Shown here in pieces: positions 1-64,000 of a DNA stretch of 64,000 nucleotides. The translations under genes and the position numbers were made by a program. The notes under the pieces are model-generated. The model did not search any database, was not told the origin of the DNA, and saw only the letters and a list, made by a program, of their open reading frames with translations. The DNA comes from Prorocentrum cordatum (taxonomy: Eukaryota), in the NCBI GenBank assembly GCA_963575745.1, contig CAUYUJ010000256.1, positions 1 through 64,000 of the forward strand, in the 5' to 3' direction. Within the stretch, counting starts at the first letter, position 1. Each line of letters begins with the position of its first letter.

Positions 1-29
1 GCCCGCGTCGGCGCCGCCGCCGCAGCCAT
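1..29 (-). CDS. 5' end (MAAAAAPTR...) of another copy of the Rep-like gene, running off the left window edge
   Basis: Positions 1-~450 align with 8335-~8800. The ATG at 29-27 corresponds to the Rep ATG at 8363-8361. Confidence 0.75.
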
Positions 30-741
30 TCCCCCGCACGGCCGCGGCCCTGCGCGCCTGCGAGCCTGCGGGCCAGACGGCAGCGACGATGACGGCGGCG
101 GCGAGGGCGACCCGCGCCTGCGACCCCGCGCCCGCGACCCGCGCCAGCGACCCGCGCCAACGACCAGCGCCCGCGACCCGCGACCGCGATCCGCGCCCGC
201 GACCCCGGCGCGCGATCCCCGCCCGCGAACGGCGACAGCGACCCTCGCTTGCGACCCGCGCGACCGCGACCAACGCCCACGACCAGCGCCTGGCGACCCG
301 CGCCCGCGACCCGCTAAATTCCCGCAGGGGCGGGGGGGAGGGGGCGGAGGAGGGCCGGGGGGCGACGCCCCCCAGCGGCGCGCGAGCGCCCGCAGCCGCT
401 CACTGCTCGCGACGCGGCGCGAGACCGCGGGAACCCGCGCCCTCACCAGCGCCTTGCCGACCCGCGAGAACCAACCCGCGCCCGCGACCCAACGCCCCGC
501 AGGCTCGAAACGGTGGATGTGGGTGTACCCGCTCGTTGCGACTACGACCCCCGCCCCGAAACCTGCCCTGGGCGACCCGCCCGTCGACCTCTGGCGGCCC
601 GCGCCGTGGCGCGAGCCGCCTTGGTCTCGCCCGGACATCGCCTGACTTTAAAACCTCCCACCCCAGTGCCATTACCAGTGACTTACCAGTGAGACTTTAC
701 CAGTGACTTACCCCAGTGACTACTCCGCCCACTCTATAATT
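1..741. mobile_element. Right-hand end of an upstream unit (unit A) of the Rep+transposase tandem element
   Basis: Homologous to 8335-9026: Rep start, CGCGACC-rich tract and iteron arm. The sequence is noisier than the downstream copy. Confidence 0.8.
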
Positions 742-923
742 CACACACGGGGCACATGCGATCAATATAATTCCTCTTCTGATGCTAGAGAGAGAAATTT
801 GTGAGTGCCGCAAGCGCCCCGCCTGTCAATTTATAAGGTGGGCGAGGTAAGTCACTGGGTAAGTCACTGGTAAGTCACTGGTAAGTCACTGGTAAGGCAC
901 TGGGGTGGGGGGTAAGTCACTGG
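641..923. repeat. Large imperfect palindrome with inverted arrays of 11-bp CCAGTGACTTA repeats (junction of units A and B)
   Basis: Left arm ~641-741 (degenerate CCAGTGACTTA repeats), right arm 828-923 (TAAGTCACTGG repeats). The spacer is nearly identical to 9027-9112. Confidence 0.9.
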
Positions 924-1257
924 GGCCCGCGGGGGCCCTGCGGACCTGGCGGCCAAGGCCGACGAGGGCCCCGGCGGGCCCGGGCGGGCCTGGCGACGGC
1001 CCTCCCGGTGCCTCCCCTCATCCTTCCTCGGGCGACGCGCCTCGGGCTCCGCCTGGCTTCGTCGCTTCCCCCCCCCTGCCCCCGTCTGCCCCGGCCCGCG
1101 CGCGCGGGCTGAGTTTTCTGGCGGTGGCCCGCCTGGCACAGAAAACGGACCGGCCCCTCGCTCGTAGGAGGCGGGCCAGATCTCGTAGAACGGCCGCGGC
1201 GAGTTGCCCGCGGAGAAAACTGGAGCGCCCGCGCGCGCGGGCACGAGGGGCCCATTT

Positions 1258-2414
1258 CTAACCCTCGATCTGGCCGCCCTCGGCCGCCACCAGTCGCTGG
1301 CACCGCTTCTTCATGCCCCCGATGCTCTTGCTCACCATGTCCGAGGGAATGCTCTTGGCCGTGCGCTTGAGGCGCCGGATGAAAGCGGCGCGGGTCTCGC
1401 GCTTGCCCGCGGGGAACGCGCGCTCCCGCGCGCGCATGCGCGAGTTCACCTCCCGCCACAGCCAGTAGTCGCGCACGTTCAGCTGCGGACTGTGGGCAGG
1501 GATCTCGAACGCCTGGATGCCGGCGCGCTGCTTGGCGGCGACGCCCTTGCTGGCCTTGAAGCCGGACGGGTCGTTGTCCTCGAGGACGCGGAAGCGCTTC
1601 GTCCCAGGGTACTCCGCCTTGAGCGCCTTGAGAATCGGGCCCTCGTAGATCCGCGCGGCCTCGGAAGCATTCCAATTCCCCTGGATCTCCTCCCACACCA
1701 GCACCTTCCCGCTGCCCACGCCGGCCAAAATGTGCACCCCCTTCGCGCCCGTGTTGTACTTCAACTTCGGATTGGGCTTCACGTAGCCAGCGTTCAGGCC
1801 CTCGCCTGGGCGGCGGATGACGCCCCGCGTGCCCGACTGGGCCACGTGGCGACGCGCCCTGCCCGTGAGCAGGACGGGGAAGAACTTCACGTCGATGTGC
1901 ATATGCACGTGCGACTGCCACCACGACACGGGCTTCCCCTGGTACTTCTCCCCGAACTCGAGGCGGCCCTGGATGTCCTCGTCCGTCAGCAGGGGCTTGT
2001 GGCGCATGGCGTAGAAGCGGTACCCTTTCTCGTGGAGCCTGCGCGCAATGGTGGCCTCCGAGGCCTTGCACCGCGAACTGGTCTTTTGAGGAGACGGGGG
2101 GAGGGAGGGGGGGCAAGGGCAGCTGGGAGGGAAGAGAGAGGGGGGGAGTTTGGAGAGCGCCAGGTCACCTCGTACTCTCCGTTGGCCTTCTTGATCAACC
2201 TCTCCAGGTGGTTGATGAGATTGGCCACTTGAGCCTCGCTGAGGACATTCTTACGGCCAGTGGTCTTCTTCAGGAAGTTGTCCTTGATGAGGCGGGTGAT
2301 GGAGGACTTGTCGCGGTGCAGATTCGCCGCGATGTCGCTGGGCGCCATGTCGCCGTTGGTGTACCACTCCTGGGCCAAGCGAATCTCCTCCGCGGTCATC
2401 GGCGCCCCGGGCAT
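1258..2414 (-). CDS. IS630/Tc1/mariner superfamily transposase (DD35D), copy 1; interrupted by a G-rich stretch at ~2088-2157
   Basis: N-terminal HTH-like segments (MAPSDIAANLHRDKSSITRLIK; SEATIARRLHEKGY), then RHKPLLT and catalytic motifs HIDVKFF, VLEDND and HSPQLNVRDYWLW. About 363 aa when reconstructed with copy 2. Confidence 0.9.
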
Positions 2415-2569
2415 GGCTGGGCGGCGGGCGCGGCGCGCGGGGATACACGGCCGGGCGGGGCCGCGCACGCGGGTCTTAAAGGACGGATTGCTGCGCGGAT
2501 GCATCGGGACTCACATCAACTCGGGGCATTCGGAAAGTGAGCGCCTGGCACCGCCACCCCCTGCATTGC

Positions 2570-2860
2570 CCCGCTGGCTGCCGAATCTGCTGTGGGGTCG
2601 GCCGCCTCGTTGTTCGCATCGGTTGCTGCCTCGTCTGCTGCCTGGGTGGCTGCCTCGTCGCTTGCCTCGTTTGCTGCCTTGTTGGCTGCCTCGCTGGCTG
2701 CCTGGTTGGCTGCCTCGGTGTTTACCTTGTTTGCTGCCTCGTTTGCTGCCTTGTTGACTGCCTCGTTGGCAGCCTGCTAAGGTGCCTCGTGTGTTGCCGT
2801 GTCGACTGCCTCATTGGCTGCATCGTTGGCCATTTGGGCAACGACCTCGCAGGCTGCAGT
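2570..2860 (+). repeat. ~12-bp degenerate minisatellite (GCTGCCTCGTTG-like)
   Basis: Periodic (G)CTGCCTCGT units; also present at ~10830-11110. Confidence 0.75.
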
Positions 2861-3549
2861 GGCAACGAACTTTCCCTTTCACCTGGCCATGGTCCGTCCT
2901 ACTCTGTTCCTTCCCCAAACAATGCTTGTACCTCGGGGGTCTTACTTCTCCCCGAAATGCCTGGGCACGGTGGCTCGTTCGGCCGCCTCGTGGCGGCCTG
3001 TCACCGCCAGTCGCTGCCCGTCGCCGCCCATCGTTTGCTGAACATAGATTGCACCGCATAGATCGCTGACGCTGCAAGATGGATTGCACCACATCGAGTC
3101 CACCACAATAATTTGCTTAGCATAGCTTGCACCACATAGACTGCACCGCATAGATTGCACTACTGAGATTGCTCCGCATAGCTTACACCACACGCATGGA
3201 GTCCATGCTGGCTCTAATTCAATAGTCAATCGGCGCCCCCCTGTGCCCTCCTGTGGAGACGGAGACCGTCTCCGCACGATCCGCAGGAACGTATCGGCGC
3301 CGACGAACGCAAGGGTTCCTTCTAGAAACATCCAGCACCCCGAAAGTTCTAGGGGGAATGGGCGCCTGTGTTGCCACCCCTGGCCTATCCTCCGCACGAC
3401 CTTTCACCCCGCATCCCATAATCCTCGTCCCTCTGGCCCGTCCCCTCCCACTCCTCCTCCTCCTCCTCCTCCTCCTCCTCCTCCTCCTCCAGTTCCTCCT
3501 CCTCCTCCCCCTCCTGCTCCTCTGCCTCATCCTCATCCTCGCCCTCCAT

Positions 3550-3870
3550 CCTCTATCAACCCTCGATCATCCCCCGAACCTCCATTCTTGATGTAACGTC
3601 GAACCTCGATCCTCGATCCTCGAACGAACCTCGACCCTCAATCCTCGATCAAGCTCCAGTCTCGATCCTCGATCCCCCCTCACACCTCGACCTTCGATCG
3701 TCGATCGAACCTCCATCCGCGATCCTCCGTCAAACCTCGATCTCCGAAGGAATCTTAATCCTCGATCGTCAATCAAACCTCGGTCCTCGATCACGAATCC
3801 TTCGTCGCACCTCCATCCAAGATCCTCGCACGACCTTCCTCCTCCCCTCCACCTCGCATTCCACGATCCT
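3550..3870 (+). repeat. CCTCGAT-based short-period repeat flanked by (CCT)n tracts
   Basis: Many CCTCGAT(C) units; duplicated at ~11830-12150. Confidence 0.75.
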
Positions 3871-4676
3871 CGTACCCCTGCTCCAGTTCTCTCCACCTCC
3901 TCCTCCTCCTCCTCCTCCTCCTCCTCCTCCTGCTCCTCCTGCTCCTCCTCCTCCTCCTCCTCGTGCTCCTCCTCCTCCTCCTCCTCCTCCTCACTCTCAT
4001 CCTCGTCTCTGTCCTCGTTCCCGTGTCCTCGTCCTCGTCCTCATTATGCTCCTCTTCCTCCTCCTGCCCCTCCTGCTCTTCCGCCTCGTCTCACTCCTCC
4101 CCTCATCACTCCACTCACCTCCCTTGATGAGGCGTTGGGCGTAAGATGGAAACGTCGAAAGTGTTCAATCCCAAACGTACGGTGCGCGGTGGTCAGGTAC
4201 CCTTTCTATGCAATGCGATGTCTATAGAATGCCATGCAATGCCCAGCAATAGTTTGCCACGCGAGGTAATGACATGCAATGCCATTCAAAGCGATACGAT
4301 ACTATAAACTGTTCTGCTATATGTTGCAGTGTCGTGCCAAGCCCACCCATAAAATGCAATGCAACGCAATGCAATGCAATTTCATGAGGATGGAATTCTG
4401 ACGCAGTGGAGTGCGGGGGGAGGAGGAGCGATGGAAAGAAGCCCCCTCGCTCTGATCAGCATGACGGTGGCCGCCGGGAGCCCGACCACACCCTCCAGCA
4501 TACGTCGTCATCGTCGTCGTCATCGTCCTCGTCTCGTCCTTGTCCACGTCGTCGTGGTCGTCGTCGTCGTCGTCGTCGTTGTCGTCGTCTTCGCCGTCCC
4601 CGTCGCCGTAGCCGCCGCCCTCGCCATCGTCGCCGCCGTCGCCGTCGGAGGGTCAGGGCACGCGTCGGCCGAGCAA

Positions 4677-5455
4677 TGCCGAAAAGTGCCGAGGAATACC
4701 GAAGAGTGCCGAGGAGTGCCGGAAAATGCCGAGGAGTGCGGCGGAGTCCCGAAGAGTGCAGAAAAATGCAGAGGAGTGCCGAGGAGTGCCGAAAAGTGCC
4801 CAGGAGTGCCGAGGAGTCCGGAAGAGTGCCGAAGGATGCCGAGGAGTGCGGAGGAGTGCCGAAATGCCGAGGAGTGCGGAGGAGTGTCGAAAGGTGCCGG
4901 AGTGCGGCGGAGTGTCGAAGATTGCCGAGGAGCGCCGAAGAGTGCCGAGAAGCGCCGAAAATTGCAGAGGAGTGCCGAGGAGTGCCGAGGAGTGCCGAGG
5001 AGTGCCGAAGGAGTGGCGAACAGTGCCGAGGAGTGCGGCGGAGTCCCGAAGAGTGCGGAGGAGTGCCGAGGAGTGCCGAAAGTGCCGAGGAGTGCGGAGG
5101 AGTGTCGAAAGGTGCCGGAGTGCGGCGGAGTGTCGCAGATTGCCGAGGAGTGCCGAAGAGTGCCGAGAAGCGCCAAAAATTGCAGAGGAGTGCCGAGGAG
5201 TGCCGAGGAGTGCCGAGGAGTGCCGAAGGAGTGGCGAACAGTGCCGAGGAGTGCGGAGGAGTGTCGAAAGGTGCTGGAGTGCGGCGGAGTGCCGAGGAGT
5301 GCCGAAGAGTGCCGAAGAGTGCCGAGCAGTGCCGAAAAGTGCAGACAGGAGTGCCGAGGAATGCCGAGGAATGCCGAGGAGTGCCGAGGAGTCCGGAGGA
5401 GTGCCGAAAGATACCGAGGAGTGCGACGGACTGCCGAGGAGTGCTGAGGAGTGCG
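4677..5455 (+). repeat. 10-bp minisatellite (GAGTGCCGAG), followed by (GTC)n to ~5695
   Basis: Directly visible tandem GAGTGCCGA(G/A) units; these produce the spurious VPRSAEECRG ORFs. Confidence 0.9.
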
Positions 5456-5514
5456 TCGTCGTCGTCGTCGTCGTGGTCGTCGTCGTCGTCGTCGTGGTCG
5501 TGGTCGTCGTCGTT

Positions 5515-5546
<32 letters not shown>

Positions 5547-5553
5547 GGTCGTG

Positions 5554-5592
<39 letters not shown>

Positions 5593-5965
5593 CTCGTCGC
5601 CGCCGTCGCCGTCGTCGACGTGGTCGTCGTCGCCGTCGTCGTCGTCCTGGTCGTCGTCGTCGTCGCCGTCGTCGTCGTAGTCGCGGTCGCCGTCGACTCC
5701 CTGTTGCCCTGCACTCCTCCCCAAAGCGGACTGCTTGAAGAAACGCGAGTTCGTAGATCCGCTTTGTGCTCCCCTCTCCCTCCTTCCTGGCCCCCGCCCC
5801 TTTCATTCGCAACTGATGGCTGCTACGGCGTGCAATGACGATGATGCTGATCACGATGGTAATGATTTGGTGACAGTCATGAACACGAACACGAATCTTG
5901 AGCCAACGGCGCGGTTCGGCCTGCAGACGCGGGCCGTTATTTAACTTCTGCAATCTAAAATGTGT

Positions 5966-8363
5966 CTAACACCTCAATTGTGGCAACGGCGGCGCGGCAC
6001 TCGCAGACAGCACCCGTCTCTGTTGCAAGGGCAGCAAACTCGCCCACGACGGCAAGGCCGCCCAATCGTCCGCCGTTAGCTCCGAGACACTGGCCGCCCC
6101 CACGGCCAGGGCATCGTCGTGCAAGGCGTTCGCCACGTCATCGGGGATGGAAACGCGGCGCGTCAGGGCCAAGAGCCCCTCCACCCCTGCGGCCGCGGCG
6201 CCGCCGCCCGCGGAGCGGAGCTGCGGCGAGGGCTGCGGCGGGGCGGCCGGCGCCCCATTGGCGAACGCCGTGGCGGTGGCGACGAGCCACTTGCACCAGT
6301 TCTCCCGGCAGGGCGGCACGGTGCGCAGCTGCGCCTTGGTCAAGGGCACGCCGTCGGCCGTGAACTGCTCGAACCTGTTCTGCAAGTGAGCAATGTCCTC
6401 GGCGCTCACACCGCCGCGCGGCGTCCACAAGCCCTTCAACTTCGACGTCACCGCCATCCCCCGGGCCCAGCACGCGTCAGGGTTCCCATCGTGGAACCGC
6501 TGCGACACCTGCACTTCCATGCACTGCCCACTGAACAACTTCAACTGCGTTGAAACCGGGAGCGTGGGCCGACCGGTCGGCAAGGAGGCATACTCCACGC
6601 AAGAGAACTCGTCCAGGTACATGAACCTCTTGCCCGGCTTCGTCATGTTAGCCAACGGCATGTTCGCGCCAACGGCCGGCTTGTGGAGCACGTGCGTCTT
6701 CCCAAATACGACGTCGATGGGGTCCAACATCGTGCTCTTGCCAGTGTTGCTGGCCCCGGCGATCAGGGGCACCCGCGCCGTCTTGCTGGGCCCCTCGGCG
6801 ATCACCTTCGCCAGACAATGCGCCAGCTGGCCCTCGGGGACCATCGTGTTCCGGACGAAGAAGGACCGCGCCGCCTCCTGCCAGAGGCAGCGGCCGTCCG
6901 CACACTTGCACGACTCGCCAGCCACGCGGCAGATGACCTCCCAGTCGCTCTGGCGCTCCTCTGCCGCGGCCCGCGGGGCGTCGCTCCACTCCCTCGCCTC
7001 CGCGAGCAGAGTGACCAGCTGCCCCTGCCTTCGGGGGCGGGAGCGCACCGCCGCCGGGAGCCCAGGAGCCCCGATCCTCGGGGCCCCTGGAGACGCCTCG
7101 GAAGCCCTCGGGGGGGAAGCGGGCCATCTGGCAGAAGCAAAAACGCCCCGGGGACACGCCGCGAGGCCCCCCAGGGCCATGGCCGCAGAATCTGGCATAC
7201 AGTGGGGCCTGGGCGAGCGCGTTCCCGCTCCTGGCGCCTAGCTCCCACCCAGCGCTGGATCTCCGCACTGCCGTTCTCCTGCACGTGCGCCAACACGGCG
7301 CTCTTGGTCCACAGACCCTCGCTGATGACCAGCGCCTTGAAGTCGACATTCGTGAACCTGACCCGCTCCTTCTTGGACCCCGTCTCCTCGGCCACCTTGG
7401 CGGCCTGCTTCTCGGCCTCCTCCCGCCGTCTCTTGAGGGCTTTGGCGTTGAAGGGTTCCTGGCTGGCTTCGTACAGGTTCAAGGAGGTGCCCTGGCGCGA
7501 CCAGGCCAACGGCTCGTCGTCGACCTGGAGCTTTCGGGGCGTCGTAAAAACCCCGTACCGAACAGCGCTCCAGAACATGGTGTGCGTGGCGCTCCAGTGC
7601 GACGCCAACGCGGAGCGGGCTCGCAGGGCCAGCTTAAAGGGCAAGAACGACGCCTTGTTAGTCAAGCGCAGGGCCACGTGGAAGTGGCGCGGCTCCTCGA
7701 GGAACACCACCATCGACTCGACGCCGACGGGCTCGTTGAGGGGCCTGCCGCCCTTGCGAGACGACGCCGGGGGCGAAACTCGACAAAGGGGCTCCAGACA
7801 AATTACGTTTATCTCGCTGGGAACGGAATCCAAGGTCTCGCGGGCCCGGGGCGGCCAATCGTGGCGCAAAAATCGAACGTTGAAGCTTCCTGTCGAGCGT
7901 CTTCCTCCCAGCGCTGTCTAACCCTGGTCGACTGCACAGGGTTGGCCACGGCGTCCAGGATGGCGTCCCGGATCTGCTCTCGCGAGACTTCGTCTAAGGT
8001 CCTGAGGGCGGGTCCGCCGACGGCGGCCGCGGCCTCGGCGGTCCCTGGGAGCGTCGGCGCGAAGGTGACCAAGTAGACCCACTGCCGAACCTTCGCGTTC
8101 TCTGGGGCGCCCCAGTCTGGGCCAACGGGGCCGGCGGCCACCGCGGCCTGTGCGCCCTCCGGGGTCGACGCTTGCACTGCGGCGCGGAGGATCTCTCCGA
8201 CCTCCTCCCGCCTGTCGTCCAAGCCGTCAGGCTGCAAACCCAAGTGGGCCGCCAACCTGTGCCTGAAGGCCTTGACACTGATGGCCGCGAGCTCGACCCC
8301 CCGGAGCAGAGCCCTCGACGCCTCGTCCAGCTGCGCCCGCGTCGGCGCTGCCGCCGCAGCCAT
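5966..8363 (-). CDS. Three-exon rolling-circle replication initiator-like protein, ~672 aa: DEK-C-like domain, HUH endonuclease, superfamily 3 helicase, SAM-like C-terminus
   Basis: Predicted exons 8363-7923, 7752-7238 and 7028-5966 (2019 nt) join in frame. Intron 1 is GT-AG (7922-7753) and intron 2 is GC-AG (7237-7029). Motifs: VYLVTF (RCR I), RHFHVAL (HUH), VRYGVFTTPRK (candidate Tyr), GASNTGKS (Walker A), FMYLDEF (Walker B), AVTSK (motif C position), LQNRFEQF (Arg finger). Confidence 0.82.
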
Positions 8364-8439
8364 TCCCCCGAACGGCCGCGGCCCTGCGCGCCTGCGAGCC
8401 TGCGGGCCAGACGGCAGCGACGATGACGGCGGCAGCGAG

Positions 8440-8880
8440 GGCGACCCGCGCCTGCGACCCCGCGCCCGCGACCCGCGCCAGCGACCCTCGCCAACGACCG
8501 GCGCCCGCGACCCGCGACCGCGATCCGCGCCCGCGACCCCGGCGCGCGATCCCCGCCCGCGAACGGCGACAGCGACCCGCGCTTGCGACCCGCGCGACCG
8601 CGACCAACGCCCACGACCAGCGCCTGGCGACCCGCGCCCGCGACCCGCTCAGGGAGGGGGCGGAGGAGGGCCGGGGAACGACGCCCCCCGGCGGCGCGCG
8701 AGCGCCCGCAGCCGCTCGCGACACGCGCGACCGCGACCCGCGCCCGCGACCAGCGCCTGCCGACCCGCGACCCGCGCCCGCGACCAACGCCCGCAGCTCG
8801 AACCCAGAACCCGCGGGCGGCACGCGCCTGCGACCTACGACCCGCCCAGAACCTGCCCTGGGCGACCCGCCGGCGACCTG
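8440..8880 (+). repeat. GC-rich CGCGACC/CGACCCGCG short-repeat tract between the Rep start codon and the palindrome
   Basis: Dense recurrence of (C)GCGACC(C); homologous tract at ~105-580. Confidence 0.7.
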
Positions 8881-8930
8881 CTGGCGGCCCGCGCCCGTGG
8901 CGGCGAGCCGCCTTGGTCGCCGCGGACTCG

Positions 8931-9208
8931 CCAGTGACTTACCTCCCACCCCAGTGCCTTACCAGTGACTTACCAGTGACTTACCAGTGACTTACCCAGT
9001 GACTTACTCCGCCCACTCTATAAATTCACACACGGGGCACATGCGATCAATATAATTCCTCTTCTAATGCTAGAGAGAGAAATTCGTGAGTACCGCAAGC
9101 GCCCCGCCCGTCAATTTATAAGGTGGGCGAGGTAAGTCACTGGGTAAGTCACTGGTAAGTCACTGGTAAGTCACTGGTAAGGCACTCGGGTGGGAGGTAA
9201 GTCACTGG
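8931..9208. repeat. 278-bp imperfect palindrome with six 11-bp iteron-like repeats per arm (junction of units B and C); candidate origin or abutted terminal inverted repeats
   Basis: Arms 8931-9026 and 9113-9208 are reverse complements, with 5 mismatches in 96 bp by manual comparison. The 86-bp spacer also contains symmetric pairs (CGGGGC/GCCCCG, TGCG/CGCA, TCTA/TAGA). Confidence 0.93.
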
Positions 9209-12200
9209 GGCCCACGGGGGCCCCGCGGACCTAGCGGCCAAGGCCGACGAGGGCCCCGGCGGGCCTGGGCGGGCCTGGCGACGGCCCTCCCGGAATGAAT
9301 GCCCCCCCTTATCCTTCCTCGGGCGACGTGCCTCGGGCTCCGCCTGGCTTTGTCGCTTCCTCTCCCCTTCCCCCGTCTGCCCCAGCCCGCGCGCGCAGGG
9401 TGAGTTTTCTGGCGGTGGCCCGCGCTCTGGCCCCGAACGGCCGCGGCGAGTTGCCCGCGGGGAAAACTGGGGTGCCCGCGCGCGCGGGCACGAAGGGCCC
9501 ATCTCTAACCCTCGATCTGGCCGCCCTCGGCCGCCACCAGGCGCTGGCACCGCTTCTTCATGCCCCCGATGCTCTTGCTCACCATGTCCGAGGGAATGCT
9601 CTTGGCCGTGCGCTTGAGGCGCCGGATGAAAGCGGCGCGGGTCTCGCGCTTGCCCGCGGGGAACGCGCGCTCTCCCGCGCGCGCATAAGCGCCGAGTTCA
9701 CGCTCCCGCCACAGCCAGTAGTTCGCACACGTTCATGCTGCGGACTGTGGCATGGATCTCGAACGCCTGGATGCCGGCGCGCTGCTGCGTGCAGCTTGCA
9801 CGCCCTTGCTGGCCGTTGAAAACAAGCCGGACGGTCGTTGTCCCGAGGACGCGGAGCGCTTCGTCCCAGGGGCCTCCGCCTTGGGGTGGTGGGGGGGTGG
9901 TGGGGAGGTGGGGCGTGAGGGGGGGGGTTGTGTGGGGGGGGGAACGCCTGGAGAATCGGGCCCTCGTAGATCCGGCGGCGCCTCGGAGAGCATTCGCAAT
10001 TCCCCTGGATCTCCATCCACACCAGCACCTTCGCCCCGCTTGCCGGCCAAAATGTTGCACCCCTACCAGACCCGTGTTGTAACTCAAACTTCGATTGGGC
10101 TTCACGTAGCCAGCGTTCAGGCCCTCGCCTGGGCGGCGGATGACGCCCCGCGTGCCCGACTGGGCCACGTGGCGACGCGCCCTGCCCGTGAGCAGGACGG
10201 GGAAGAACTTCACGTCGATGTGCATATGCACGTGCGACTGCCACCACGACACGGGCTTCCCCTGGTACTTCTCCCCGAACTCGAGGCGGCCCTGGATGTC
10301 CTCGTCCGTCAGCAGGGGCTTGTGGCGCATGGCGTAGAAGCGGTACCCTTTCTCGTGGAGCCTGCGCGCAATGGTGGCCTCCGAGGCCTTGCACCGCGAA
10401 CTGGTCTTCAGCATGCGCCAGGTCACCTCGTACTCTCCGTTGGCCTTCTTGATCAACCTCTCCAGGTGGTTGATGAGATTGGCCACTTGAGCCTCGCTGA
10501 GGACATTCTTACGGCCAGTGGTCTTCTTCAGGAAGTTGTCCTTGATGAGGCGGGTGATGGAGGACTTGTCGCAATACAGATTCGCCGCGATGTCGCTGGG
10601 CGCCATGTCGCCGTTGGTGTACCACTCCTGGGCCAAGCGAATCTCCTCCGCGGTCATCGGCGCCCCGGGCATGGCTGGGCGGCGGGCGCGGCGCGCGGGG
10701 ATACACGGCCTGGCGGGGCCGCGCACGCGGGTCTTAAAGGACGGATTGCTGCGCGGATGTATCGGGACTCCCATCAACTCAGGGCATTCGGAAAGTGAGC
10801 GCCTGGCACCGCCACCCCCTGCATTGCCCCGCTGGCTGCCGAATCTGCTGTGGGGTCGGCCGCCTCGTTGTTCGCATCGGTTGCTGCCTCGTCTGCTGCC
10901 TGGGTGGCTGCCTCGTCGCTTGCCTCGTTTGCTGCCTTGTTGGCTGCCTCGCTGGCTGCATGGTTGGCTGCCTCGGTGTTTACCTCGTTTGCTGCCTCGT
11001 TTGCTGCCTTGTTGACTGCCTCGTTGGCAGCCTGCTAAGGTGCCTCGTGTGTTGCCGTGTCGACTGCCTCATTGGCTGCATCGCTGGTCATTTGGGCAAC
11101 GACCTCGCGGGCTGCAGTGGCAACGAACTTTCCCTTCCACCTGGCCATGGTCCGTCCTACTCTGTTCCTTCCCCAACTTGCACCTCGGGAGTCGTATTTC
11201 TCCCCGAGAGACGTGGGCACGGTGGCCCGTTCGGCCGCCTCGTGGCGACCTGCCACCGCCAGTCGCTACCCGTCGCCGCCCATCGTTTGCTGAACATAGA
11301 TTGCACTGCATAGACCGCTGACGCTGTAAGATGGATTGCACCACTTCGAGTCCACCACAATAATTTACTTAGCATAGCTTGCACCACATAGACTGCACCG
11401 CAAATAGATTGGCACTACTGAATTTGCTCCACATAGCTTACTTACACCACACAGCATGGAGTCGCATGCTGGCTCTAAATTCAATAGTCATCGGGCCCGC
11501 CCCTCCTGTGCCCTCCTGTGGAGACGGCGACCGGTCTCCGCACGAATCCGCAAGGAACGTATCGGCCGCCACGAACGCAAGGGTTCCTTCTAGAAAAACA
11601 TCCAGCACCCCGACAGTTCTAGGGGGAATGGGCGCCTGTGTTTGCCACCCTGGCCTATCCTCCGCACGACCTTTCCCCCCCGCAATCCCATAATCCTCGT
11701 CCCTCTGCCCGTCCCTCCCACTCCTCCTCCTCCTCCTCCTCCTCCTCCTCCTCCTCCTCCTCCTCCTCCTCCAGTTCCTCCTCCTCCTCCCCCTCCTGCT
11801 CCTCTGCCTCATCCTCATCCTCGCCCTCCATCCTCTATCAACCCTCGATCATCCCCCGAACCTCCATTCTTGATGTAACGTCGAACCTCGATCCTCGATC
11901 CTCGAACGAACCTCGACCCTCAATCCTCGATCAAGCTCCAGTCTCGATCCTCGATCCCCCCTCACACCTCGACCTTCGATCGTCGATCGAACCTCCATCC
12001 GCGATCCTCCGTCAAACCTCGATCTTCGAAGGAATCTTAATCCTCGATCGTCAATCAAACCTCGGTCCTCGATCACGAATCCTTCGTCGCACCTCCATCC
12101 AAGATCCTCGCACGACCTTCCTCCTCCCCTCCACCTCGCATTCCACGATCCTCGTACCCCTGCTCCAGTTCTCTCCACCTCCTCCTCCTCCTCCTCCTCC

Positions 12201-12458
12201 TCCTCCTCCTCCTGCTCCTCCTGCTCCTCCTCCTCCTCCTCCTCGTGCTCCTCCTCCTCCTCCTCCTCCTCCTCACTCTCATCCTCGTCTCTGTCCTCGT
12301 TCCCGTGTCCTCGTCCTCGTCCTCATTATGCTCCTCTTCCTCCTCCTGCCCCTCCTGCTCTTCCGCCTCGTCTCACTCCTCCCCTCATCACTCCACTCAC
12401 CTCCCTTGATGAGGCGTTGGGCGTAAGATGGAAACGTCGAAAGTGTTCAATCCCAAAC

Positions 12459-12461
<3 letters not shown>
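9113..12461 (-). mobile_element. Truncated third unit (unit C) of the composite element
   Basis: Colinear with 828-4180. Homology stops at CCCAAACGTAC, where the (TAC)n tract begins. Confidence 0.85.
9505..10672 (-). pseudogene. Tc1/mariner-type transposase copy 2: N-terminal half intact, frameshifted over ~9670-10100
   Basis: Same protein as copy 1 up to YVKPN, then many small indels and a G-rich patch (~9880-9945) that could be read errors. Confidence 0.8.
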
Positions 12462-22310
<9,849 letters not shown>

Positions 22311-22454
22311 TTGCAAGGTTTCGTGCCCCTCCCAGGCATACAACGTCCACTTCCACTTCCACTACTACAACCACCAGTACCCTCATCCCTCTTTCCTCAC
22401 TACCACTACTGCTAGTACTAATAATAGCCTACCAGTTGCATGGTGTCTTGCCCC

Positions 22455-22640
22455 TCCAGAGAGGCCCCGCCAGAGCGGGCAGGATATCGGAGTACCATAC
22501 TATTCACCAGGTCCTGTGCCCCGTCCACCCCTAGGGAGGCCGCGCCAAAGCGGGCCAGGTATCGGAGTACCAAACTATTTGCAGGGTCCCGTGCCCCCCC
22601 GACCCCTCCAGGCAGGCGCCACCAGAGCGGGCGGGATGGG
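22455..22640 (+). repeat. ~76-bp tandem repeat, about 2.5 copies
   Basis: Recurring CCA(G/A)AGCGGGC...TATCGGAGTACCA(T/A)ACTATT. Confidence 0.6.
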
Positions 22641-22839
22641 AAAAACGTCGACCTGGCCTCGGCGATACGTCGCCGTTGGGTCCGCGATAGGGGCGCGCCT
22701 TCCCTGGCGGTGCGGGCTACATCGGGCCCCGATCGGCGATAAATGGGCGATCGGGGGCTGCTGCCCCCTCAACATTGCCACACCATGCGCCTCCCCCCTC
22801 ACGTTGCCCCCAAAGTTTTCGGGTCCTAGCTCGGATCTC

Positions 22840-23189
22840 CGGCGGCCGTTCGGGACGACCCGGGCACCCCCGCACGCTCTCGGCAAGGCGCAGCCGCCGC
22901 AAGGCACCCTGATAGGCTGGAAAACCGCTGGGAACGGACGAAGACGTCCGAAAGCGTAGTCCCTCGAACCTCGGAAGCTCCCCCCACCTCTGAGCAGGTC
23001 CCCCCGAAAGCCTCGGACATCGACGACGACGACGGCAACAACGACGACGAACGACGACGGAACACGAAAACAACGACGAACGACGAAAGGCCAACGACGA
23101 ACGACGAACGACGACGAACGACGAACGACGAACGACGAACGACTGACGACGAACGACGAACGACGAACGACGAACGACGGACGACGACG

Positions 23190-23250
<61 letters not shown>
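22840..23250 (+). mobile_element. Dispersed repeat ending in a (GAC)n tail; SINE-like candidate
   Basis: Shares GGCGGCCGT..GGGACG, CGCTCTCGGC.AGGCGC, AGGCTGGAAAACCGC and CCTCGAACCTCGGA with ~36365-36570; both copies run into TCGACGACGAC. Confidence 0.55.
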
Positions 23251-23251
<1 letters not shown>

Positions 23252-23610
23252 GCGCGGGCGCGCCTGCCACTGCGCGGGCTCCCGCGGCAGGACGCGCGGG
23301 GCGTCGAAGCTCTGCCAGGCCCTGGGCGCCGCCGCCCGCCTCCGGGCTCCACCCCGCGACCCCGACCTGCGGGCCCCGGGAGAGCCCCCAAGCGGCGGCG
23401 GGCCCCAAGGGGGGGGGGGGGGAACGTGAGAGAAGGAGGCCCAGACCCCCTCGCGCTGCGACAAGATCCTCCCCCTCCTCCCCCTCCTCCTCCTCCTCCT
23501 GCTGCTCCTCCTGCTGCTCCTCCTGCTCCTCCTCCTCCTCCTCCTCCTCCTGCTCCTCCTCCTTCGCCTCCTTCTCCTCCTCCGCCTTCTCCTCCTCCTC
23601 CCTCCGCTCT

Positions 23611-23818
23611 CGGCGGCGAGCGAGGGGGGAAGTGATAAGAAGAAGAAGAAGAAGAAGGCCTTCTCAAAAGGCAACGGGGCTTCTCAGAAGGCCACCGGCC
23701 TTCGGAGAGATTTTCTGCGTCTTCGAGAAAGGCTTTGGAACCTTCTCAGAAGGCCGGGGGACTGCCGAGCCTTCCGAGAAGGCCCGCCCCTTCTCACTTG
23801 CCCCCTCGCTCGCCGCCG
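23611..23818. mobile_element. MITE-like element with ~18-bp terminal inverted repeats
   Basis: CGGCGGCGAGCGAGGGGG ... CCCCCTCGCTCGCCGCCG, with internal GAAGGCCTTC/TTCTCAGAA motifs; diverged relative at 38059-38237. Confidence 0.7.
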
Positions 23819-24662
23819 ACAGGTGGCCCAAGAGAGCAGGGGCCCTCCCCCAGGATGCACAAGAGCACCCAGCAAACACGAAGAACAGTAGGGCACCCTC
23901 CCCGAACCGACCTCGATCTTATACCTCGGCCCGACCGTACTGTCATTTAGTACGGATGCGCGGTAAGGATGCAAGGGCCTTGGAAGGTAATGTTGACGTT
24001 TTGAGAGCGGGGCGTGGCCAGCGAAAGCGGCCAAGGATGGGCCGAAGGGGAAGGATGCAAGGGTAACCTTGGAAAGTCGCTCGTCCTTACTATGCTGGCT
24101 GACTGCAGCCCCAGAGAGCCCCCAAGGGGGTCCCCCAAGGGAGGCCCAGACGGGCGACGAACCGAAAGGGGCCCTGCGCGAGATGGCATGGCGACCTCGC
24201 GCCGCAGCTTACGCGGGCCGCCAGCGCGGCACGCTGCACTGGAGACGAGGGCGCTCACGCGCGGCCTCACGCGGGCAGCTTCCGCGCGAATGTTGACGCA
24301 GCTGGACCTGGCCTTCTTCGTCGCCAAAATGCGAGGGGGCCCCACACGAAAACTAGACACGAATCCAAGGATTCCACGTGTTTTCCTACATATTATGGGT
24401 GTTGGTTTTCCCCCCCCCCCCCCTTCCTGTATTTTCCCAGATTCCTGGGAGTCGACGAGCAATTGTGTCTGTGTGATTCTCCCTCCTGAAAATGGACTGG
24501 AAAGAATACCAGCGAAAAAGCCACAAGAGGACCCCAGTGGTCGCCCCCCAGTGTTCCTGCAGCGACTGCCCGCGAAGCGCTCGGGGAGCACGCAGGCCCC
24601 CAGCACAGCTGCACCCTCGCTCGACACTGCACCGCGCAGGCGCTTCCGAAAGGCAGCAGGCA

Positions 24663-24724
<62 letters not shown>

Positions 24725-26108
24725 CCTCCTCCCCTCATCCTCCCCCGCCTCCGTCCCAGGAGGGCCGCTCGCAGACTGTATGAAGGGGCCCTGGGACACA
24801 CAAATAAATACACACAAATAAAAAGATTCCCCATAGTTTCATGTATTTTCTGGGTTTTTGTCTTCCCGCCCAATTCCCATATTTTCCCATATTTTCCAGG
24901 GAATCGACGGTTAATTATGTGTGTGTGTGTTCCCCTCCTGACTGTAGGGGGCCTCGTGCCGTGCCTCCGCTGGCGCGCGGGGAGCCGCGCTCGCCCGACG
25001 AGGACTATTCCTCCTCCGCCGCCTCCGCCCGCCGGGGGCGTCTTCGAGAGAAGGAATAGCTCGGCGGAAGGACGAAAACGCCAGCATGCGCCTGCGCTCC
25101 CAGGACCAGTCCCCGCGCGCGGGGTCGGATTGTGCGAACGTCGCAGGTGCCCCAAAACCGTTGGCCCACACTCCAGACAATTGACTCGACCTAGGTCATC
25201 AGAACTTCGCCTCGGCGACAGCTCTCTAAACCGAATGCGTGACTGCTTGCTCACGTGTTTTGTGGCTTGTGTGTTAGGGCTTGGGAAATCCCGCTGCGGC
25301 ATGTGTTTCCTATTGTTGGCAACGCTTGGTCGTCAACGCCTCCTGGTCCTCAACTCTAGCAGGTTGTTTTGAGTTCTGCATCATGCTGCTTATCTTCGCC
25401 TGTTTGTCTATGTTACGTGCTCCACTCGTGCGACGGATGTTCTTGGCAAGGGTTCATTGGACAAGAAACCAAAGACCATCACAACGGCCAAAATCCCTTG
25501 ACCGTGTAGGGGGAGGGGGGGAGATCAGGACTCGACCCGAACATTGACCCTGGCGCCCCCTCAGAAGACGCAGACGCCCCGGGATCTTGCCCTCCGACCA
25601 ACTCTTCTCAATCAATGCCCCCGCCGTGCGCATGCTCGAACTCTCCCGTCCGATGGCACGATGGCACATGTGCCGCGTAGGCGTCACACATGTGTTGGGC
25701 GCAGCATCCCCTTCCGTACTTCTCCTTCGCTCGGCGTGCCCCGCTCTCTTCTGCGCCTGCGTCCCGCTGGCATGAACTCCGCCTTCTCTCCTTTGCGCCT
25801 GCCCGCGCCTGCGTCCGCACCCACCGTGGCCCAAGCGGCTCGCGCTGAGTAGCCCTGCAGGCATTCGCGAGGCGTCGACGGCCCGGCCCCTTTCAGCGCC
25901 GGCACCCCGCGCGGCCCAAGCGGCTCGCGCGGAGTGGCGCCCTTTGGGCCTCGGGCATGGCTCGACGGGGCTCCCGAGGCTGGGCAAGGGAGCCCCGGCG
26001 TGCGACTCCAGACCTGCAGTGCACGTGGACACTGCTGCATCCGCCGGCCGGCCTCTCGATACCCCTTGGCCGCTGCTAGTGCTTGCTCTGGGCGGGCGCC
26101 TTCCTCAC

Positions 26109-27683
26109 CTGCGGGAAGTCCTCGGCAACGAGGGCCGCAGTGTCACTCCAGTCCTGCCTCTGGCAAATCCTCCTCAGGAACATGCCTGCCTCTTCGTTGG
26201 GGCGCCGATTCCCTGGCGTCATCACGTTGCACATCGCGACGGCATCATCGTACCTCTTGAGCTTGACGCAGCAAAACACTGCGTCGTGATAGGTGGCGCG
26301 GTAGGGGCTGATCTGCGCCTCAAGCATCTCATTGAAAAGGGCCAGTGCCTCCTCCAGCTTGTCGTTGGCGACGCAAGCCCTGACCACTATCTGATAGGTT
26401 TGGGCGTTTGGCTCCACCCGCAGGCTAGGCCCGTCCTTGAGCAGCTGCATGGCCTTGTCCATCCTGCCGAGCTCGCAGTAGGCGGTGAGAGCCGCGTTGA
26501 AGTGCACCCGGTCGGGGCGGACTCCCCGCTCGGTGAGCTCGTCGTAGAGCGTCAGCGCGAATGCGGGGTCGCTCCACTGGTACGCGGACATGATGCAGCG
26601 GTACGCCGTCCAGCTGAGGATGATGCCCTCCTCCAGAGAGCAGAAAACAGCCAGGTCTACGGAAACAAACAGTGGCATAGACTTTGAACTCAGATGTCCG
26701 CGCGGATTGCTCGGATCGGCGCTGGACCCCCCTCCCTGGCGTGCGGAGCGCGCCAGGGGCAGCGCCGAAGGCGCCGCCAGGGGGCCCCAGCGCCAATCCG
26801 AGAAATCCGCGCGGACCTCCGAGTTTTTGATGCTCCTGCCAAGGATTGTTCCCCTGAGGCCAGCCCTGGGCTCCGAAGGGAGCCGCTTGGGTGCCACCAG
26901 GGCCGCCCCGGCAGTGCCCTGACCCAGCAGCCGTGGAACGGCCGCCTCGTGGCCACAGCGGATCGGGCCTCCAGGGCCTCGGGGCGCCAAGGCTCCAGGC
27001 GGACTGGGCCGACCCGAGCGCTGACCGGTTTCTTCCCGATGGCCCTTTCCCGATGGAGGAGGAGGAGGAGGAGGAGGAGGAGGAGGTGGAGGAGGAGGAG
27101 GAGGAGGAAGAGGAGCAGGAGGAAGAGGAGGAGGAGGAGGACCCGATCCTCCCTCATCTTGACGAAGTACGCCACGACGTGCTCTGGAAGCTTGCTCCTC
27201 CACGCGACGATCAAGTGGTCCTGGGCACCGACCGCGGGCGAGAGCCCGTGTGCCCGGATCGCGTCGAGGAGCCGGAGGCCATCTTGCCGCATGCGCTCGT
27301 CGCCGATGCTGTGCACGACGAGCTTGAAGAACCTGACGGCGGTGCGCCGGTCGATCGCGTGCTGGGAGTCCGCCACCCCCTCGGCGGCGGCGCGCACAAG
27401 GAGGTAGCGCGAGGGGTGGTGCACAAGAAGGAGGCGGGGGAGCTTCCGAGGGGGAGGGAGCCTTCTTGGCAGCCTCCAGGCCCCTCTGAGAAAGTCCCTG
27501 CCTTCTCAGAAGATCCTCGCCGCCTCCTTAGAAGCCCCTTCCCCCCCCTCGCGCCACGCCCTTGTGCGCACCGCCGGCCTTGGTGAGCATCACGTCGAAG
27601 ATCTCCAGCGCGGTCTCCGCCAGGTTGCGCTTGTTGCAGACGTCCATCGCCACAGCGAACGACGTGACGGTGGGGCTCGCGTC
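26109..27683 (-). CDS. Spliced pentatricopeptide-repeat (PPR) protein, internal exons
   Basis: Exons 27683-27579, 27379-27149 and ~26627-26109 join in frame with GC, GA and GT donors. PPR motifs include GVRPDRVHFNAALTAYCELGRMDKAMQLL and VEPNAQTYQIVVRACVANDKLEEALALFNEM. Possible further exons at 25854-25809 and 24307-24267 are tentative; the 5' end was not located. Confidence 0.85.
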
Positions 27684-28756
27684 CTGCCAGAGCCGACGGC
27701 AGGGTGGGAGGCAGGGAGCGGCCGGGGCACGAGGGTCGCGCGATCTTGCGCCCTGCGCGCGCGCCTGCAGTGTCTGCGCGCGGGAGCCGTGCCTCAGCGT
27801 CGGGAAGCGCGCTTCGAAGGGGGCCGGGGCAGGGAACGCGAGGACGTCTGGCCCCCACGGGGGCCCAAAGTCTGGCCGATATCGGCGCGCCCCCACGGCA
27901 ACGCGGACCCCAGCGTCCTGTAGATGATGGAGCTCCGCCGAGGTGTCCGCCAGCGCCTTCACGGCCGAATCCGAAATAATCGGATGACGCCAGCACTGAA
28001 CTCTGGTAAATGCTATGGGGGTGCTGCGTTCACTTCCGCGCGGGCTTCCGCCAGACCCCTGCCAGGCTTCACACGCGGCAGATGGAGCCGCCGTCGTTTT
28101 ACTTTACGCTCGCTGGCTTCTAAGGGCGTTCCGCTAGCTTCTGCTGGGGGAAGAGGGCGAGTTTCATCCCTCGCTCCCTTGACGAAGAGCATGTCTTGAA
28201 CGACTCGTAAAAATATCTGAGACGGCTCTTCCCCCCAGTCCTGCTGGCAGGAGCCAGCGCTAGGCCACCTCAAACCCCCAGCCGGCTCCAAGGGCAATTT
28301 CTTTCCCGACGCTCGGAGGCGGGCCAGCACAGACAGTCAAAACGGATAGCTAGGATGCGCGATAACGATGAAGACCCTTGGACGCCCATGTCGAAGCTTT
28401 TCGAGCGGGGCTGACCGTCAACAGTGGTTAAGGATGGACCGAAGAGGCAAGGATACCGGGGTGCCGTTGGGAAGGTTACCCGTGCTTATCTTCGATTCCA
28501 GCGTCAGCTCCTTGCTCCCGGCTGCTCATCTTGCCCAGGTCCCTTCAGGCAAGTGACCCATTCTGCAAGAGTCCCTTGGGATGGTTATCTATCCTGCTCC
28601 TCATCCTGCAATGGTACCCTTCAGAAGAAAAATAAAACGCATGAAAAGAAAACTTCGATGGTCCGCGTGGAGTTCTTGGATCTGCGCCAAGGGGGGGCCA
28701 AAGGCGCCCCCAGGGGGCCCCAGCGACGATCCGAGGAATCCACGTGAAACTTCCGA

Positions 28757-29218
28757 ATATATATATATATATATATATACATATATACATATATATACAT
28801 ATATATAATTTTATGTATGTGAGTGAGTGAGTGAGTGAGTGAGTGAGTGAGTGAGTGAGTGCATGTGTGTATGTGTGTACGTGTGTATGTGTGTATGTGT
28901 GTGTATGTGTGTGCGTGTGCGTGTGCGTGTGCGTGTGCGTGTGCGTGTGCGTGTGCGTGTGCGAATGGGTGTGTGGGTGTGGGTGCGGGTGTGGGTGTGG
29001 GTGTGGGTGTGGGTGTGGGTGTGGGTGTGGGTGTGGGTGTGGGTGGTGTGGGTGTGGGTGTGGGTGTGGGGTGTGGGGTGTGGGGTGTGGGGTGTGCGTG
29101 TGCGTGTGCGTGTGCGTGTGCGTGCGCGTCTCCGCGTGCGCGTGCGCGTGCGCGTGCGTGTGCGTGTGCGTGTGCGTGTGCGTGTGCGTGTGCGACTGCG
29201 CGTGCGTCTGCGTGTGTG

Positions 29219-29250
<32 letters not shown>

Positions 29251-31410
29251 TCTGTGCGCCTGTGCGTCTGTGTGTCTGTGTGTCTGTGTCTGTGTGTCTG
29301 TGTGTCTGTGTGTCTGTGTGTCTGTGTGTCTGTGTGCCTGTGTGTCTGTGTGTCTGTGTGTCTGTGTGTCTGTGTGTCTGTGTGTCTGTGTGTCTGTGTG
29401 TCTTTGTGTCTGTGTGTCTGTGTGTCTGTGTGTCTGTGCGTCGTTGTGTCTGTCTGTGTGTCTGTCTGTAAGTCTGTCTGTGTGTCTGCCTGTGTGTCTG
29501 TCTGTGTGTCTGTTTGTGTGTCTGTCGGCGTGTCTTCCTGTGTGTCTGTATGTATGTCTGCCTGTGTGTCTGTCTGTGTGTCTGTCTGCGTGTCTGTCTG
29601 TGTGTCTGTCTGTGTCTGTCTGTGTGTCTGTCTGTGTGCCTGTCTGTGTGCCTGTCTGTGTGTCTGTATGTGTCTGTGTCCGTGTCTGTATATGTGTCTG
29701 TGTCTGTGTCTGTGTCTGTGTCTGTGTCGGTGTCTGTGTCTGTGGCTGTGTCTGTGTCTGTGGCTGTGGCTGTTTCCGTGTCCGTGTCTGTGTCTGTGTC
29801 TGTGTCTGCGTCTGTGTCTGTGTCTGTGTCTTGTGGTGTGTTGTGTTCTGTTCTGTTCTGCTCTGATCTGTTCTGGTATGTTGTGTTGTGTTCTGTTGTG
29901 GTGTGTTGCGTTGTGCTGTGCTGTGCTGTGCTGTGTTGTGTTGTGTTGTGCTGTGGTGTGGTGTGGTGTGGTGTGCTGTGGTGTGTTGTGCTGTGTCGTG
30001 TCGTGTTGTGTTGTGGTGTGTTGTGTTGTATTGTGGTGTGGTGCGGTGTGTTGTGTTGTGCTGTGTTGTGGTTGGGTTGCGTTGCGCGCGCGAGAGCGTG
30101 CGTGCGTGCGTGCGTGCGTGCGTGAGGGCGTGCGTGTGTGTGTGTGTGTGTGTGCGTGCTTGTGTGTGTGTGTCTGTGTGTGCGGGGTGGTGGGGTGGGG
30201 AGGTGATGTGTGTGGTGTGAATGGTGTGCGTGGGGTGTGTGTGTGTGTGCGTGTGCGTGTGTGTGTGCGTGTGCGTGTGCGTGTGCGTGTGCGTGTGCGT
30301 GCGCGTGTGCGTGCGCGTGCGCGTGCGCGTGCGCGTGCGCGTGCGCGTGCGCGTGCGCGTGCGCGTGCGCGTGTGCGTGTGCGTGTGCGTGTGCGTGTGC
30401 GTGTGCGTGTGCGTGTGCGTGTGCGTGTGCGTGTGCGTGTGCGTGTGCGTGTGCGTGTGCGTGTGCGTGTGCGTGTGCGTGTGCGTGTGCGTGTGCGTGT
30501 GCGTGTGCGTGTGCGTGTGCGTGTGCGTGTGCGTGTGCGTGTGCGTGTGCGTGTGCGTGTGCGTGTGCGTGTGCGTGTGCGTGTGCGTGTGCGTGTGCGT
30601 GTGCGTGTGCGTGTGCGTGTGCGTGTGCGTGTGCGTGTGCGTGTGCGTGTGCGTGTGCGTGTGCGTGTGCGTGTGCGTGTGTGCGTGTGCGTGTGCGTGT
30701 GCGTGTGCGTGTGCGTGTGCGTGTGCGTGTGCGTGTGGTGCGTGCGTGCGTGCGAGCGTGCGCGTGCGCGTGCGCGTGCGCGTGCGCGTGCGCGTGTGCG
30801 CGTGTGCGCGTGTGCGCGTGCGTGTGCGTGTGCGTGTGCGTGTGCGTGTGCGTGTGCGTGTGCGTGTGCGTGTGGGTGTGGGTGTGGGTGTGGGCATGGG
30901 GGTGGGTGTGGATCTGGGTGTGGGTGTGGGTGTGGGTGTGGGTGTGGGTGTGGGTGTGGATCTGGGTCTGGGTGTGGGTGTGGATCTGGGTCTGGGTCTG
31001 GTTGTGGGTGTGGGTGTGGGTGTGGGTGTGGGTGTGGGTGTGCGTGTGGGTCTGGTTGTGGGTGTGGGTGTGGGTGTGGATCTGGGTCTGGGTCTGGGTG
31101 TGCGTGTGGGTGTGGGTGTGTGGGTGTGGGTGGATGTGTGTGTGTGTGCGGGTGTGGGTGTGGGTGTGGGTGTGGGTGGGTGTGGGTGTGGGTGTGGGCG
31201 TTTGCGTGTGTGTGTGGGTGGGTGTGGGGGGGGGTGGGGGTGTGTGGGTGTGTAGGTGTGTGGGGTGGGTGTGTGTGGGTGTGGGTGTGTGTGGTTGTGT
31301 GGGTGTGGGTGTGTGGGTGTGTGTGTGTGTGGGTGTGTGGGTGTGTGGGTGTGTGGGTGTGTGTGTGTCTGTGAGTGTGTGTGTGTGAGTGTGTGAGTGT
31401 GTGTGTCTGT
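28757..31410 (+). repeat. Compound (AT)n then GT-rich microsatellite block (GTGA, GTGTGC, GTGTGG, GTGTCT, GTTGT units)
   Basis: Directly visible. Confidence 0.95.
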
Positions 31411-31574
31411 CATTGTACGTTTCTCTATACCCATCCTTATCATCGATATCGGCTGTATCTCCCTGCTCGCAGACCCCCCACGTCGCGATTTTGTTCACAA
31501 CGTTGACCCCTTCCGGACCGGTTTCTCGTGCCGAGTCGTTTTCTGACGGCCCCGAGGCCCGATCAGGGCCCCTG

Positions 31575-31875
31575 GAAGCCGAAAACAGCGAAAAACCTCC
31601 CGTCGTGATTTCTGTCACAACGCGAGGGGGTCTGGGATTGTAACTCCTACAATCCGTAAATAGCGAAAGACCTCCCGTCGTGATTTCTTGACAGCGCGAA
31701 GGGGTCTGGACTGTAGCTCCCGGAGGCCGAAAATAATGAAAAACCTCCCGTCGTGATTTTGTTTCACAGCGCGAAGGGGACTGGGACTGTAGCTCCCAGA
31801 AGCCGAACACAGCGAAAAGCCTTCCGTCTTGATTTTTGTCCCACAGCGCGAGGGGGTCTGGGACTGTACCTCCCT
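31575..31875 (+). repeat. ~75-bp minisatellite, about 4 copies
   Basis: The CCT(C/T)CCGTC(G/T)TGATTT core occurs at 31596, 31671, 31744 and 31820; duplicated at ~52190-52490. Confidence 0.8.
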
Positions 31876-32951
31876 GCTTCCTGCGCCTCATCCTGACCAG
31901 GGCGTCTGGCTTGCTGTATGCTCTATCTCGAGGGCGCGTCAGCGGCCAAGGTGCCGCTGGGATGGAGCGCCCAAACGTGAACACCCTTACAACAACCTCG
32001 GAGCGGAGACTCATAAGAGTTGTGCACCCTCCTCAGGGCCCCTTTCAAGAATGGCCCCTATCGAAGGCAGGAATAGCCCAGGAACAGCCCATGGCGCGCG
32101 ACACCCGCGGCGCCGTCCTCCCGGAGGGAACGCATGGCCGCCCCCAGCCGCTCGTCGTCGCCCGCGGGCGGGCCTCCCGCGCCCGCGGCGCCGTCGATGC
32201 CCGCGGCTCCGTCTGGGGGCGACGGCCCAGGGGGTCCCCCGCAGGACCCTCCTCCTCCTCCTCCTCCTCCTCCTCCTCCTCCTCCTCCTCCTCCTCCTCC
32301 TCCTCCCCTCCCCTCCCCCTCCTCCTCCTCCTCCTCCTCCCCTCCTCCTCCTCCTCCTCCTCCTCCTCCTCCTCCTCTCTCCTCCTCCTCCCCTCCTCCT
32401 CCTCCTCCTCCTCCTCCTCCTCGCCCTCCTCCCCTCCTCCTCCTCCTCCTCCTCCTCCTCCTCCTCCTCCTCCTCGCTGCCTCCTCCTCCTCCTCCTCCT
32501 CGCTCCTCCCTCCCCCTCCCCCTCCTCCTCCTCCTCCTCCTCCTCCTCCTCCTCCTCCTCCTCCTCCTCCTCCTCCTCCTCGCCCTCCTCCTCCCTCCTC
32601 CTCCTCCTCCTCCTCCTCCTCCTCCTCCTCCTCCTTCGCCCCTCCTCCTCCTCCTCCTCCTCCTCCCTCCTCCTCCTCCTCCTCCTCTCCTCCTCCTCCT
32701 CCTCCTCCTCCTCCTCCTCCTCCACCTCCTCCTCTCCTGCTCCTCCTCCTCCTCCCCTCCTCCTCCTCCGTTTCCTCCGTCCTCCTCTTCTCCTCCTCCT
32801 CCTCCTCCTCCTCCTCCTCCTCCTCCTCCTCCTCTCTTGTTCCTCCTCATCCTCGTCCTCCTCCTCCTCCTCTTCCACCTCCTTCTCTTCCTGCTCCTGC
32901 TCCTCCTCCTCCTCCTCCTCCTCCGCCTCCTCCTCCTCCACCTCCTAGCCA

Positions 32952-33039
32952 TAGGGGGCCACATGCGAACGAAGTGAACCCCACCCTCCCCCTCAGAAAT
33001 CGCGGGGGGGTAGGGAGAGGGTTCGCATGTGGCCCCCTA
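32952..33039. mobile_element. 88-bp miniature inverted-repeat element with 19-bp perfect TIRs and 5-bp flanking direct repeat AGCCA
   Basis: TAGGGGGCCACATGCGAAC (32952-32970) and GTTCGCATGTGGCCCCCTA (33021-33039); AGCCA at 32947-32951 and 33040-33044. Confidence 0.75.
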
Positions 33040-33299
33040 AGCCATTCCTCACTGGGGAAGAGGGGCTCTGGCTATCAGCCGCCAACTTGGGAGTATCAGT
33101 GCGGTTGATGAGCCATCAAGAATGGTGGGCCCCTGTGTCCGCAGCAGCAGCGCTGTGACTAGGCCCCGCCGAGGCACGCGCGCACGATGACGTCCTCGTT
33201 TCTCCCCCGTCTTTCTTTCCCCCTCTCGCCTTGTCATCAAAGACGCGCGGTGCGAATCACCGTCCAGGCTGAGAGCAGGTCACCAGATGGTCTCAGAAT

Positions 33300-34170
33300 G
33301 CCGGTTAGGTTCACCTATGACCTGAACAGCAAGTGCGCAAGAAACCGAGCGGAGCCCAACGTGAGCAGCTACAACAACGGCATCCACAAGAAGCTTGAGC
33401 TCGATGCCAGGGACGGCAGCGCTGGGATCAGGGAGAGCGCCGGCGAGACACCTAGCTGCGAACAGCGGGAGGTGAAGTCCGAACCCGATGTCATCCGCTA
33501 CACAGCTGGCGCTGGCGAAGGACGAGTGGCGACGGCAAAGGACGAGGCCGACGTCATCAGCCATACTGCGACGATGAGGAGCAGCGAGCACGAAGGCGAC
33601 GGACGGGTCGGCGAAGTACGAGCCCAACGTCGTCAGCTACAGCGCGGCGACGCCAGACAGCCACTGCGAGCGTGAGCGAGGGTACGGCGAAGTACGAGCT
33701 CAATGTCATCAGTTACAGCACCGGGATCAGGGCACGCCCATTGGCGGCCTCGCGTCGACGTGAGAAAGGCGAACAAGGGGCAGCAGGCTCTGGCGCTGCT
33801 CGACGAGAAGGTGCAGGCGAAGCGAACGCCCGACGCCATCACCCGCAAACCTGGGCTCAAGGCGAGCGAGAAGGCCGAAGTCCGATCCTGCGGGAAGCGG
33901 GGGCGAAGCGGGAGCCCAAACTAGTCACTGAAAGTGGAAGGCGAAGCTGGAGCCCAAGGTCGTGTAAAACTTGGGCGAGAAGGGCGGGCAGTGGCAGCAG
34001 GCTCTAGCGCTACTCAACGAGAGGTAGAAGGCGAAGCAAAAGCCCGACGCCATCAGCTACAGTGCCCCAGCTGGAGTCCGAACGGGACGGCGACAACGCT
34101 GGTCAAAGCGCGGGCGAGACAGGCGAGCGGTGGAAGCAGGCGCTGGGCGAGATCAGCTCGTGGGGGCATG
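33300..34170 (+). pseudogene. Decayed PPR repeat array
   Basis: Fragments in shifting frames: AEPNVSSYNNGI, SEPDVIRYTAG, ELNVISYSTGIRA, KGQQALALLDEKVQAKRTPDAIT, GERWKQAL. Confidence 0.7.
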
Positions 34171-34506
34171 TTGAGAGAAGTGCGAGAAATCTGCTTCCTA
34201 GTTGGCTGGCGCGGCGCGGGAACGGCCCGATGCGGCCAGCCGACCCACGGCGCGAATCCACTCCTCCTCCTCATCCTCCTCCTTCTCCTCCTCCTCCTCC
34301 TCCCCCTCCCCTGAGATCCTGGCGCTGCAATATGTCGCCTCGGGCGATTTCGCGTGGCGTCGGGCCCCCGGACCCTCCCAGACCGGTCTGGCTCGAAAAA
34401 TGGCGCAGAAAGCTTGGGTCTGGCGCTACGGTCGTGATTTTGCACGATGTTGCAAGTGTTCGCGCAGCGTCGGATCTCCGGGAAGGCATCGGCGGCAGAG
34501 GGGGGT

Positions 34507-34540
<34 letters not shown>

Positions 34541-36364
34541 GGGAAGAGGAGGAGGATTGATTGAGGGAGAGAACCAATGGGCGAGCCACCTCGGAGCTCA
34601 GAGGTGAACGGCCAGACACCCCTGGAGGAATGACAGACCACCCACCCCGCCAGGTCCTGATACCGCTCATCCCCGCCAAACAATGGAAGCCTCAGAAGTC
34701 CTCGCAAGAACTCTAACAGCGGCACTATCGCTTCCATGTTGTGCCAGCCCCGCCGCGTGAGGCGGGGCCGGCAGGACGAGGAGGGAGGAGGAGGAGGAGC
34801 AGGAGGAGGAGAAGTAGAATGAGGAGGAGGAGGAGGAGGAGGAGGAGGAGGAGGAGAAGGTTCAGGGTTCAGGTCCGGGGGTCGATGTTTGAGCAGGATG
34901 GAAGGCAGATTTGTCCATCCACTCAGGGCTCCCACAAGAGACACGAGCGGGAGGGGGGTGGAGGAGGAGCGGGGAGGCAGGAGAAGCGAGAAGGGAGGAG
35001 GGGCGAGGAAGAGCGAGGAGGGAGACGTTGAAATCCTCCGCCCCCTTGGGGCCGCCACGGCCAGAACCGCCCCAGAATCCTGGTCAGGACGCGCACCAGG
35101 AAGGGGCCCCGGGGTCCACTGACAAAAATGAGGGAGGAGGGCTTGCCATCGCTCGAAGCCTATTGCCCGTACATGTTTCGGCTCCGTGCGCCTTTTTTTC
35201 GCGAGACGATCAGAGATGCTCCCCGACGGTCCTCGCCGAAAAACACACACGTCCGATCGATGTCAAGATACCCAGCGGTCAGAGGAAGTAGGCAGAAACA
35301 AGAAGGAAGGCGTTGAAGGTAGATTGAGTTCCGTCCGCCCCTTTGCGAGGACAGAAAAGGTGAAGCCACTCGATCATTAAGTAGGAAGGCGATTGAGCTT
35401 TTATTTGAATACGGGAATCCCAAGATACCCACTTTCGACGACCGATGGGCAGGGAGGAGGCCGCAGGGGAGGATCCAGCGGGGCCAGGGACAGCGGGGCG
35501 GACGGAGAGGGGCTCCTTCTCCAAGCGGCGTGGCGGCCGCGCACGAATGGGCGTGCTCGCGGCCTGCCTCTCGCTTCCAGCCACGAGGGAGGAGGAGGAG
35601 GAGGAGGAGGAGGAGGAGGAGGAGGAGGAGGAGGAGGAGGAGGAGGAGGAGGAGGAGGAGGAGGGGGGGTTCGAGGATGGCGGAGGAGGGGGGGAGGGGG
35701 AGGGGGAGGAGGGCGGTGGGAGGAGGCGGCAGCAGCAGCGGGGCAAGAGGCCCACAGAGGCCCGCAGAGCAAGACAGAGCAGACAAATCCGCCGAGCCGG
35801 ACGAAGACCACAGGGAGAAGAAATCAGCTGAAGCAGACAGCGCGCGGAGGCCGAGGACAAGGAGGGTCTGGCCCCAAGGCCCATGGAGGGCCCTGGGACC
35901 CGTCGGCTTTCAGGCGAGACGAGGGGGGACGTCAGGGGGGGGGACCTGCTCGAGGGGGGGCGGGCGACCTCGAGCCTGAGTCGGCGATACCTCTCCGATA
36001 GACCAGCGATCGGCCCCGAGAGCGAAGCCGAGCGCTCCTGGGCGGGGCGGGCTACATCCGGCCCCTGTCGGCGACTGGTGGGCGACGGGCGGCCGACGCG
36101 TCCCCCATGGAGCCTAGAGTAGGGGCTCGACCACAAGAAACCTTCCACAAGAAGCCCAACCCTGAGATCCCATGACGTCCACGGAGCTTCGGGGTGAGGG
36201 AACGCCACGCGCTCCATCGCAAGACCATCCCGAACCCCAGAAGCCCAGGGCACCCTGGAGGCAGGCAGGGTGCTTCTTGACGTGGGTCTCCACTGCTTCT
36301 TCGCCCCCCCAAGACGCTGCCCCCGACTCGGCCTCTGGTCTTCGCGCCACACAGCTCGGGCCTG

Positions 36365-36572
36365 CGGCGGCCGTCGGGGACGCTCCAGGCAACCCCCGGG
36401 AGCGCTCTCGGCCAGGCGCCACCGCTGGAAGGGGCCCCCCGAGGCTGGAAAACCGCCGGGGACCGCTGGAAACGTCCCAGGCCTTCGATCCTCGAACCTC
36501 GGAGGTGTTCATCCACCCCTGAGCCTTCCCCCCCCGAAAACCTCGAAGCTCGAACGTCGACGACGACAAGAA

Positions 36573-36639
<67 letters not shown>

Positions 36640-36661
36640 AAGAACGACGACGACGACAAGA

Positions 36662-36759
<98 letters not shown>

Positions 36760-36777
36760 TGCGGCGACGACGACAAG

Positions 36778-36836
<59 letters not shown>

Positions 36837-36872
36837 CGGCGACGACGACGACGGCGGCGACGACGACGACGA
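36365..36872 (+). mobile_element. Second member of the (GAC)n-tailed dispersed repeat
   Basis: Diverged homology to 22840-23030, followed by ~300 bp of (GAC)n. Confidence 0.55.
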
Positions 36873-38058
36873 GATCCGCCCGCGGGCCTCCGAGCTTCCG
36901 CGGTCGCGGCACCAGTGCGCCGCGCGGCGCCCGCGCGCCGTGGGCGCCGCCCCGGACGGCGAGGCCCTCGGCCTGCGCGCCAGGAGGGGGGGAGTTGCAA
37001 GAGAGGTGTGCGCCCCCCACTCCGCCTTCTCCTCCCTCCCTCCCTCCCTCCCTCCCTCTCCCCCTCACTCCCCCTCCTCCTCCTGCTCCTCCTCCTCCTC
37101 CTCCTCCTCCGCCTGCTGCTCCTGCTGCTGCTGCTGCTGCTCCTCCTCCTCCTCCTCCTCCTCCTCCTGCTCCTCCTCCTCCTTCTCCTCCTCCTCCTCC
37201 TCCTCCTCCTGCCACCTCTGCGACCATCCTCCTCCTCCCTCCTCCTCCTCCTCCTCCTACTCCTCCTCCTCCTCTTCCTCCTCTTCCTCCTCCTCCTCCT
37301 CCTCCTCCTCCTCCTCCTCCGCCTCCTCCTCCTCCTCCTCCTACTCCGCGCTCCTCCTGCTCCTCCTCCTCCTCCTGCTCCTCCTCCTCCTCCTCCTCCT
37401 CCTCTTCCTCCTCCTCCCCTCCCCTCCCCTCCCCTCCCTCCCTCCATCCTCCCTCCCTCCTCCTCCTTCCCTCCTCCCCCTTTCTTCCTCCTCCTCCTTC
37501 CCTCCTCCTCCTCATCCTCCTCCTCCTCCTCCTCCTCCTCCTCCTCCTCCTCCTCCTGCTCCTCCTCATCCTCTTCCTCGTCCTCCTCCTCATCCTCCTC
37601 ATCCTCCTGGTTCCTGGTTCCTGAGGGCTGGGCAATCGTGCCGACGAGGCCCACCCAGCCCTACTCTGCAGGGCTGGTGTGTAAAGTGGCGCCAATAACC
37701 GAAAGGGGATGCTACCCCAGGAGGAGTGGGAGAACGAGGAAGGGGACGGCACGGGAGGACACCAGCAGAGGAGGAGGGAGGCGAGGAGGCGAGGGAGAGC
37801 AGCAGGCACAACGAGGAGGGCCGGAAAGAGGGGAATGAGGTCCCAGCTAATCAGGGACCCCCACAGCGCCCTCCCCGAAAGCGGGCTGCACCGGGGACGT
37901 GCCGACCTGGGTTCCTGCAAAGGCGGTGAAGCGGGGGAGGGCGCAGGGGATTTCACCGTCGCTGGGGCCCCTAGTTCAACTACTGCGGTTGCTGAGGTCC
38001 GTCGGCCCCCTCCAACCCAACCCCGCATGTGACTGCTCCCTGCCCCCTCCGGTGGCTT

Positions 38059-38237
38059 GGCGGCGAGCGAGGGGGGGAAGTAAGAAGTAGAAGGCCTTCT
38101 CAGAAGGCGACGGGACTTCTCGGAAACCCTCGCGCCTTCTCAGAAGTAAGGGCTTAGAAGACTTCTCAGAAGGCCGGGACTTCCGAACCTTCTGAGAAGG
38201 CCTTCTCCTTTTCCCATCCCCCCCCTCGCTCGCCGCC
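38059..38237. mobile_element. MITE-like element of the same family as 23611-23818
   Basis: GGCGGCGAGCGAGGGGGGG ... CCCCCCCTCGCTCGCCGCC, with internal AGAAGGCCTTCT palindromes. Confidence 0.7.
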
Positions 38238-38663
38238 GAGTGGCGGCCGCGAAAACGAAAAAGAACGAAACACAGGCTGGGGTCCGTGTTTGGTGCGCCT
38301 TGCGGTTCCACGGCTCGTGAAAACCGCCTGCTGCGGCGCTTGTTCGGAGGGCGCGTGAGCGGTGAGGCAAGCTCCAGGCAGACGGCTGCGACCCTGCCTG
38401 CGCCGTGCCCTCGCTGTCAGACGGCTCCAGGCGGCCGCGCGCAGCTCCTCCTGCTCTTCCTGCTCCTCCTCCTCCTCCTCCTCCTCCTCCTCCTCCTCCT
38501 CCTCCTCCTCCTCCTACTCCTGCTCCTCCTCCTCCTCCTCCTCCTCCTCCTCCTCCCCTCCTCCTCCTCCTCCTGCTCCTCCTCCTCCTGCTCCTCCTCC
38601 TCCTCCTCCTGCTCCTCCTCCTCCTTCTCCTGCTCCTCCTGCTCCTCTTCCTCGTCCTCTTCC

Positions 38664-38696
<33 letters not shown>

Positions 38697-38873
38697 TCGT
38701 CCTCCTCCGAGGATGGGGGGTTGTGGAGCCCCTCGTCGTTTTCCTACGGTGTTTATTATCGAGTGAAACGCTATTTCACCCTTGAACTTTGATTGCTTGT
38801 GTCATTGTTCTGTTCGCCGTGATCCCCTCATACTGACATTGTCTCGTTGTATCGTTCTCTAGTGTTCTCTCTT

Positions 38874-38930
<57 letters not shown>

Positions 38931-38949
38931 TTGTCTATCTCCTGCACCA

Positions 38950-40950
38950 GGCCAATGCATGCCGATGCGATACAAATCCATTCCCAACCAACACCAATGC
39001 CGATGCAATGCCAATGGGGGAACACTTTCGTTCGGTAGATTTCAATAGGAATACTTTGTGGATGATGTCATTACGAATCCTTCTTCGGAGGATTTCAATA
39101 GCAATGCTTATGTGTAGGGTTTCGACAAGGATCCTCATGTGGAGGGTTTCACTGGGAATCCTTCATGTGGGAGGATTCAGTCGGAATCGTTCTTGTGGAG
39201 GGTTTCAATATGAGTCCGTCTGCGGAGGGAGCCATTGGGACTCGCCAGCGCAATGGCAACGCAATGCCAAAGCTTTGCCATCGCAATGCCAAACCAAAGC
39301 CAAGGCGATCCCAATTCAATGCCACTGCAATGCCAATGGGTGGTATCCTTTGTGGTAGATTCCAGCAGGGAATCCTACCTCTGGAGGGTTTCGATTGGAA
39401 TCCTTCCGTGGGGGGGATCAGTCTGAATCTTTTATGTGGGGGGCTTTCTGAAGGATCCCTTCTTGAAGAAGGTAAGGAATCCTTCTGTGGTGGGAGCCAT
39501 TCGAACTCGCCAGCGCAATGCCGAAGCAGTGCCAATGCAATGTCAAACCAATGCCAATGCAATGCCAATGGGGGGAACTGTTTGTGGTTCAATAGCAATC
39601 CTTCTAAGAACCCTTCTTCTGGGGCTTTCAATAGGACATCTTATATGGAGGGCTTCGCATGTAACCCTGCTGTTGAGGATTTCAATTTGAATCCGTCTTG
39701 TGGGGGGGTTCGATAGGCATCCTTCTTGTGGGGGTGTTCACTCGGAATCCTTCTGTGAAGTGTTTGAATGTGACTCGCCAGCGCAATGTCAACGAAATGC
39801 TCACGCTCTGCTAACGCACTGCCATCGCAATGCCAACGCAATGCCAATGCGACGCCAAACCGTTGCCAAACCAATGCCTATGCAGTGCTGATGGCGGGAT
39901 TCCTGTCTTCCGACAGATTTCACTAAGAATCCTTACGTGGATGAGTTGGTTACGAATCCTTCTTCGGAAGATTTCGATAGGAATCCTCCCGTGGAGGGTT
40001 TCGATTGAAATATTTCTGTGGGGGGCAACTTTGAATCCCTCATGTGGGGCGTTCAAAAGGATCGCTTCTTGTGCAAGATTTTCATTGGAATCCTTCCGTG
40101 GGGGGAGCCATTAGAACTCGCCAGCACAATGCCAACGCAATACCAACGCAATGCTAAACAATGCCAAAGCGATACCAATTCAATGCCGATGCAATGCCAA
40201 TGAGGGAAACGTTTGTGGTCGGGTTCAAGAAGAATCCTTCTATGGAGGGCGTCGGATGGAATCCCTCCGTGAGGGAGTTCAATGTGAACCCTTCTTGCGG
40301 GATGCTTCAATCGGGCTCCTTCTGGCGGGGGTTCAACAGGGATCATTCTGCGAAGGGAGGTGCTGGAACTCGCCAGCGCAATGCCAGCGCAATGCCAACG
40401 CAGTGCCAACGCAATGCCACACCAATGCCAAAGCGACCCCAGCCCAATGCCAATGCACTGCCAATGGGGGAAATCCTTTGCGGTAGATTTCAATAGGAAT
40501 CCTTATGCGGAGGGTTTCGCATGGGATCCTTCTGTGGAGGGTATCAATATGAACCGTTTTGTGGAGGGTTTCAATCGGAGTCCGTCTTGTAGAAGGTTTC
40601 AATCGGAGTCCTTCTGTGGAGGGCTCCAGTAGGACTTGCCAGCGCAATGCTTGCGAAATTCAAGCACACTAGCAACGCACTGCCTAGCGCAATGCCAACG
40701 CAATCCCAATGCGATACCAAACCTTTGCCAAACCAATGCCAATGCAATGCCAATGCAATGCCAACGGGGGGTTCTTTGTTTCGACGCATCTCACGATCAC
40801 TCCTTCTGCGGGTGATTTCAATTGGAATCCATATGTGGAGGATTTCAATACGAATCCTTGAGTGGATGGTTTCGATCGGAATCCTTCTGTAGAGGATTTC
40901 ACTATGAATCCTCCTTGTGGGGGCGTTCAATAGGAATCCTTCTAGGGGGG
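38950..40950 (+). repeat. Higher-order composite satellite: CAATGC-rich blocks alternating with runs of ~24-bp GGAATCCTTCTGTGGAGGGTTTCAAT-like units
   Basis: An ACT(C/T)GCCAGC(G/A)CAATG block start recurs near 39240, 39505, 39773, 40117, 40368 and 40634. Confidence 0.85.
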
Positions 40951-42574
40951 AGGGTAGATGAGGCCACGTCGCATTCCTTTTGTTTCGCCGCAGACCCCCC
41001 CCCCCAAAAAAAAACAAATAAACAAAGAAGTGTGTGTGTGTGGTTGTGTGTGTGTTTAAACTGTTTTTTGGGGGGGAGGGAGAAAGAAAAAAAAGGAGGA
41101 GGAGGAGGAGGAGGAGGAGGAGGGAGGCGGAAGGAGAGGAGGACGCCACGAATATCATTGCAAAGACGCACGCGCGAACTCAGTGTGAAACCTCGCGCGC
41201 GCGCGCCTGGAGCCCCGAGGGCTCCACAATCCCCCGTTCTCTCCCCTCCTCCTCCTCCTCTCTCCTCCTCCTCCTCCTCCTCCTCCTCCTCTCCTCCTCT
41301 CCTCCTCCTCCTCCTCCCCTCCTCCCTCCCTCCTCCCTCCTCCCTCCTCCCTCCTCCCTCCTCCTCCTCCTCCTCCTCCTCCTCCTCCTCCTCTCCTCCT
41401 CCTCCTCCTCCTCCTCCTCCGCTTCCCCTCTCCCTCCCTCCCTCTTCCCCTCTCCCTCCCTCCCTCCTTCCTTCGCGCCCTTCGGACGTTGCGTGCCCGT
41501 GGGGGACCGCGCCCTGCCCCTCCCCGCCAGATACACGGACGGAGGAGGTCCAACCACTCGCCTGCGACTCCTATGATTGCCGCGGGCCGCGGCGTGGGCT
41601 GCCCGGTTTGCGGGTGGCCCCCCCCACGACGGCCCTCTGTGGAGACGCCCGTCGGGGGGCTGGCGATGCCATGCCAGCGGCCCGCCGAAGCGGCACCACC
41701 CGGCACGGACTGCCTGCCCCAGCCGCCGCCGCGCCCGCGGTGCGCCCACGCTGCTGGCGCGCCCTGGCGGGCGCCCGCCGCTGGCGCTCGGGTCACGGCG
41801 GCTGCGGGCGGCCCCACTGCCCTGGCGGCCCGGCGAGCTCCACGACAGCGCCCAGCTCCCGCGCCTCCCACCCCGCGTGCGCAGCCTCCGCCGGATCTCC
41901 CGCCGATAAGCCAGTCGGCACGGCCGAGGATACTGGCGCTCCTCTGACAGTGCACCGCCCTGCGTGCGCCGCTGCGCCGTCCCCTGGACAGGTGAACGGC
42001 TGTCTCTAGACCGTCCTGCACACGCGACACACGGGGATCTGGCCCACGCAATCCGTCCTGAGCGCCTCCTCCTCCTCCTCCTCCTCCTCCTCCTCCTCCT
42101 CCTCCTCCTCCTGCTTCTCCTACTCCTCCTCCGCCTCCTCCTCCTCCTCCTCCTCCTCCATCCATCCATCCTCCCTCCCCTTCCCTCCCACCACCATCTT
42201 CCCTCCTCCCTTCCTCCCTCCTCCTTCCTCCCTCCATCACCTCCTCCCATACCCCCCTTCGTTCGCCTCCTTCCCTCCCTCCATGTATCCCTCCCTCCCT
42301 CCCTCCCTCCCTCCCTCCTCCCACCCTCCCCTCCCTCCCTCCCAGTCACTCCCTCCTCCTCCTCCTCCTCCTCCTCCTCCTCCTCCTCCTCCCTCCCTCC
42401 CTCCCTCCTCCCTCTCCTCCCTCCGCTCCCTCCCTCCATGCTCCCTCCCTCCCTCCACTCTCCCTCCTCCCTCCTCCCTCCTCCCTTCCTCCCTCCCTCC
42501 TCGCATCCGCCTCTTCCTCCGCCTCCTCCTCCTTTTCCTCCTTCTCCTCCTCCTCCTCCTCCTCCTCCTCCTCC

Positions 42575-42596
42575 TCCGTAGCCATTTTGGCTCAAG
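42575..42596 (+). other. Genomic relic of the dinoflagellate spliced leader (DinoSL)
   Basis: TCCGTAGCCATTTTGGCTCAAG matches the 22-nt consensus DCCGTAGCCATTTTGGCTCAAG; it ends 48 nt before an ATG. Confidence 0.95.
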
Positions 42597-42644
42597 GTTG
42601 GCTCCTCTGCGCGGCCGCAGCCGTTTCGCGGCCCGCCATAGAGG

Positions 42645-44336
42645 ATGCCCCCAGCGCAGCTGCGCGCCTTGGTGCGGGACGGTGCGGAGCGAACGCACCG
42701 ACGAGGCTGGGCGAGACTCTGCGCGGACAACGCCATCCGCAAGCTTCAGGACGAGGTCCAGAAGCTGAGGGAGGAGAACGTGCAGTGCCAGGCCCAGCTG
42801 AGAGAGGCGAAGGCTGAGGCGGAGGCACAGCACACACGGAGACTGCGCGCCGACGCCGAGCCCTTCGTGACCTGCGACACGATGTGGAAGTTTGTGAAGC
42901 CGATCGTCGAGCCGGCAGCCGAAGAGCCGTGGTGGGGCTGGCAGTGGATGCAAGCCTACGCGGAGGAGGACTGCGCGAGTGGAACGGACGGACAGTGGCA
43001 GCCTCCAGCGAGTGTGCGCGGGAGCGACGGGCAGTGGCAGCCTCAAGTCGATGGTGGAAGTACATGCGAGAAGGACGGACAGTGGCAGCATCAAGAAGGA
43101 GCGTGCGAGAAAGACGAGCTGTGGCAGCTACAGGCGGTCGAGCAGTGGCAGGCTTGCGAGAAGTGGGAGGCGAAGATGGAGCCCGACACTATAAAGCAAA
43201 ACGTGACCACCTACAGCGCCGCAATCAGGACGTGCGAGAAGTGTGAAAAGGGAAAGCAGTGGCAGCTTCATGAAGGTTTGAGTGTGGCGGTTGACTCAAG
43301 CGAGAGGCGCGAGGAGAAGTTGGAGCCCAGCACACTAGCCCATGAGGCTTGCGAGAAGCGTGAGGCGACGTTGGAGCCCGACTTACTAGCCCACGAGGCG
43401 TGCGAGAAGTGGGAGGCGAAGTTGGAGCCTGAACCACTAGCCCACGAGGCTTGCGAGAAGAGTGAGGCGACGTTGGAGCCTGTCCCACTAGCCCACGAGG
43501 CTTGCGAGAAGCGTGTGGTGAAGTTGGAGCCCTTTGCTTGTTGTTTCTCGTATCTCCTCGTTGCCACTGCTGGATCCGCTGTGTACGAAAAGGTCAGTGC
43601 AACGTGCGTGCGAGAAGATGTGAAGGAGGAGTCAAAGGTCGAGCCCAATGCCGTCAGCTACAGACCAGATGACGACTCTGATTGTGATAGAGTGTTTCAA
43701 TTTTCGCAGGATCACGACGAGGTGGAAGATATGATCAATAAGGCGAAGTTGGAGCCAGACCCACTAGCCCACGAGGCTTGCGAGAAGCGGGCGGCGGTGT
43801 TGGAGCCATTTGCTTGTGTTTCCTCGTCTTCCCTCGTCGCCACGGCTGGGTCTGCAATGAGTGAATTGGTGTGTGAAACGCGCGTGCGTGAAGTTGGGAA
43901 GGAGGAGTCAAATGTCGAGCCTGATGCCGTCAGCTACAGTCCAGCTGACGTCGCCGGTTTTCCTGGTGATGATGATGTTGCTCTCTTTCCTAGCGACGCC
44001 TCCCAGTCTTTCGACGCCGACTCCGAAGTGCAGTACCACTTCGACGACGACTGCGAGCAGATAGAATCATTCGCAAACCCGCACGGCGTGGACGAGTCGC
44101 GAGACATATATGGGGAGCTCTGCAGTGACATGGCCGACCTGGTGTTGTTGCGCCGTCCTGCGGCGATGCGGGCCTACCTCCGTGAGAATTTCGTGCTCAA
44201 CGGAACTACCGACGTCGACTTCGAGGTAGACTTCGACGCGGTATGCACCGAGCTTGCCGCCCTCGCCATGGGTGTGCGGCTGGATGAAATGGAACACCTT
44301 CTCCGTGAGCGGTTTGCTCCTGCCGTGCAGGCGTAA
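42645..44336 (+). CDS. Intronless SL-tagged retrogene, 563 aa: coiled-coil-like N-terminus, PPR-derived repeats, acidic C-terminus; function unknown
   Basis: Uninterrupted non-microsatellite ORF directly after the DinoSL. It contains NVTTYSAAIRTCEK and repeated LAHEACEKxEAxLEP units. Confidence 0.75.
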   Translation: MPPAQLRALVRDGAERTHRRGWARLCADNAIRKLQDEVQKLREENVQCQAQLREAKAEAEAQHTRRLRADAEPFVTCDTMWKFVKPIVEPAAEEPWWGWQWMQAYAEEDCASGTDGQWQPPASVRGSDGQWQPQVDGGSTCEKDGQWQHQEGACEKDELWQLQAVEQWQACEKWEAKMEPDTIKQNVTTYSAAIRTCEKCEKGKQWQLHEGLSVAVDSSERREEKLEPSTLAHEACEKREATLEPDLLAHEACEKWEAKLEPEPLAHEACEKSEATLEPVPLAHEACEKRVVKLEPFACCFSYLLVATAGSAVYEKVSATCVREDVKEESKVEPNAVSYRPDDDSDCDRVFQFSQDHDEVEDMINKAKLEPDPLAHEACEKRAAVLEPFACVSSSSLVATAGSAMSELVCETRVREVGKEESNVEPDAVSYSPADVAGFPGDDDVALFPSDASQSFDADSEVQYHFDDDCEQIESFANPHGVDESRDIYGELCSDMADLVLLRRPAAMRAYLRENFVLNGTTDVDFEVDFDAVCTELAALAMGVRLDEMEHLLRERFAPAVQA

Positions 44337-45569
44337 CCAGCCCAATCTGTTGGAGAGTGGAGGGTGTCTTACTACTTCGTGTACGGGTCCTTCGGGCAGT
44401 TCTGCGTTCTGTACTTGGGTTCCCGTACTGGTTCGTGTTCGCCTCCTTCTTGTTCGTCGTGTTCCCCGACAAGTTCAGAGGGTGGCCGTTCTATGGATTT
44501 CGCTATGCGATTGGTCTCATCTCATCACCTCCTCCTCCTCCTCCTCCTCCTCCTCCTCCTCTTCCTCCCCCTCCTCCCCCTCCTCCTCCTCCTCCTCCTC
44601 CTCCTCCTCCTCCTCCCCCTTCCCCCTCCTCCTCTCCTCCGTCCTCCTCCTCCTCTCCTCCTCCTCCTCCTCCTCCTCCTCCTCCTCCTCCTCCTCCTCC
44701 TCCTCGCCTCCGCCTCCGCCTCCATCCCCTCCTCCTCCTCCTCCTCCTCCTCCTCCTCCTGCTCCTCCTCCTCCTCATACCTCCTCCCCAATCCTCACTC
44801 CTCCCTCCTCCCGCCTCCCTCCTCCCTCCTCGCTCTCACGCCTCCCTCCTCCTCCGCTCCTCTTCCCTCCTCCTGCATCCCCTTCTCCCTCTCATCATCC
44901 CTCCCTCCTCCTCCCTTTCCTCTCTCCCTCCCACCCTCCCTCCTCCATCCCTCATCCGCCTCCCTCCGCCTCCGCCTCCTCTTCCTCCTCTTCCTCCCCC
45001 TCCTCCTCCTCCTTCTCCTCCTCCTCTTCCTCCTCCTCCGTCTCTGCTTCTCCTCCTCCTCCTCCGCCTCCTCCTCCTCCTCCTCCTCCTCCTCCGCCTC
45101 CTCCTCATCCATCATTCGGCTGCTTGTCCGAGATCTGGTTGGGCCAGGCTGGCTTGCCGCACGCGCGAGCGGGCGCGATTGCCGCCACGGGCGCTTCGCT
45201 CGCCCAGAGGCTTGCCCCAGAAAGAGATGTGAACCCAGCCTCGGCATTCCTGGACCCAAGATCGATGCATACGCCTTTCTGGCTCGGCCAAGGAGGCATC
45301 TGCACCGATCCTGGGCCCAGGACGAGCCTGGTCAGTATCGGTGCATGTGCACACTTCTCGTCGCCCGACCAGGGGGGGGGAGAAGGAGGAAGCACGACCA
45401 CAGAACTTCACCTGACGCGGCCTCGATCGCTGAGCGAATCAAAACGTCGCCAGGCAAATGCCAGGAAGGGGCGCGGCGGGGGGCCGAGGGCGCAGGGGCG
45501 CAGCCAACCCCGATGCGCAACACGCAGCCCGAGCGTGTTAACACAGATCTTTCCATGGAGAGTGGTGAG

Positions 45570-46868
45570 CATACCTGAGAACGAGTCGGACCTGCGGCCG
45601 ACTTCAGTAGGCTCAATTGTGATGCGGTGTTGGTTGAGTGCTCCGCCGATGGCCTTACCACAACCGTGTGATACGCAATGGGCTGGGAAGCGGGGAGTGA
45701 GTGTGGCACATGCGATCTCTCAATGACTTGCCGACTGTACCCAAGCTGATGCAGGTGTGGAACTGGACTTGTCTCGTGCCTGCGACAACATCAATCAAGA
45801 AATTGGGGAAGCTGCGTTGTTGGCCACAAGTACTCCTGACAGGATGGTGTACACGGCCTTTGCAGCGCGGACTGGATCTCGGTCTCTAAGTGTGGGTAGT
45901 GAATATGCTGCTCCTGTTCTTCCTCAACGTGGGTTGCCACAAGGTGACTCGATTGCGACAGCAGCGATGGCATGTACTCGTACTCCGTGGAGGCCGTTCT
46001 GAGGACAGGCGTACATGGATGACAGGAGCCTCACAGGTGCTACGAGAGAACAACTACAGGACGACCTCGACATGACGGCAACCTTCGACAGGGATTGCGG
46101 CTTCGTGAAGAACCAGGCGAAGAGGCAAGTCTGGACCCGAGAAGATGATCCACCAGCTCTTGTGGAACATTTGGGATTCCGAGGTAGGCCTGTTGATCAT
46201 GATTATCCTATCTTGCCTCGATTGGGGTGGGGGAAGGTGTTCCAAGCAGTTGCGACTTTGAACAGCATTCCAGGAGGCGCAGATGCTAGAGAAAGATAGG
46301 CTGTCAATTACATCAGACCGTTGTGGTATTGGGCTTCACCGGTACTGGCACTGGTTCCTGAGAAGGTGGCGACACTACTACACAAGGCCGTGATTCGGTC
46401 TTCGTCGAAGTGGTGGTGTAGACACAGGTGGTGGGCTCAGAGAATACACCTGCATCCTCGGTATGGAGGCGCTTTGTATGCACTGACGACGGCGGTCCAT
46501 GAGAACTTAGTTGGTCAGAGTTTGCTCAGTGGCTGCACATGCAGAAGTGTTTGGACAAAGTCGTGTGAGGTGTTCGCCACAGCAGGGTTGTCATTTGGAA
46601 GCTCAGCCCGACGTTGATCATAGAGATCTGGATGCAGTCCGTTGGAGTTTCCTGCCAGGCACTTATCGGTTCTGGACGAGGCGCCCTCACCAGGAACGGT
46701 ATCGAGGCCGACTCGAGCATGGACTGCGCACAATTGCTAGGGTACGATGTTTCCAACAAGGACAGACAAGATGCAGGTGTGATACCAGAGATTGATCCGC
46801 ACATCTTATCTTGTCTTGTATGTCAGAAGTTCATGAAGAAGTTTCCAAAGGCCGAAAGGAAGCTGCTC

Positions 46869-46911
<43 letters not shown>

Positions 46912-47260
46912 AGTTCTGGTGGTGTGGCCTCAGAGGCGCGGAGGCAATATGGCAACACATGTTCTTTTTGCCGTGCGGACTGGCCTTCATTTCGCCATGT
47001 ATGGGCTGAGTGCCCAGAGTTTTCTCGATCAAGAAATGAATATCTCACAAGTATGGGCCTCCTGCCAATTTCTGGACTTCGGTCCCAAAGGTGACTGCTA
47101 AGAGTGGCTGGGTGACACTTGGACAAGCAGATTCTCTCAACCAGCGTGATGTGATGATGCAGGCCGCCTGTGGGTTGGCCCTCGAGATCTTGCAGCTGAA
47201 GCCAGACCAGCGTTTACATCCAATGGAGTAGACATCCAGTACTGGGGCTACCTCATAGTC
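45570..47260 (+). mobile_element. Decayed non-LTR (LINE-like) retrotransposon: reverse transcriptase and C-terminal CCHC fragments
   Basis: ELDLSRACD, RGLPQGDS, WMDDRS, GFVKNQAK and VEHLG occur in RT order, followed by CSFCRADWPSFRHVWAEC. Stops, frameshifts and an (AT)n insertion at ~46872-46904 disrupt it. Boundaries are approximate. Confidence 0.8.
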
Positions 47261-48499
47261 ACGATGCGCCCAGACACCCTCTTCTTCTTCTGAGCTCAAC
47301 ACGCAGATTGGAAACGCAGGTCTTGCGCGATACGTTCGCCAAGACGTGGGCCAAAATGTGCCCAGGCAACAGGGAGCGTGTTAACACGGACGTCTTGAGC
47401 ACGGCACCTCTTGCGTTTCAAAACGAGCGTGCCAGGGAAGCTAAGCACAGGGAGTCGGCGGCAGTGCGAGGGCTCCTCCTCCTGCCATTCCTCCTCCTCC
47501 TCCTCCTCCTCCTCCTCCTCCTCCTCCTCCTCCTCATCGATCTCCTCCTCCTCGCTCTCTTCCTCCTCGACCTCCTCCTCCTCCTCGACCTCCTCCTCCT
47601 CCCCCCCCTCCTCCTCCTCCTCCTCCTCCTCCTGATCGTCCTCCTCCTCGACCTCCTCCTCCTCCTCCCCCTCCTCCTCCTCCTCCTCCTCCCCCTCCTC
47701 CTCGACCTCCCCGCCGCGGTTGGACTCGGCTCGGTGGGGGGGCCCTACCCCGAGGCCTGGGCCGGCCGGTGGCGGCCGTCTCGGGGCATGGCCCGTGGGC
47801 CAGGCTCTGTTCTCTAGACCTGCGCGGAGCGCAGACCGCCCTCGCCGGGCGCGCCAGCAGCTGCCGTGGCATGCTGGACCCCTGGACCTCCTCGACATCC
47901 CTCTCCACCTCCTCCTGAGCCTCCTCCTCCTCCTCCTCCTCCCCTCCCTTCCTCTCCTCCCTCCCTCCCCTCCCTCCCTCCCTCCCCTCCCTCCCACCTC
48001 CCTCCTCCCTCCTCCCTCCTCCCTCCCTCCCTCCCTTTCTCTCCTTCTACCTCCCTCCCTCATCACCATCAAGCGCATGTCCTTCAAAATCAAGGCCCGC
48101 CGCAAGAAAGCACGCGTCGCCGTCGCTTGCGTACGCTATCCACCCGTGTCGCACACCCCGATCGGCCTGGAACGCCTTCTTCGCCGTGGTCGCCTTGTTC
48201 ACACCTGCATTGACCTTTTCGGGAGCCCCTCCCTACCGCGTAACTAAGCGCGTATGCCAACAGGGCCCCCACCCCTCATCTGACTTCCAGAAAAAGGTCG
48301 AGGAGAAGGAGGTGAATCTCGACACGTACGGCTCGCTCTAGAAGCACTGGATCGAAACATGTTGACACGAGATCGTTTTCCCCAGCCATCCTCTGGTCGT
48401 GAGTCCTCGTTGCGAAGAGACAGCGCCCCACGTCTCACTCCTCCTTCCTCCTGATGCCTCGTCCCCCGCATCCCTCCTTCCATCCTTGCCTCTGCCCTG

Positions 48500-49190
48500 C
48501 GTATGTGCATGCCGGCACGCCCCTCACATGTCTCGGGACCACGAGGAAGCTTCAACCAATGTCCCAATGCCACCGTTCGCATGCGTCTCCCATCCATTAC
48601 GGCACGCCCGTCACAAGGTCCGTGGCCCCACAAGGAGGAGATCCTCCCAACACCCCAGCGCCACCGTTCGCACGCGTCTCCGCCGCCCATTGCGGCGCAC
48701 CTGTCACACGATTCGTGGCCCCTATCAGAAGCTCCAACCATGGCCCTGGTGCCATCGTTCACGTGACTGTCCCCCGCATATTGCGGCACACCCCTCACAC
48801 GTTTCGTGGCCACTATCGGAAGCTCCACCAATGGCCCTGGTCCCACCGTTCACATGCGTCTCCCCTGCCCATTACGGAACACCCCTCACGCGGCTCGTGG
48901 CCCCTACCGGGAGCTCCACTCAAGGCACCAGTGCCTCCGTTCACATGCGTCTCCCCTGGCCATTCAGGCGCACCCTTTACACGGATCGTGGCCCCTATCG
49001 TGAACTCCACCCAAGGCACCAGTGCCACCGTTCGCATTCGCCTCCCCCGCCCACTACGGTACACCCCACACACGGTTCGTGTCGTGGCCCCATAGGAAGC
49101 TCCACCCAAGGTCCCAGCGACACCATTCGCACGCGGGCCCCCCCACCCATTACGGCACACCCATCATACGCGTCGTGGCCCCCCATTTTA
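48500..49190 (+). repeat. ~91-bp minisatellite, about 7-8 diverged copies
   Basis: A CCACCGTTC(G/A)CA core recurs near 48570, 48661, 48752, 48843, 48933, 49025 and 49121. Confidence 0.8.
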
Positions 49191-49777
49191 TCCCATCTGC
49201 CTTGCGATACTGGCAGCTGCATGTGGTTGGGTCCTTCGCCCGGATAGTTTGATTCCCCCCCGTAACGACTGCTACCAGGAGGGAGGTCGGGCCTGCGAGC
49301 GCCACAGCATGCGTGTGAGCACCAGGACACGTATGTCATCACCAAAGCACTTCAGTGAACACCGCGCCATGCCTGTGGGTGGAACGGCACCCCCACCGCG
49401 CACGCTCGGTCCCGTTACGGCCGTTACGGGGCGGGGGAGGGGCGGGGAGGGGCCACCCTCCGTAACGGAAATTACTGGCTCCTGAATAAATCAATGAGCT
49501 GTTTGCCTCCGCCTGCTTCCGCCCGCCTTCCGCAGGAAGAGCCGCCGACAGCCTTTACTTCCGCCAACTTCCGCGGGCCTTCGGTCGAAGAAGCGAAGAC
49601 ACATTCTCGAACCACCGAACCCGAGACCCTTTCTGGAGCGCCCCACGTACACTGGGAGGGAGGAGGGAGGAGGTAGGAGGCAGGAGTTAGGAGGAAGCAA
49701 GAAGGGGGAGGGAGGAAGGACGAGGACGACGAGGTAGAGGAGGAGGAGGAGGAGCAGGAGGAGGAGGAGGAGAAGGA

Positions 49778-49877
49778 NNNNNNNNNNNNNNNNNNNNNNN
49801 NNNNNNNNNNNNNNNNNNNNNNNNNNNNNNNNNNNNNNNNNNNNNNNNNNNNNNNNNNNNNNNNNNNNNNNNNNNNN
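49778..49877. other. Scaffold gap (100 N)
   Basis: Run of N. Confidence 1.
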
Positions 49878-52800
49878 GTGTGTCTGTGTGTCTGTGTGTC
49901 TGTGTGTCTGTGTGTCTGTGTGTCTGTGTGTCTGTGTGTCTTTGTGTCTGTGTGTCTGTGTGTCTGTGTGTCTGTGCGTCGTTGTGTCTGTCTGTGTGTC
50001 TGTCTGTAAGTCTGTCTGTGTGTCTGCCTGTGTGTCTGTCTGTGTGTCTGTTTGTGTGTCTGTCGGCGTGTCTTCCTGTGTGTCTGTATGTATGTCTGCC
50101 TGTGTGTCTGTCTGTGTGTCTGTCTGCGTGTCTGTCTGTGTGTCTGTCTGTGTCTGTCTGTGTGTCTGTCTGTGTGCCTGTCTGTGTGCCTGTCTGTGTG
50201 TCTGTATGTGTCTGTGTCCGTGTCTGTATATGTGTCTGTGTCTGTGTCTGTGTCTGTGTCTGTGTCGGTGTCTGTGTCTGTGGCTGTGTCTGTGTCTGTG
50301 GCTGTGGCTGTTTCCGTGTCCGTGTCTGTGTCTGTGTCTGTGTCTGCGTCTGTGTCTGTGTCTGTGTCTTGTGGTGTGTTGTGTTCTGTTCTGTTCTGCT
50401 CTGATCTGTTCTGGTATGTTGTGTTGTGTTCTGTTGTGGTGTGTTGCGTTGTGCTGTGCTGTGCTGTGCTGTGTTGTGTTGTGTTGTGCTGTGGTGTGGT
50501 GTGGTGTGGTGTGCTGTGGTGTGTTGTGCTGTGTCGTGTCGTGTTGTGTTGTGGTGTGTTGTGTTGTATTGTGGTGTGGTGCGGTGTGTTGTGTTGTGCT
50601 GTGTTGTGGTTGGGTTGCGTTGCGCGCGCGAGAGCGTGCGTGCGTGCGTGCGTGCGTGCGTGAGGGCGTGCGTGTGTGTGTGTGTGTGTGTGCGTGCTTG
50701 TGTGTGTGTGTCTGTGTGTGCGGGGTGGTGGGGTGGGGAGGTGATGTGTGTGGTGTGAATGGTGTGCGTGGGGTGTGTGTGTGTGTGCGTGTGCGTGTGT
50801 GTGTGCGTGTGCGTGTGCGTGTGCGTGTGCGTGTGCGTGCGCGTGTGCGTGCGCGTGCGCGTGCGCGTGCGCGTGCGCGTGCGCGTGCGCGTGCGCGTGC
50901 GCGTGTGCGCGTGCGTGTCGTGTGCGTGCGCGCGTGCGCGTGCGTGTGCGTGTGGCGTGTGGCGTGCGGGTGTGTGTGTGTGTGCGTGTGTGCGTGTGCG
51001 TGTGGCGTGTGGCGTGTGCGTGTGCGTGTGCGTGTGCGTGTGGCGTGTGCGTGTGCGCGTGCGTGTGCGTGTGCGCGTGCGTGTGCGTGTTAGGTGTGCG
51101 TGTGGCGTGTGCGTGTGCGCGGGCGTGTGCGTGTCGCGTGAGGCGTGTGGCGTGTGGCGTGTGCGTGAGCGTGTGCGTATGCGTGTGCGTGTGTGCGTGT
51201 GTGCGTGTGCGTGTGTATGTTTGGTGTGTGCGGTGGCTGCGGTGCGTGCGTGCGTGCGTGCGTGTGTGGGTGCGTGTGTGCGTGCGTGCGTGCGTGCGTG
51301 CGTGCATGCGTGCGTGCGCGCGTGCGTGCGTGTGAGTGCGTGTGAGTGCGTGCGTGCGAGCGTGCGCGTGCGCGTGCGCGTGCGCGTGCGCGTGTTCGCG
51401 TGCGCGTGTGCGCGTGTGCGCGTGTGCGCGTGCGTGTGCGTGTGCGTGTGCGTGTGCGTGTGCGTGTGCGTGTGCGTGTGCGTGTGGGTGTGGGTGTGGG
51501 TGTGGGCATGGGGGTGGGTGTGGATCTGGGTGTGGGTGTGGGTGTGGGTGTGGGTGTGGGTGTGGGTGTGGATCTGGGTCTGGGTGTGGGTGTGGATCTG
51601 GGTCTGGGTCTGGTTGTGGGTGTGGGTGTGGGTGTGGGTGTGGGTGTGGGTGTGCGTGTGGGTCTGGTTGTGGGTGTGGGTGTGGGTGTGGATCTGGGTC
51701 TGGGTCTGGGTGTGCGTGTGGGTGTGGGTGTGTGGGTGTGGGTGGATGTGTGTGTGTGTGCGGGTGTGGGTGTGGGTGTGGGTGTGGGTGGGTGTGGGTG
51801 TGGGTGTGGGCGTTTGCGTGTGTGTGTGGGTGGGTGTGGGGGGGGGTGGGGGTGTGTGGGTGTGTAGGTGTGTGGGGTGGGTGTGTGTGGGTGTGGGTGT
51901 GTGTGGTTGTGTGGGTGTGGGTGTGTGGGTGTGTGTGTGTGTGGGTGTGTGGGTGTGTGGGTGTGTGGGTGTGTGTGTGTCTGTGAGTGTGTGTGTGTGA
52001 GTGTGTGAGTGTGTGTGTCTGTCATTGTACGTTTCTCTATACCCATCCTTATCATCGATATCGGCTGTATCTCCCTGCTCGCAGACCCCCCACGTCGCGA
52101 TTTTGTTCACAACGTTGACCCCTTCCGGACCGGTTTCTCGTGCCGAGTCGTTTTCTGACGGCCCCGAGGCCCGATCAGGGCCCCTGGAAGCCGAAAACAG
52201 CGAAAAACCTCCCGTCGTGATTTCTGTCACAACGCGAGGGGGTCTGGGATTGTAACTCCTACAATCCGTAAATAGCGAAAGACCTCCCGTCGTGATTTCT
52301 TGACAGCGCGAAGGGGTCTGGACTGTAGCTCCCGGAGGCCGAAAATAATGAAAAACCTCCCGTCGTGATTTTGTTTCACAGCGCGAAGGGGACTGGGACT
52401 GTAGCTCCCAGAAGCCGAACACAGCGAAAAGCCTTCCGTCTTGATTTTTGTCCCACAGCGCGAGGGGGTCTGGGACTGTACCTCCCTGCTTCCTGCGCCT
52501 CATCCTGACCAGGGCGTCTGGCTTGCTGTATGCTCTATCTCGAGGGCGCGTCAGCGGCCAAGGTGCCGCTGGGATGGAGCGCCCAAACGTGAACACCCTT
52601 ACAACAACCTCGGAGCGGAGACTCATAAGAGTTGTGCACCCTCCTCAGGGCCCCTTTCAAGAATGGCCCCTATCGAAGGCAGGAATAGCCCAGGAACAGC
52701 CCATGGCGCGCGACACCCGCGGCGCCGTCCTCCCGGAGGGAACGCATGGCCGCCCCCAGCCGCTCGTCGTCGCCCGCGGGCGGGCCTCCCGCGCCCGCGG

Positions 52801-53595
52801 CGCCGTCGATGCCCGCGGCTCCGTCTGGGGGCGACGGCCCAGGGGGTCCCCCGCAGGACCCTCCTCCTCCTCCTCCTCCTCCTCCTCCTCCTCCTCCTCC
52901 TCCTCCCCTCCCATCCTCCTCCCCTCCCCTCCCCCTCCTCCTCCTCCTCCTCCTCCTCCCTCCTCCTCCTCCTCCTCCTCCTCCTCCTCCTCGCCCACTC
53001 CCTCCTCCTCCTCCTCCTCTCCTCTCCTCCTCCTCCTCCTCTGCCCTCCTCACTCCTCCTCTCCTCCTCCTCCTCCTCCTCCTCCTCCTCCTCCTCTCTC
53101 CTCTCCTTCCTCCTCCTCCTCCTCCCCTCCCCTCCCCTCCTCCCCTCCTCCTCCTCTCTCCTCCTCCTCCTCCTCCTCCTCCTCCTCAACCCCTCCCTCC
53201 TCGCCCTCCTCCATCCTCCTCTCCTCCTCCTCCTCCTCCTCCTCTCTCCTCCTCCTCGCCCCCTCTCCTCCTCCTCTTCCTCCTCCTCCGTCTCTCCTCC
53301 TCCTCCTCTCCTCTCTCCTCCTCCTCCTCCCCTCTCCTCCTCCTCTCCTCCTCCTACCTCCTCTCCTCCTCCTCCTCTCCTGCTCCTCCTCTCTCCCCCT
53401 CCTACTTCCTCCCGTTCCTCCGTTCCTCCTCATCGTCCTCCTCCTCCTCCTCCTCTCTCCTCCTCCTCTTCCTCCTTCTCTTGTTCCTCCTCATCCTCGT
53501 CCTCCTCCTCCTCCTCTTCCACCTCCTTCTCTTCCTGCTCCTGCTCCTCCTCCTCCTCCTCCTCCTCCGCCTCCTCCTCCTCCACCTCCTAGCCA

Positions 53596-53683
53596 TAGGG
53601 GGCCACATGCGAACGAAGTGAACCCCACCCTCCCCCTCAGAAATCGCGGGGGGGTAGGGAGAGGGTTCGCATGTGGCCCCCTA
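53596..53683. mobile_element. Duplicate of the 88-bp MITE
   Basis: Same TIRs and AGCCA flanks as 32952-33039. Confidence 0.7.
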
Positions 53684-53943
53684 AGCCATTCCTCACTGGG
53701 GAAGAGGGGCTCTGGCTATCAGCCGCCAACTTGGGAGTATCAGTGCGGTTGATGAGCCATCAAGAATGGTGGGCCCCTGTGTCCGCAGCAGCAGCGCTGT
53801 GACTAGGCCCCGCCGAGGCACGCGCGCACGATGACGTCCTCGTTTCTCCCCCGTCTTTCTTTCCCCCTCTCGCCTTGTCATCAAAGACGCGCGGTGCGAA
53901 TCACCGTCCAGGCTGAGAGCAGGTCACCAGATGGTCTCAGAAT

Positions 53944-54814
53944 GCCGGTTAGGTTCACCTATGACCTGAACAGCAAGTGCGCAAGAAACCGAGCGGAGCC
54001 CAACGTGAGCAGCTACAACAACGGCATCCACAAGAAGCTTGAGCTCGATGCCAGGGACGGCAGCGCTGGGATCAGGGAGAGCGCCGGCGAGACACCTAGC
54101 TGCGAACAGCGGGAGGTGAAGTCCGAACCCGATGTCATCCGCTACACAGCTGGCGCTGGCGAAGGACGAGTGGCGACGGCAAAGGACGAGGCCGACGTCA
54201 TCAGCCATACTGCGACGATGAGGAGCAGCGAGCACGAAGGCGACGGACGGGTCGGCGAAGTACGAGCCCAACGTCGTCAGCTACAGCGCGGCGACGCCAG
54301 ACAGCCACTGCGAGCGTGAGCGAGGGTACGGCGAAGTACGAGCTCAATGTCATCAGTTACAGCACCGGGATCAGGGCACGCCCATTGGCGGCCTCGCGTC
54401 GACGTGAGAAAGGCGAACAAGGGGCAGCAGGCTCTGGCGCTGCTCGACGAGAAGGTGCAGGCGAAGCGAACGCCCGACGCCATCACCCGCAAACCTGGGC
54501 TCAAGGCGAGCGAGAAGGCCGAAGTCCGATCCTGCGGGAAGCGGGGGCGAAGCGGGAGCCCAAACTAGTCACTGAAAGTGGAAGGCGAAGCTGGAGCCCA
54601 AGGTCGTGTAAAACTTGGGCGAGAAGGGCGGGCAGTGGCAGCAGGCTCTAGCGCTACTCAACGAGAGGTAGAAGGCGAAGCAAAAGCCCGACGCCATCAG
54701 CTACAGTGCCCCAGCTGGAGTCCGAACGGGACGGCGACAACGCTGGTCAAAGCGCGGGCGAGACAGGCGAGCGGTGGAAGCAGGCGCTGGGCGAGATCAG
54801 CTCGTGGGGGCATG
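53944..54814 (+). pseudogene. Duplicate of the decayed PPR array
   Basis: Same ORF fragments as 33300-34170. Confidence 0.65.
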
Positions 54815-55150
54815 TTGAGAGAAGTGCGAGAAATCTGCTTCCTAGTTGGCTGGCGCGGCGCGGGAACGGCCCGATGCGGCCAGCCGACCCACGGCGCGAA
54901 TCCACTCCTCCTCCTCATCCTCCTCCTTCTCCTCCTCCTCCTCCTCCCCCTCCCCTGAGATCCTGGCGCTGCAATATGTCGCCTCGGGCGATTTCGCGTG
55001 GCGTCGGGCCCCCGGACCCTCCCAGACCGGTCTGGCTCGAAAAATGGCGCAGAAAGCTTGGGTCTGGCGCTACGGTCGTGATTTTGCACGATGTTGCAAG
55101 TGTTCGCGCAGCGTCGGATCTCCGGGAAGGCATCGGCGGCAGAGGGGGGT

Positions 55151-55184
<34 letters not shown>

Positions 55185-57327
55185 GGGAAGAGGAGGAGGA
55201 TTGATTGAGGGAGAGAACCAATGGGCGAGCCACCTCGGAGCTCAGAGGTGAACGGCCAGACACCCCTGGAGGAATGACAGACCACCCACCCCGCCAGGTC
55301 CTGATACCGCTCATCCCCGCCAAACAATGGAAGCCTCAGAAGTCCTCGCAAGAACTCTAACAGCGGCACTATCGCTTCCATGTTGTGCCAGCCCCGCCGC
55401 GTGAGGCGGGGCCGGCAGGACGAGGAGGGAGGAGGAGGAGGAGCAGGAGGAGGAGAAGTAGAATGAGGAGGAGGAGGAGGAGGAGGAGGAGGAGGAGGAG
55501 AAGGTTCAGGGTTCAGGTCCGGGGGTCGATGTTTGAGCAGGATGGAAGGCAGATTTGTCCATCCACTCAGGGCTCCCACAAGAGACACGAGCGGGAGGGG
55601 GGTGGAGGAGGAGCGGGGAGGCAGGAGAAGCGAGAAGGGAGGAGGGGCGAGGAAGAGCGAGGAGGGAGACGTTGAAATCCTCCGCCCCCTTGGGGCCGCC
55701 ACGGCCAGAACCGCCCCAGAATCCTGGTCAGGACGCGCACCAGGAAGGGGCCCCGGGGTCCACTGACAAAAATGAGGGAGGAGGGCTTGCCATCGCTCGA
55801 AGCCTATTGCCCGTACATGTTTCGGCTCCGTGCGCCTTTTTTTCGCGAGACGATCAGAGATGCTCCCCGACGGTCCTCGCCGAAAAACACACACGTCCGA
55901 TCGATGTCAAGATACCCAGCGGTCAGAGGAAGTAGGCAGAAACAAGAAGGAAGGCGTTGAAGGTAGATTGAGTTCCGTCCGCCCCTTTGCGAGGACAGAA
56001 AAGGTGAAGCCACTCGATCATTAAGTAGGAAGGCGATTGAGCTTTTATTTGAATACGGGAATCCCAAGATACCCACTTTCGACGACCGATGGGCAGGGAG
56101 GAGGCCGCAGGGGAGGATCCAGCGGGGCCAGGGACAGCGGGGCGGACGGAGAGGGGCTCCTTCTCCAAGCGGCGTGGCGGCCGCGCACGAATGGGCGTGC
56201 TCGCGGCCTGCCTCTCGCTTCCAGCCACGAGGGAGGAGGAGGAGGAGGAGGAGGAGGAGGAGGAGGAGGAGGAGGAGGATGGAGGAGGAGGAGGAGGGGG
56301 AGGAGGAGGGGAGGAGGAGAGGAGGAGAGAGGCAGGAGGGGAGAGGAGGAGGGGGGGGAGGGGGAGGGGGAGGGGAGGGGAGGAGGCGGCAGCAGCAGCG
56401 GCAAGAGGCCGGGGACACAGAGGGCCCGCAGAGCAGACAAATCCGCCGAGCCGGACGAAGACCACAGGGAGAAGAAATCAGCTGAAGCAGACAGCGCGCG
56501 GAGGCCGAGGACAAGGAGGGTCTGGCCCCAAGGCCGGGGACATCCGCCGAGCCGGACGAAGACCACAGGGAGAAGAAATCAGCTGAAGCAGACAGCGCGC
56601 GGAGGCCGAGGACAAGGAGGGTCTGGCCCCAAGGCCCATGGAGGGCCCTGGGACCCGTCGGCTTTCAGGCGAGACGAGGGGGGACGTCAGGGGGGGGGAC
56701 CTGCTCGAGGGGGGGCGGGCGACCTCGAGCCTGAGTCGGCGATACCTCTCCGATAGACCAGCGATCGGCCCCGAGAGCGAAGCCGAGCGCTCCTGGGCGG
56801 GGCGGGCTACATCCGGCCCCTGTCGGCGACTGGTGGGCGACGGGCGGCCGACGCGTCCCCCATGGAGCCTAGAGTAGGGGCTCGACCACAAGAAACCTTC
56901 CACAAGAAGCCCAACCCTGAGATCCCATGACGTCCACGGAGCTTCGGGGTGAGGGAACGCCACGCGCTCCATCGCAAGACCATCCCGAACCCCAGAAGCC
57001 CAGGGCACCCTGGAGGCAGGCAGGGTGCTTCTTGACGTGGGTCTCCACTGCTTCTTCGCCCCCCCAAGACGCTGCCCCCGACTCGGCCTCTGGTCTTCGC
57101 GCCACACAGCTCGGGCCTGCGGCGGCCGTCGGGGACGCTCCAGGCAACCCCCGGGAGCGCTCTCGGCCAGGCGCCACCGCTGGAAGGGGCCCCCCGAGGC
57201 TGGAAAACCGCCGGGGACCGCTGGAAACGTCCCAGGCCTTCGATCCTCGAACCTCGGAGGTGTTCATCCACCCCTGAGCCTTCCCCCCCCGAAAACCTCG
57301 AAGCTCGAACGTCGACGACGACAAGAA

Positions 57328-57394
<67 letters not shown>

Positions 57395-57416
57395 AAGAAC
57401 GACGACGACGACAAGA

Positions 57417-57514
<98 letters not shown>

Positions 57515-57532
57515 TGCGGCGACGACGACAAG

Positions 57533-57591
<59 letters not shown>

Positions 57592-59395
57592 CGGCGACGA
57601 CGACGACGGCGGCGACGACGACGACGAGATCCGCCCGCGGGCCTCCGAGCTTCCGCGGTCGCGGCACCAGTGCGCCGCGCGGCGCCCGCGCGCCGTGGGC
57701 GCCGCCCCGGACGGCGAGGCCCTCGGCCTGCGCGCCAGGAGGGGGGGAGTTGCAAGAGAGGTGTGCGCCCCCCACTCCGCCTTCTCCTCCCTCCCTCCCT
57801 CCCTCCCTCCCTCTCCCCCTCACTCCCCCTCCTCCTCCTGCTCCTCCTCCTCCTCCTCCTCCTCCGCCTGCTGCTCCTGCTGCTGCTGCTGCTGCTCCTC
57901 CTCCTCCTCCTCCTCCTCCTCCTGCTCCTCCTCCTCTTTCCTTCTCCTCCTCTCCTCCTCCTCCACCTCCTGCACTCCTCTCCTCCTCCCCCTCCTCCTC
58001 CTCCTCTCCTCCTCCTCCTCCTCCTCCTCCTCTTCCTCCTCCTCCTCCTCCTCCTCCTCCTCCTCCTCCCTCCTCCTCCTCCTCTACTCCGCCTCCTCCT
58101 GCTCCTCCTCCTCCTCTGCTCCTCTCCTCCTCCTCCTCCTCCTCTTCCTCCTCCTCCTCCTCCTCCTCTCCTCCCTCCTCCTCCCTCCCTCCTCCTCCTT
58201 CCCTCCTCCCCCTTTCTTCCTCCTCCTCCTTCCCTCCTCCTCCTCATCCTCCTCCTCCTCCTCCTCCTCCTCCTCCTCCTCCTCCTCCTGCTCCTCCTCA
58301 TCCTCTTCCTCGTCCTCCTCCTCATCCTCCTCATCCTCCTGGTTCCTGGTTCCTGAGGGCTGGGCAATCGTGCCGACGAGGCCCACCCAGCCCTACTCTG
58401 CAGGGCTGGTGTGTAAAGTGGCGCCAATAACCGAAAGGGGATGCTACCCCAGGAGGAGTGGGAGAACGAGGAAGGGGACGGCACGGGAGGACACCAGCAG
58501 AGGAGGAGGGAGGCGAGGAGGCGAGGGAGAGCAGCAGGCACAACGAGGAGGGCCGGAAAGAGGGGAATGAGGTCCCAGCTAATCAGGGACCCCCACAGCG
58601 CCCTCCCCGAAAGCGGGCTGCACCGGGGACGTGCCGACCTGGGTTCCTGCAAAGGCGGTGAAGCGGGGGAGGGCGCAGGGGATTTCACCGTCGCTGGGGC
58701 CCCTAGTTCAACTACTGCGGTTGCTGAGGTCCGTCGGCCCCCTCCAACCCAACCCCGCATGTGACTGCTCCCTGCCCCCTCCGGTGGCTTGGCGGCGAGC
58801 GAGGGGGGGAAGTAAGAAGTAGAAGGCCTTCTCAGAAGGCGACGGGACTTCTCGGAAACCCTCGCGCCTTCTCAGAAGTAAGGGCTTAGAAGACTTCTCA
58901 GAAGGCCGGGACTTCCGAACCTTCTGAGAAGGCCTTCTCCTTTTCCCATCCCCCCCCTCGCTCGCCGCCGAGTGGCGGCCGCGAAAACGAAAAAGAACGA
59001 AACACAGGCTGGGGTCCGTGTTTGGTGCGCCTTGCGGTTCCACGGCTCGTGAAAACCGCCTGCTGCGGCGCTTGTTCGGAGGGCGCGTGAGCGGTGAGGC
59101 AAGCTCCAGGCAGACGGCTGCGACCCTGCCTGCGCCGTGCCCTCGCTGTCAGACGGCTCCAGGCGGCCGCGCGCAGCTCCTCCTGCTCTTCCTGCTCCTC
59201 CTCCTCCTCCTCCTCCTCCTCCTCCTCCTCCTCCTCCTCCTCCTCCTACTCCTGCTCCTCCTCCTCCTCCTCCTCCTCCTCCTCCTCCCCTCCTCCTCCT
59301 CCTCCTGCTCCTCCTCCTCCTGCTCCTCCTCCTCCTCCTCCTGCTCCTCCTCCTCCTTCTCCTGCTCCTCCTGCTCCTCTTCCTCGTCCTCTTCC

Positions 59396-59428
<33 letters not shown>

Positions 59429-59605
59429 TCGTCCTCCTCCGAGGATGGGGGGTTGTGGAGCCCCTCGTCGTTTTCCTACGGTGTTTATTATCGAGTGAAA
59501 CGCTATTTCACCCTTGAACTTTGATTGCTTGTGTCATTGTTCTGTTCGCCGTGATCCCCTCATACTGACATTGTCTCGTTGTATCGTTCTCTAGTGTTCT
59601 CTCTT

Positions 59606-59662
<57 letters not shown>

Positions 59663-59681
59663 TTGTCTATCTCCTGCACCA

Positions 59682-61682
59682 GGCCAATGCATGCCGATGC
59701 GATACAAATCCATTCCCAACCAACACCAATGCCGATGCAATGCCAATGGGGGAACACTTTCGTTCGGTAGATTTCAATAGGAATACTTTGTGGATGATGT
59801 CATTACGAATCCTTCTTCGGAGGATTTCAATAGCAATGCTTATGTGTAGGGTTTCGACAAGGATCCTCATGTGGAGGGTTTCACTGGGAATCCTTCATGT
59901 GGGAGGATTCAGTCGGAATCGTTCTTGTGGAGGGTTTCAATATGAGTCCGTCTGCGGAGGGAGCCATTGGGACTCGCCAGCGCAATGGCAACGCAATGCC
60001 AAAGCTTTGCCATCGCAATGCCAAACCAAAGCCAAGGCGATCCCAATTCAATGCCACTGCAATGCCAATGGGTGGTATCCTTTGTGGTAGATTCCAGCAG
60101 GGAATCCTACCTCTGGAGGGTTTCGATTGGAATCCTTCCGTGGGGGGGATCAGTCTGAATCTTTTATGTGGGGGGCTTTCTGAAGGATCCCTTCTTGAAG
60201 AAGGTAAGGAATCCTTCTGTGGTGGGAGCCATTCGAACTCGCCAGCGCAATGCCGAAGCAGTGCCAATGCAATGTCAAACCAATGCCAATGCAATGCCAA
60301 TGGGGGGAACTGTTTGTGGTTCAATAGCAATCCTTCTAAGAACCCTTCTTCTGGGGCTTTCAATAGGACATCTTATATGGAGGGCTTCGCATGTAACCCT
60401 GCTGTTGAGGATTTCAATTTGAATCCGTCTTGTGGGGGGGTTCGATAGGCATCCTTCTTGTGGGGGTGTTCACTCGGAATCCTTCTGTGAAGTGTTTGAA
60501 TGTGACTCGCCAGCGCAATGTCAACGAAATGCTCACGCTCTGCTAACGCACTGCCATCGCAATGCCAACGCAATGCCAATGCGACGCCAAACCGTTGCCA
60601 AACCAATGCCTATGCAGTGCTGATGGCGGGATTCCTGTCTTCCGACAGATTTCACTAAGAATCCTTACGTGGATGAGTTGGTTACGAATCCTTCTTCGGA
60701 AGATTTCGATAGGAATCCTCCCGTGGAGGGTTTCGATTGAAATATTTCTGTGGGGGGCAACTTTGAATCCCTCATGTGGGGCGTTCAAAAGGATCGCTTC
60801 TTGTGCAAGATTTTCATTGGAATCCTTCCGTGGGGGGAGCCATTAGAACTCGCCAGCACAATGCCAACGCAATACCAACGCAATGCTAAACAATGCCAAA
60901 GCGATACCAATTCAATGCCGATGCAATGCCAATGAGGGAAACGTTTGTGGTCGGGTTCAAGAAGAATCCTTCTATGGAGGGCGTCGGATGGAATCCCTCC
61001 GTGAGGGAGTTCAATGTGAACCCTTCTTGCGGGATGCTTCAATCGGGCTCCTTCTGGCGGGGGTTCAACAGGGATCATTCTGCGAAGGGAGGTGCTGGAA
61101 CTCGCCAGCGCAATGCCAGCGCAATGCCAACGCAGTGCCAACGCAATGCCACACCAATGCCAAAGCGACCCCAGCCCAATGCCAATGCACTGCCAATGGG
61201 GGAAATCCTTTGCGGTAGATTTCAATAGGAATCCTTATGCGGAGGGTTTCGCATGGGATCCTTCTGTGGAGGGTATCAATATGAACCGTTTTGTGGAGGG
61301 TTTCAATCGGAGTCCGTCTTGTAGAAGGTTTCAATCGGAGTCCTTCTGTGGAGGGCTCCAGTAGGACTTGCCAGCGCAATGCTTGCGAAATTCAAGCACA
61401 CTAGCAACGCACTGCCTAGCGCAATGCCAACGCAATCCCAATGCGATACCAAACCTTTGCCAAACCAATGCCAATGCAATGCCAATGCAATGCCAACGGG
61501 GGGTTCTTTGTTTCGACGCATCTCACGATCACTCCTTCTGCGGGTGATTTCAATTGGAATCCATATGTGGAGGATTTCAATACGAATCCTTGAGTGGATG
61601 GTTTCGATCGGAATCCTTCTGTAGAGGATTTCACTATGAATCCTCCTTGTGGGGGCGTTCAATAGGAATCCTTCTAGGGGGG
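59682..61682 (+). repeat. Duplicate of the higher-order composite satellite
   Basis: Matches 38950-40950 at offset 20732. Confidence 0.85.
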
Positions 61683-63294
61683 AGGGTAGATGAGGCCACG
61701 TCGCATTCCTTTTGTTTCGCCGCAGACCCCCCCCCCCAAAAAAAAACAAATAAACAAAGAAGTGTGTGTGTGTGGTTGTGTGTGTGTTTAAACTGTTTTT
61801 TGGGGGGGAGGGAGAAAGAAAAAAAAGGAGGAGGAGGAGGAGGAGGGGAGGAGGGGGAGGCGGAAGGAGAGGAGGACGCCACAGAATACGCACACCATTG
61901 AAAGACGCACGCGCGAACGCGTGTGAAAGCCTCGCGCGCGCGCCCTGGAGCCCCGAGGGGCTCCACAATCCCCCGTTCTCTCCTCCTCCTCCTCCTCCTC
62001 CTCCTCCTCCTCCTCCTCCTCCTCCTCCTCCCTCCTCCTCCTCCTCTCCTCCTCCCTCCTCCCTCCTCCCTCCTCCCTCCCTCCTCTCCTCCTCCTCCTC
62101 CTCCTCCTCCTCCTCCTCCTCCTCCTCCTCCTCCTCCTCCTCCTCCTCCTTCCCTTCCCCTCTCCCTCCCTCCCTCTTCCCCTCTCCCTCCCTCCCTCCT
62201 TCCTTCGCGCCCTTCGGACGTTGCGTGCCCGTGGGGGACCGCGCCCTGCCCCTCCCCGCCAGATACACGGACGGAGGAGGTCCAACCACTCGCCTGCGAC
62301 TCCTATGATTGCCGCGGGCCGCGGCGTGGGCTGCCCGGTTTGCGGGTGGCCCCCCCCACGACGGCCCTCTGTGGAGACGCCCGTCGGGGGGCTGGCGATG
62401 CCATGCCAGCGGCCCGCCGAAGCGGCACCACCCGGCACGGACTGCCTGCCCCAGCCGCCGCCGCGCCCGCGGTGCGCCCACGCTGCTGGCGCGCCCTGGC
62501 GGGCGCCCGCCGCTGGCGCTCGGGTCACGGCGGCTGCGGGCGGCCCCACTGCCCTGGCGGCCCGGCGAGCTCCACGACAGCGCCCAGCTCCCGCGCCTCC
62601 CACCCCGCGTGCGCAGCCTCCGCCGGATCTCCCGCCGATAAGCCAGTCGGCACGGCCGAGGATACTGGCGCTCCTCTGACAGTGCACCGCCCTGCGTGCG
62701 CCGCTGCGCCGTCCCCTGGACAGGTGAACGGCTGTCTCTAGACCGTCCTGCACACGCGACACACGGGGATCTGGCCCACGCAATCCGTCCTGAGCGCCTC
62801 CTCCTCCTCCTCCTCCTCCTCCTCCTCCTCCTCCTCCTCCTCCTCCTCCTCTTCTCCTACCTCCTCCTCCTCCTCCTCCTCCTCCTCCTCCCTCCATCCA
62901 TCCATCCTCCCTCCCTCCCTCCCCACCACCATCTTCCCTCCCCCTCCTCCCTCCTCCCTTCCTCCCTCCCTCCCTCCCTCCTTCCGCCCTCTTCCGCCCC
63001 TCTTCCCTCCCTCATGTCCCCTCCCTCCCTCCCTCCCCCTCCCTCCACCCTCCCTCCCTCCCTTCCTCCCTCACCTCCCTCCTCCTCCTCCTCCTCCTCC
63101 TCCTCCTCCTCCCTCCCTCCCTCCCTCCCTCCTCCCTCCCTCCCTCCTCCTCCCTCCATGCCTCCTCCCGCCCTCCCACTCTCCCTCCTCCCTCCTCCCC
63201 TCCTCCTTCCTCCCTCCTCCCTCCCTCCTCCTCCTCCTCCGCCTCCTCCTCCTTTTCCTCCTTCTCCTCCTCCTCCTCCTCCTCCTCCTCCTCC

Positions 63295-63316
63295 TCCGTA
63301 GCCATTTTGGCTCAAG
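63295..63316 (+). other. DinoSL relic (duplicate)
   Basis: TCCGTAGCCATTTTGGCTCAAG. Confidence 0.95.
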
Positions 63317-63364
63317 GTTGGCTCCTCTGCGCGGCCGCAGCCGTTTCGCGGCCCGCCATAGAGG

Positions 63365-64000
63365 ATGCCCCCAGCGCAGCTGCGCGCCTTGGTGCGGGAC
63401 GGTGCGGAGCGAACGCACCGACGAGGCTGGGCGAGACTCTGCGCGGACAACGCCATCCGCAAGCTTCAGGACGAGGTCCAGAAGCTGAGGGAGGAGAACG
63501 TGCAGTGCCAGGCCCAGCTGAGAGAGGCGAAGGCTGAGGCGGAGGCACAGCACACACGGAGACTGCGCGCCGACGCCGAGCCCTTCGTGACCTGCGACAC
63601 GATGTGGAAGTTTGTGAAGCCGATCGTCGAGCCGGCAGCCGAAGAGCCGTGGTGGGGCTGGCAGTGGATGCAAGCCTACGCGGAGGAGGACTGCGCGAGT
63701 GGAACGGACGGACAGTGGCAGCCTCCAGCGAGTGTGCGCGGGAGCGACGGGCAGTGGCAGCCTCAAGTCGATGGTGGAAGTACATGCGAGAAGGACGGAC
63801 AGTGGCAGCATCAAGAAGGAGCGTGCGAGAAAGACGAGCTGTGGCAGCTACAGGCGGTCGAGCAGTGGCAGGCTTGCGAGAAGTGGGAGGCGAAGATGGA
63901 GCCCGACACTATAAAGCAAAACGTGACCACCTACAGCGCCGCAATCAGGACGTGCGAGAAGTGTGAAAAGGGAAAGCAGTGGCAGCTTCATGAAGGTTTG
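63365..64000 (+). CDS. 5' part of the duplicated SL-tagged retrogene, running off the window
   Basis: Matches 42645-43280. Confidence 0.7.
   Translation, partial: MPPAQLRALVRDGAERTHRRGWARLCADNAIRKLQDEVQKLREENVQCQAQLREAKAEAEAQHTRRLRADAEPFVTCDTMWKFVKPIVEPAAEEPWWGWQWMQAYAEEDCASGTDGQWQPPASVRGSDGQWQPQVDGGSTCEKDGQWQHQEGACEKDELWQLQAVEQWQACEKWEAKMEPDTIKQNVTTYSAAIRTCEKCEKGKQWQLHEGL

Follow-up and report, generated by a model that had tools for sequence, protein, structure and literature searches.

The window analysed here, a 64,000-nt stretch of Prorocentrum cordatum DNA, contains an ~8.3-kb head-to-tail repeat, of which about 1.5 copies and the margin of a third fall inside it. In a self-comparison of the window, direct repeats of 92-100% identity recurred at a spacing of 8247-8334 nt, bearing out the tandem repetition reported in a preliminary description of this DNA. 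We searched the window with tblastn, yielding one Rep gene and two copies of a transposase (Tnp) gene, with rep and tnp co-oriented inside each unit and located on the minus strand. The start of the preceding unit's Rep gene is cut by the window edge (1..29, minus strand), where an ORF running off the left end terminates in ...MAAAAAPTR, the Rep N-terminus; positions 1-300 are 98% identical to 8335-8634 at a spacing of 8334. On the other side, homology between units stops at ~4180 in copy 1 (breakpoint 4177..4180, from an alignment of 4060-4330 with 12342-12520) and at ~12462 in copy 2, where a (TAC)n-type satellite starts. This satellite (12460..22000, its own right end being approximate) truncates copy 2 and forms the right end of the array, with a GC content of 0.41-0.50 and a GC skew of -0.39 to -0.64 between 12 and 22 kb. 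Logan contigs were aligned to the window, a procedure that cannot reveal circles, starts or strands; those of two organism runs and of a metagenome run covered rep and tnp at about 97-98% identity, an independent line of DNA support. Bins 418-834 and 9175-9591, which hold the palindromes described below, had zero contig cover, a result that proves nothing either way. In one metatranscriptome run, parts of tnp were matched by short contigs (roughly 92-97% identity) and rep had next to no cover; this RNA evidence is thin.

The Rep gene is colinear with intronless homologs of 585-676 amino acids. The gene proposed earlier at 8363-5966 (minus strand) is real, but it is read in three frames and interrupted by two intron-like inserts. 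Exon 1 (7923..8363, minus strand; ORF 7809-8363 and homolog alignment) encodes a DEK_C-like N-terminal domain, with a Pfam DEK_C match below cut-off in the window protein (E 0.0011) and above it in homolog P0071, followed by Rep motif I (WVYLVTF). Insert 1 (7753..7922, minus strand; 170 nt, GT...AG) was placed from the frame map, at a point where the homologs are gapless (...PV..GGRP...). Exon 2 (7231..7752, minus strand; ORF 6802-7869, matching 381 representative proteins at E<=1e-3) carries the HUH motif HFHVAL, the catalytic Tyr motif VRYGVFTTPRK and a helical linker. Insert 2 (7025..7248, minus strand) has its 5' end at either 7230 (GA-AG, 206 nt) or 7248 (GT-AG, 224 nt), both lengths restoring the frame, and the homologs are continuous across the insertion point. 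Exon 3 (5966..7024, minus strand, stop included; ORF 5966-7198, with 29 homologs at E down to 1.8e-195) encodes an SF3 helicase with Walker A (GASNTGKST) and Walker B (FMYLDEF) motifs and a C-terminal helical domain. In its two intron-like inserts the window Rep resembles host genes, which counts against reading the unit as a selfish element.

Searches by sequence alone did not name the Rep family, Pfam and PHROGs returning sub-threshold matches only, and a profile built from 26 Rep relatives retrieved only P-loop noise from PDB sequences. Across these 26 aligned relatives the E, HxH, RY, K and Walker-A K positions were invariant, with a single conserved RY motif; in a set of 48 sequences H-x-H was invariant and the Tyr nearly so, and the invariant columns of exon 2 also include a D. 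For P0007, the nearest of the full-length homologs, an AF2 model (pLDDT 87) was compared with known structures using Foldseek, with full-length AAV2 Rep68 as the best match (E 7.5e-10, 545 columns, 13% sequence identity), followed by papillomavirus (BPV) E1, Rep40 and B19V NS1 (E up to 1e-6). With a model of the nuclease domain alone (pLDDT 90), a VIA-wide structure search gave Rep nuclease or origin-binding domains as 16 of the top 18 chains (top match Z 9.4, rmsd 3.0, 111 residues aligned), the closest being the Reps of vientovirus, geminivirus, nanovirus and circovirus (Z 9.4-7.5) and then pMV158 RepB, and Foldseek matches of this domain had E-values of 1e-3 to 1e-2 at probability 1.00. A language-model search of the ESM Atlas placed parvovirus NS1 clusters nearby at scores of 0.87-0.88; all named families scored below 0.9 and serve as leads only. 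With its invariant motifs and the fold matches of both models, Rep is, as predicted structurally, a single-tyrosine HUH nuclease of the CRESS-DNA type joined in one protein to an SF3 helicase like those of parvovirus Rep and papillomavirus E1, in agreement with the earlier HUH-SF3 assignment.

Tnp copy 1 (1258..2414, minus strand; ORFs 1258-2007 and 1986-2504) is of the Tc1/mariner DDD type, with Pfam DDE_3 and HTH matches all below cut-off. A C/T-rich insertion at ~2086-2158, adding a net 65 nt, disrupts its frame, and a metagenome contig of run X1 carries the same copy without this insertion (joint 2085>2159). Copy 2 (9508..10672, minus strand; ORF 9698-10777, tblastn pieces and copy alignment) retains an intact N-terminal HTH half and a degenerate catalytic half with many indels and a 59-nt C-rich insertion. 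HTH_Tnp_Tc3_2 scored above cut-off in copy 2 (E 7.4e-11, 42.6 bits vs a cut-off of 31.5) and in the related loci L038 and L048, as did DDE_3 in L005. The catalytic triad reads D...DND...D, with 35 residues between the last two Asp as counted on the alignment. Judged from these domains and the triad, the second gene is that of a Tc1/mariner-superfamily DDD transposase. The identity given earlier to the gene at 2414-1258 stands; both window copies are broken.

Each unit copy also contains an iteron palindrome, PAL1. Copy 1 (645..925), whose left arm is partly degenerate, was delimited by alignment with 8880-9300, iteron matches at 675-693 and 863-903 and an 11-mer array detected by TRF at 846-903. 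Copy 2 (8931..9208) consists of arms 8931-9045 and 9094-9208, each with about five tandem 11-mers CCAGTGACTTA plus TATAAATT; the complete arms are separated by a 48-nt centre and the two iteron arrays by ~123 nt. A 19-nt two-iteron probe allowing up to 3 mismatches matched 10 times in the window vs 0.02 expected by chance. The preliminary description had bounded the unit by ~96-bp inverted repeats (828-923 and 8931-9026). These repeats are real, with arms 809-923 and 8931-9045 extending over 115 nt at 91% complementarity, but 8931-9045 pairs also with 9094-9208, only 48 nt away, and an alignment of 560-1010 with 8880-9300 recovered a complete ~280-bp palindrome in both unit copies. Since each copy holds a whole palindrome, the earlier pair corresponds to the right arm of the first and the left arm of the second, that is, to facing arms of two separate palindromes. 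The data thus do not support a unit bounded by inverted repeats: a single palindrome lies inside each unit, both in the window and in all metagenome units that close on themselves.

Besides the window, 23 of 69 related loci have an iteron palindrome upstream of rep, and each lineage has its own. Across the family PAL1 measures ~210-280 bp; each arm consists of 4-7 tandem iterons of 11-12 bp, which vary from lineage to lineage, and the centre of ~100-145 nt is of lower GC. Iterons of the window clade (window, L048, L045 and L003) start with CAGT. No significant nick motif was shared by the PAL1 centres, the most frequent candidate, TATATT, occurring in 6 of 13 in the sense and 4 of 13 in the antisense orientation, with 23 of 500 shuffles reaching 6. 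The only half-palindromes adjoining unrelated DNA were arms cut by contig ends, and all palindromes with room on both sides were complete.

Most relatives carry a second palindromic module, PAL2, giving a unit order in the rep sense of PAL1, rep, PAL2 and tnp. Its hairpin core follows the pattern C5-N-C5-N-TCAATGTT ... AACATTGA-N-G5-N-G5. Using a regular expression, we retrieved the invariant hairpin TCAATGTT/AACATTGA from 26 of 69 loci vs 0.08 in shuffles, and its stem has compensatory changes at five pairs; an Rfam search of six units gave no match. In L009-type units PAL2 spans 231 bp, ends in inverted repeats of 22-26 bp, is flanked by CCGG and is precisely missing from the 99%-identical units L011 and L052. 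The tetramer at such filled and empty sites is CCGG, or GTAC in the window lineage, and not TA. The window itself gave no match to the hairpin-core expression and no second palindrome in 2400-6000. A similar filled/empty pattern was found at window position 4177, where Logan contigs of runs X1 and X5 have mutually inverted loose ends whose inverted repeat is not present in the window, and where other genomic copies hold an insert bounded by inverted repeats. From these junctions, 4177-4180 would be the expected position of PAL2, absent here. The window array thus looks like a decayed head-to-tail array and, with both Tnp copies broken and PAL2 missing, it may be inert.

To assess how far the two genes occur together, we collected metagenome contigs of at least 4.5 kb with a Rep relative, 19 of 23 of which also encode a same-strand Tnp relative; two loci (L050 and L032) have more distant DDE_3/DDE_1 ORFs. 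About 9 independent lineages of the metagenomes have the pair in this order on the same strand. Both proteins are again combined in gene models labelled P. cordatum (P0103 and P0010, Tnp+Rep; P0180, Rep-Tnp-Rep-Tnp-Rep) and Polarella glacialis (P0214, Tnp-Rep-like-Tnp). The two genes are therefore linked outside this locus, contrary to the refuting condition set in the preliminary description, that their homologs be unlinked elsewhere. Exact terminal repeats of assembler k-mer size in 9 of 69 loci indicate circles or tandem units of 5.07-6.92 kb, and four further loci overlap themselves imperfectly (92-98%); given these imperfect overlaps and the array in the window, the "circular" contigs may be collapsed tandem arrays. 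Two large ORFs per unit are conserved, both intact in metagenome units, and we detected no third conserved, capsid-like ORF in 8 pairwise tblastx unit comparisons or in ORF lists, extending to the family the lack of a capsid gene first noted in the window. Rep and Tnp trees of 11 lineages had 4 of 8 splits in common, a number reached by 1 of 5000 label shuffles, and the Tnp grouping was not rejected by the Rep data (AU p 0.22); the two trees are largely congruent. That only 4 of the 8 splits are common counts against the interpretation given below. For the pair L009-L020, dN/dS was 0.126 for Rep and 0.154 for Tnp, with dS of 1.15 and 1.20, values that place both genes under purifying selection at equal dS.

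We consider it probable, if far from certain, that the window array and its relatives represent a replicative-integrative, two-gene family of selfish elements, widespread in dinoflagellates and marine metagenomes. The parts, their conserved linkage and order, the co-divergence, the purifying selection and the circular-or-tandem topology were observed directly. Rep would bind the iterons and nick at the conserved hairpin, the putative nick site, driving a rolling-circle-type replication that would yield circles and head-to-tail concatemers, and the transposase would provide for chromosomal integration or mobilisation. The contigs examined showed neither element ends nor target-site duplications nor a solitary insertion, and this counts against the interpretation, as do the lack of a significant nick motif in the PAL1 centres, the possible collapse of tandem arrays into "circular" contigs, the thin RNA evidence and the broken, PAL2-less state of the window array. 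A narrower proposal, which we put forward only tentatively and consider less likely than not, is that dinoflagellates and related marine protists harbour the units in the nucleus as plasmid-like episomes. These would be unit-length circles replicated by the CRESS/parvovirus-like Rep from a two-part origin (lineage-specific iteron palindrome and invariant nick hairpin), with insertion and excision of concatemers by their own transposase. If true, such episomes would be a new class of eukaryotic mobile element linking Rep-encoding viruses and plasmids with cut-and-paste transposons, and could serve as a ready-made vector backbone for dinoflagellate genetics.

Other origins of the array were weighed against the same data. 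Rep and Tnp might be domesticated host genes, co-opted and kept in co-oriented tandem arrays, with the palindromes acting as promoters, terminators or processing signals and with no autonomous movement or replication. According to a review, host genes of dinoflagellates are commonly arranged in co-oriented tandem arrays (PMC11453091), so co-orientation and tandem repetition are not specific to a mobile element; the intron-like inserts, the selection on both genes, the presence of family members on very large contigs (up to 2.7 Mb) and a host PPR gene on the same strand 14 kb away also fit. We nevertheless find domestication unlikely, given that one genome contains no fewer than three or four Rep-Tnp lineages of deep divergence (window Tnp copy 1 and the Tnp portion of P0103 share 36% identity across 245 aa), iterons that change along with the proteins, full retention of the HUH, Tyr and Walker residues, unit copies decaying via internal deletion and insertion, and 98-99%-identical units found again in several assemblies, all habits of selfish elements rather than of host genes with a single function. 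We also considered whether an unrelated transposon had by chance landed next to a Rep gene and been duplicated locally in tandem with it, for which the single locus visible in the window and the damage to both Tnp copies could speak. This scenario is almost certainly wrong, and we rejected it in view of the linkage in 19 of 23 contigs, the recurrence of pair, order and strand in metagenome lineages and in P. cordatum- and Polarella-labelled models, the congruent trees and the equal dS of the two genes.

An unlikely alternative is a Tc1/mariner-type transposon carrying Rep as accessory or captured cargo, with the iterons or the outer inverted repeats of PAL2 as transposase sites and arrays formed by host recombination. 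CAGT, with which window-clade iterons start, is the usual Tc1 end tetranucleotide, and the CCGG-flanked PAL2 segment precisely missing from L011 and L052, the similar pattern at 4177 and a tnp deletion derivative present in three runs could all be read as its traces. However, head-to-tail arrays and self-closing units are the usual state of the family and are not made by cut-and-paste transposition, Rep is as well conserved as Tnp and has co-diverged with it, and five to seven contiguous 11-12-bp repeats per arm look more like initiator iterons than like Tc1/mariner ends. Tc1/mariner elements generate TA duplications, whereas PAL2 sites show a single palindromic 4-mer, which hairpin slippage would also yield. 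It is very unlikely that the arrays are an endogenous viral element, formed by integrated concatemers of a ssDNA virus with a capsid gene that is absent or escapes recognition: the conserved partner is a transposase and not a capsid, the unit comparisons gave no third ORF, and we found no Rep relative in 2.9 million IMG/VR contigs, in phage records or in 72,556 PLSDB plasmid records. Such an origin would nonetheless agree with a nuclease domain closest to CRESS-DNA virus Reps, a whole protein closest to parvovirus Rep68, the NS1 leads from the language-model search and self-closing units of 5-7 kb, and AAV is known to integrate as head-to-tail concatemers.

The recurrence of Rep and Tnp with conserved hairpins in ocean metagenomes points towards a family of selfish DNA elements not described before. 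In the literature searched we found no description of a eukaryotic HUH-SF3 Rep paired with a Tc1/mariner transposase, and we know of no such pairing, so the novelty suspected in the preliminary description holds within that literature. If the replicative-integrative interpretation is true, the family would be a new group among the few eukaryotic HUH-nuclease elements, beside Helitrons and Replitrons, and the first to combine within a single unit an SF3 helicase with a DDE-type transposase, offering a route for Rep-encoding replicons to become chromosomal residents. It may account for part of the tandem-repeat load of dinoflagellate genomes. Its candidate cis sites (iterons and invariant hairpin) and the two intact enzymes of metagenome units make it directly testable, and, since transformation of dinoflagellates is difficult, a native module of replicon plus integrase would be useful in practice.

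With CRESS-DNA viruses the family shares a compact single-Tyr HUH fold (Z 9.4-6.7, 95-116 residues aligned), a fused SF3 helicase and the pattern of an invariant hairpin with lineage-specific iterons upstream of rep. It differs in lacking a sequence-level match (Pfam sub-threshold, PDB profile noise), in the additional DEK_C-like N-terminal and helical C-terminal domains of Rep, and in having no capsid gene, units of 5-8 kb, a transposase partner and chromosomal arrays; its iterons form a large palindrome, and the rep gene lies between this palindrome and the invariant hairpin. Cressdnaviricota have a conserved nonanucleotide at the apex of an origin stem-loop; in this family PAL1 centres are lower in GC with no significant shared motif, and the invariant hairpin is located elsewhere in the unit. 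Parvovirus Rep68/78 and NS1 provide the best whole-protein structural match, with colinear nuclease and SF3 helicase, and AAV has tandem initiator-binding repeats inside a palindrome, as PAL1 would, as well as head-to-tail integrated concatemers. Sequence identity to parvovirus Rep is however 13%, the nuclease is nearer the CRESS type (AAV5 Z 6.3 vs 9.4), the family has neither a linear genome with terminal hairpins nor a VP gene, and its repeat period is 11-12 bp against 4 bp in AAV. Tnp matches Tc1/mariner/IS630 enzymes in its HTH_Tnp_Tc3_2 and DDE_3 domains and D...DND...D triad, but a classical Tc1/mariner element has one gene within 1.3-2.4 kb between TIRs and a TA duplication, whereas this family has a second conserved gene and tandem or circular units of 5-8 kb, with no ends or TA duplication found. 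The pMV158-type rolling-circle plasmids match in the RepB nuclease fold (Z 7.2-7.3), and pMV158 has 11-bp direct repeats as its initiator-binding locus plus a separate nick hairpin; these plasmids are bacterial, have no fused helicase and yielded no sequence relatives of the family in the 72,556 plasmid records. Helitrons and Replitrons are likewise eukaryotic genomic elements encoding an HUH Rep-class nuclease, with palindromic DNA motifs. As described in one source, the Rep of Helitrons has two Tyr and comes with an SF1B (Pif1-like) helicase, that of Replitrons has one Tyr and no helicase, and neither group encodes a DDE transposase (PMC10288648). On that account the present family differs from Helitrons by its one-Tyr Rep, a helicase that is SF3 by fold and a DDD transposase, and from Replitrons by the fused SF3 helicase and the added DDD transposase. 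Finally, Polintons, casposons, Teratorn (piggyBac plus a herpesvirus; PMC10175614) and inoviruses that employ IS3/IS30 transposases (PMC6668415) couple, as this family would, the means of autonomous replication to an integrase of the DDE or another type, each drawing on different modules.

We searched JGI metagenome contigs with an alignment of Rep, the HUH+SF3 replication initiator, and retrieved 69 loci. A relative of Tnp, the Tc1/mariner-type DDD transposase, was encoded on the strand of Rep in 19 of the 23 loci of at least 4.5 kb, these 19 representing about nine lineages. L050 carries a co-oriented, more distant DDE_3-like ORF and L032 a co-oriented DDE_1 (pogo-type) ORF, both at or below the Pfam cut-off, and among the 23 loci of at least 4.5 kb no transposase-like ORF was found in L021 and the weak match L068. 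Gene models gave further arrangements: Tnp, Rep C-terminal half and full Rep in P0103 of P. cordatum (whose Tnp is only 36% identical to that of the window); Rep-Tnp fragment-Rep-Tnp fragment-Rep in P0180; the N-terminus of Tnp spliced onto the C-terminus of Rep in P0010; and Tnp, a very divergent Rep-like protein and Tnp in P0214, labelled Polarella glacialis. A Breviolum minutum model also belongs to the Rep family. The co-occurrence of Rep and Tnp that the preliminary description had noticed in this stretch thus recurs elsewhere, in both loci and gene models, and the pairing is real.

Rep and Tnp trees were built from 17 rows (15 loci, the window and P0103), the window being represented by Rep exon 3 and the Tnp ORF 1258-2007 only. 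With the other loci, near-duplicate or partial ones (L006, L010, L011, L028, L052 and L058), set aside, the two trees of 11 lineages had 4 of 8 splits in common, a number reached by only 1 of 5,000 label shuffles. The congruence looked for between the gene trees was largely found, the chief conflict being the placement of the L029/L038 clade; the Tnp arrangement was not rejected by the Rep data (AU p 0.22). For the pair L009-L020, dN/dS was 0.126 (Rep) and 0.154 (Tnp), with dS of 1.15 and 1.20 respectively, and two other unsaturated pairs gave dN/dS of 0.12-0.15; one pair had a Tnp dN/dS of 0.285 with Rep dS saturated, and another was saturated in both genes. Because dN/dS is low and dS alike, both genes are maintained and of equal age within the unit.

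On the minus strand of the window, Rep is split into three overlapping ORFs (8363-7809, 7869-6802 and 7198-5966) that are colinear with intronless proteins of 585-676 aa. The frame changes fall at points that are continuous in the homologs, and each can be removed by a frame-restoring, putative intron-like insert on the same strand, at 7922-7753 (170 nt, GT-AG) and at either 7230-7025 (206 nt, GA-AG) or 7248-7025 (224 nt, GT-AG). The protein has a DEK_C-like N-terminus, a helical C-terminal domain, motif I (WVYLVTF), HUH (HFHVAL) and Tyr (VRYGVFTTPRK) motifs, and helicase motifs Walker A (GASNTGKST) and Walker B (FMYLDEF). Among 26 Rep relatives, no variation occurs in the E, HxH, RY, K and Walker-A K columns. 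The family is large: the nuclease ORF retrieved 381 representative proteins at E<=1e-3. Searches of sequence libraries returned no name for the protein, so its identity comes from structure. As a proxy we used the AF2 model of P0007, the closest full-length homolog (53% identical to exon 3, pLDDT 87), whose best Foldseek match was full-length AAV2 Rep68 (E 7.5e-10, 545 columns), followed by the papillomavirus E1, AAV Rep40 and B19V NS1 helicases. For the nuclease region alone, the model of P0038 (pLDDT 90) was nearest to the nuclease domains of CRESS-DNA virus Reps (vientovirus Z 9.4, TYLCV 8.4, nanovirus 8.1, circovirus 7.5), then to pMV158 RepB (Z 7.2-7.3) and to origin-binding domains from large T antigen, E1 and parvoviruses. 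Invariant columns and fold matches of homolog models bear out the original assignment of Rep as an HUH+SF3 protein.

Both window copies of tnp are damaged. The HTH region of copy 1 has gained a net 65 nt of C/T-rich sequence by insertion, and copy 2 has numerous indels, with 59 nt of C-rich sequence inserted into its catalytic half. The assignment to Tc1/mariner-type DDD transposases is upheld by HTH_Tnp_Tc3_2 in copy 2 (E 7.4e-11, above the Pfam cut-off), by matches of intact relatives to DDE_3 and HTH_Tnp_Tc3_2, and by the aligned Asp triad, D...(E)DND...SPxLNxxD(Y), with 35 residues from the second to the third Asp by hand count. One intact relative, P0210 (489 aa), is 90% identical, and a metagenome contig carries the copy 1 sequence without its insertion (joint 2085>2159). 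The C-rich or C/T-rich insertions lie at window ~9860-9920 and 2086-2158; the 59-nt one has a near-duplicate 9-mer on either side (CTCCAGGCG / CCCAAGGCG) and looks like a small insertion with target duplication. A 12/24-mer array upstream of tnp (2600-2828 and 10877-11079) is translated in P0210 and P0211 as an (A-A-N-E)-like N-terminal extension.

The first 12.5 kb of the window are arranged as a head-to-tail repeat, whose period is 8247-8334 nt and whose segments are 92-100% identical. By direct-repeat comparison, unit copy 1 spans about 1-8334; copy 2 begins at 8335 and loses homology suddenly at about 12462, giving way to a (TAC)n satellite some 9.5 kb long. Positions 1-29 are the same Rep start as at 8335-8363, and the array therefore continues into another unit beyond the left edge of the window. 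The unit has a GC content of 61-72%, the best named protein relatives of its genes are from Prorocentrum cordatum, and the window's own array looks decayed. A 14-mer array (GATTGCACCACATA) lies at 3082-3192; since contig loose ends at 3121-3160 in sequencing runs X5 and X1 hold longer runs of this 14-mer, the array differs in length among genomic copies. The satellite adjoining the truncated copy (12460-~22000) is long and (TAC)n-derived with numerous variant blocks, a GC content of 0.41-0.50 and strongly negative GC skew. Farther along, a PPR-repeat ORF (26076-27203, minus strand, PPR_2 E 1.3e-18) is a host-type gene sharing the strand of the element genes. ORF pairs about 20.6 kb apart (e.g. 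34426-35250 and 55070-55894) link ~28600-38000 with ~49500-58800, which suggests a second, larger duplication; the large ORFs tested there matched no Pfam family, and a 100-N gap (49778-49877) lies inside this region.

The preliminary description had proposed an 8.2-kb element bounded by inverted repeats at 828..9026. The repeats are real, with arms at 809-923 and 8931-9045 (115 nt, 91% complementary), but they do not mark the two ends of a single unit. With a gap of only 48 nt between them, arm 8931-9045 pairs equally with 9094-9208, and copy 1 holds the same palindrome at about 645-925, hence one complete palindrome (PAL1) per unit. Within a tandem array, units with one internal palindrome and units bounded by inverted repeats are the same sequence, and the choice rests on relatives. 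A strict detector (one 8-mer present at least 3 times, spaced 9-14 nt apart, and its reverse complement repeated in the same manner no more than 450 nt away) found a PAL1-type iteron palindrome in 23 of the 69 loci, always just upstream of rep; L014 and L066 have looser ones. In each PAL1 arm some five 11-mers stand in tandem (CCAGTGACTTA), and after them comes a stretch that contains TATAAATT. Iteron sequences are specific to lineages and track phylogeny, being of CAGT type in the window, L048, L045 and L003 and of ..ACAAC/ACAAT type in other lineages. The centres range from 98 to 173 nt, seven lineages having about 115 nt, with a GC content of 30-49% against 50-64% for whole contigs. A 13-mer array (GCGACCCGCGCCC) separates PAL1 from the Rep start (107-314 and 8441-8648), and L018 has a second iteron cluster of another lineage's type at 256-298 (ACACAATC, four times), upstream of its own palindrome.

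A second palindromic module, PAL2, lies between rep and tnp, or after tnp in L048. Its hairpin core, C5-N-C5-N-TCAATGTT ... AACATTGA-N-G5-N-G5, was present in 26 of 69 loci, with every lineage represented, where shuffles gave 0.08 loci; 8 bp of it are identical in 13 of 13 aligned lineages, and five stem pairs show compensatory changes. In several lineages the loop carries a motif of ~18 nt, of GGATAAATAAACGCCCAT type, which recurs in inverted form in the outer arms. L009 (4921-5160) has three copies of the motif, one in the hairpin loop and one in each outer arm, that of the right arm being inverted, and the loops of L016, L034, L005 and L014 also carry it; the threefold layout is that expected of repeated, putative protein-binding sites. 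The 231-bp module of L009-type units is precisely missing from the otherwise 98-99% identical L011 and L052, the filled site being CCGG-[module]-CCGG and the empty one CCGG. The window lacks PAL2, a search of its whole length having found no core. At the equivalent place, 4177-4180, copy 2 breaks into the satellite and contigs of two runs have loose ends; because these are mutually inverted, other genomic copies probably hold an inverted-repeat-bounded insert here. The empty site retains one GTAC and could derive from either transposase-type excision or hairpin slippage.

Exact terminal direct repeats of 88-141 nt, the k-mer size of the assembler, were found in 9 of the 69 loci, yielding units of 5.07-6.92 kb. 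Four further loci overlap themselves at 92-98% identity, a pattern more in keeping with tandem copies, or with mixed populations, than with one clean circle. Conservation is limited to two large ORFs, both intact and intronless in metagenome units, and eight pairwise tblastx comparisons of units revealed no third coding region. In L052 (6841-7893) the unit ends inside rep, followed by TTTAGGG-like repeats and AT-rich unrelated DNA, which may represent an array end that was healed or that adjoins a telomere, or else a chimera of the assembly. Read evidence came from Logan contigs of four runs, which cannot show circles or rep transcripts. Both genes were covered at about 97-98% identity by DNA contigs from two organism runs and a marine metagenome run, and the metatranscriptome run gave short contigs of tnp only. 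Three runs (X5, X6 and X1) contain the joint 1627>10491, a tnp with an internal deletion of ~600 nt and 9 other letters between the sides, which is a deletion-derivative copy elsewhere in the genome(s).

The observations are consistent with selfish two-gene units that make up a family and normally exist in a circular and/or head-to-tail tandem state. Because of this state and the origin-like layout of hairpin and iterons, we read Rep as the likely amplifier of the unit and Tnp as a function that may serve its integration or mobilisation. A Tc1/mariner transposon with Rep as cargo is unlikely; the circular or tandem state is the product of a nicking-helicase initiator and not of cut-and-paste transposition. 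We give an equally small chance to domestication of the genes by the host. An endogenous ssDNA virus, with the viral Rep folds on one side and two conserved large ORFs on the other, is very improbable. Chance nesting of a transposon beside Rep is ruled out by the metagenome linkage (19/23), the tree congruence and the dN/dS and dS values.

The full-text literature searched, which covers few subscription journals, yielded no account, for dinoflagellates or for any other group, in which an HUH-SF3 Rep is paired with a Tc1/mariner transposase. The available parts of the Replitron paper (PMC10288648), the Symbiodiniaceae viral-HGT paper (PMC9651163), a dinoflagellate genomics review (PMC11453091) and Kazlauskas et al. 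(PMC6668415) make no mention of Rep-Tnp elements.

The selfish two-gene units may be compared with known replicons by their putative origins. CRESS-DNA viruses and rolling-circle plasmids have origins in which an invariant hairpin stands against lineage-specific iterons. The split in this family between an invariant hairpin and lineage-specific iterons appears to follow the same logic, and its inverted iteron arrays around a lower-GC centre appear to resemble the origins of papillomaviruses and polyomaviruses.

Follow-up and report, generated by a model that had tools for sequence, protein, structure and literature searches.

The 278-bp palindrome at positions 8931 to 9208 of the window (the whole stretch of 64 kb that we analyzed) is the conserved control region of a widespread, apparently undescribed family of small, mobile Rep-plus-transposase elements in dinoflagellates. 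We read it, with a probability of about 0.6, as a Rep-binding replication origin that appears to be built for head-to-head assembly of two helicases and that belongs to an integrated, partly decayed Rep element. This reading draws on the sequence of the palindrome, its position upstream of a Rep-like gene, and the comparison of 73 related loci in metagenomes. The family member in the window is old and partly broken, and it sits in the chromosome as a tandem.

Structure and setting of the palindrome

The preliminary description of this DNA reported two 96-nt arms (8931-9026 and 9113-9208) that differ at exactly five positions, and we located these differences at 8952, 9008, 9009, 9017, and 9018. 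An inverted-repeat search gave longer arms of 115 nt each (8931-9045 and 9094-9208), which are 90% complementary, have 11 mismatched positions between them, and enclose 48 nt. Each arm carries six iterons of 11 to 12 bp of the CCAGTGACTTA type; a repeat-family search of the sequence thereby bore out the six CCAGTG(A/C)CTTA-type repeats per arm described earlier. The iterons of the left arm start at 8931, 8951, 8962, 8973, 8984, and 8996, and their spacing of 20, 11, 11, 11, and 12 bp is mirrored in the right arm (12, 11, 11, 11, and 20 bp), where one iteron (9176-9188) has two mismatches. With at most one mismatch, CCAGTGACTTA occurs 19 times in the 64-kb window against an expectation of 0.90 (0 of 100 shuffles reached 19), and all 19 matches fall inside this hairpin and its copy at 641-923. 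A search with a 13-mer iteron and up to three mismatches placed 21 of 27 matches in the window within the same two hairpins. The other six are isolated, have three mismatches each, and are at chance level.

The inner part of the palindrome follows the same symmetry. CGGGGC/GCCCCG, TGCG/CGCA, and TCTA-atgc-TAGA share the axis of the arms, and the inner arm ends read TATAGAGTGGGCG and TATAAGGTGGGCG, all of which had been pointed out before and is present in the sequence. TATAAAT boxes lie in both inner arms and face the core, away from the genes. The GC content is 51% in the hairpin, 33% in its 48-nt core, and 82% in the left flank, which makes the hairpin an AT-rich island. Mirrored arrays that resemble initiator sites thus flank an AT-rich core in the window, an arrangement that recurs in relatives, and the core (9046-9093) is a candidate region for melting or nicking. 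The canonical nonanucleotide NANTATTAC is absent from both strands of the hairpin, as the preliminary description had it; the nearest sequence there is TTATATTGA, on the Rep-sense strand. When folded as single-stranded DNA, a check that had been suggested earlier, the palindrome reached -121.7 kcal/mol, compared with -33.0 ± 3.7 kcal/mol for shuffled sequences (z = -24.2; 0 of 200 shuffles folded as well). The copy at 641-923, already recognized as the same structure, is 94.9% identical over 273 columns, with five gap openings located mostly in its left arm, and folds at -96.3 kcal/mol (z = -15.8).

Table 1. Positions of the features discussed, in the coordinates of the 64-kb window.
Feature	Position	Strand	Basis or remark
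Tandem unit 1, cut by the window edge	1..8334	-	Self-comparison
Palindrome copy 2, one unit away	641..923	.	Right arm kept, left arm decayed by indels
Tc1/mariner-like DDE transposase gene, copy 1	1258..2414	-	Pfam, tblastn; frame broken at about 2086-2158
Rep-like gene (HUH nuclease plus SF3 helicase)	5966..8363	-	tblastn, motifs, folds; start ATG at 8363 inferred
Tandem unit 2, 89-96% identical to 1-4180	8335..12462	-	Ends at (TAC)n satellite
Iteron palindrome, well-kept copy	8931..9208	.	Arm complementarity and ssDNA fold
Left iteron array, six CCAGTG(A/C)CTTA units	8931..9007	+	Repeat-family search
Inward continuation of the left-arm palindrome (CGCCCAC, TATAAAT, GGGGC, TGCG)	9008..9045	+	Partner 9094-9130
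AT-rich asymmetric core, 33% GC, with small apical hairpin TCTA-ATGC-TAGA	9046..9093	.	
Right iteron array, mirror of the left, six units	9131..9208	-	Repeat-family search
Transposase gene, copy 2	9508..10672	-	tblastn, frame-shifted pieces only

Positions 1-4180 recur at 8335-12462 with 89 to 96% identity, which amounts to 1.5 diverged tandem copies of a unit of about 8.3 kb, and both palindromes occupy the same place in this duplicated unit. On the minus strand the order is palindrome, Rep gene, a low-complexity stretch, transposase gene, and then the next palindrome. The well-kept palindrome lies 568 bp upstream of the inferred Rep start codon, and the palindrome adjoining the transposase gene (that of the next unit) lies 335 bp downstream of the latter. 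Nothing more of the unit was found in the window beyond the satellite at 12462. The window itself is GC-rich, repeat-rich eukaryotic DNA with a pentatricopeptide-repeat open reading frame (PPR_2, 4.5e-18); scans of all 64 kb gave no Rfam match at the gathering score and no tRNA gene.

Contigs from four public sequencing runs cover the unit at 88 to 99% identity. In these runs the depth over the hairpin is close to that over Rep (15.7 and 18.7, 11.8 and 12.3, 36 and 31, and 14 and 8 to 10, respectively), and the hairpin is therefore not an independent high-copy repeat. Among the matches listed, the hairpin is nowhere bridged by a single contig piece (coverage ends at 8821, returns for 8945-9083, and resumes at 9123), and no loose end falls at it. 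One contig joint, from 9299 to 1009, only restates the tandem repeat.

The Rep protein and the transposase

The Rep frame in the window consists of three segments (8345-7935, 7779-7246, and 7033-5978) separated by about 155 and 212 nt, which are either introns or damage. The window copy reads HFHVAL, RYGVFTTPRK, GASNTGKST, and FMYLDEF and has the motif I, II, and III and Walker A and B features of its relatives. In the family, aligned with 13 and later with 24 members, these motifs are VYLVTF (motif I), HFHVA (motif II), GxxNxGKS (Walker A), and RFIYWDEF (Walker B), and the Tyr and Lys of motif III (RYGVFxTxxK) are invariant in both alignments. No Pfam family matched Rep at its cutoff; weak matches recur in the family to REP_ORF2-G2P (10 of 24 members), PPV_E1_C (8 of 24), and Gemini_AL1 (5 of 24).

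An AlphaFold model of Rep (pLDDT of 85.3) matched AAV2 Rep68 over both domains, and the best matches for the whole fold were AAV2 Rep68, parvovirus NS1, and papillomavirus E1. For the helicase fold, AAV2 Rep40 scored a Z of 16.3 (root mean square deviation of 3.0 over 199 residues), B19V NS1 a Z of 15.9, and papillomavirus E1 a Z of 15.0. Among predicted viral structures, E1 and parvoviral NS1 were closest to the model, and its neighbors in the ESM Atlas were Parvo_NS1 and large T clusters. We also modeled the N-terminal domain alone (pLDDT of 79) and aligned it exhaustively to 48,161 chains. The 10 best of these chains were all Rep nuclease or origin-binding domains (Z of 8.8 to 6.3), among them Vientovirus Rep (8.8), FBNYV M-Rep (7.6), the origin-binding domain of SV40 large T (7.3), and geminivirus Rep (7.1); with Z at most 8.8, the match is modest. 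Foldseek with the same model gave no match at an E value of ≤0.001, the best being a nanovirus Rep nuclease at 0.094. Searched by sequence against the PDB, neither the Rep piece from the window nor the full or the N-domain profile found anything significant (best E values of 0.2 to 1). Four of the five rows for the N-domain profile were geminivirus Rep domains, none significant, and the HUH motif aligned with wheat dwarf virus Rep at a nonsignificant E value of 0.6. The HUH motifs, the Rep nuclease-like fold of the N-domain, and the helicase fold matches together identify Rep, as modeled, as an HUH nuclease fused to a superfamily 3 (SF3) helicase.

The Rep family comprises 2,180 representative clusters at an E value of ≤0.001, 1,215 at ≤1e-10, and 428 at ≤1e-30. 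Part of the Rep-like open reading frame shares 97% identity with a database protein named Prorocentrum cordatum, which makes a dinoflagellate the probable source of the window. One cluster of the family includes a Breviolum minutum protein together with members whose contigs reach 2.7 Mb. A search of IMG/VR confirmed no Rep relative (13 pattern matches, none confirmed) and found no exact match to two joined iterons, and tblastn of plasmids and phages with a family Rep gave no match.

The preliminary description presumed a Tc1/mariner-type transposase, and such an enzyme is indeed a conserved partner of Rep in these elements. Copy 1 in the window matches HTH_Tnp_Tc3_2 in Pfam (1.1e-08; 35.7 bits against a cutoff of 31.5) and, weakly, DDE_3 (0.0055). 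The columns of the catalytic residues D120, D225, and D261 are invariant in 12 aligned transposases, the window copy included. The frame of copy 1 is broken by a stretch of 73 nt where copies in other data sets hold eight letters (joint from 2085 to 2159). We rejected this stretch as an intron because the eight letters in the copies of other runs keep the frame, so that it is a disruption. A variant of the gene with a 605-bp deletion is common to all four public runs. The transposase family has at least 216 matches, nearly all with PF01498, and one is named from Symbiodinium natans. We found no inverted repeat pair flanking the transposase gene alone. The element copy in the window may be inactive, judging from the Rep frame in three segments and from the broken frames of both transposase copies.

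Relatives of the element in metagenomes

Searching metagenome contigs with the Rep profile, we obtained 73 loci of the family, and at least 34 of them have an inverted-iteron architecture upstream of Rep. In 27 loci this consists of two inverted arrays with 4 to 7 tandem iterons per arm. Five further loci have larger palindromes made of iteron clusters, two further loci have 2 plus 4 iterons, and another five have a single arm cut by the contig end. Among the loci with at least 1 kb of sequence upstream of Rep, the architecture is absent in only two; the remaining loci are too short upstream to judge. In the 20 hairpins that we measured, the iterons are 11 to 12 bp apart with mirrored spacing, mostly 5 to 7 per arm, around an inner gap of 104 to 131 bp. 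The window hairpin falls within this pattern (six per arm and a gap of 130 bp). Its outermost-iteron offset of 19 to 20 bp recurs in loci L047 and L052, whose iterons start with CCAGT, as those of the window do.

The sequence of the iterons varies by element. We counted about 19 types, with one large group reading TA(G/T/C)NNNACAA(C/T) and another reading CCAGTNNC. An architecture and a place before Rep that are kept while the recognition sequence changes are the signature of a cis site read by an element-encoded protein. The preliminary description had held that its reading would fail if the spacer in other copies were variable and nonpalindromic; instead, the spacer is repeated along with the rest of the unit, and relatives, too, have a spacer that is partly palindromic. 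The TA-flanked inner arm ends are not conserved in relatives. We found no nick motif conserved across the relatives' spacers; words containing TATT are common near the axis, with inconsistent place and strand. Among the relatives read by eye, a full match to NANTATTAC occurs only in L019.

Seven contigs have exact terminal overlaps of 99 to 141 nt, which close them into units of 6.58 to 6.92 kb with the palindrome internal. They could equally be circles or tandem arrays, which the assemblies do not distinguish. In six self-closing contigs, the extremes of cumulative GC and AT skew do not coincide with the palindrome. In L025, a solo left arm of the L019 type with about 40 nt of spacer is joined to the sequence of another element, a junction that suggests recombination inside the spacer rather than a transposon end. 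The preliminary description had proposed asking whether arms occur singly or always as the full hairpin. Followed up within the window, this gave full palindromes only and no solo array, which counts against the transposon-end reading; in particular, no solo arm with a TA target duplication stands at an element end there.

Conservation across the elements is limited to Rep, the transposase, and about 350 bp that precede the transposase gene; the comparison revealed no conserved capsid-like open reading frame and no other conserved candidate origin. Of the 73 loci, 22 encode a transposase of the same family on the Rep strand, downstream of Rep; these are all the loci of that clade that are long enough to show it. 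L027 and L029 carry DDE_1-type open reading frames in its place. L018 is a unit of about 4.6 kb with the palindrome, Rep, and the transposase only. In this element, in L047, and in the window, all of them compact, the iteron palindrome is the sole large inverted repeat.

To which of the two proteins the iterons belong is indicated by a few relatives. The iteron TAGGACACAAT is common to L001 and L019, which are sisters in Rep (support of 100/99; 76% identity, against 60 to 65% to others). In the transposase tree L001 is instead sister to L008 (97/96; 76%), the iteron of which differs. L001, L008, L019, L020, and L023 also have another, separate palindrome immediately before the transposase gene, a 25- to 28-nt inverted repeat whose halves are 186 to 194 nt apart, with a nested second repeat. 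This second palindrome is the same throughout the transposase clade of L001, L008, and L019 and differs in L020 and L023; it is absent from L018, from L047, and from the window, including the region upstream of the window's transposase gene. These sequence comparisons favor Rep, rather than the transposase, as the reader of the iteron arrays; the tracking rests on one informative trio, and both observations are confounded by physical linkage, since each palindrome adjoins "its" gene. In the compact elements (L018, L047, and the window), which have one palindrome only, that palindrome may conceivably serve two DNA enzymes.

Proposed function and comparison with known systems

If the palindrome is a Rep origin, each arm would provide about six sites, one per helical turn, for the nuclease or origin-binding domain of Rep. 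One N-domain subunit would bind per turn, all on one face of the DNA, and the six sites per arm would match a hexameric SF3 helicase. Because the two arrays point at each other, two helicase rings would assemble head to head and load over the AT-rich core of about 120 bp, which would then melt and possibly be nicked. Nicking in the asymmetric core seems likely from the motifs of Rep, as HUH and Tyr are both kept. The Tc1/mariner-type DDE transposase would most likely insert the replicon, in its putative extrachromosomal form, into chromosomes.

Two rival readings take the arms as transposon ends. The preliminary description proposed a dual use, with the palindrome as the Rep origin and at the same time as the abutted ends at which the DDE transposase would insert a circular form. 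The origin half of this proposal gained from the comparison (Rep domains and at least 34 of 73 loci), whereas no test supports the arms as Tc1/mariner terminal inverted repeats, and we consider the dual use unlikely. In its favor are the linkage of Rep to a same-strand transposase in 22 of 73 loci and to DDE_1-type genes in other sublineages (L027 and L029), the invariant D, D, D columns, the lack of an inverted repeat pair of the transposase's own where the iteron palindrome is the sole large one (L018, L047, and the window), and iterons that begin with CCAGTG, like the CAGTG ends of Tc1 and Tc3. It is opposed by the separate palindrome beside the transposase gene in the L001 clade, by the absence of a solo arm at an element boundary within the window, and by a layout (six tandem 11-bp sites per arm and a gap fixed at 104 to 131 bp) that is unlike the circle junctions of IS and Tc1 elements. 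Taking the arms as transposon ends only, namely, as the long terminal inverted repeats of an 8.2-kb Tc1/mariner-type transposon that captured Rep and now lies in two copies end to end, is very improbable. The inverted arms with TATA at their inner ends and the Tc1/mariner-like gene inside the unit would fit; however, the spacer repeats with the unit (about 95% identity between the two copies) and is palindromic on the axis of the arms, and the right end of the array is the (TAC)n satellite and not an arm. Furthermore, arms with a gap of 104 to 131 bp recur in unrelated data sets and in self-closing contigs, and the inner-end sequences vary among relatives.

Other readings leave the transposase aside. 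The fold of the whole Rep, closest to AAV Rep68, parvovirus NS1, and papillomavirus E1, its ESM Atlas neighbors (Parvo_NS1 and large T clusters), and tandem short repeats within a long palindrome, which recall the Rep-binding element of AAV, would suit a free form that is linear and hairpin ended, with the palindrome as a head-to-tail junction resolved by Rep nicking, comparable to the dimer bridges of parvoviruses or the double-D ITRs of AAV. We find this quite doubtful: the palindrome is internal in seven self-closing contigs, a capsid-like conserved open reading frame is missing, CRESS-type Rep nucleases are the best match to the N-domain on its own, and no linear ends were observed, although linear forms might go unseen in assemblies. 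It is similarly hard to see the arrays as serving maintenance or regulation only, as tethering or partition sites or as an autoregulated promoter, with replication starting elsewhere. Repeated initiator sites do play such a role in some episomes (the EBV FR, for example), and the palindrome, with its TATAAAT boxes in both inner arms, stands between two genes. Yet both boxes face the core and not the genes, the conserved feature is inverted symmetry around an AT-rich core, and the elements contain no other conserved origin candidate. Finally, the hairpin is compact (278 bp) and occurs twice in the window, and it could be an independent foldback or MITE-like repeat that came to lie beside Rep by chance. 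This is hardly credible given that both copies occupy the same place in the duplicated 8.3-kb unit, that there are no further arrays in 64 kb, that the depth is about that of Rep in four runs, and that the structure persists upstream of Rep in relatives whose iterons differ.

Beyond the origin reading, we can sketch a broader picture, which we offer tentatively and regard as rather unlikely as a whole: a new class of small circular "episome-transposon" hybrids of dinoflagellates and other marine protists, replicated by a parvovirus/CRESS-like Rep from a palindromic origin with two arrays and integrated by the Tc1/mariner-type transposase, with one palindrome serving both enzymes, as origin and paired transposon ends, in the compact forms. 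If the origin reading holds, the elements would stand as a living intermediate, with Rep-encoding plasmids or viruses on one side and cut-and-paste transposons on the other, and they would account for a class of multicopy Rep-like genes in Symbiodiniaceae and Prorocentrum genomes. The six-plus-six site geometry would offer a testable model of double-hexamer loading by HUH/SF3 proteins. Dinoflagellates are notoriously hard to transform, and the palindrome and Rep would provide a natural, sequence-defined replicon and origin for them.

Rep initiators and iteron-bearing origins are well known, and the palindrome resembles several of them in part. The pentanucleotides of SV40 site II and the palindromic E1 sites of papillomaviruses, such as BPV, are inverted initiator sites at which helicases load head to head. 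The likeness to these polyoma- and papillomavirus origins lies in inverted initiator sites at AT-rich DNA and in an origin-binding domain with an SF3 helicase loading head to head; it extends to the proteins, as the Rep helicase matches E1 (Z of 15.0) and the N-domain matches the origin-binding domains of SV40 (7.3) and E1 (6.0). In contrast to the two or three short sites of those origins, there are 5 to 7 tandem sites of 11 to 12 bp per arm here, with a gap of about 120 bp. Rep also retains the HUH and Tyr motifs lost in large T and E1, and the elements have a transposase and lack a capsid gene.

With parvoviruses and the terminal repeats of AAV, the elements share the whole-protein fold of Rep68 and NS1, tandem short repeats in a long palindrome, and a kept HUH motif. 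They differ in that the contigs are circular or tandem (4.6 to 6.9 kb), in the lack of a VP-like gene, and in repeats of 11 to 12 bp instead of tetranucleotides; we identified no terminal resolution site of the parvovirus type in the palindrome. The origins of CRESS viruses, geminiviruses, and nanoviruses likewise combine a Rep of the HUH Y1 nuclease-plus-SF3 type with lineage-specific iterons upstream of rep, and their nucleases are the closest to the N-domain. Unlike those origins, the window lacks the canonical NANTATTAC and has many iterons in two inverted arrays and a stem of more than 100 bp; the elements are 2 to 3 times larger and encode a DDE transposase. The title of PDB entry 9pqq describes a "double hexamer" of a CRESS Rep.

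Tc1/mariner transposons of the IR-DR type and IS circle junctions have in common with the present elements a Tc1/mariner-type transposase (in the former), inverted arms with direct repeats, and the geometry of two joined ends. They are set apart by one or two sites of about 30 bp, against six 11-bp repeats, a long spacer of conserved length, and a Rep gene here. Replitrons and Helitrons are, like the present family, eukaryotic mobile elements with an HUH Rep (PMC10288648). According to passages of the Replitron paper, the Replitron Rep has no helicase, and palindromes close to the element ends may take part in recognition (PMC10288648). The Helitron Rep has an SF1B helicase instead, and neither group, as portrayed in such passages, has a DDE transposase or inverted iteron arrays; the same passages do not mention dinoflagellates, Tc1, or iterons. 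A paper on viral invasion in Symbiodiniaceae (PMC9651163) contains none of the terms "ssDNA," "NS1," "replication-associated," and "superfamily 3." We found no description of elements combining Rep with a DDE transposase, or of such palindromes, in dinoflagellates in full-text searches of openly accessible articles. Compared with all these systems, what is apparently new is a probable origin made of two inverted arrays of about six iterons spaced at one helical turn, the conservation of this design across the family, and its association with a DDE transposase in elements that lack a capsid gene.

Palindromes in relatives of the element

Besides the iteron palindrome, the inverted repeat arrays upstream of Rep, five metagenome loci of the same Rep family carry a second conserved palindrome directly upstream of the transposase gene. 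It consists of a 25- to 28-nt inverted repeat (CCGGT..GGATAAA.AAA.GC.CA) with arms 186 to 194 nt apart, and a C-rich/CAATGTTG repeat is nested inside it. Within one transposase clade, the palindrome is identical across the clade's three elements. Its role could be that of a site for the transposase itself or that of the gene's promoter.

In locus L025, a lone left arm of the palindrome type found in L019, together with ~40 nt of that palindrome's spacer, is fused to L025-type element sequence. This junction points to recombination within the spacer, and it could be a site of Rep nicking or termination. In the 9.9-kb relative L027, the iteron region is built of arrayed ~103-bp units, every one of them a hairpin in its own right, and inverted copies of this region (88% over ~240 nt) form the contig ends. 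L027 has an open reading frame (ORF) of the DDE_1 type (pogo-like) in place of the DDE_3 type.

Coordinates of features in the window and in related metagenome loci
Feature	Sequence	Position	Strand	Match
Second palindrome	L001	4921-5160		
Second palindrome	L008	4525-4763		
Second palindrome	L019	3077-3315		
Second palindrome	L020	291-532		
Second palindrome	L023	6098-6341		
Arm-spacer fusion	L025	241-362		
Inverted iteron arrays	L027	1-540 and 9683-9920		
ACAAT/ATTGT(T) iterons	L008	1510-1564		
Transposase deletion	Window	1627-2233		
(TAC)n-derived satellite, ~10 kb	Window	12453-22300		
Pentatricopeptide-repeat ORF	Window	26079-27527	-	PPR_2, 4.5e-18
Second direct duplication	Window	33456-39713 and 54100-60445		
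Second direct duplication, also	Window	28548-32032 and 49475-52644		
100-N run	Window	start near 49777		

A transposase deletion variant and a fused gene model

A variant of the transposase gene with 605 bp missing and 9 other nucleotides at the joint was present in all four sequencing runs compared (X1, X2, X5, and X6) and is a widespread internal-deletion derivative. In the public P. cordatum gene model P0022, the N-terminal ~120 residues of the transposase are followed by the C-terminal ~140 of Rep; this fusion is probably either a misprediction across a unit boundary or a deletion copy.

Surroundings of the element in the window

Unit 2, the partial tandem copy, stops at ...CGTAC (12462), and the start of the satellite coincides exactly with this break. 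Every reading frame of the satellite is repetitive. The pentatricopeptide-repeat ORF identifies the window as nuclear DNA of a eukaryote. Copies of the second large direct duplication are offset by ~20.6 kb, have identical ORF sets, and include long, His/Thr-rich low-complexity blocks (Cys/Val-rich on the opposite strand).

Iterons and the papillomavirus E1 site

In the TA.NNNACAA(C/T) group, found in L008 and its relatives, many of the iterons contain ACAAT/ATTGT(T), a motif resembling the hexanucleotide of the papillomavirus E1 binding site.
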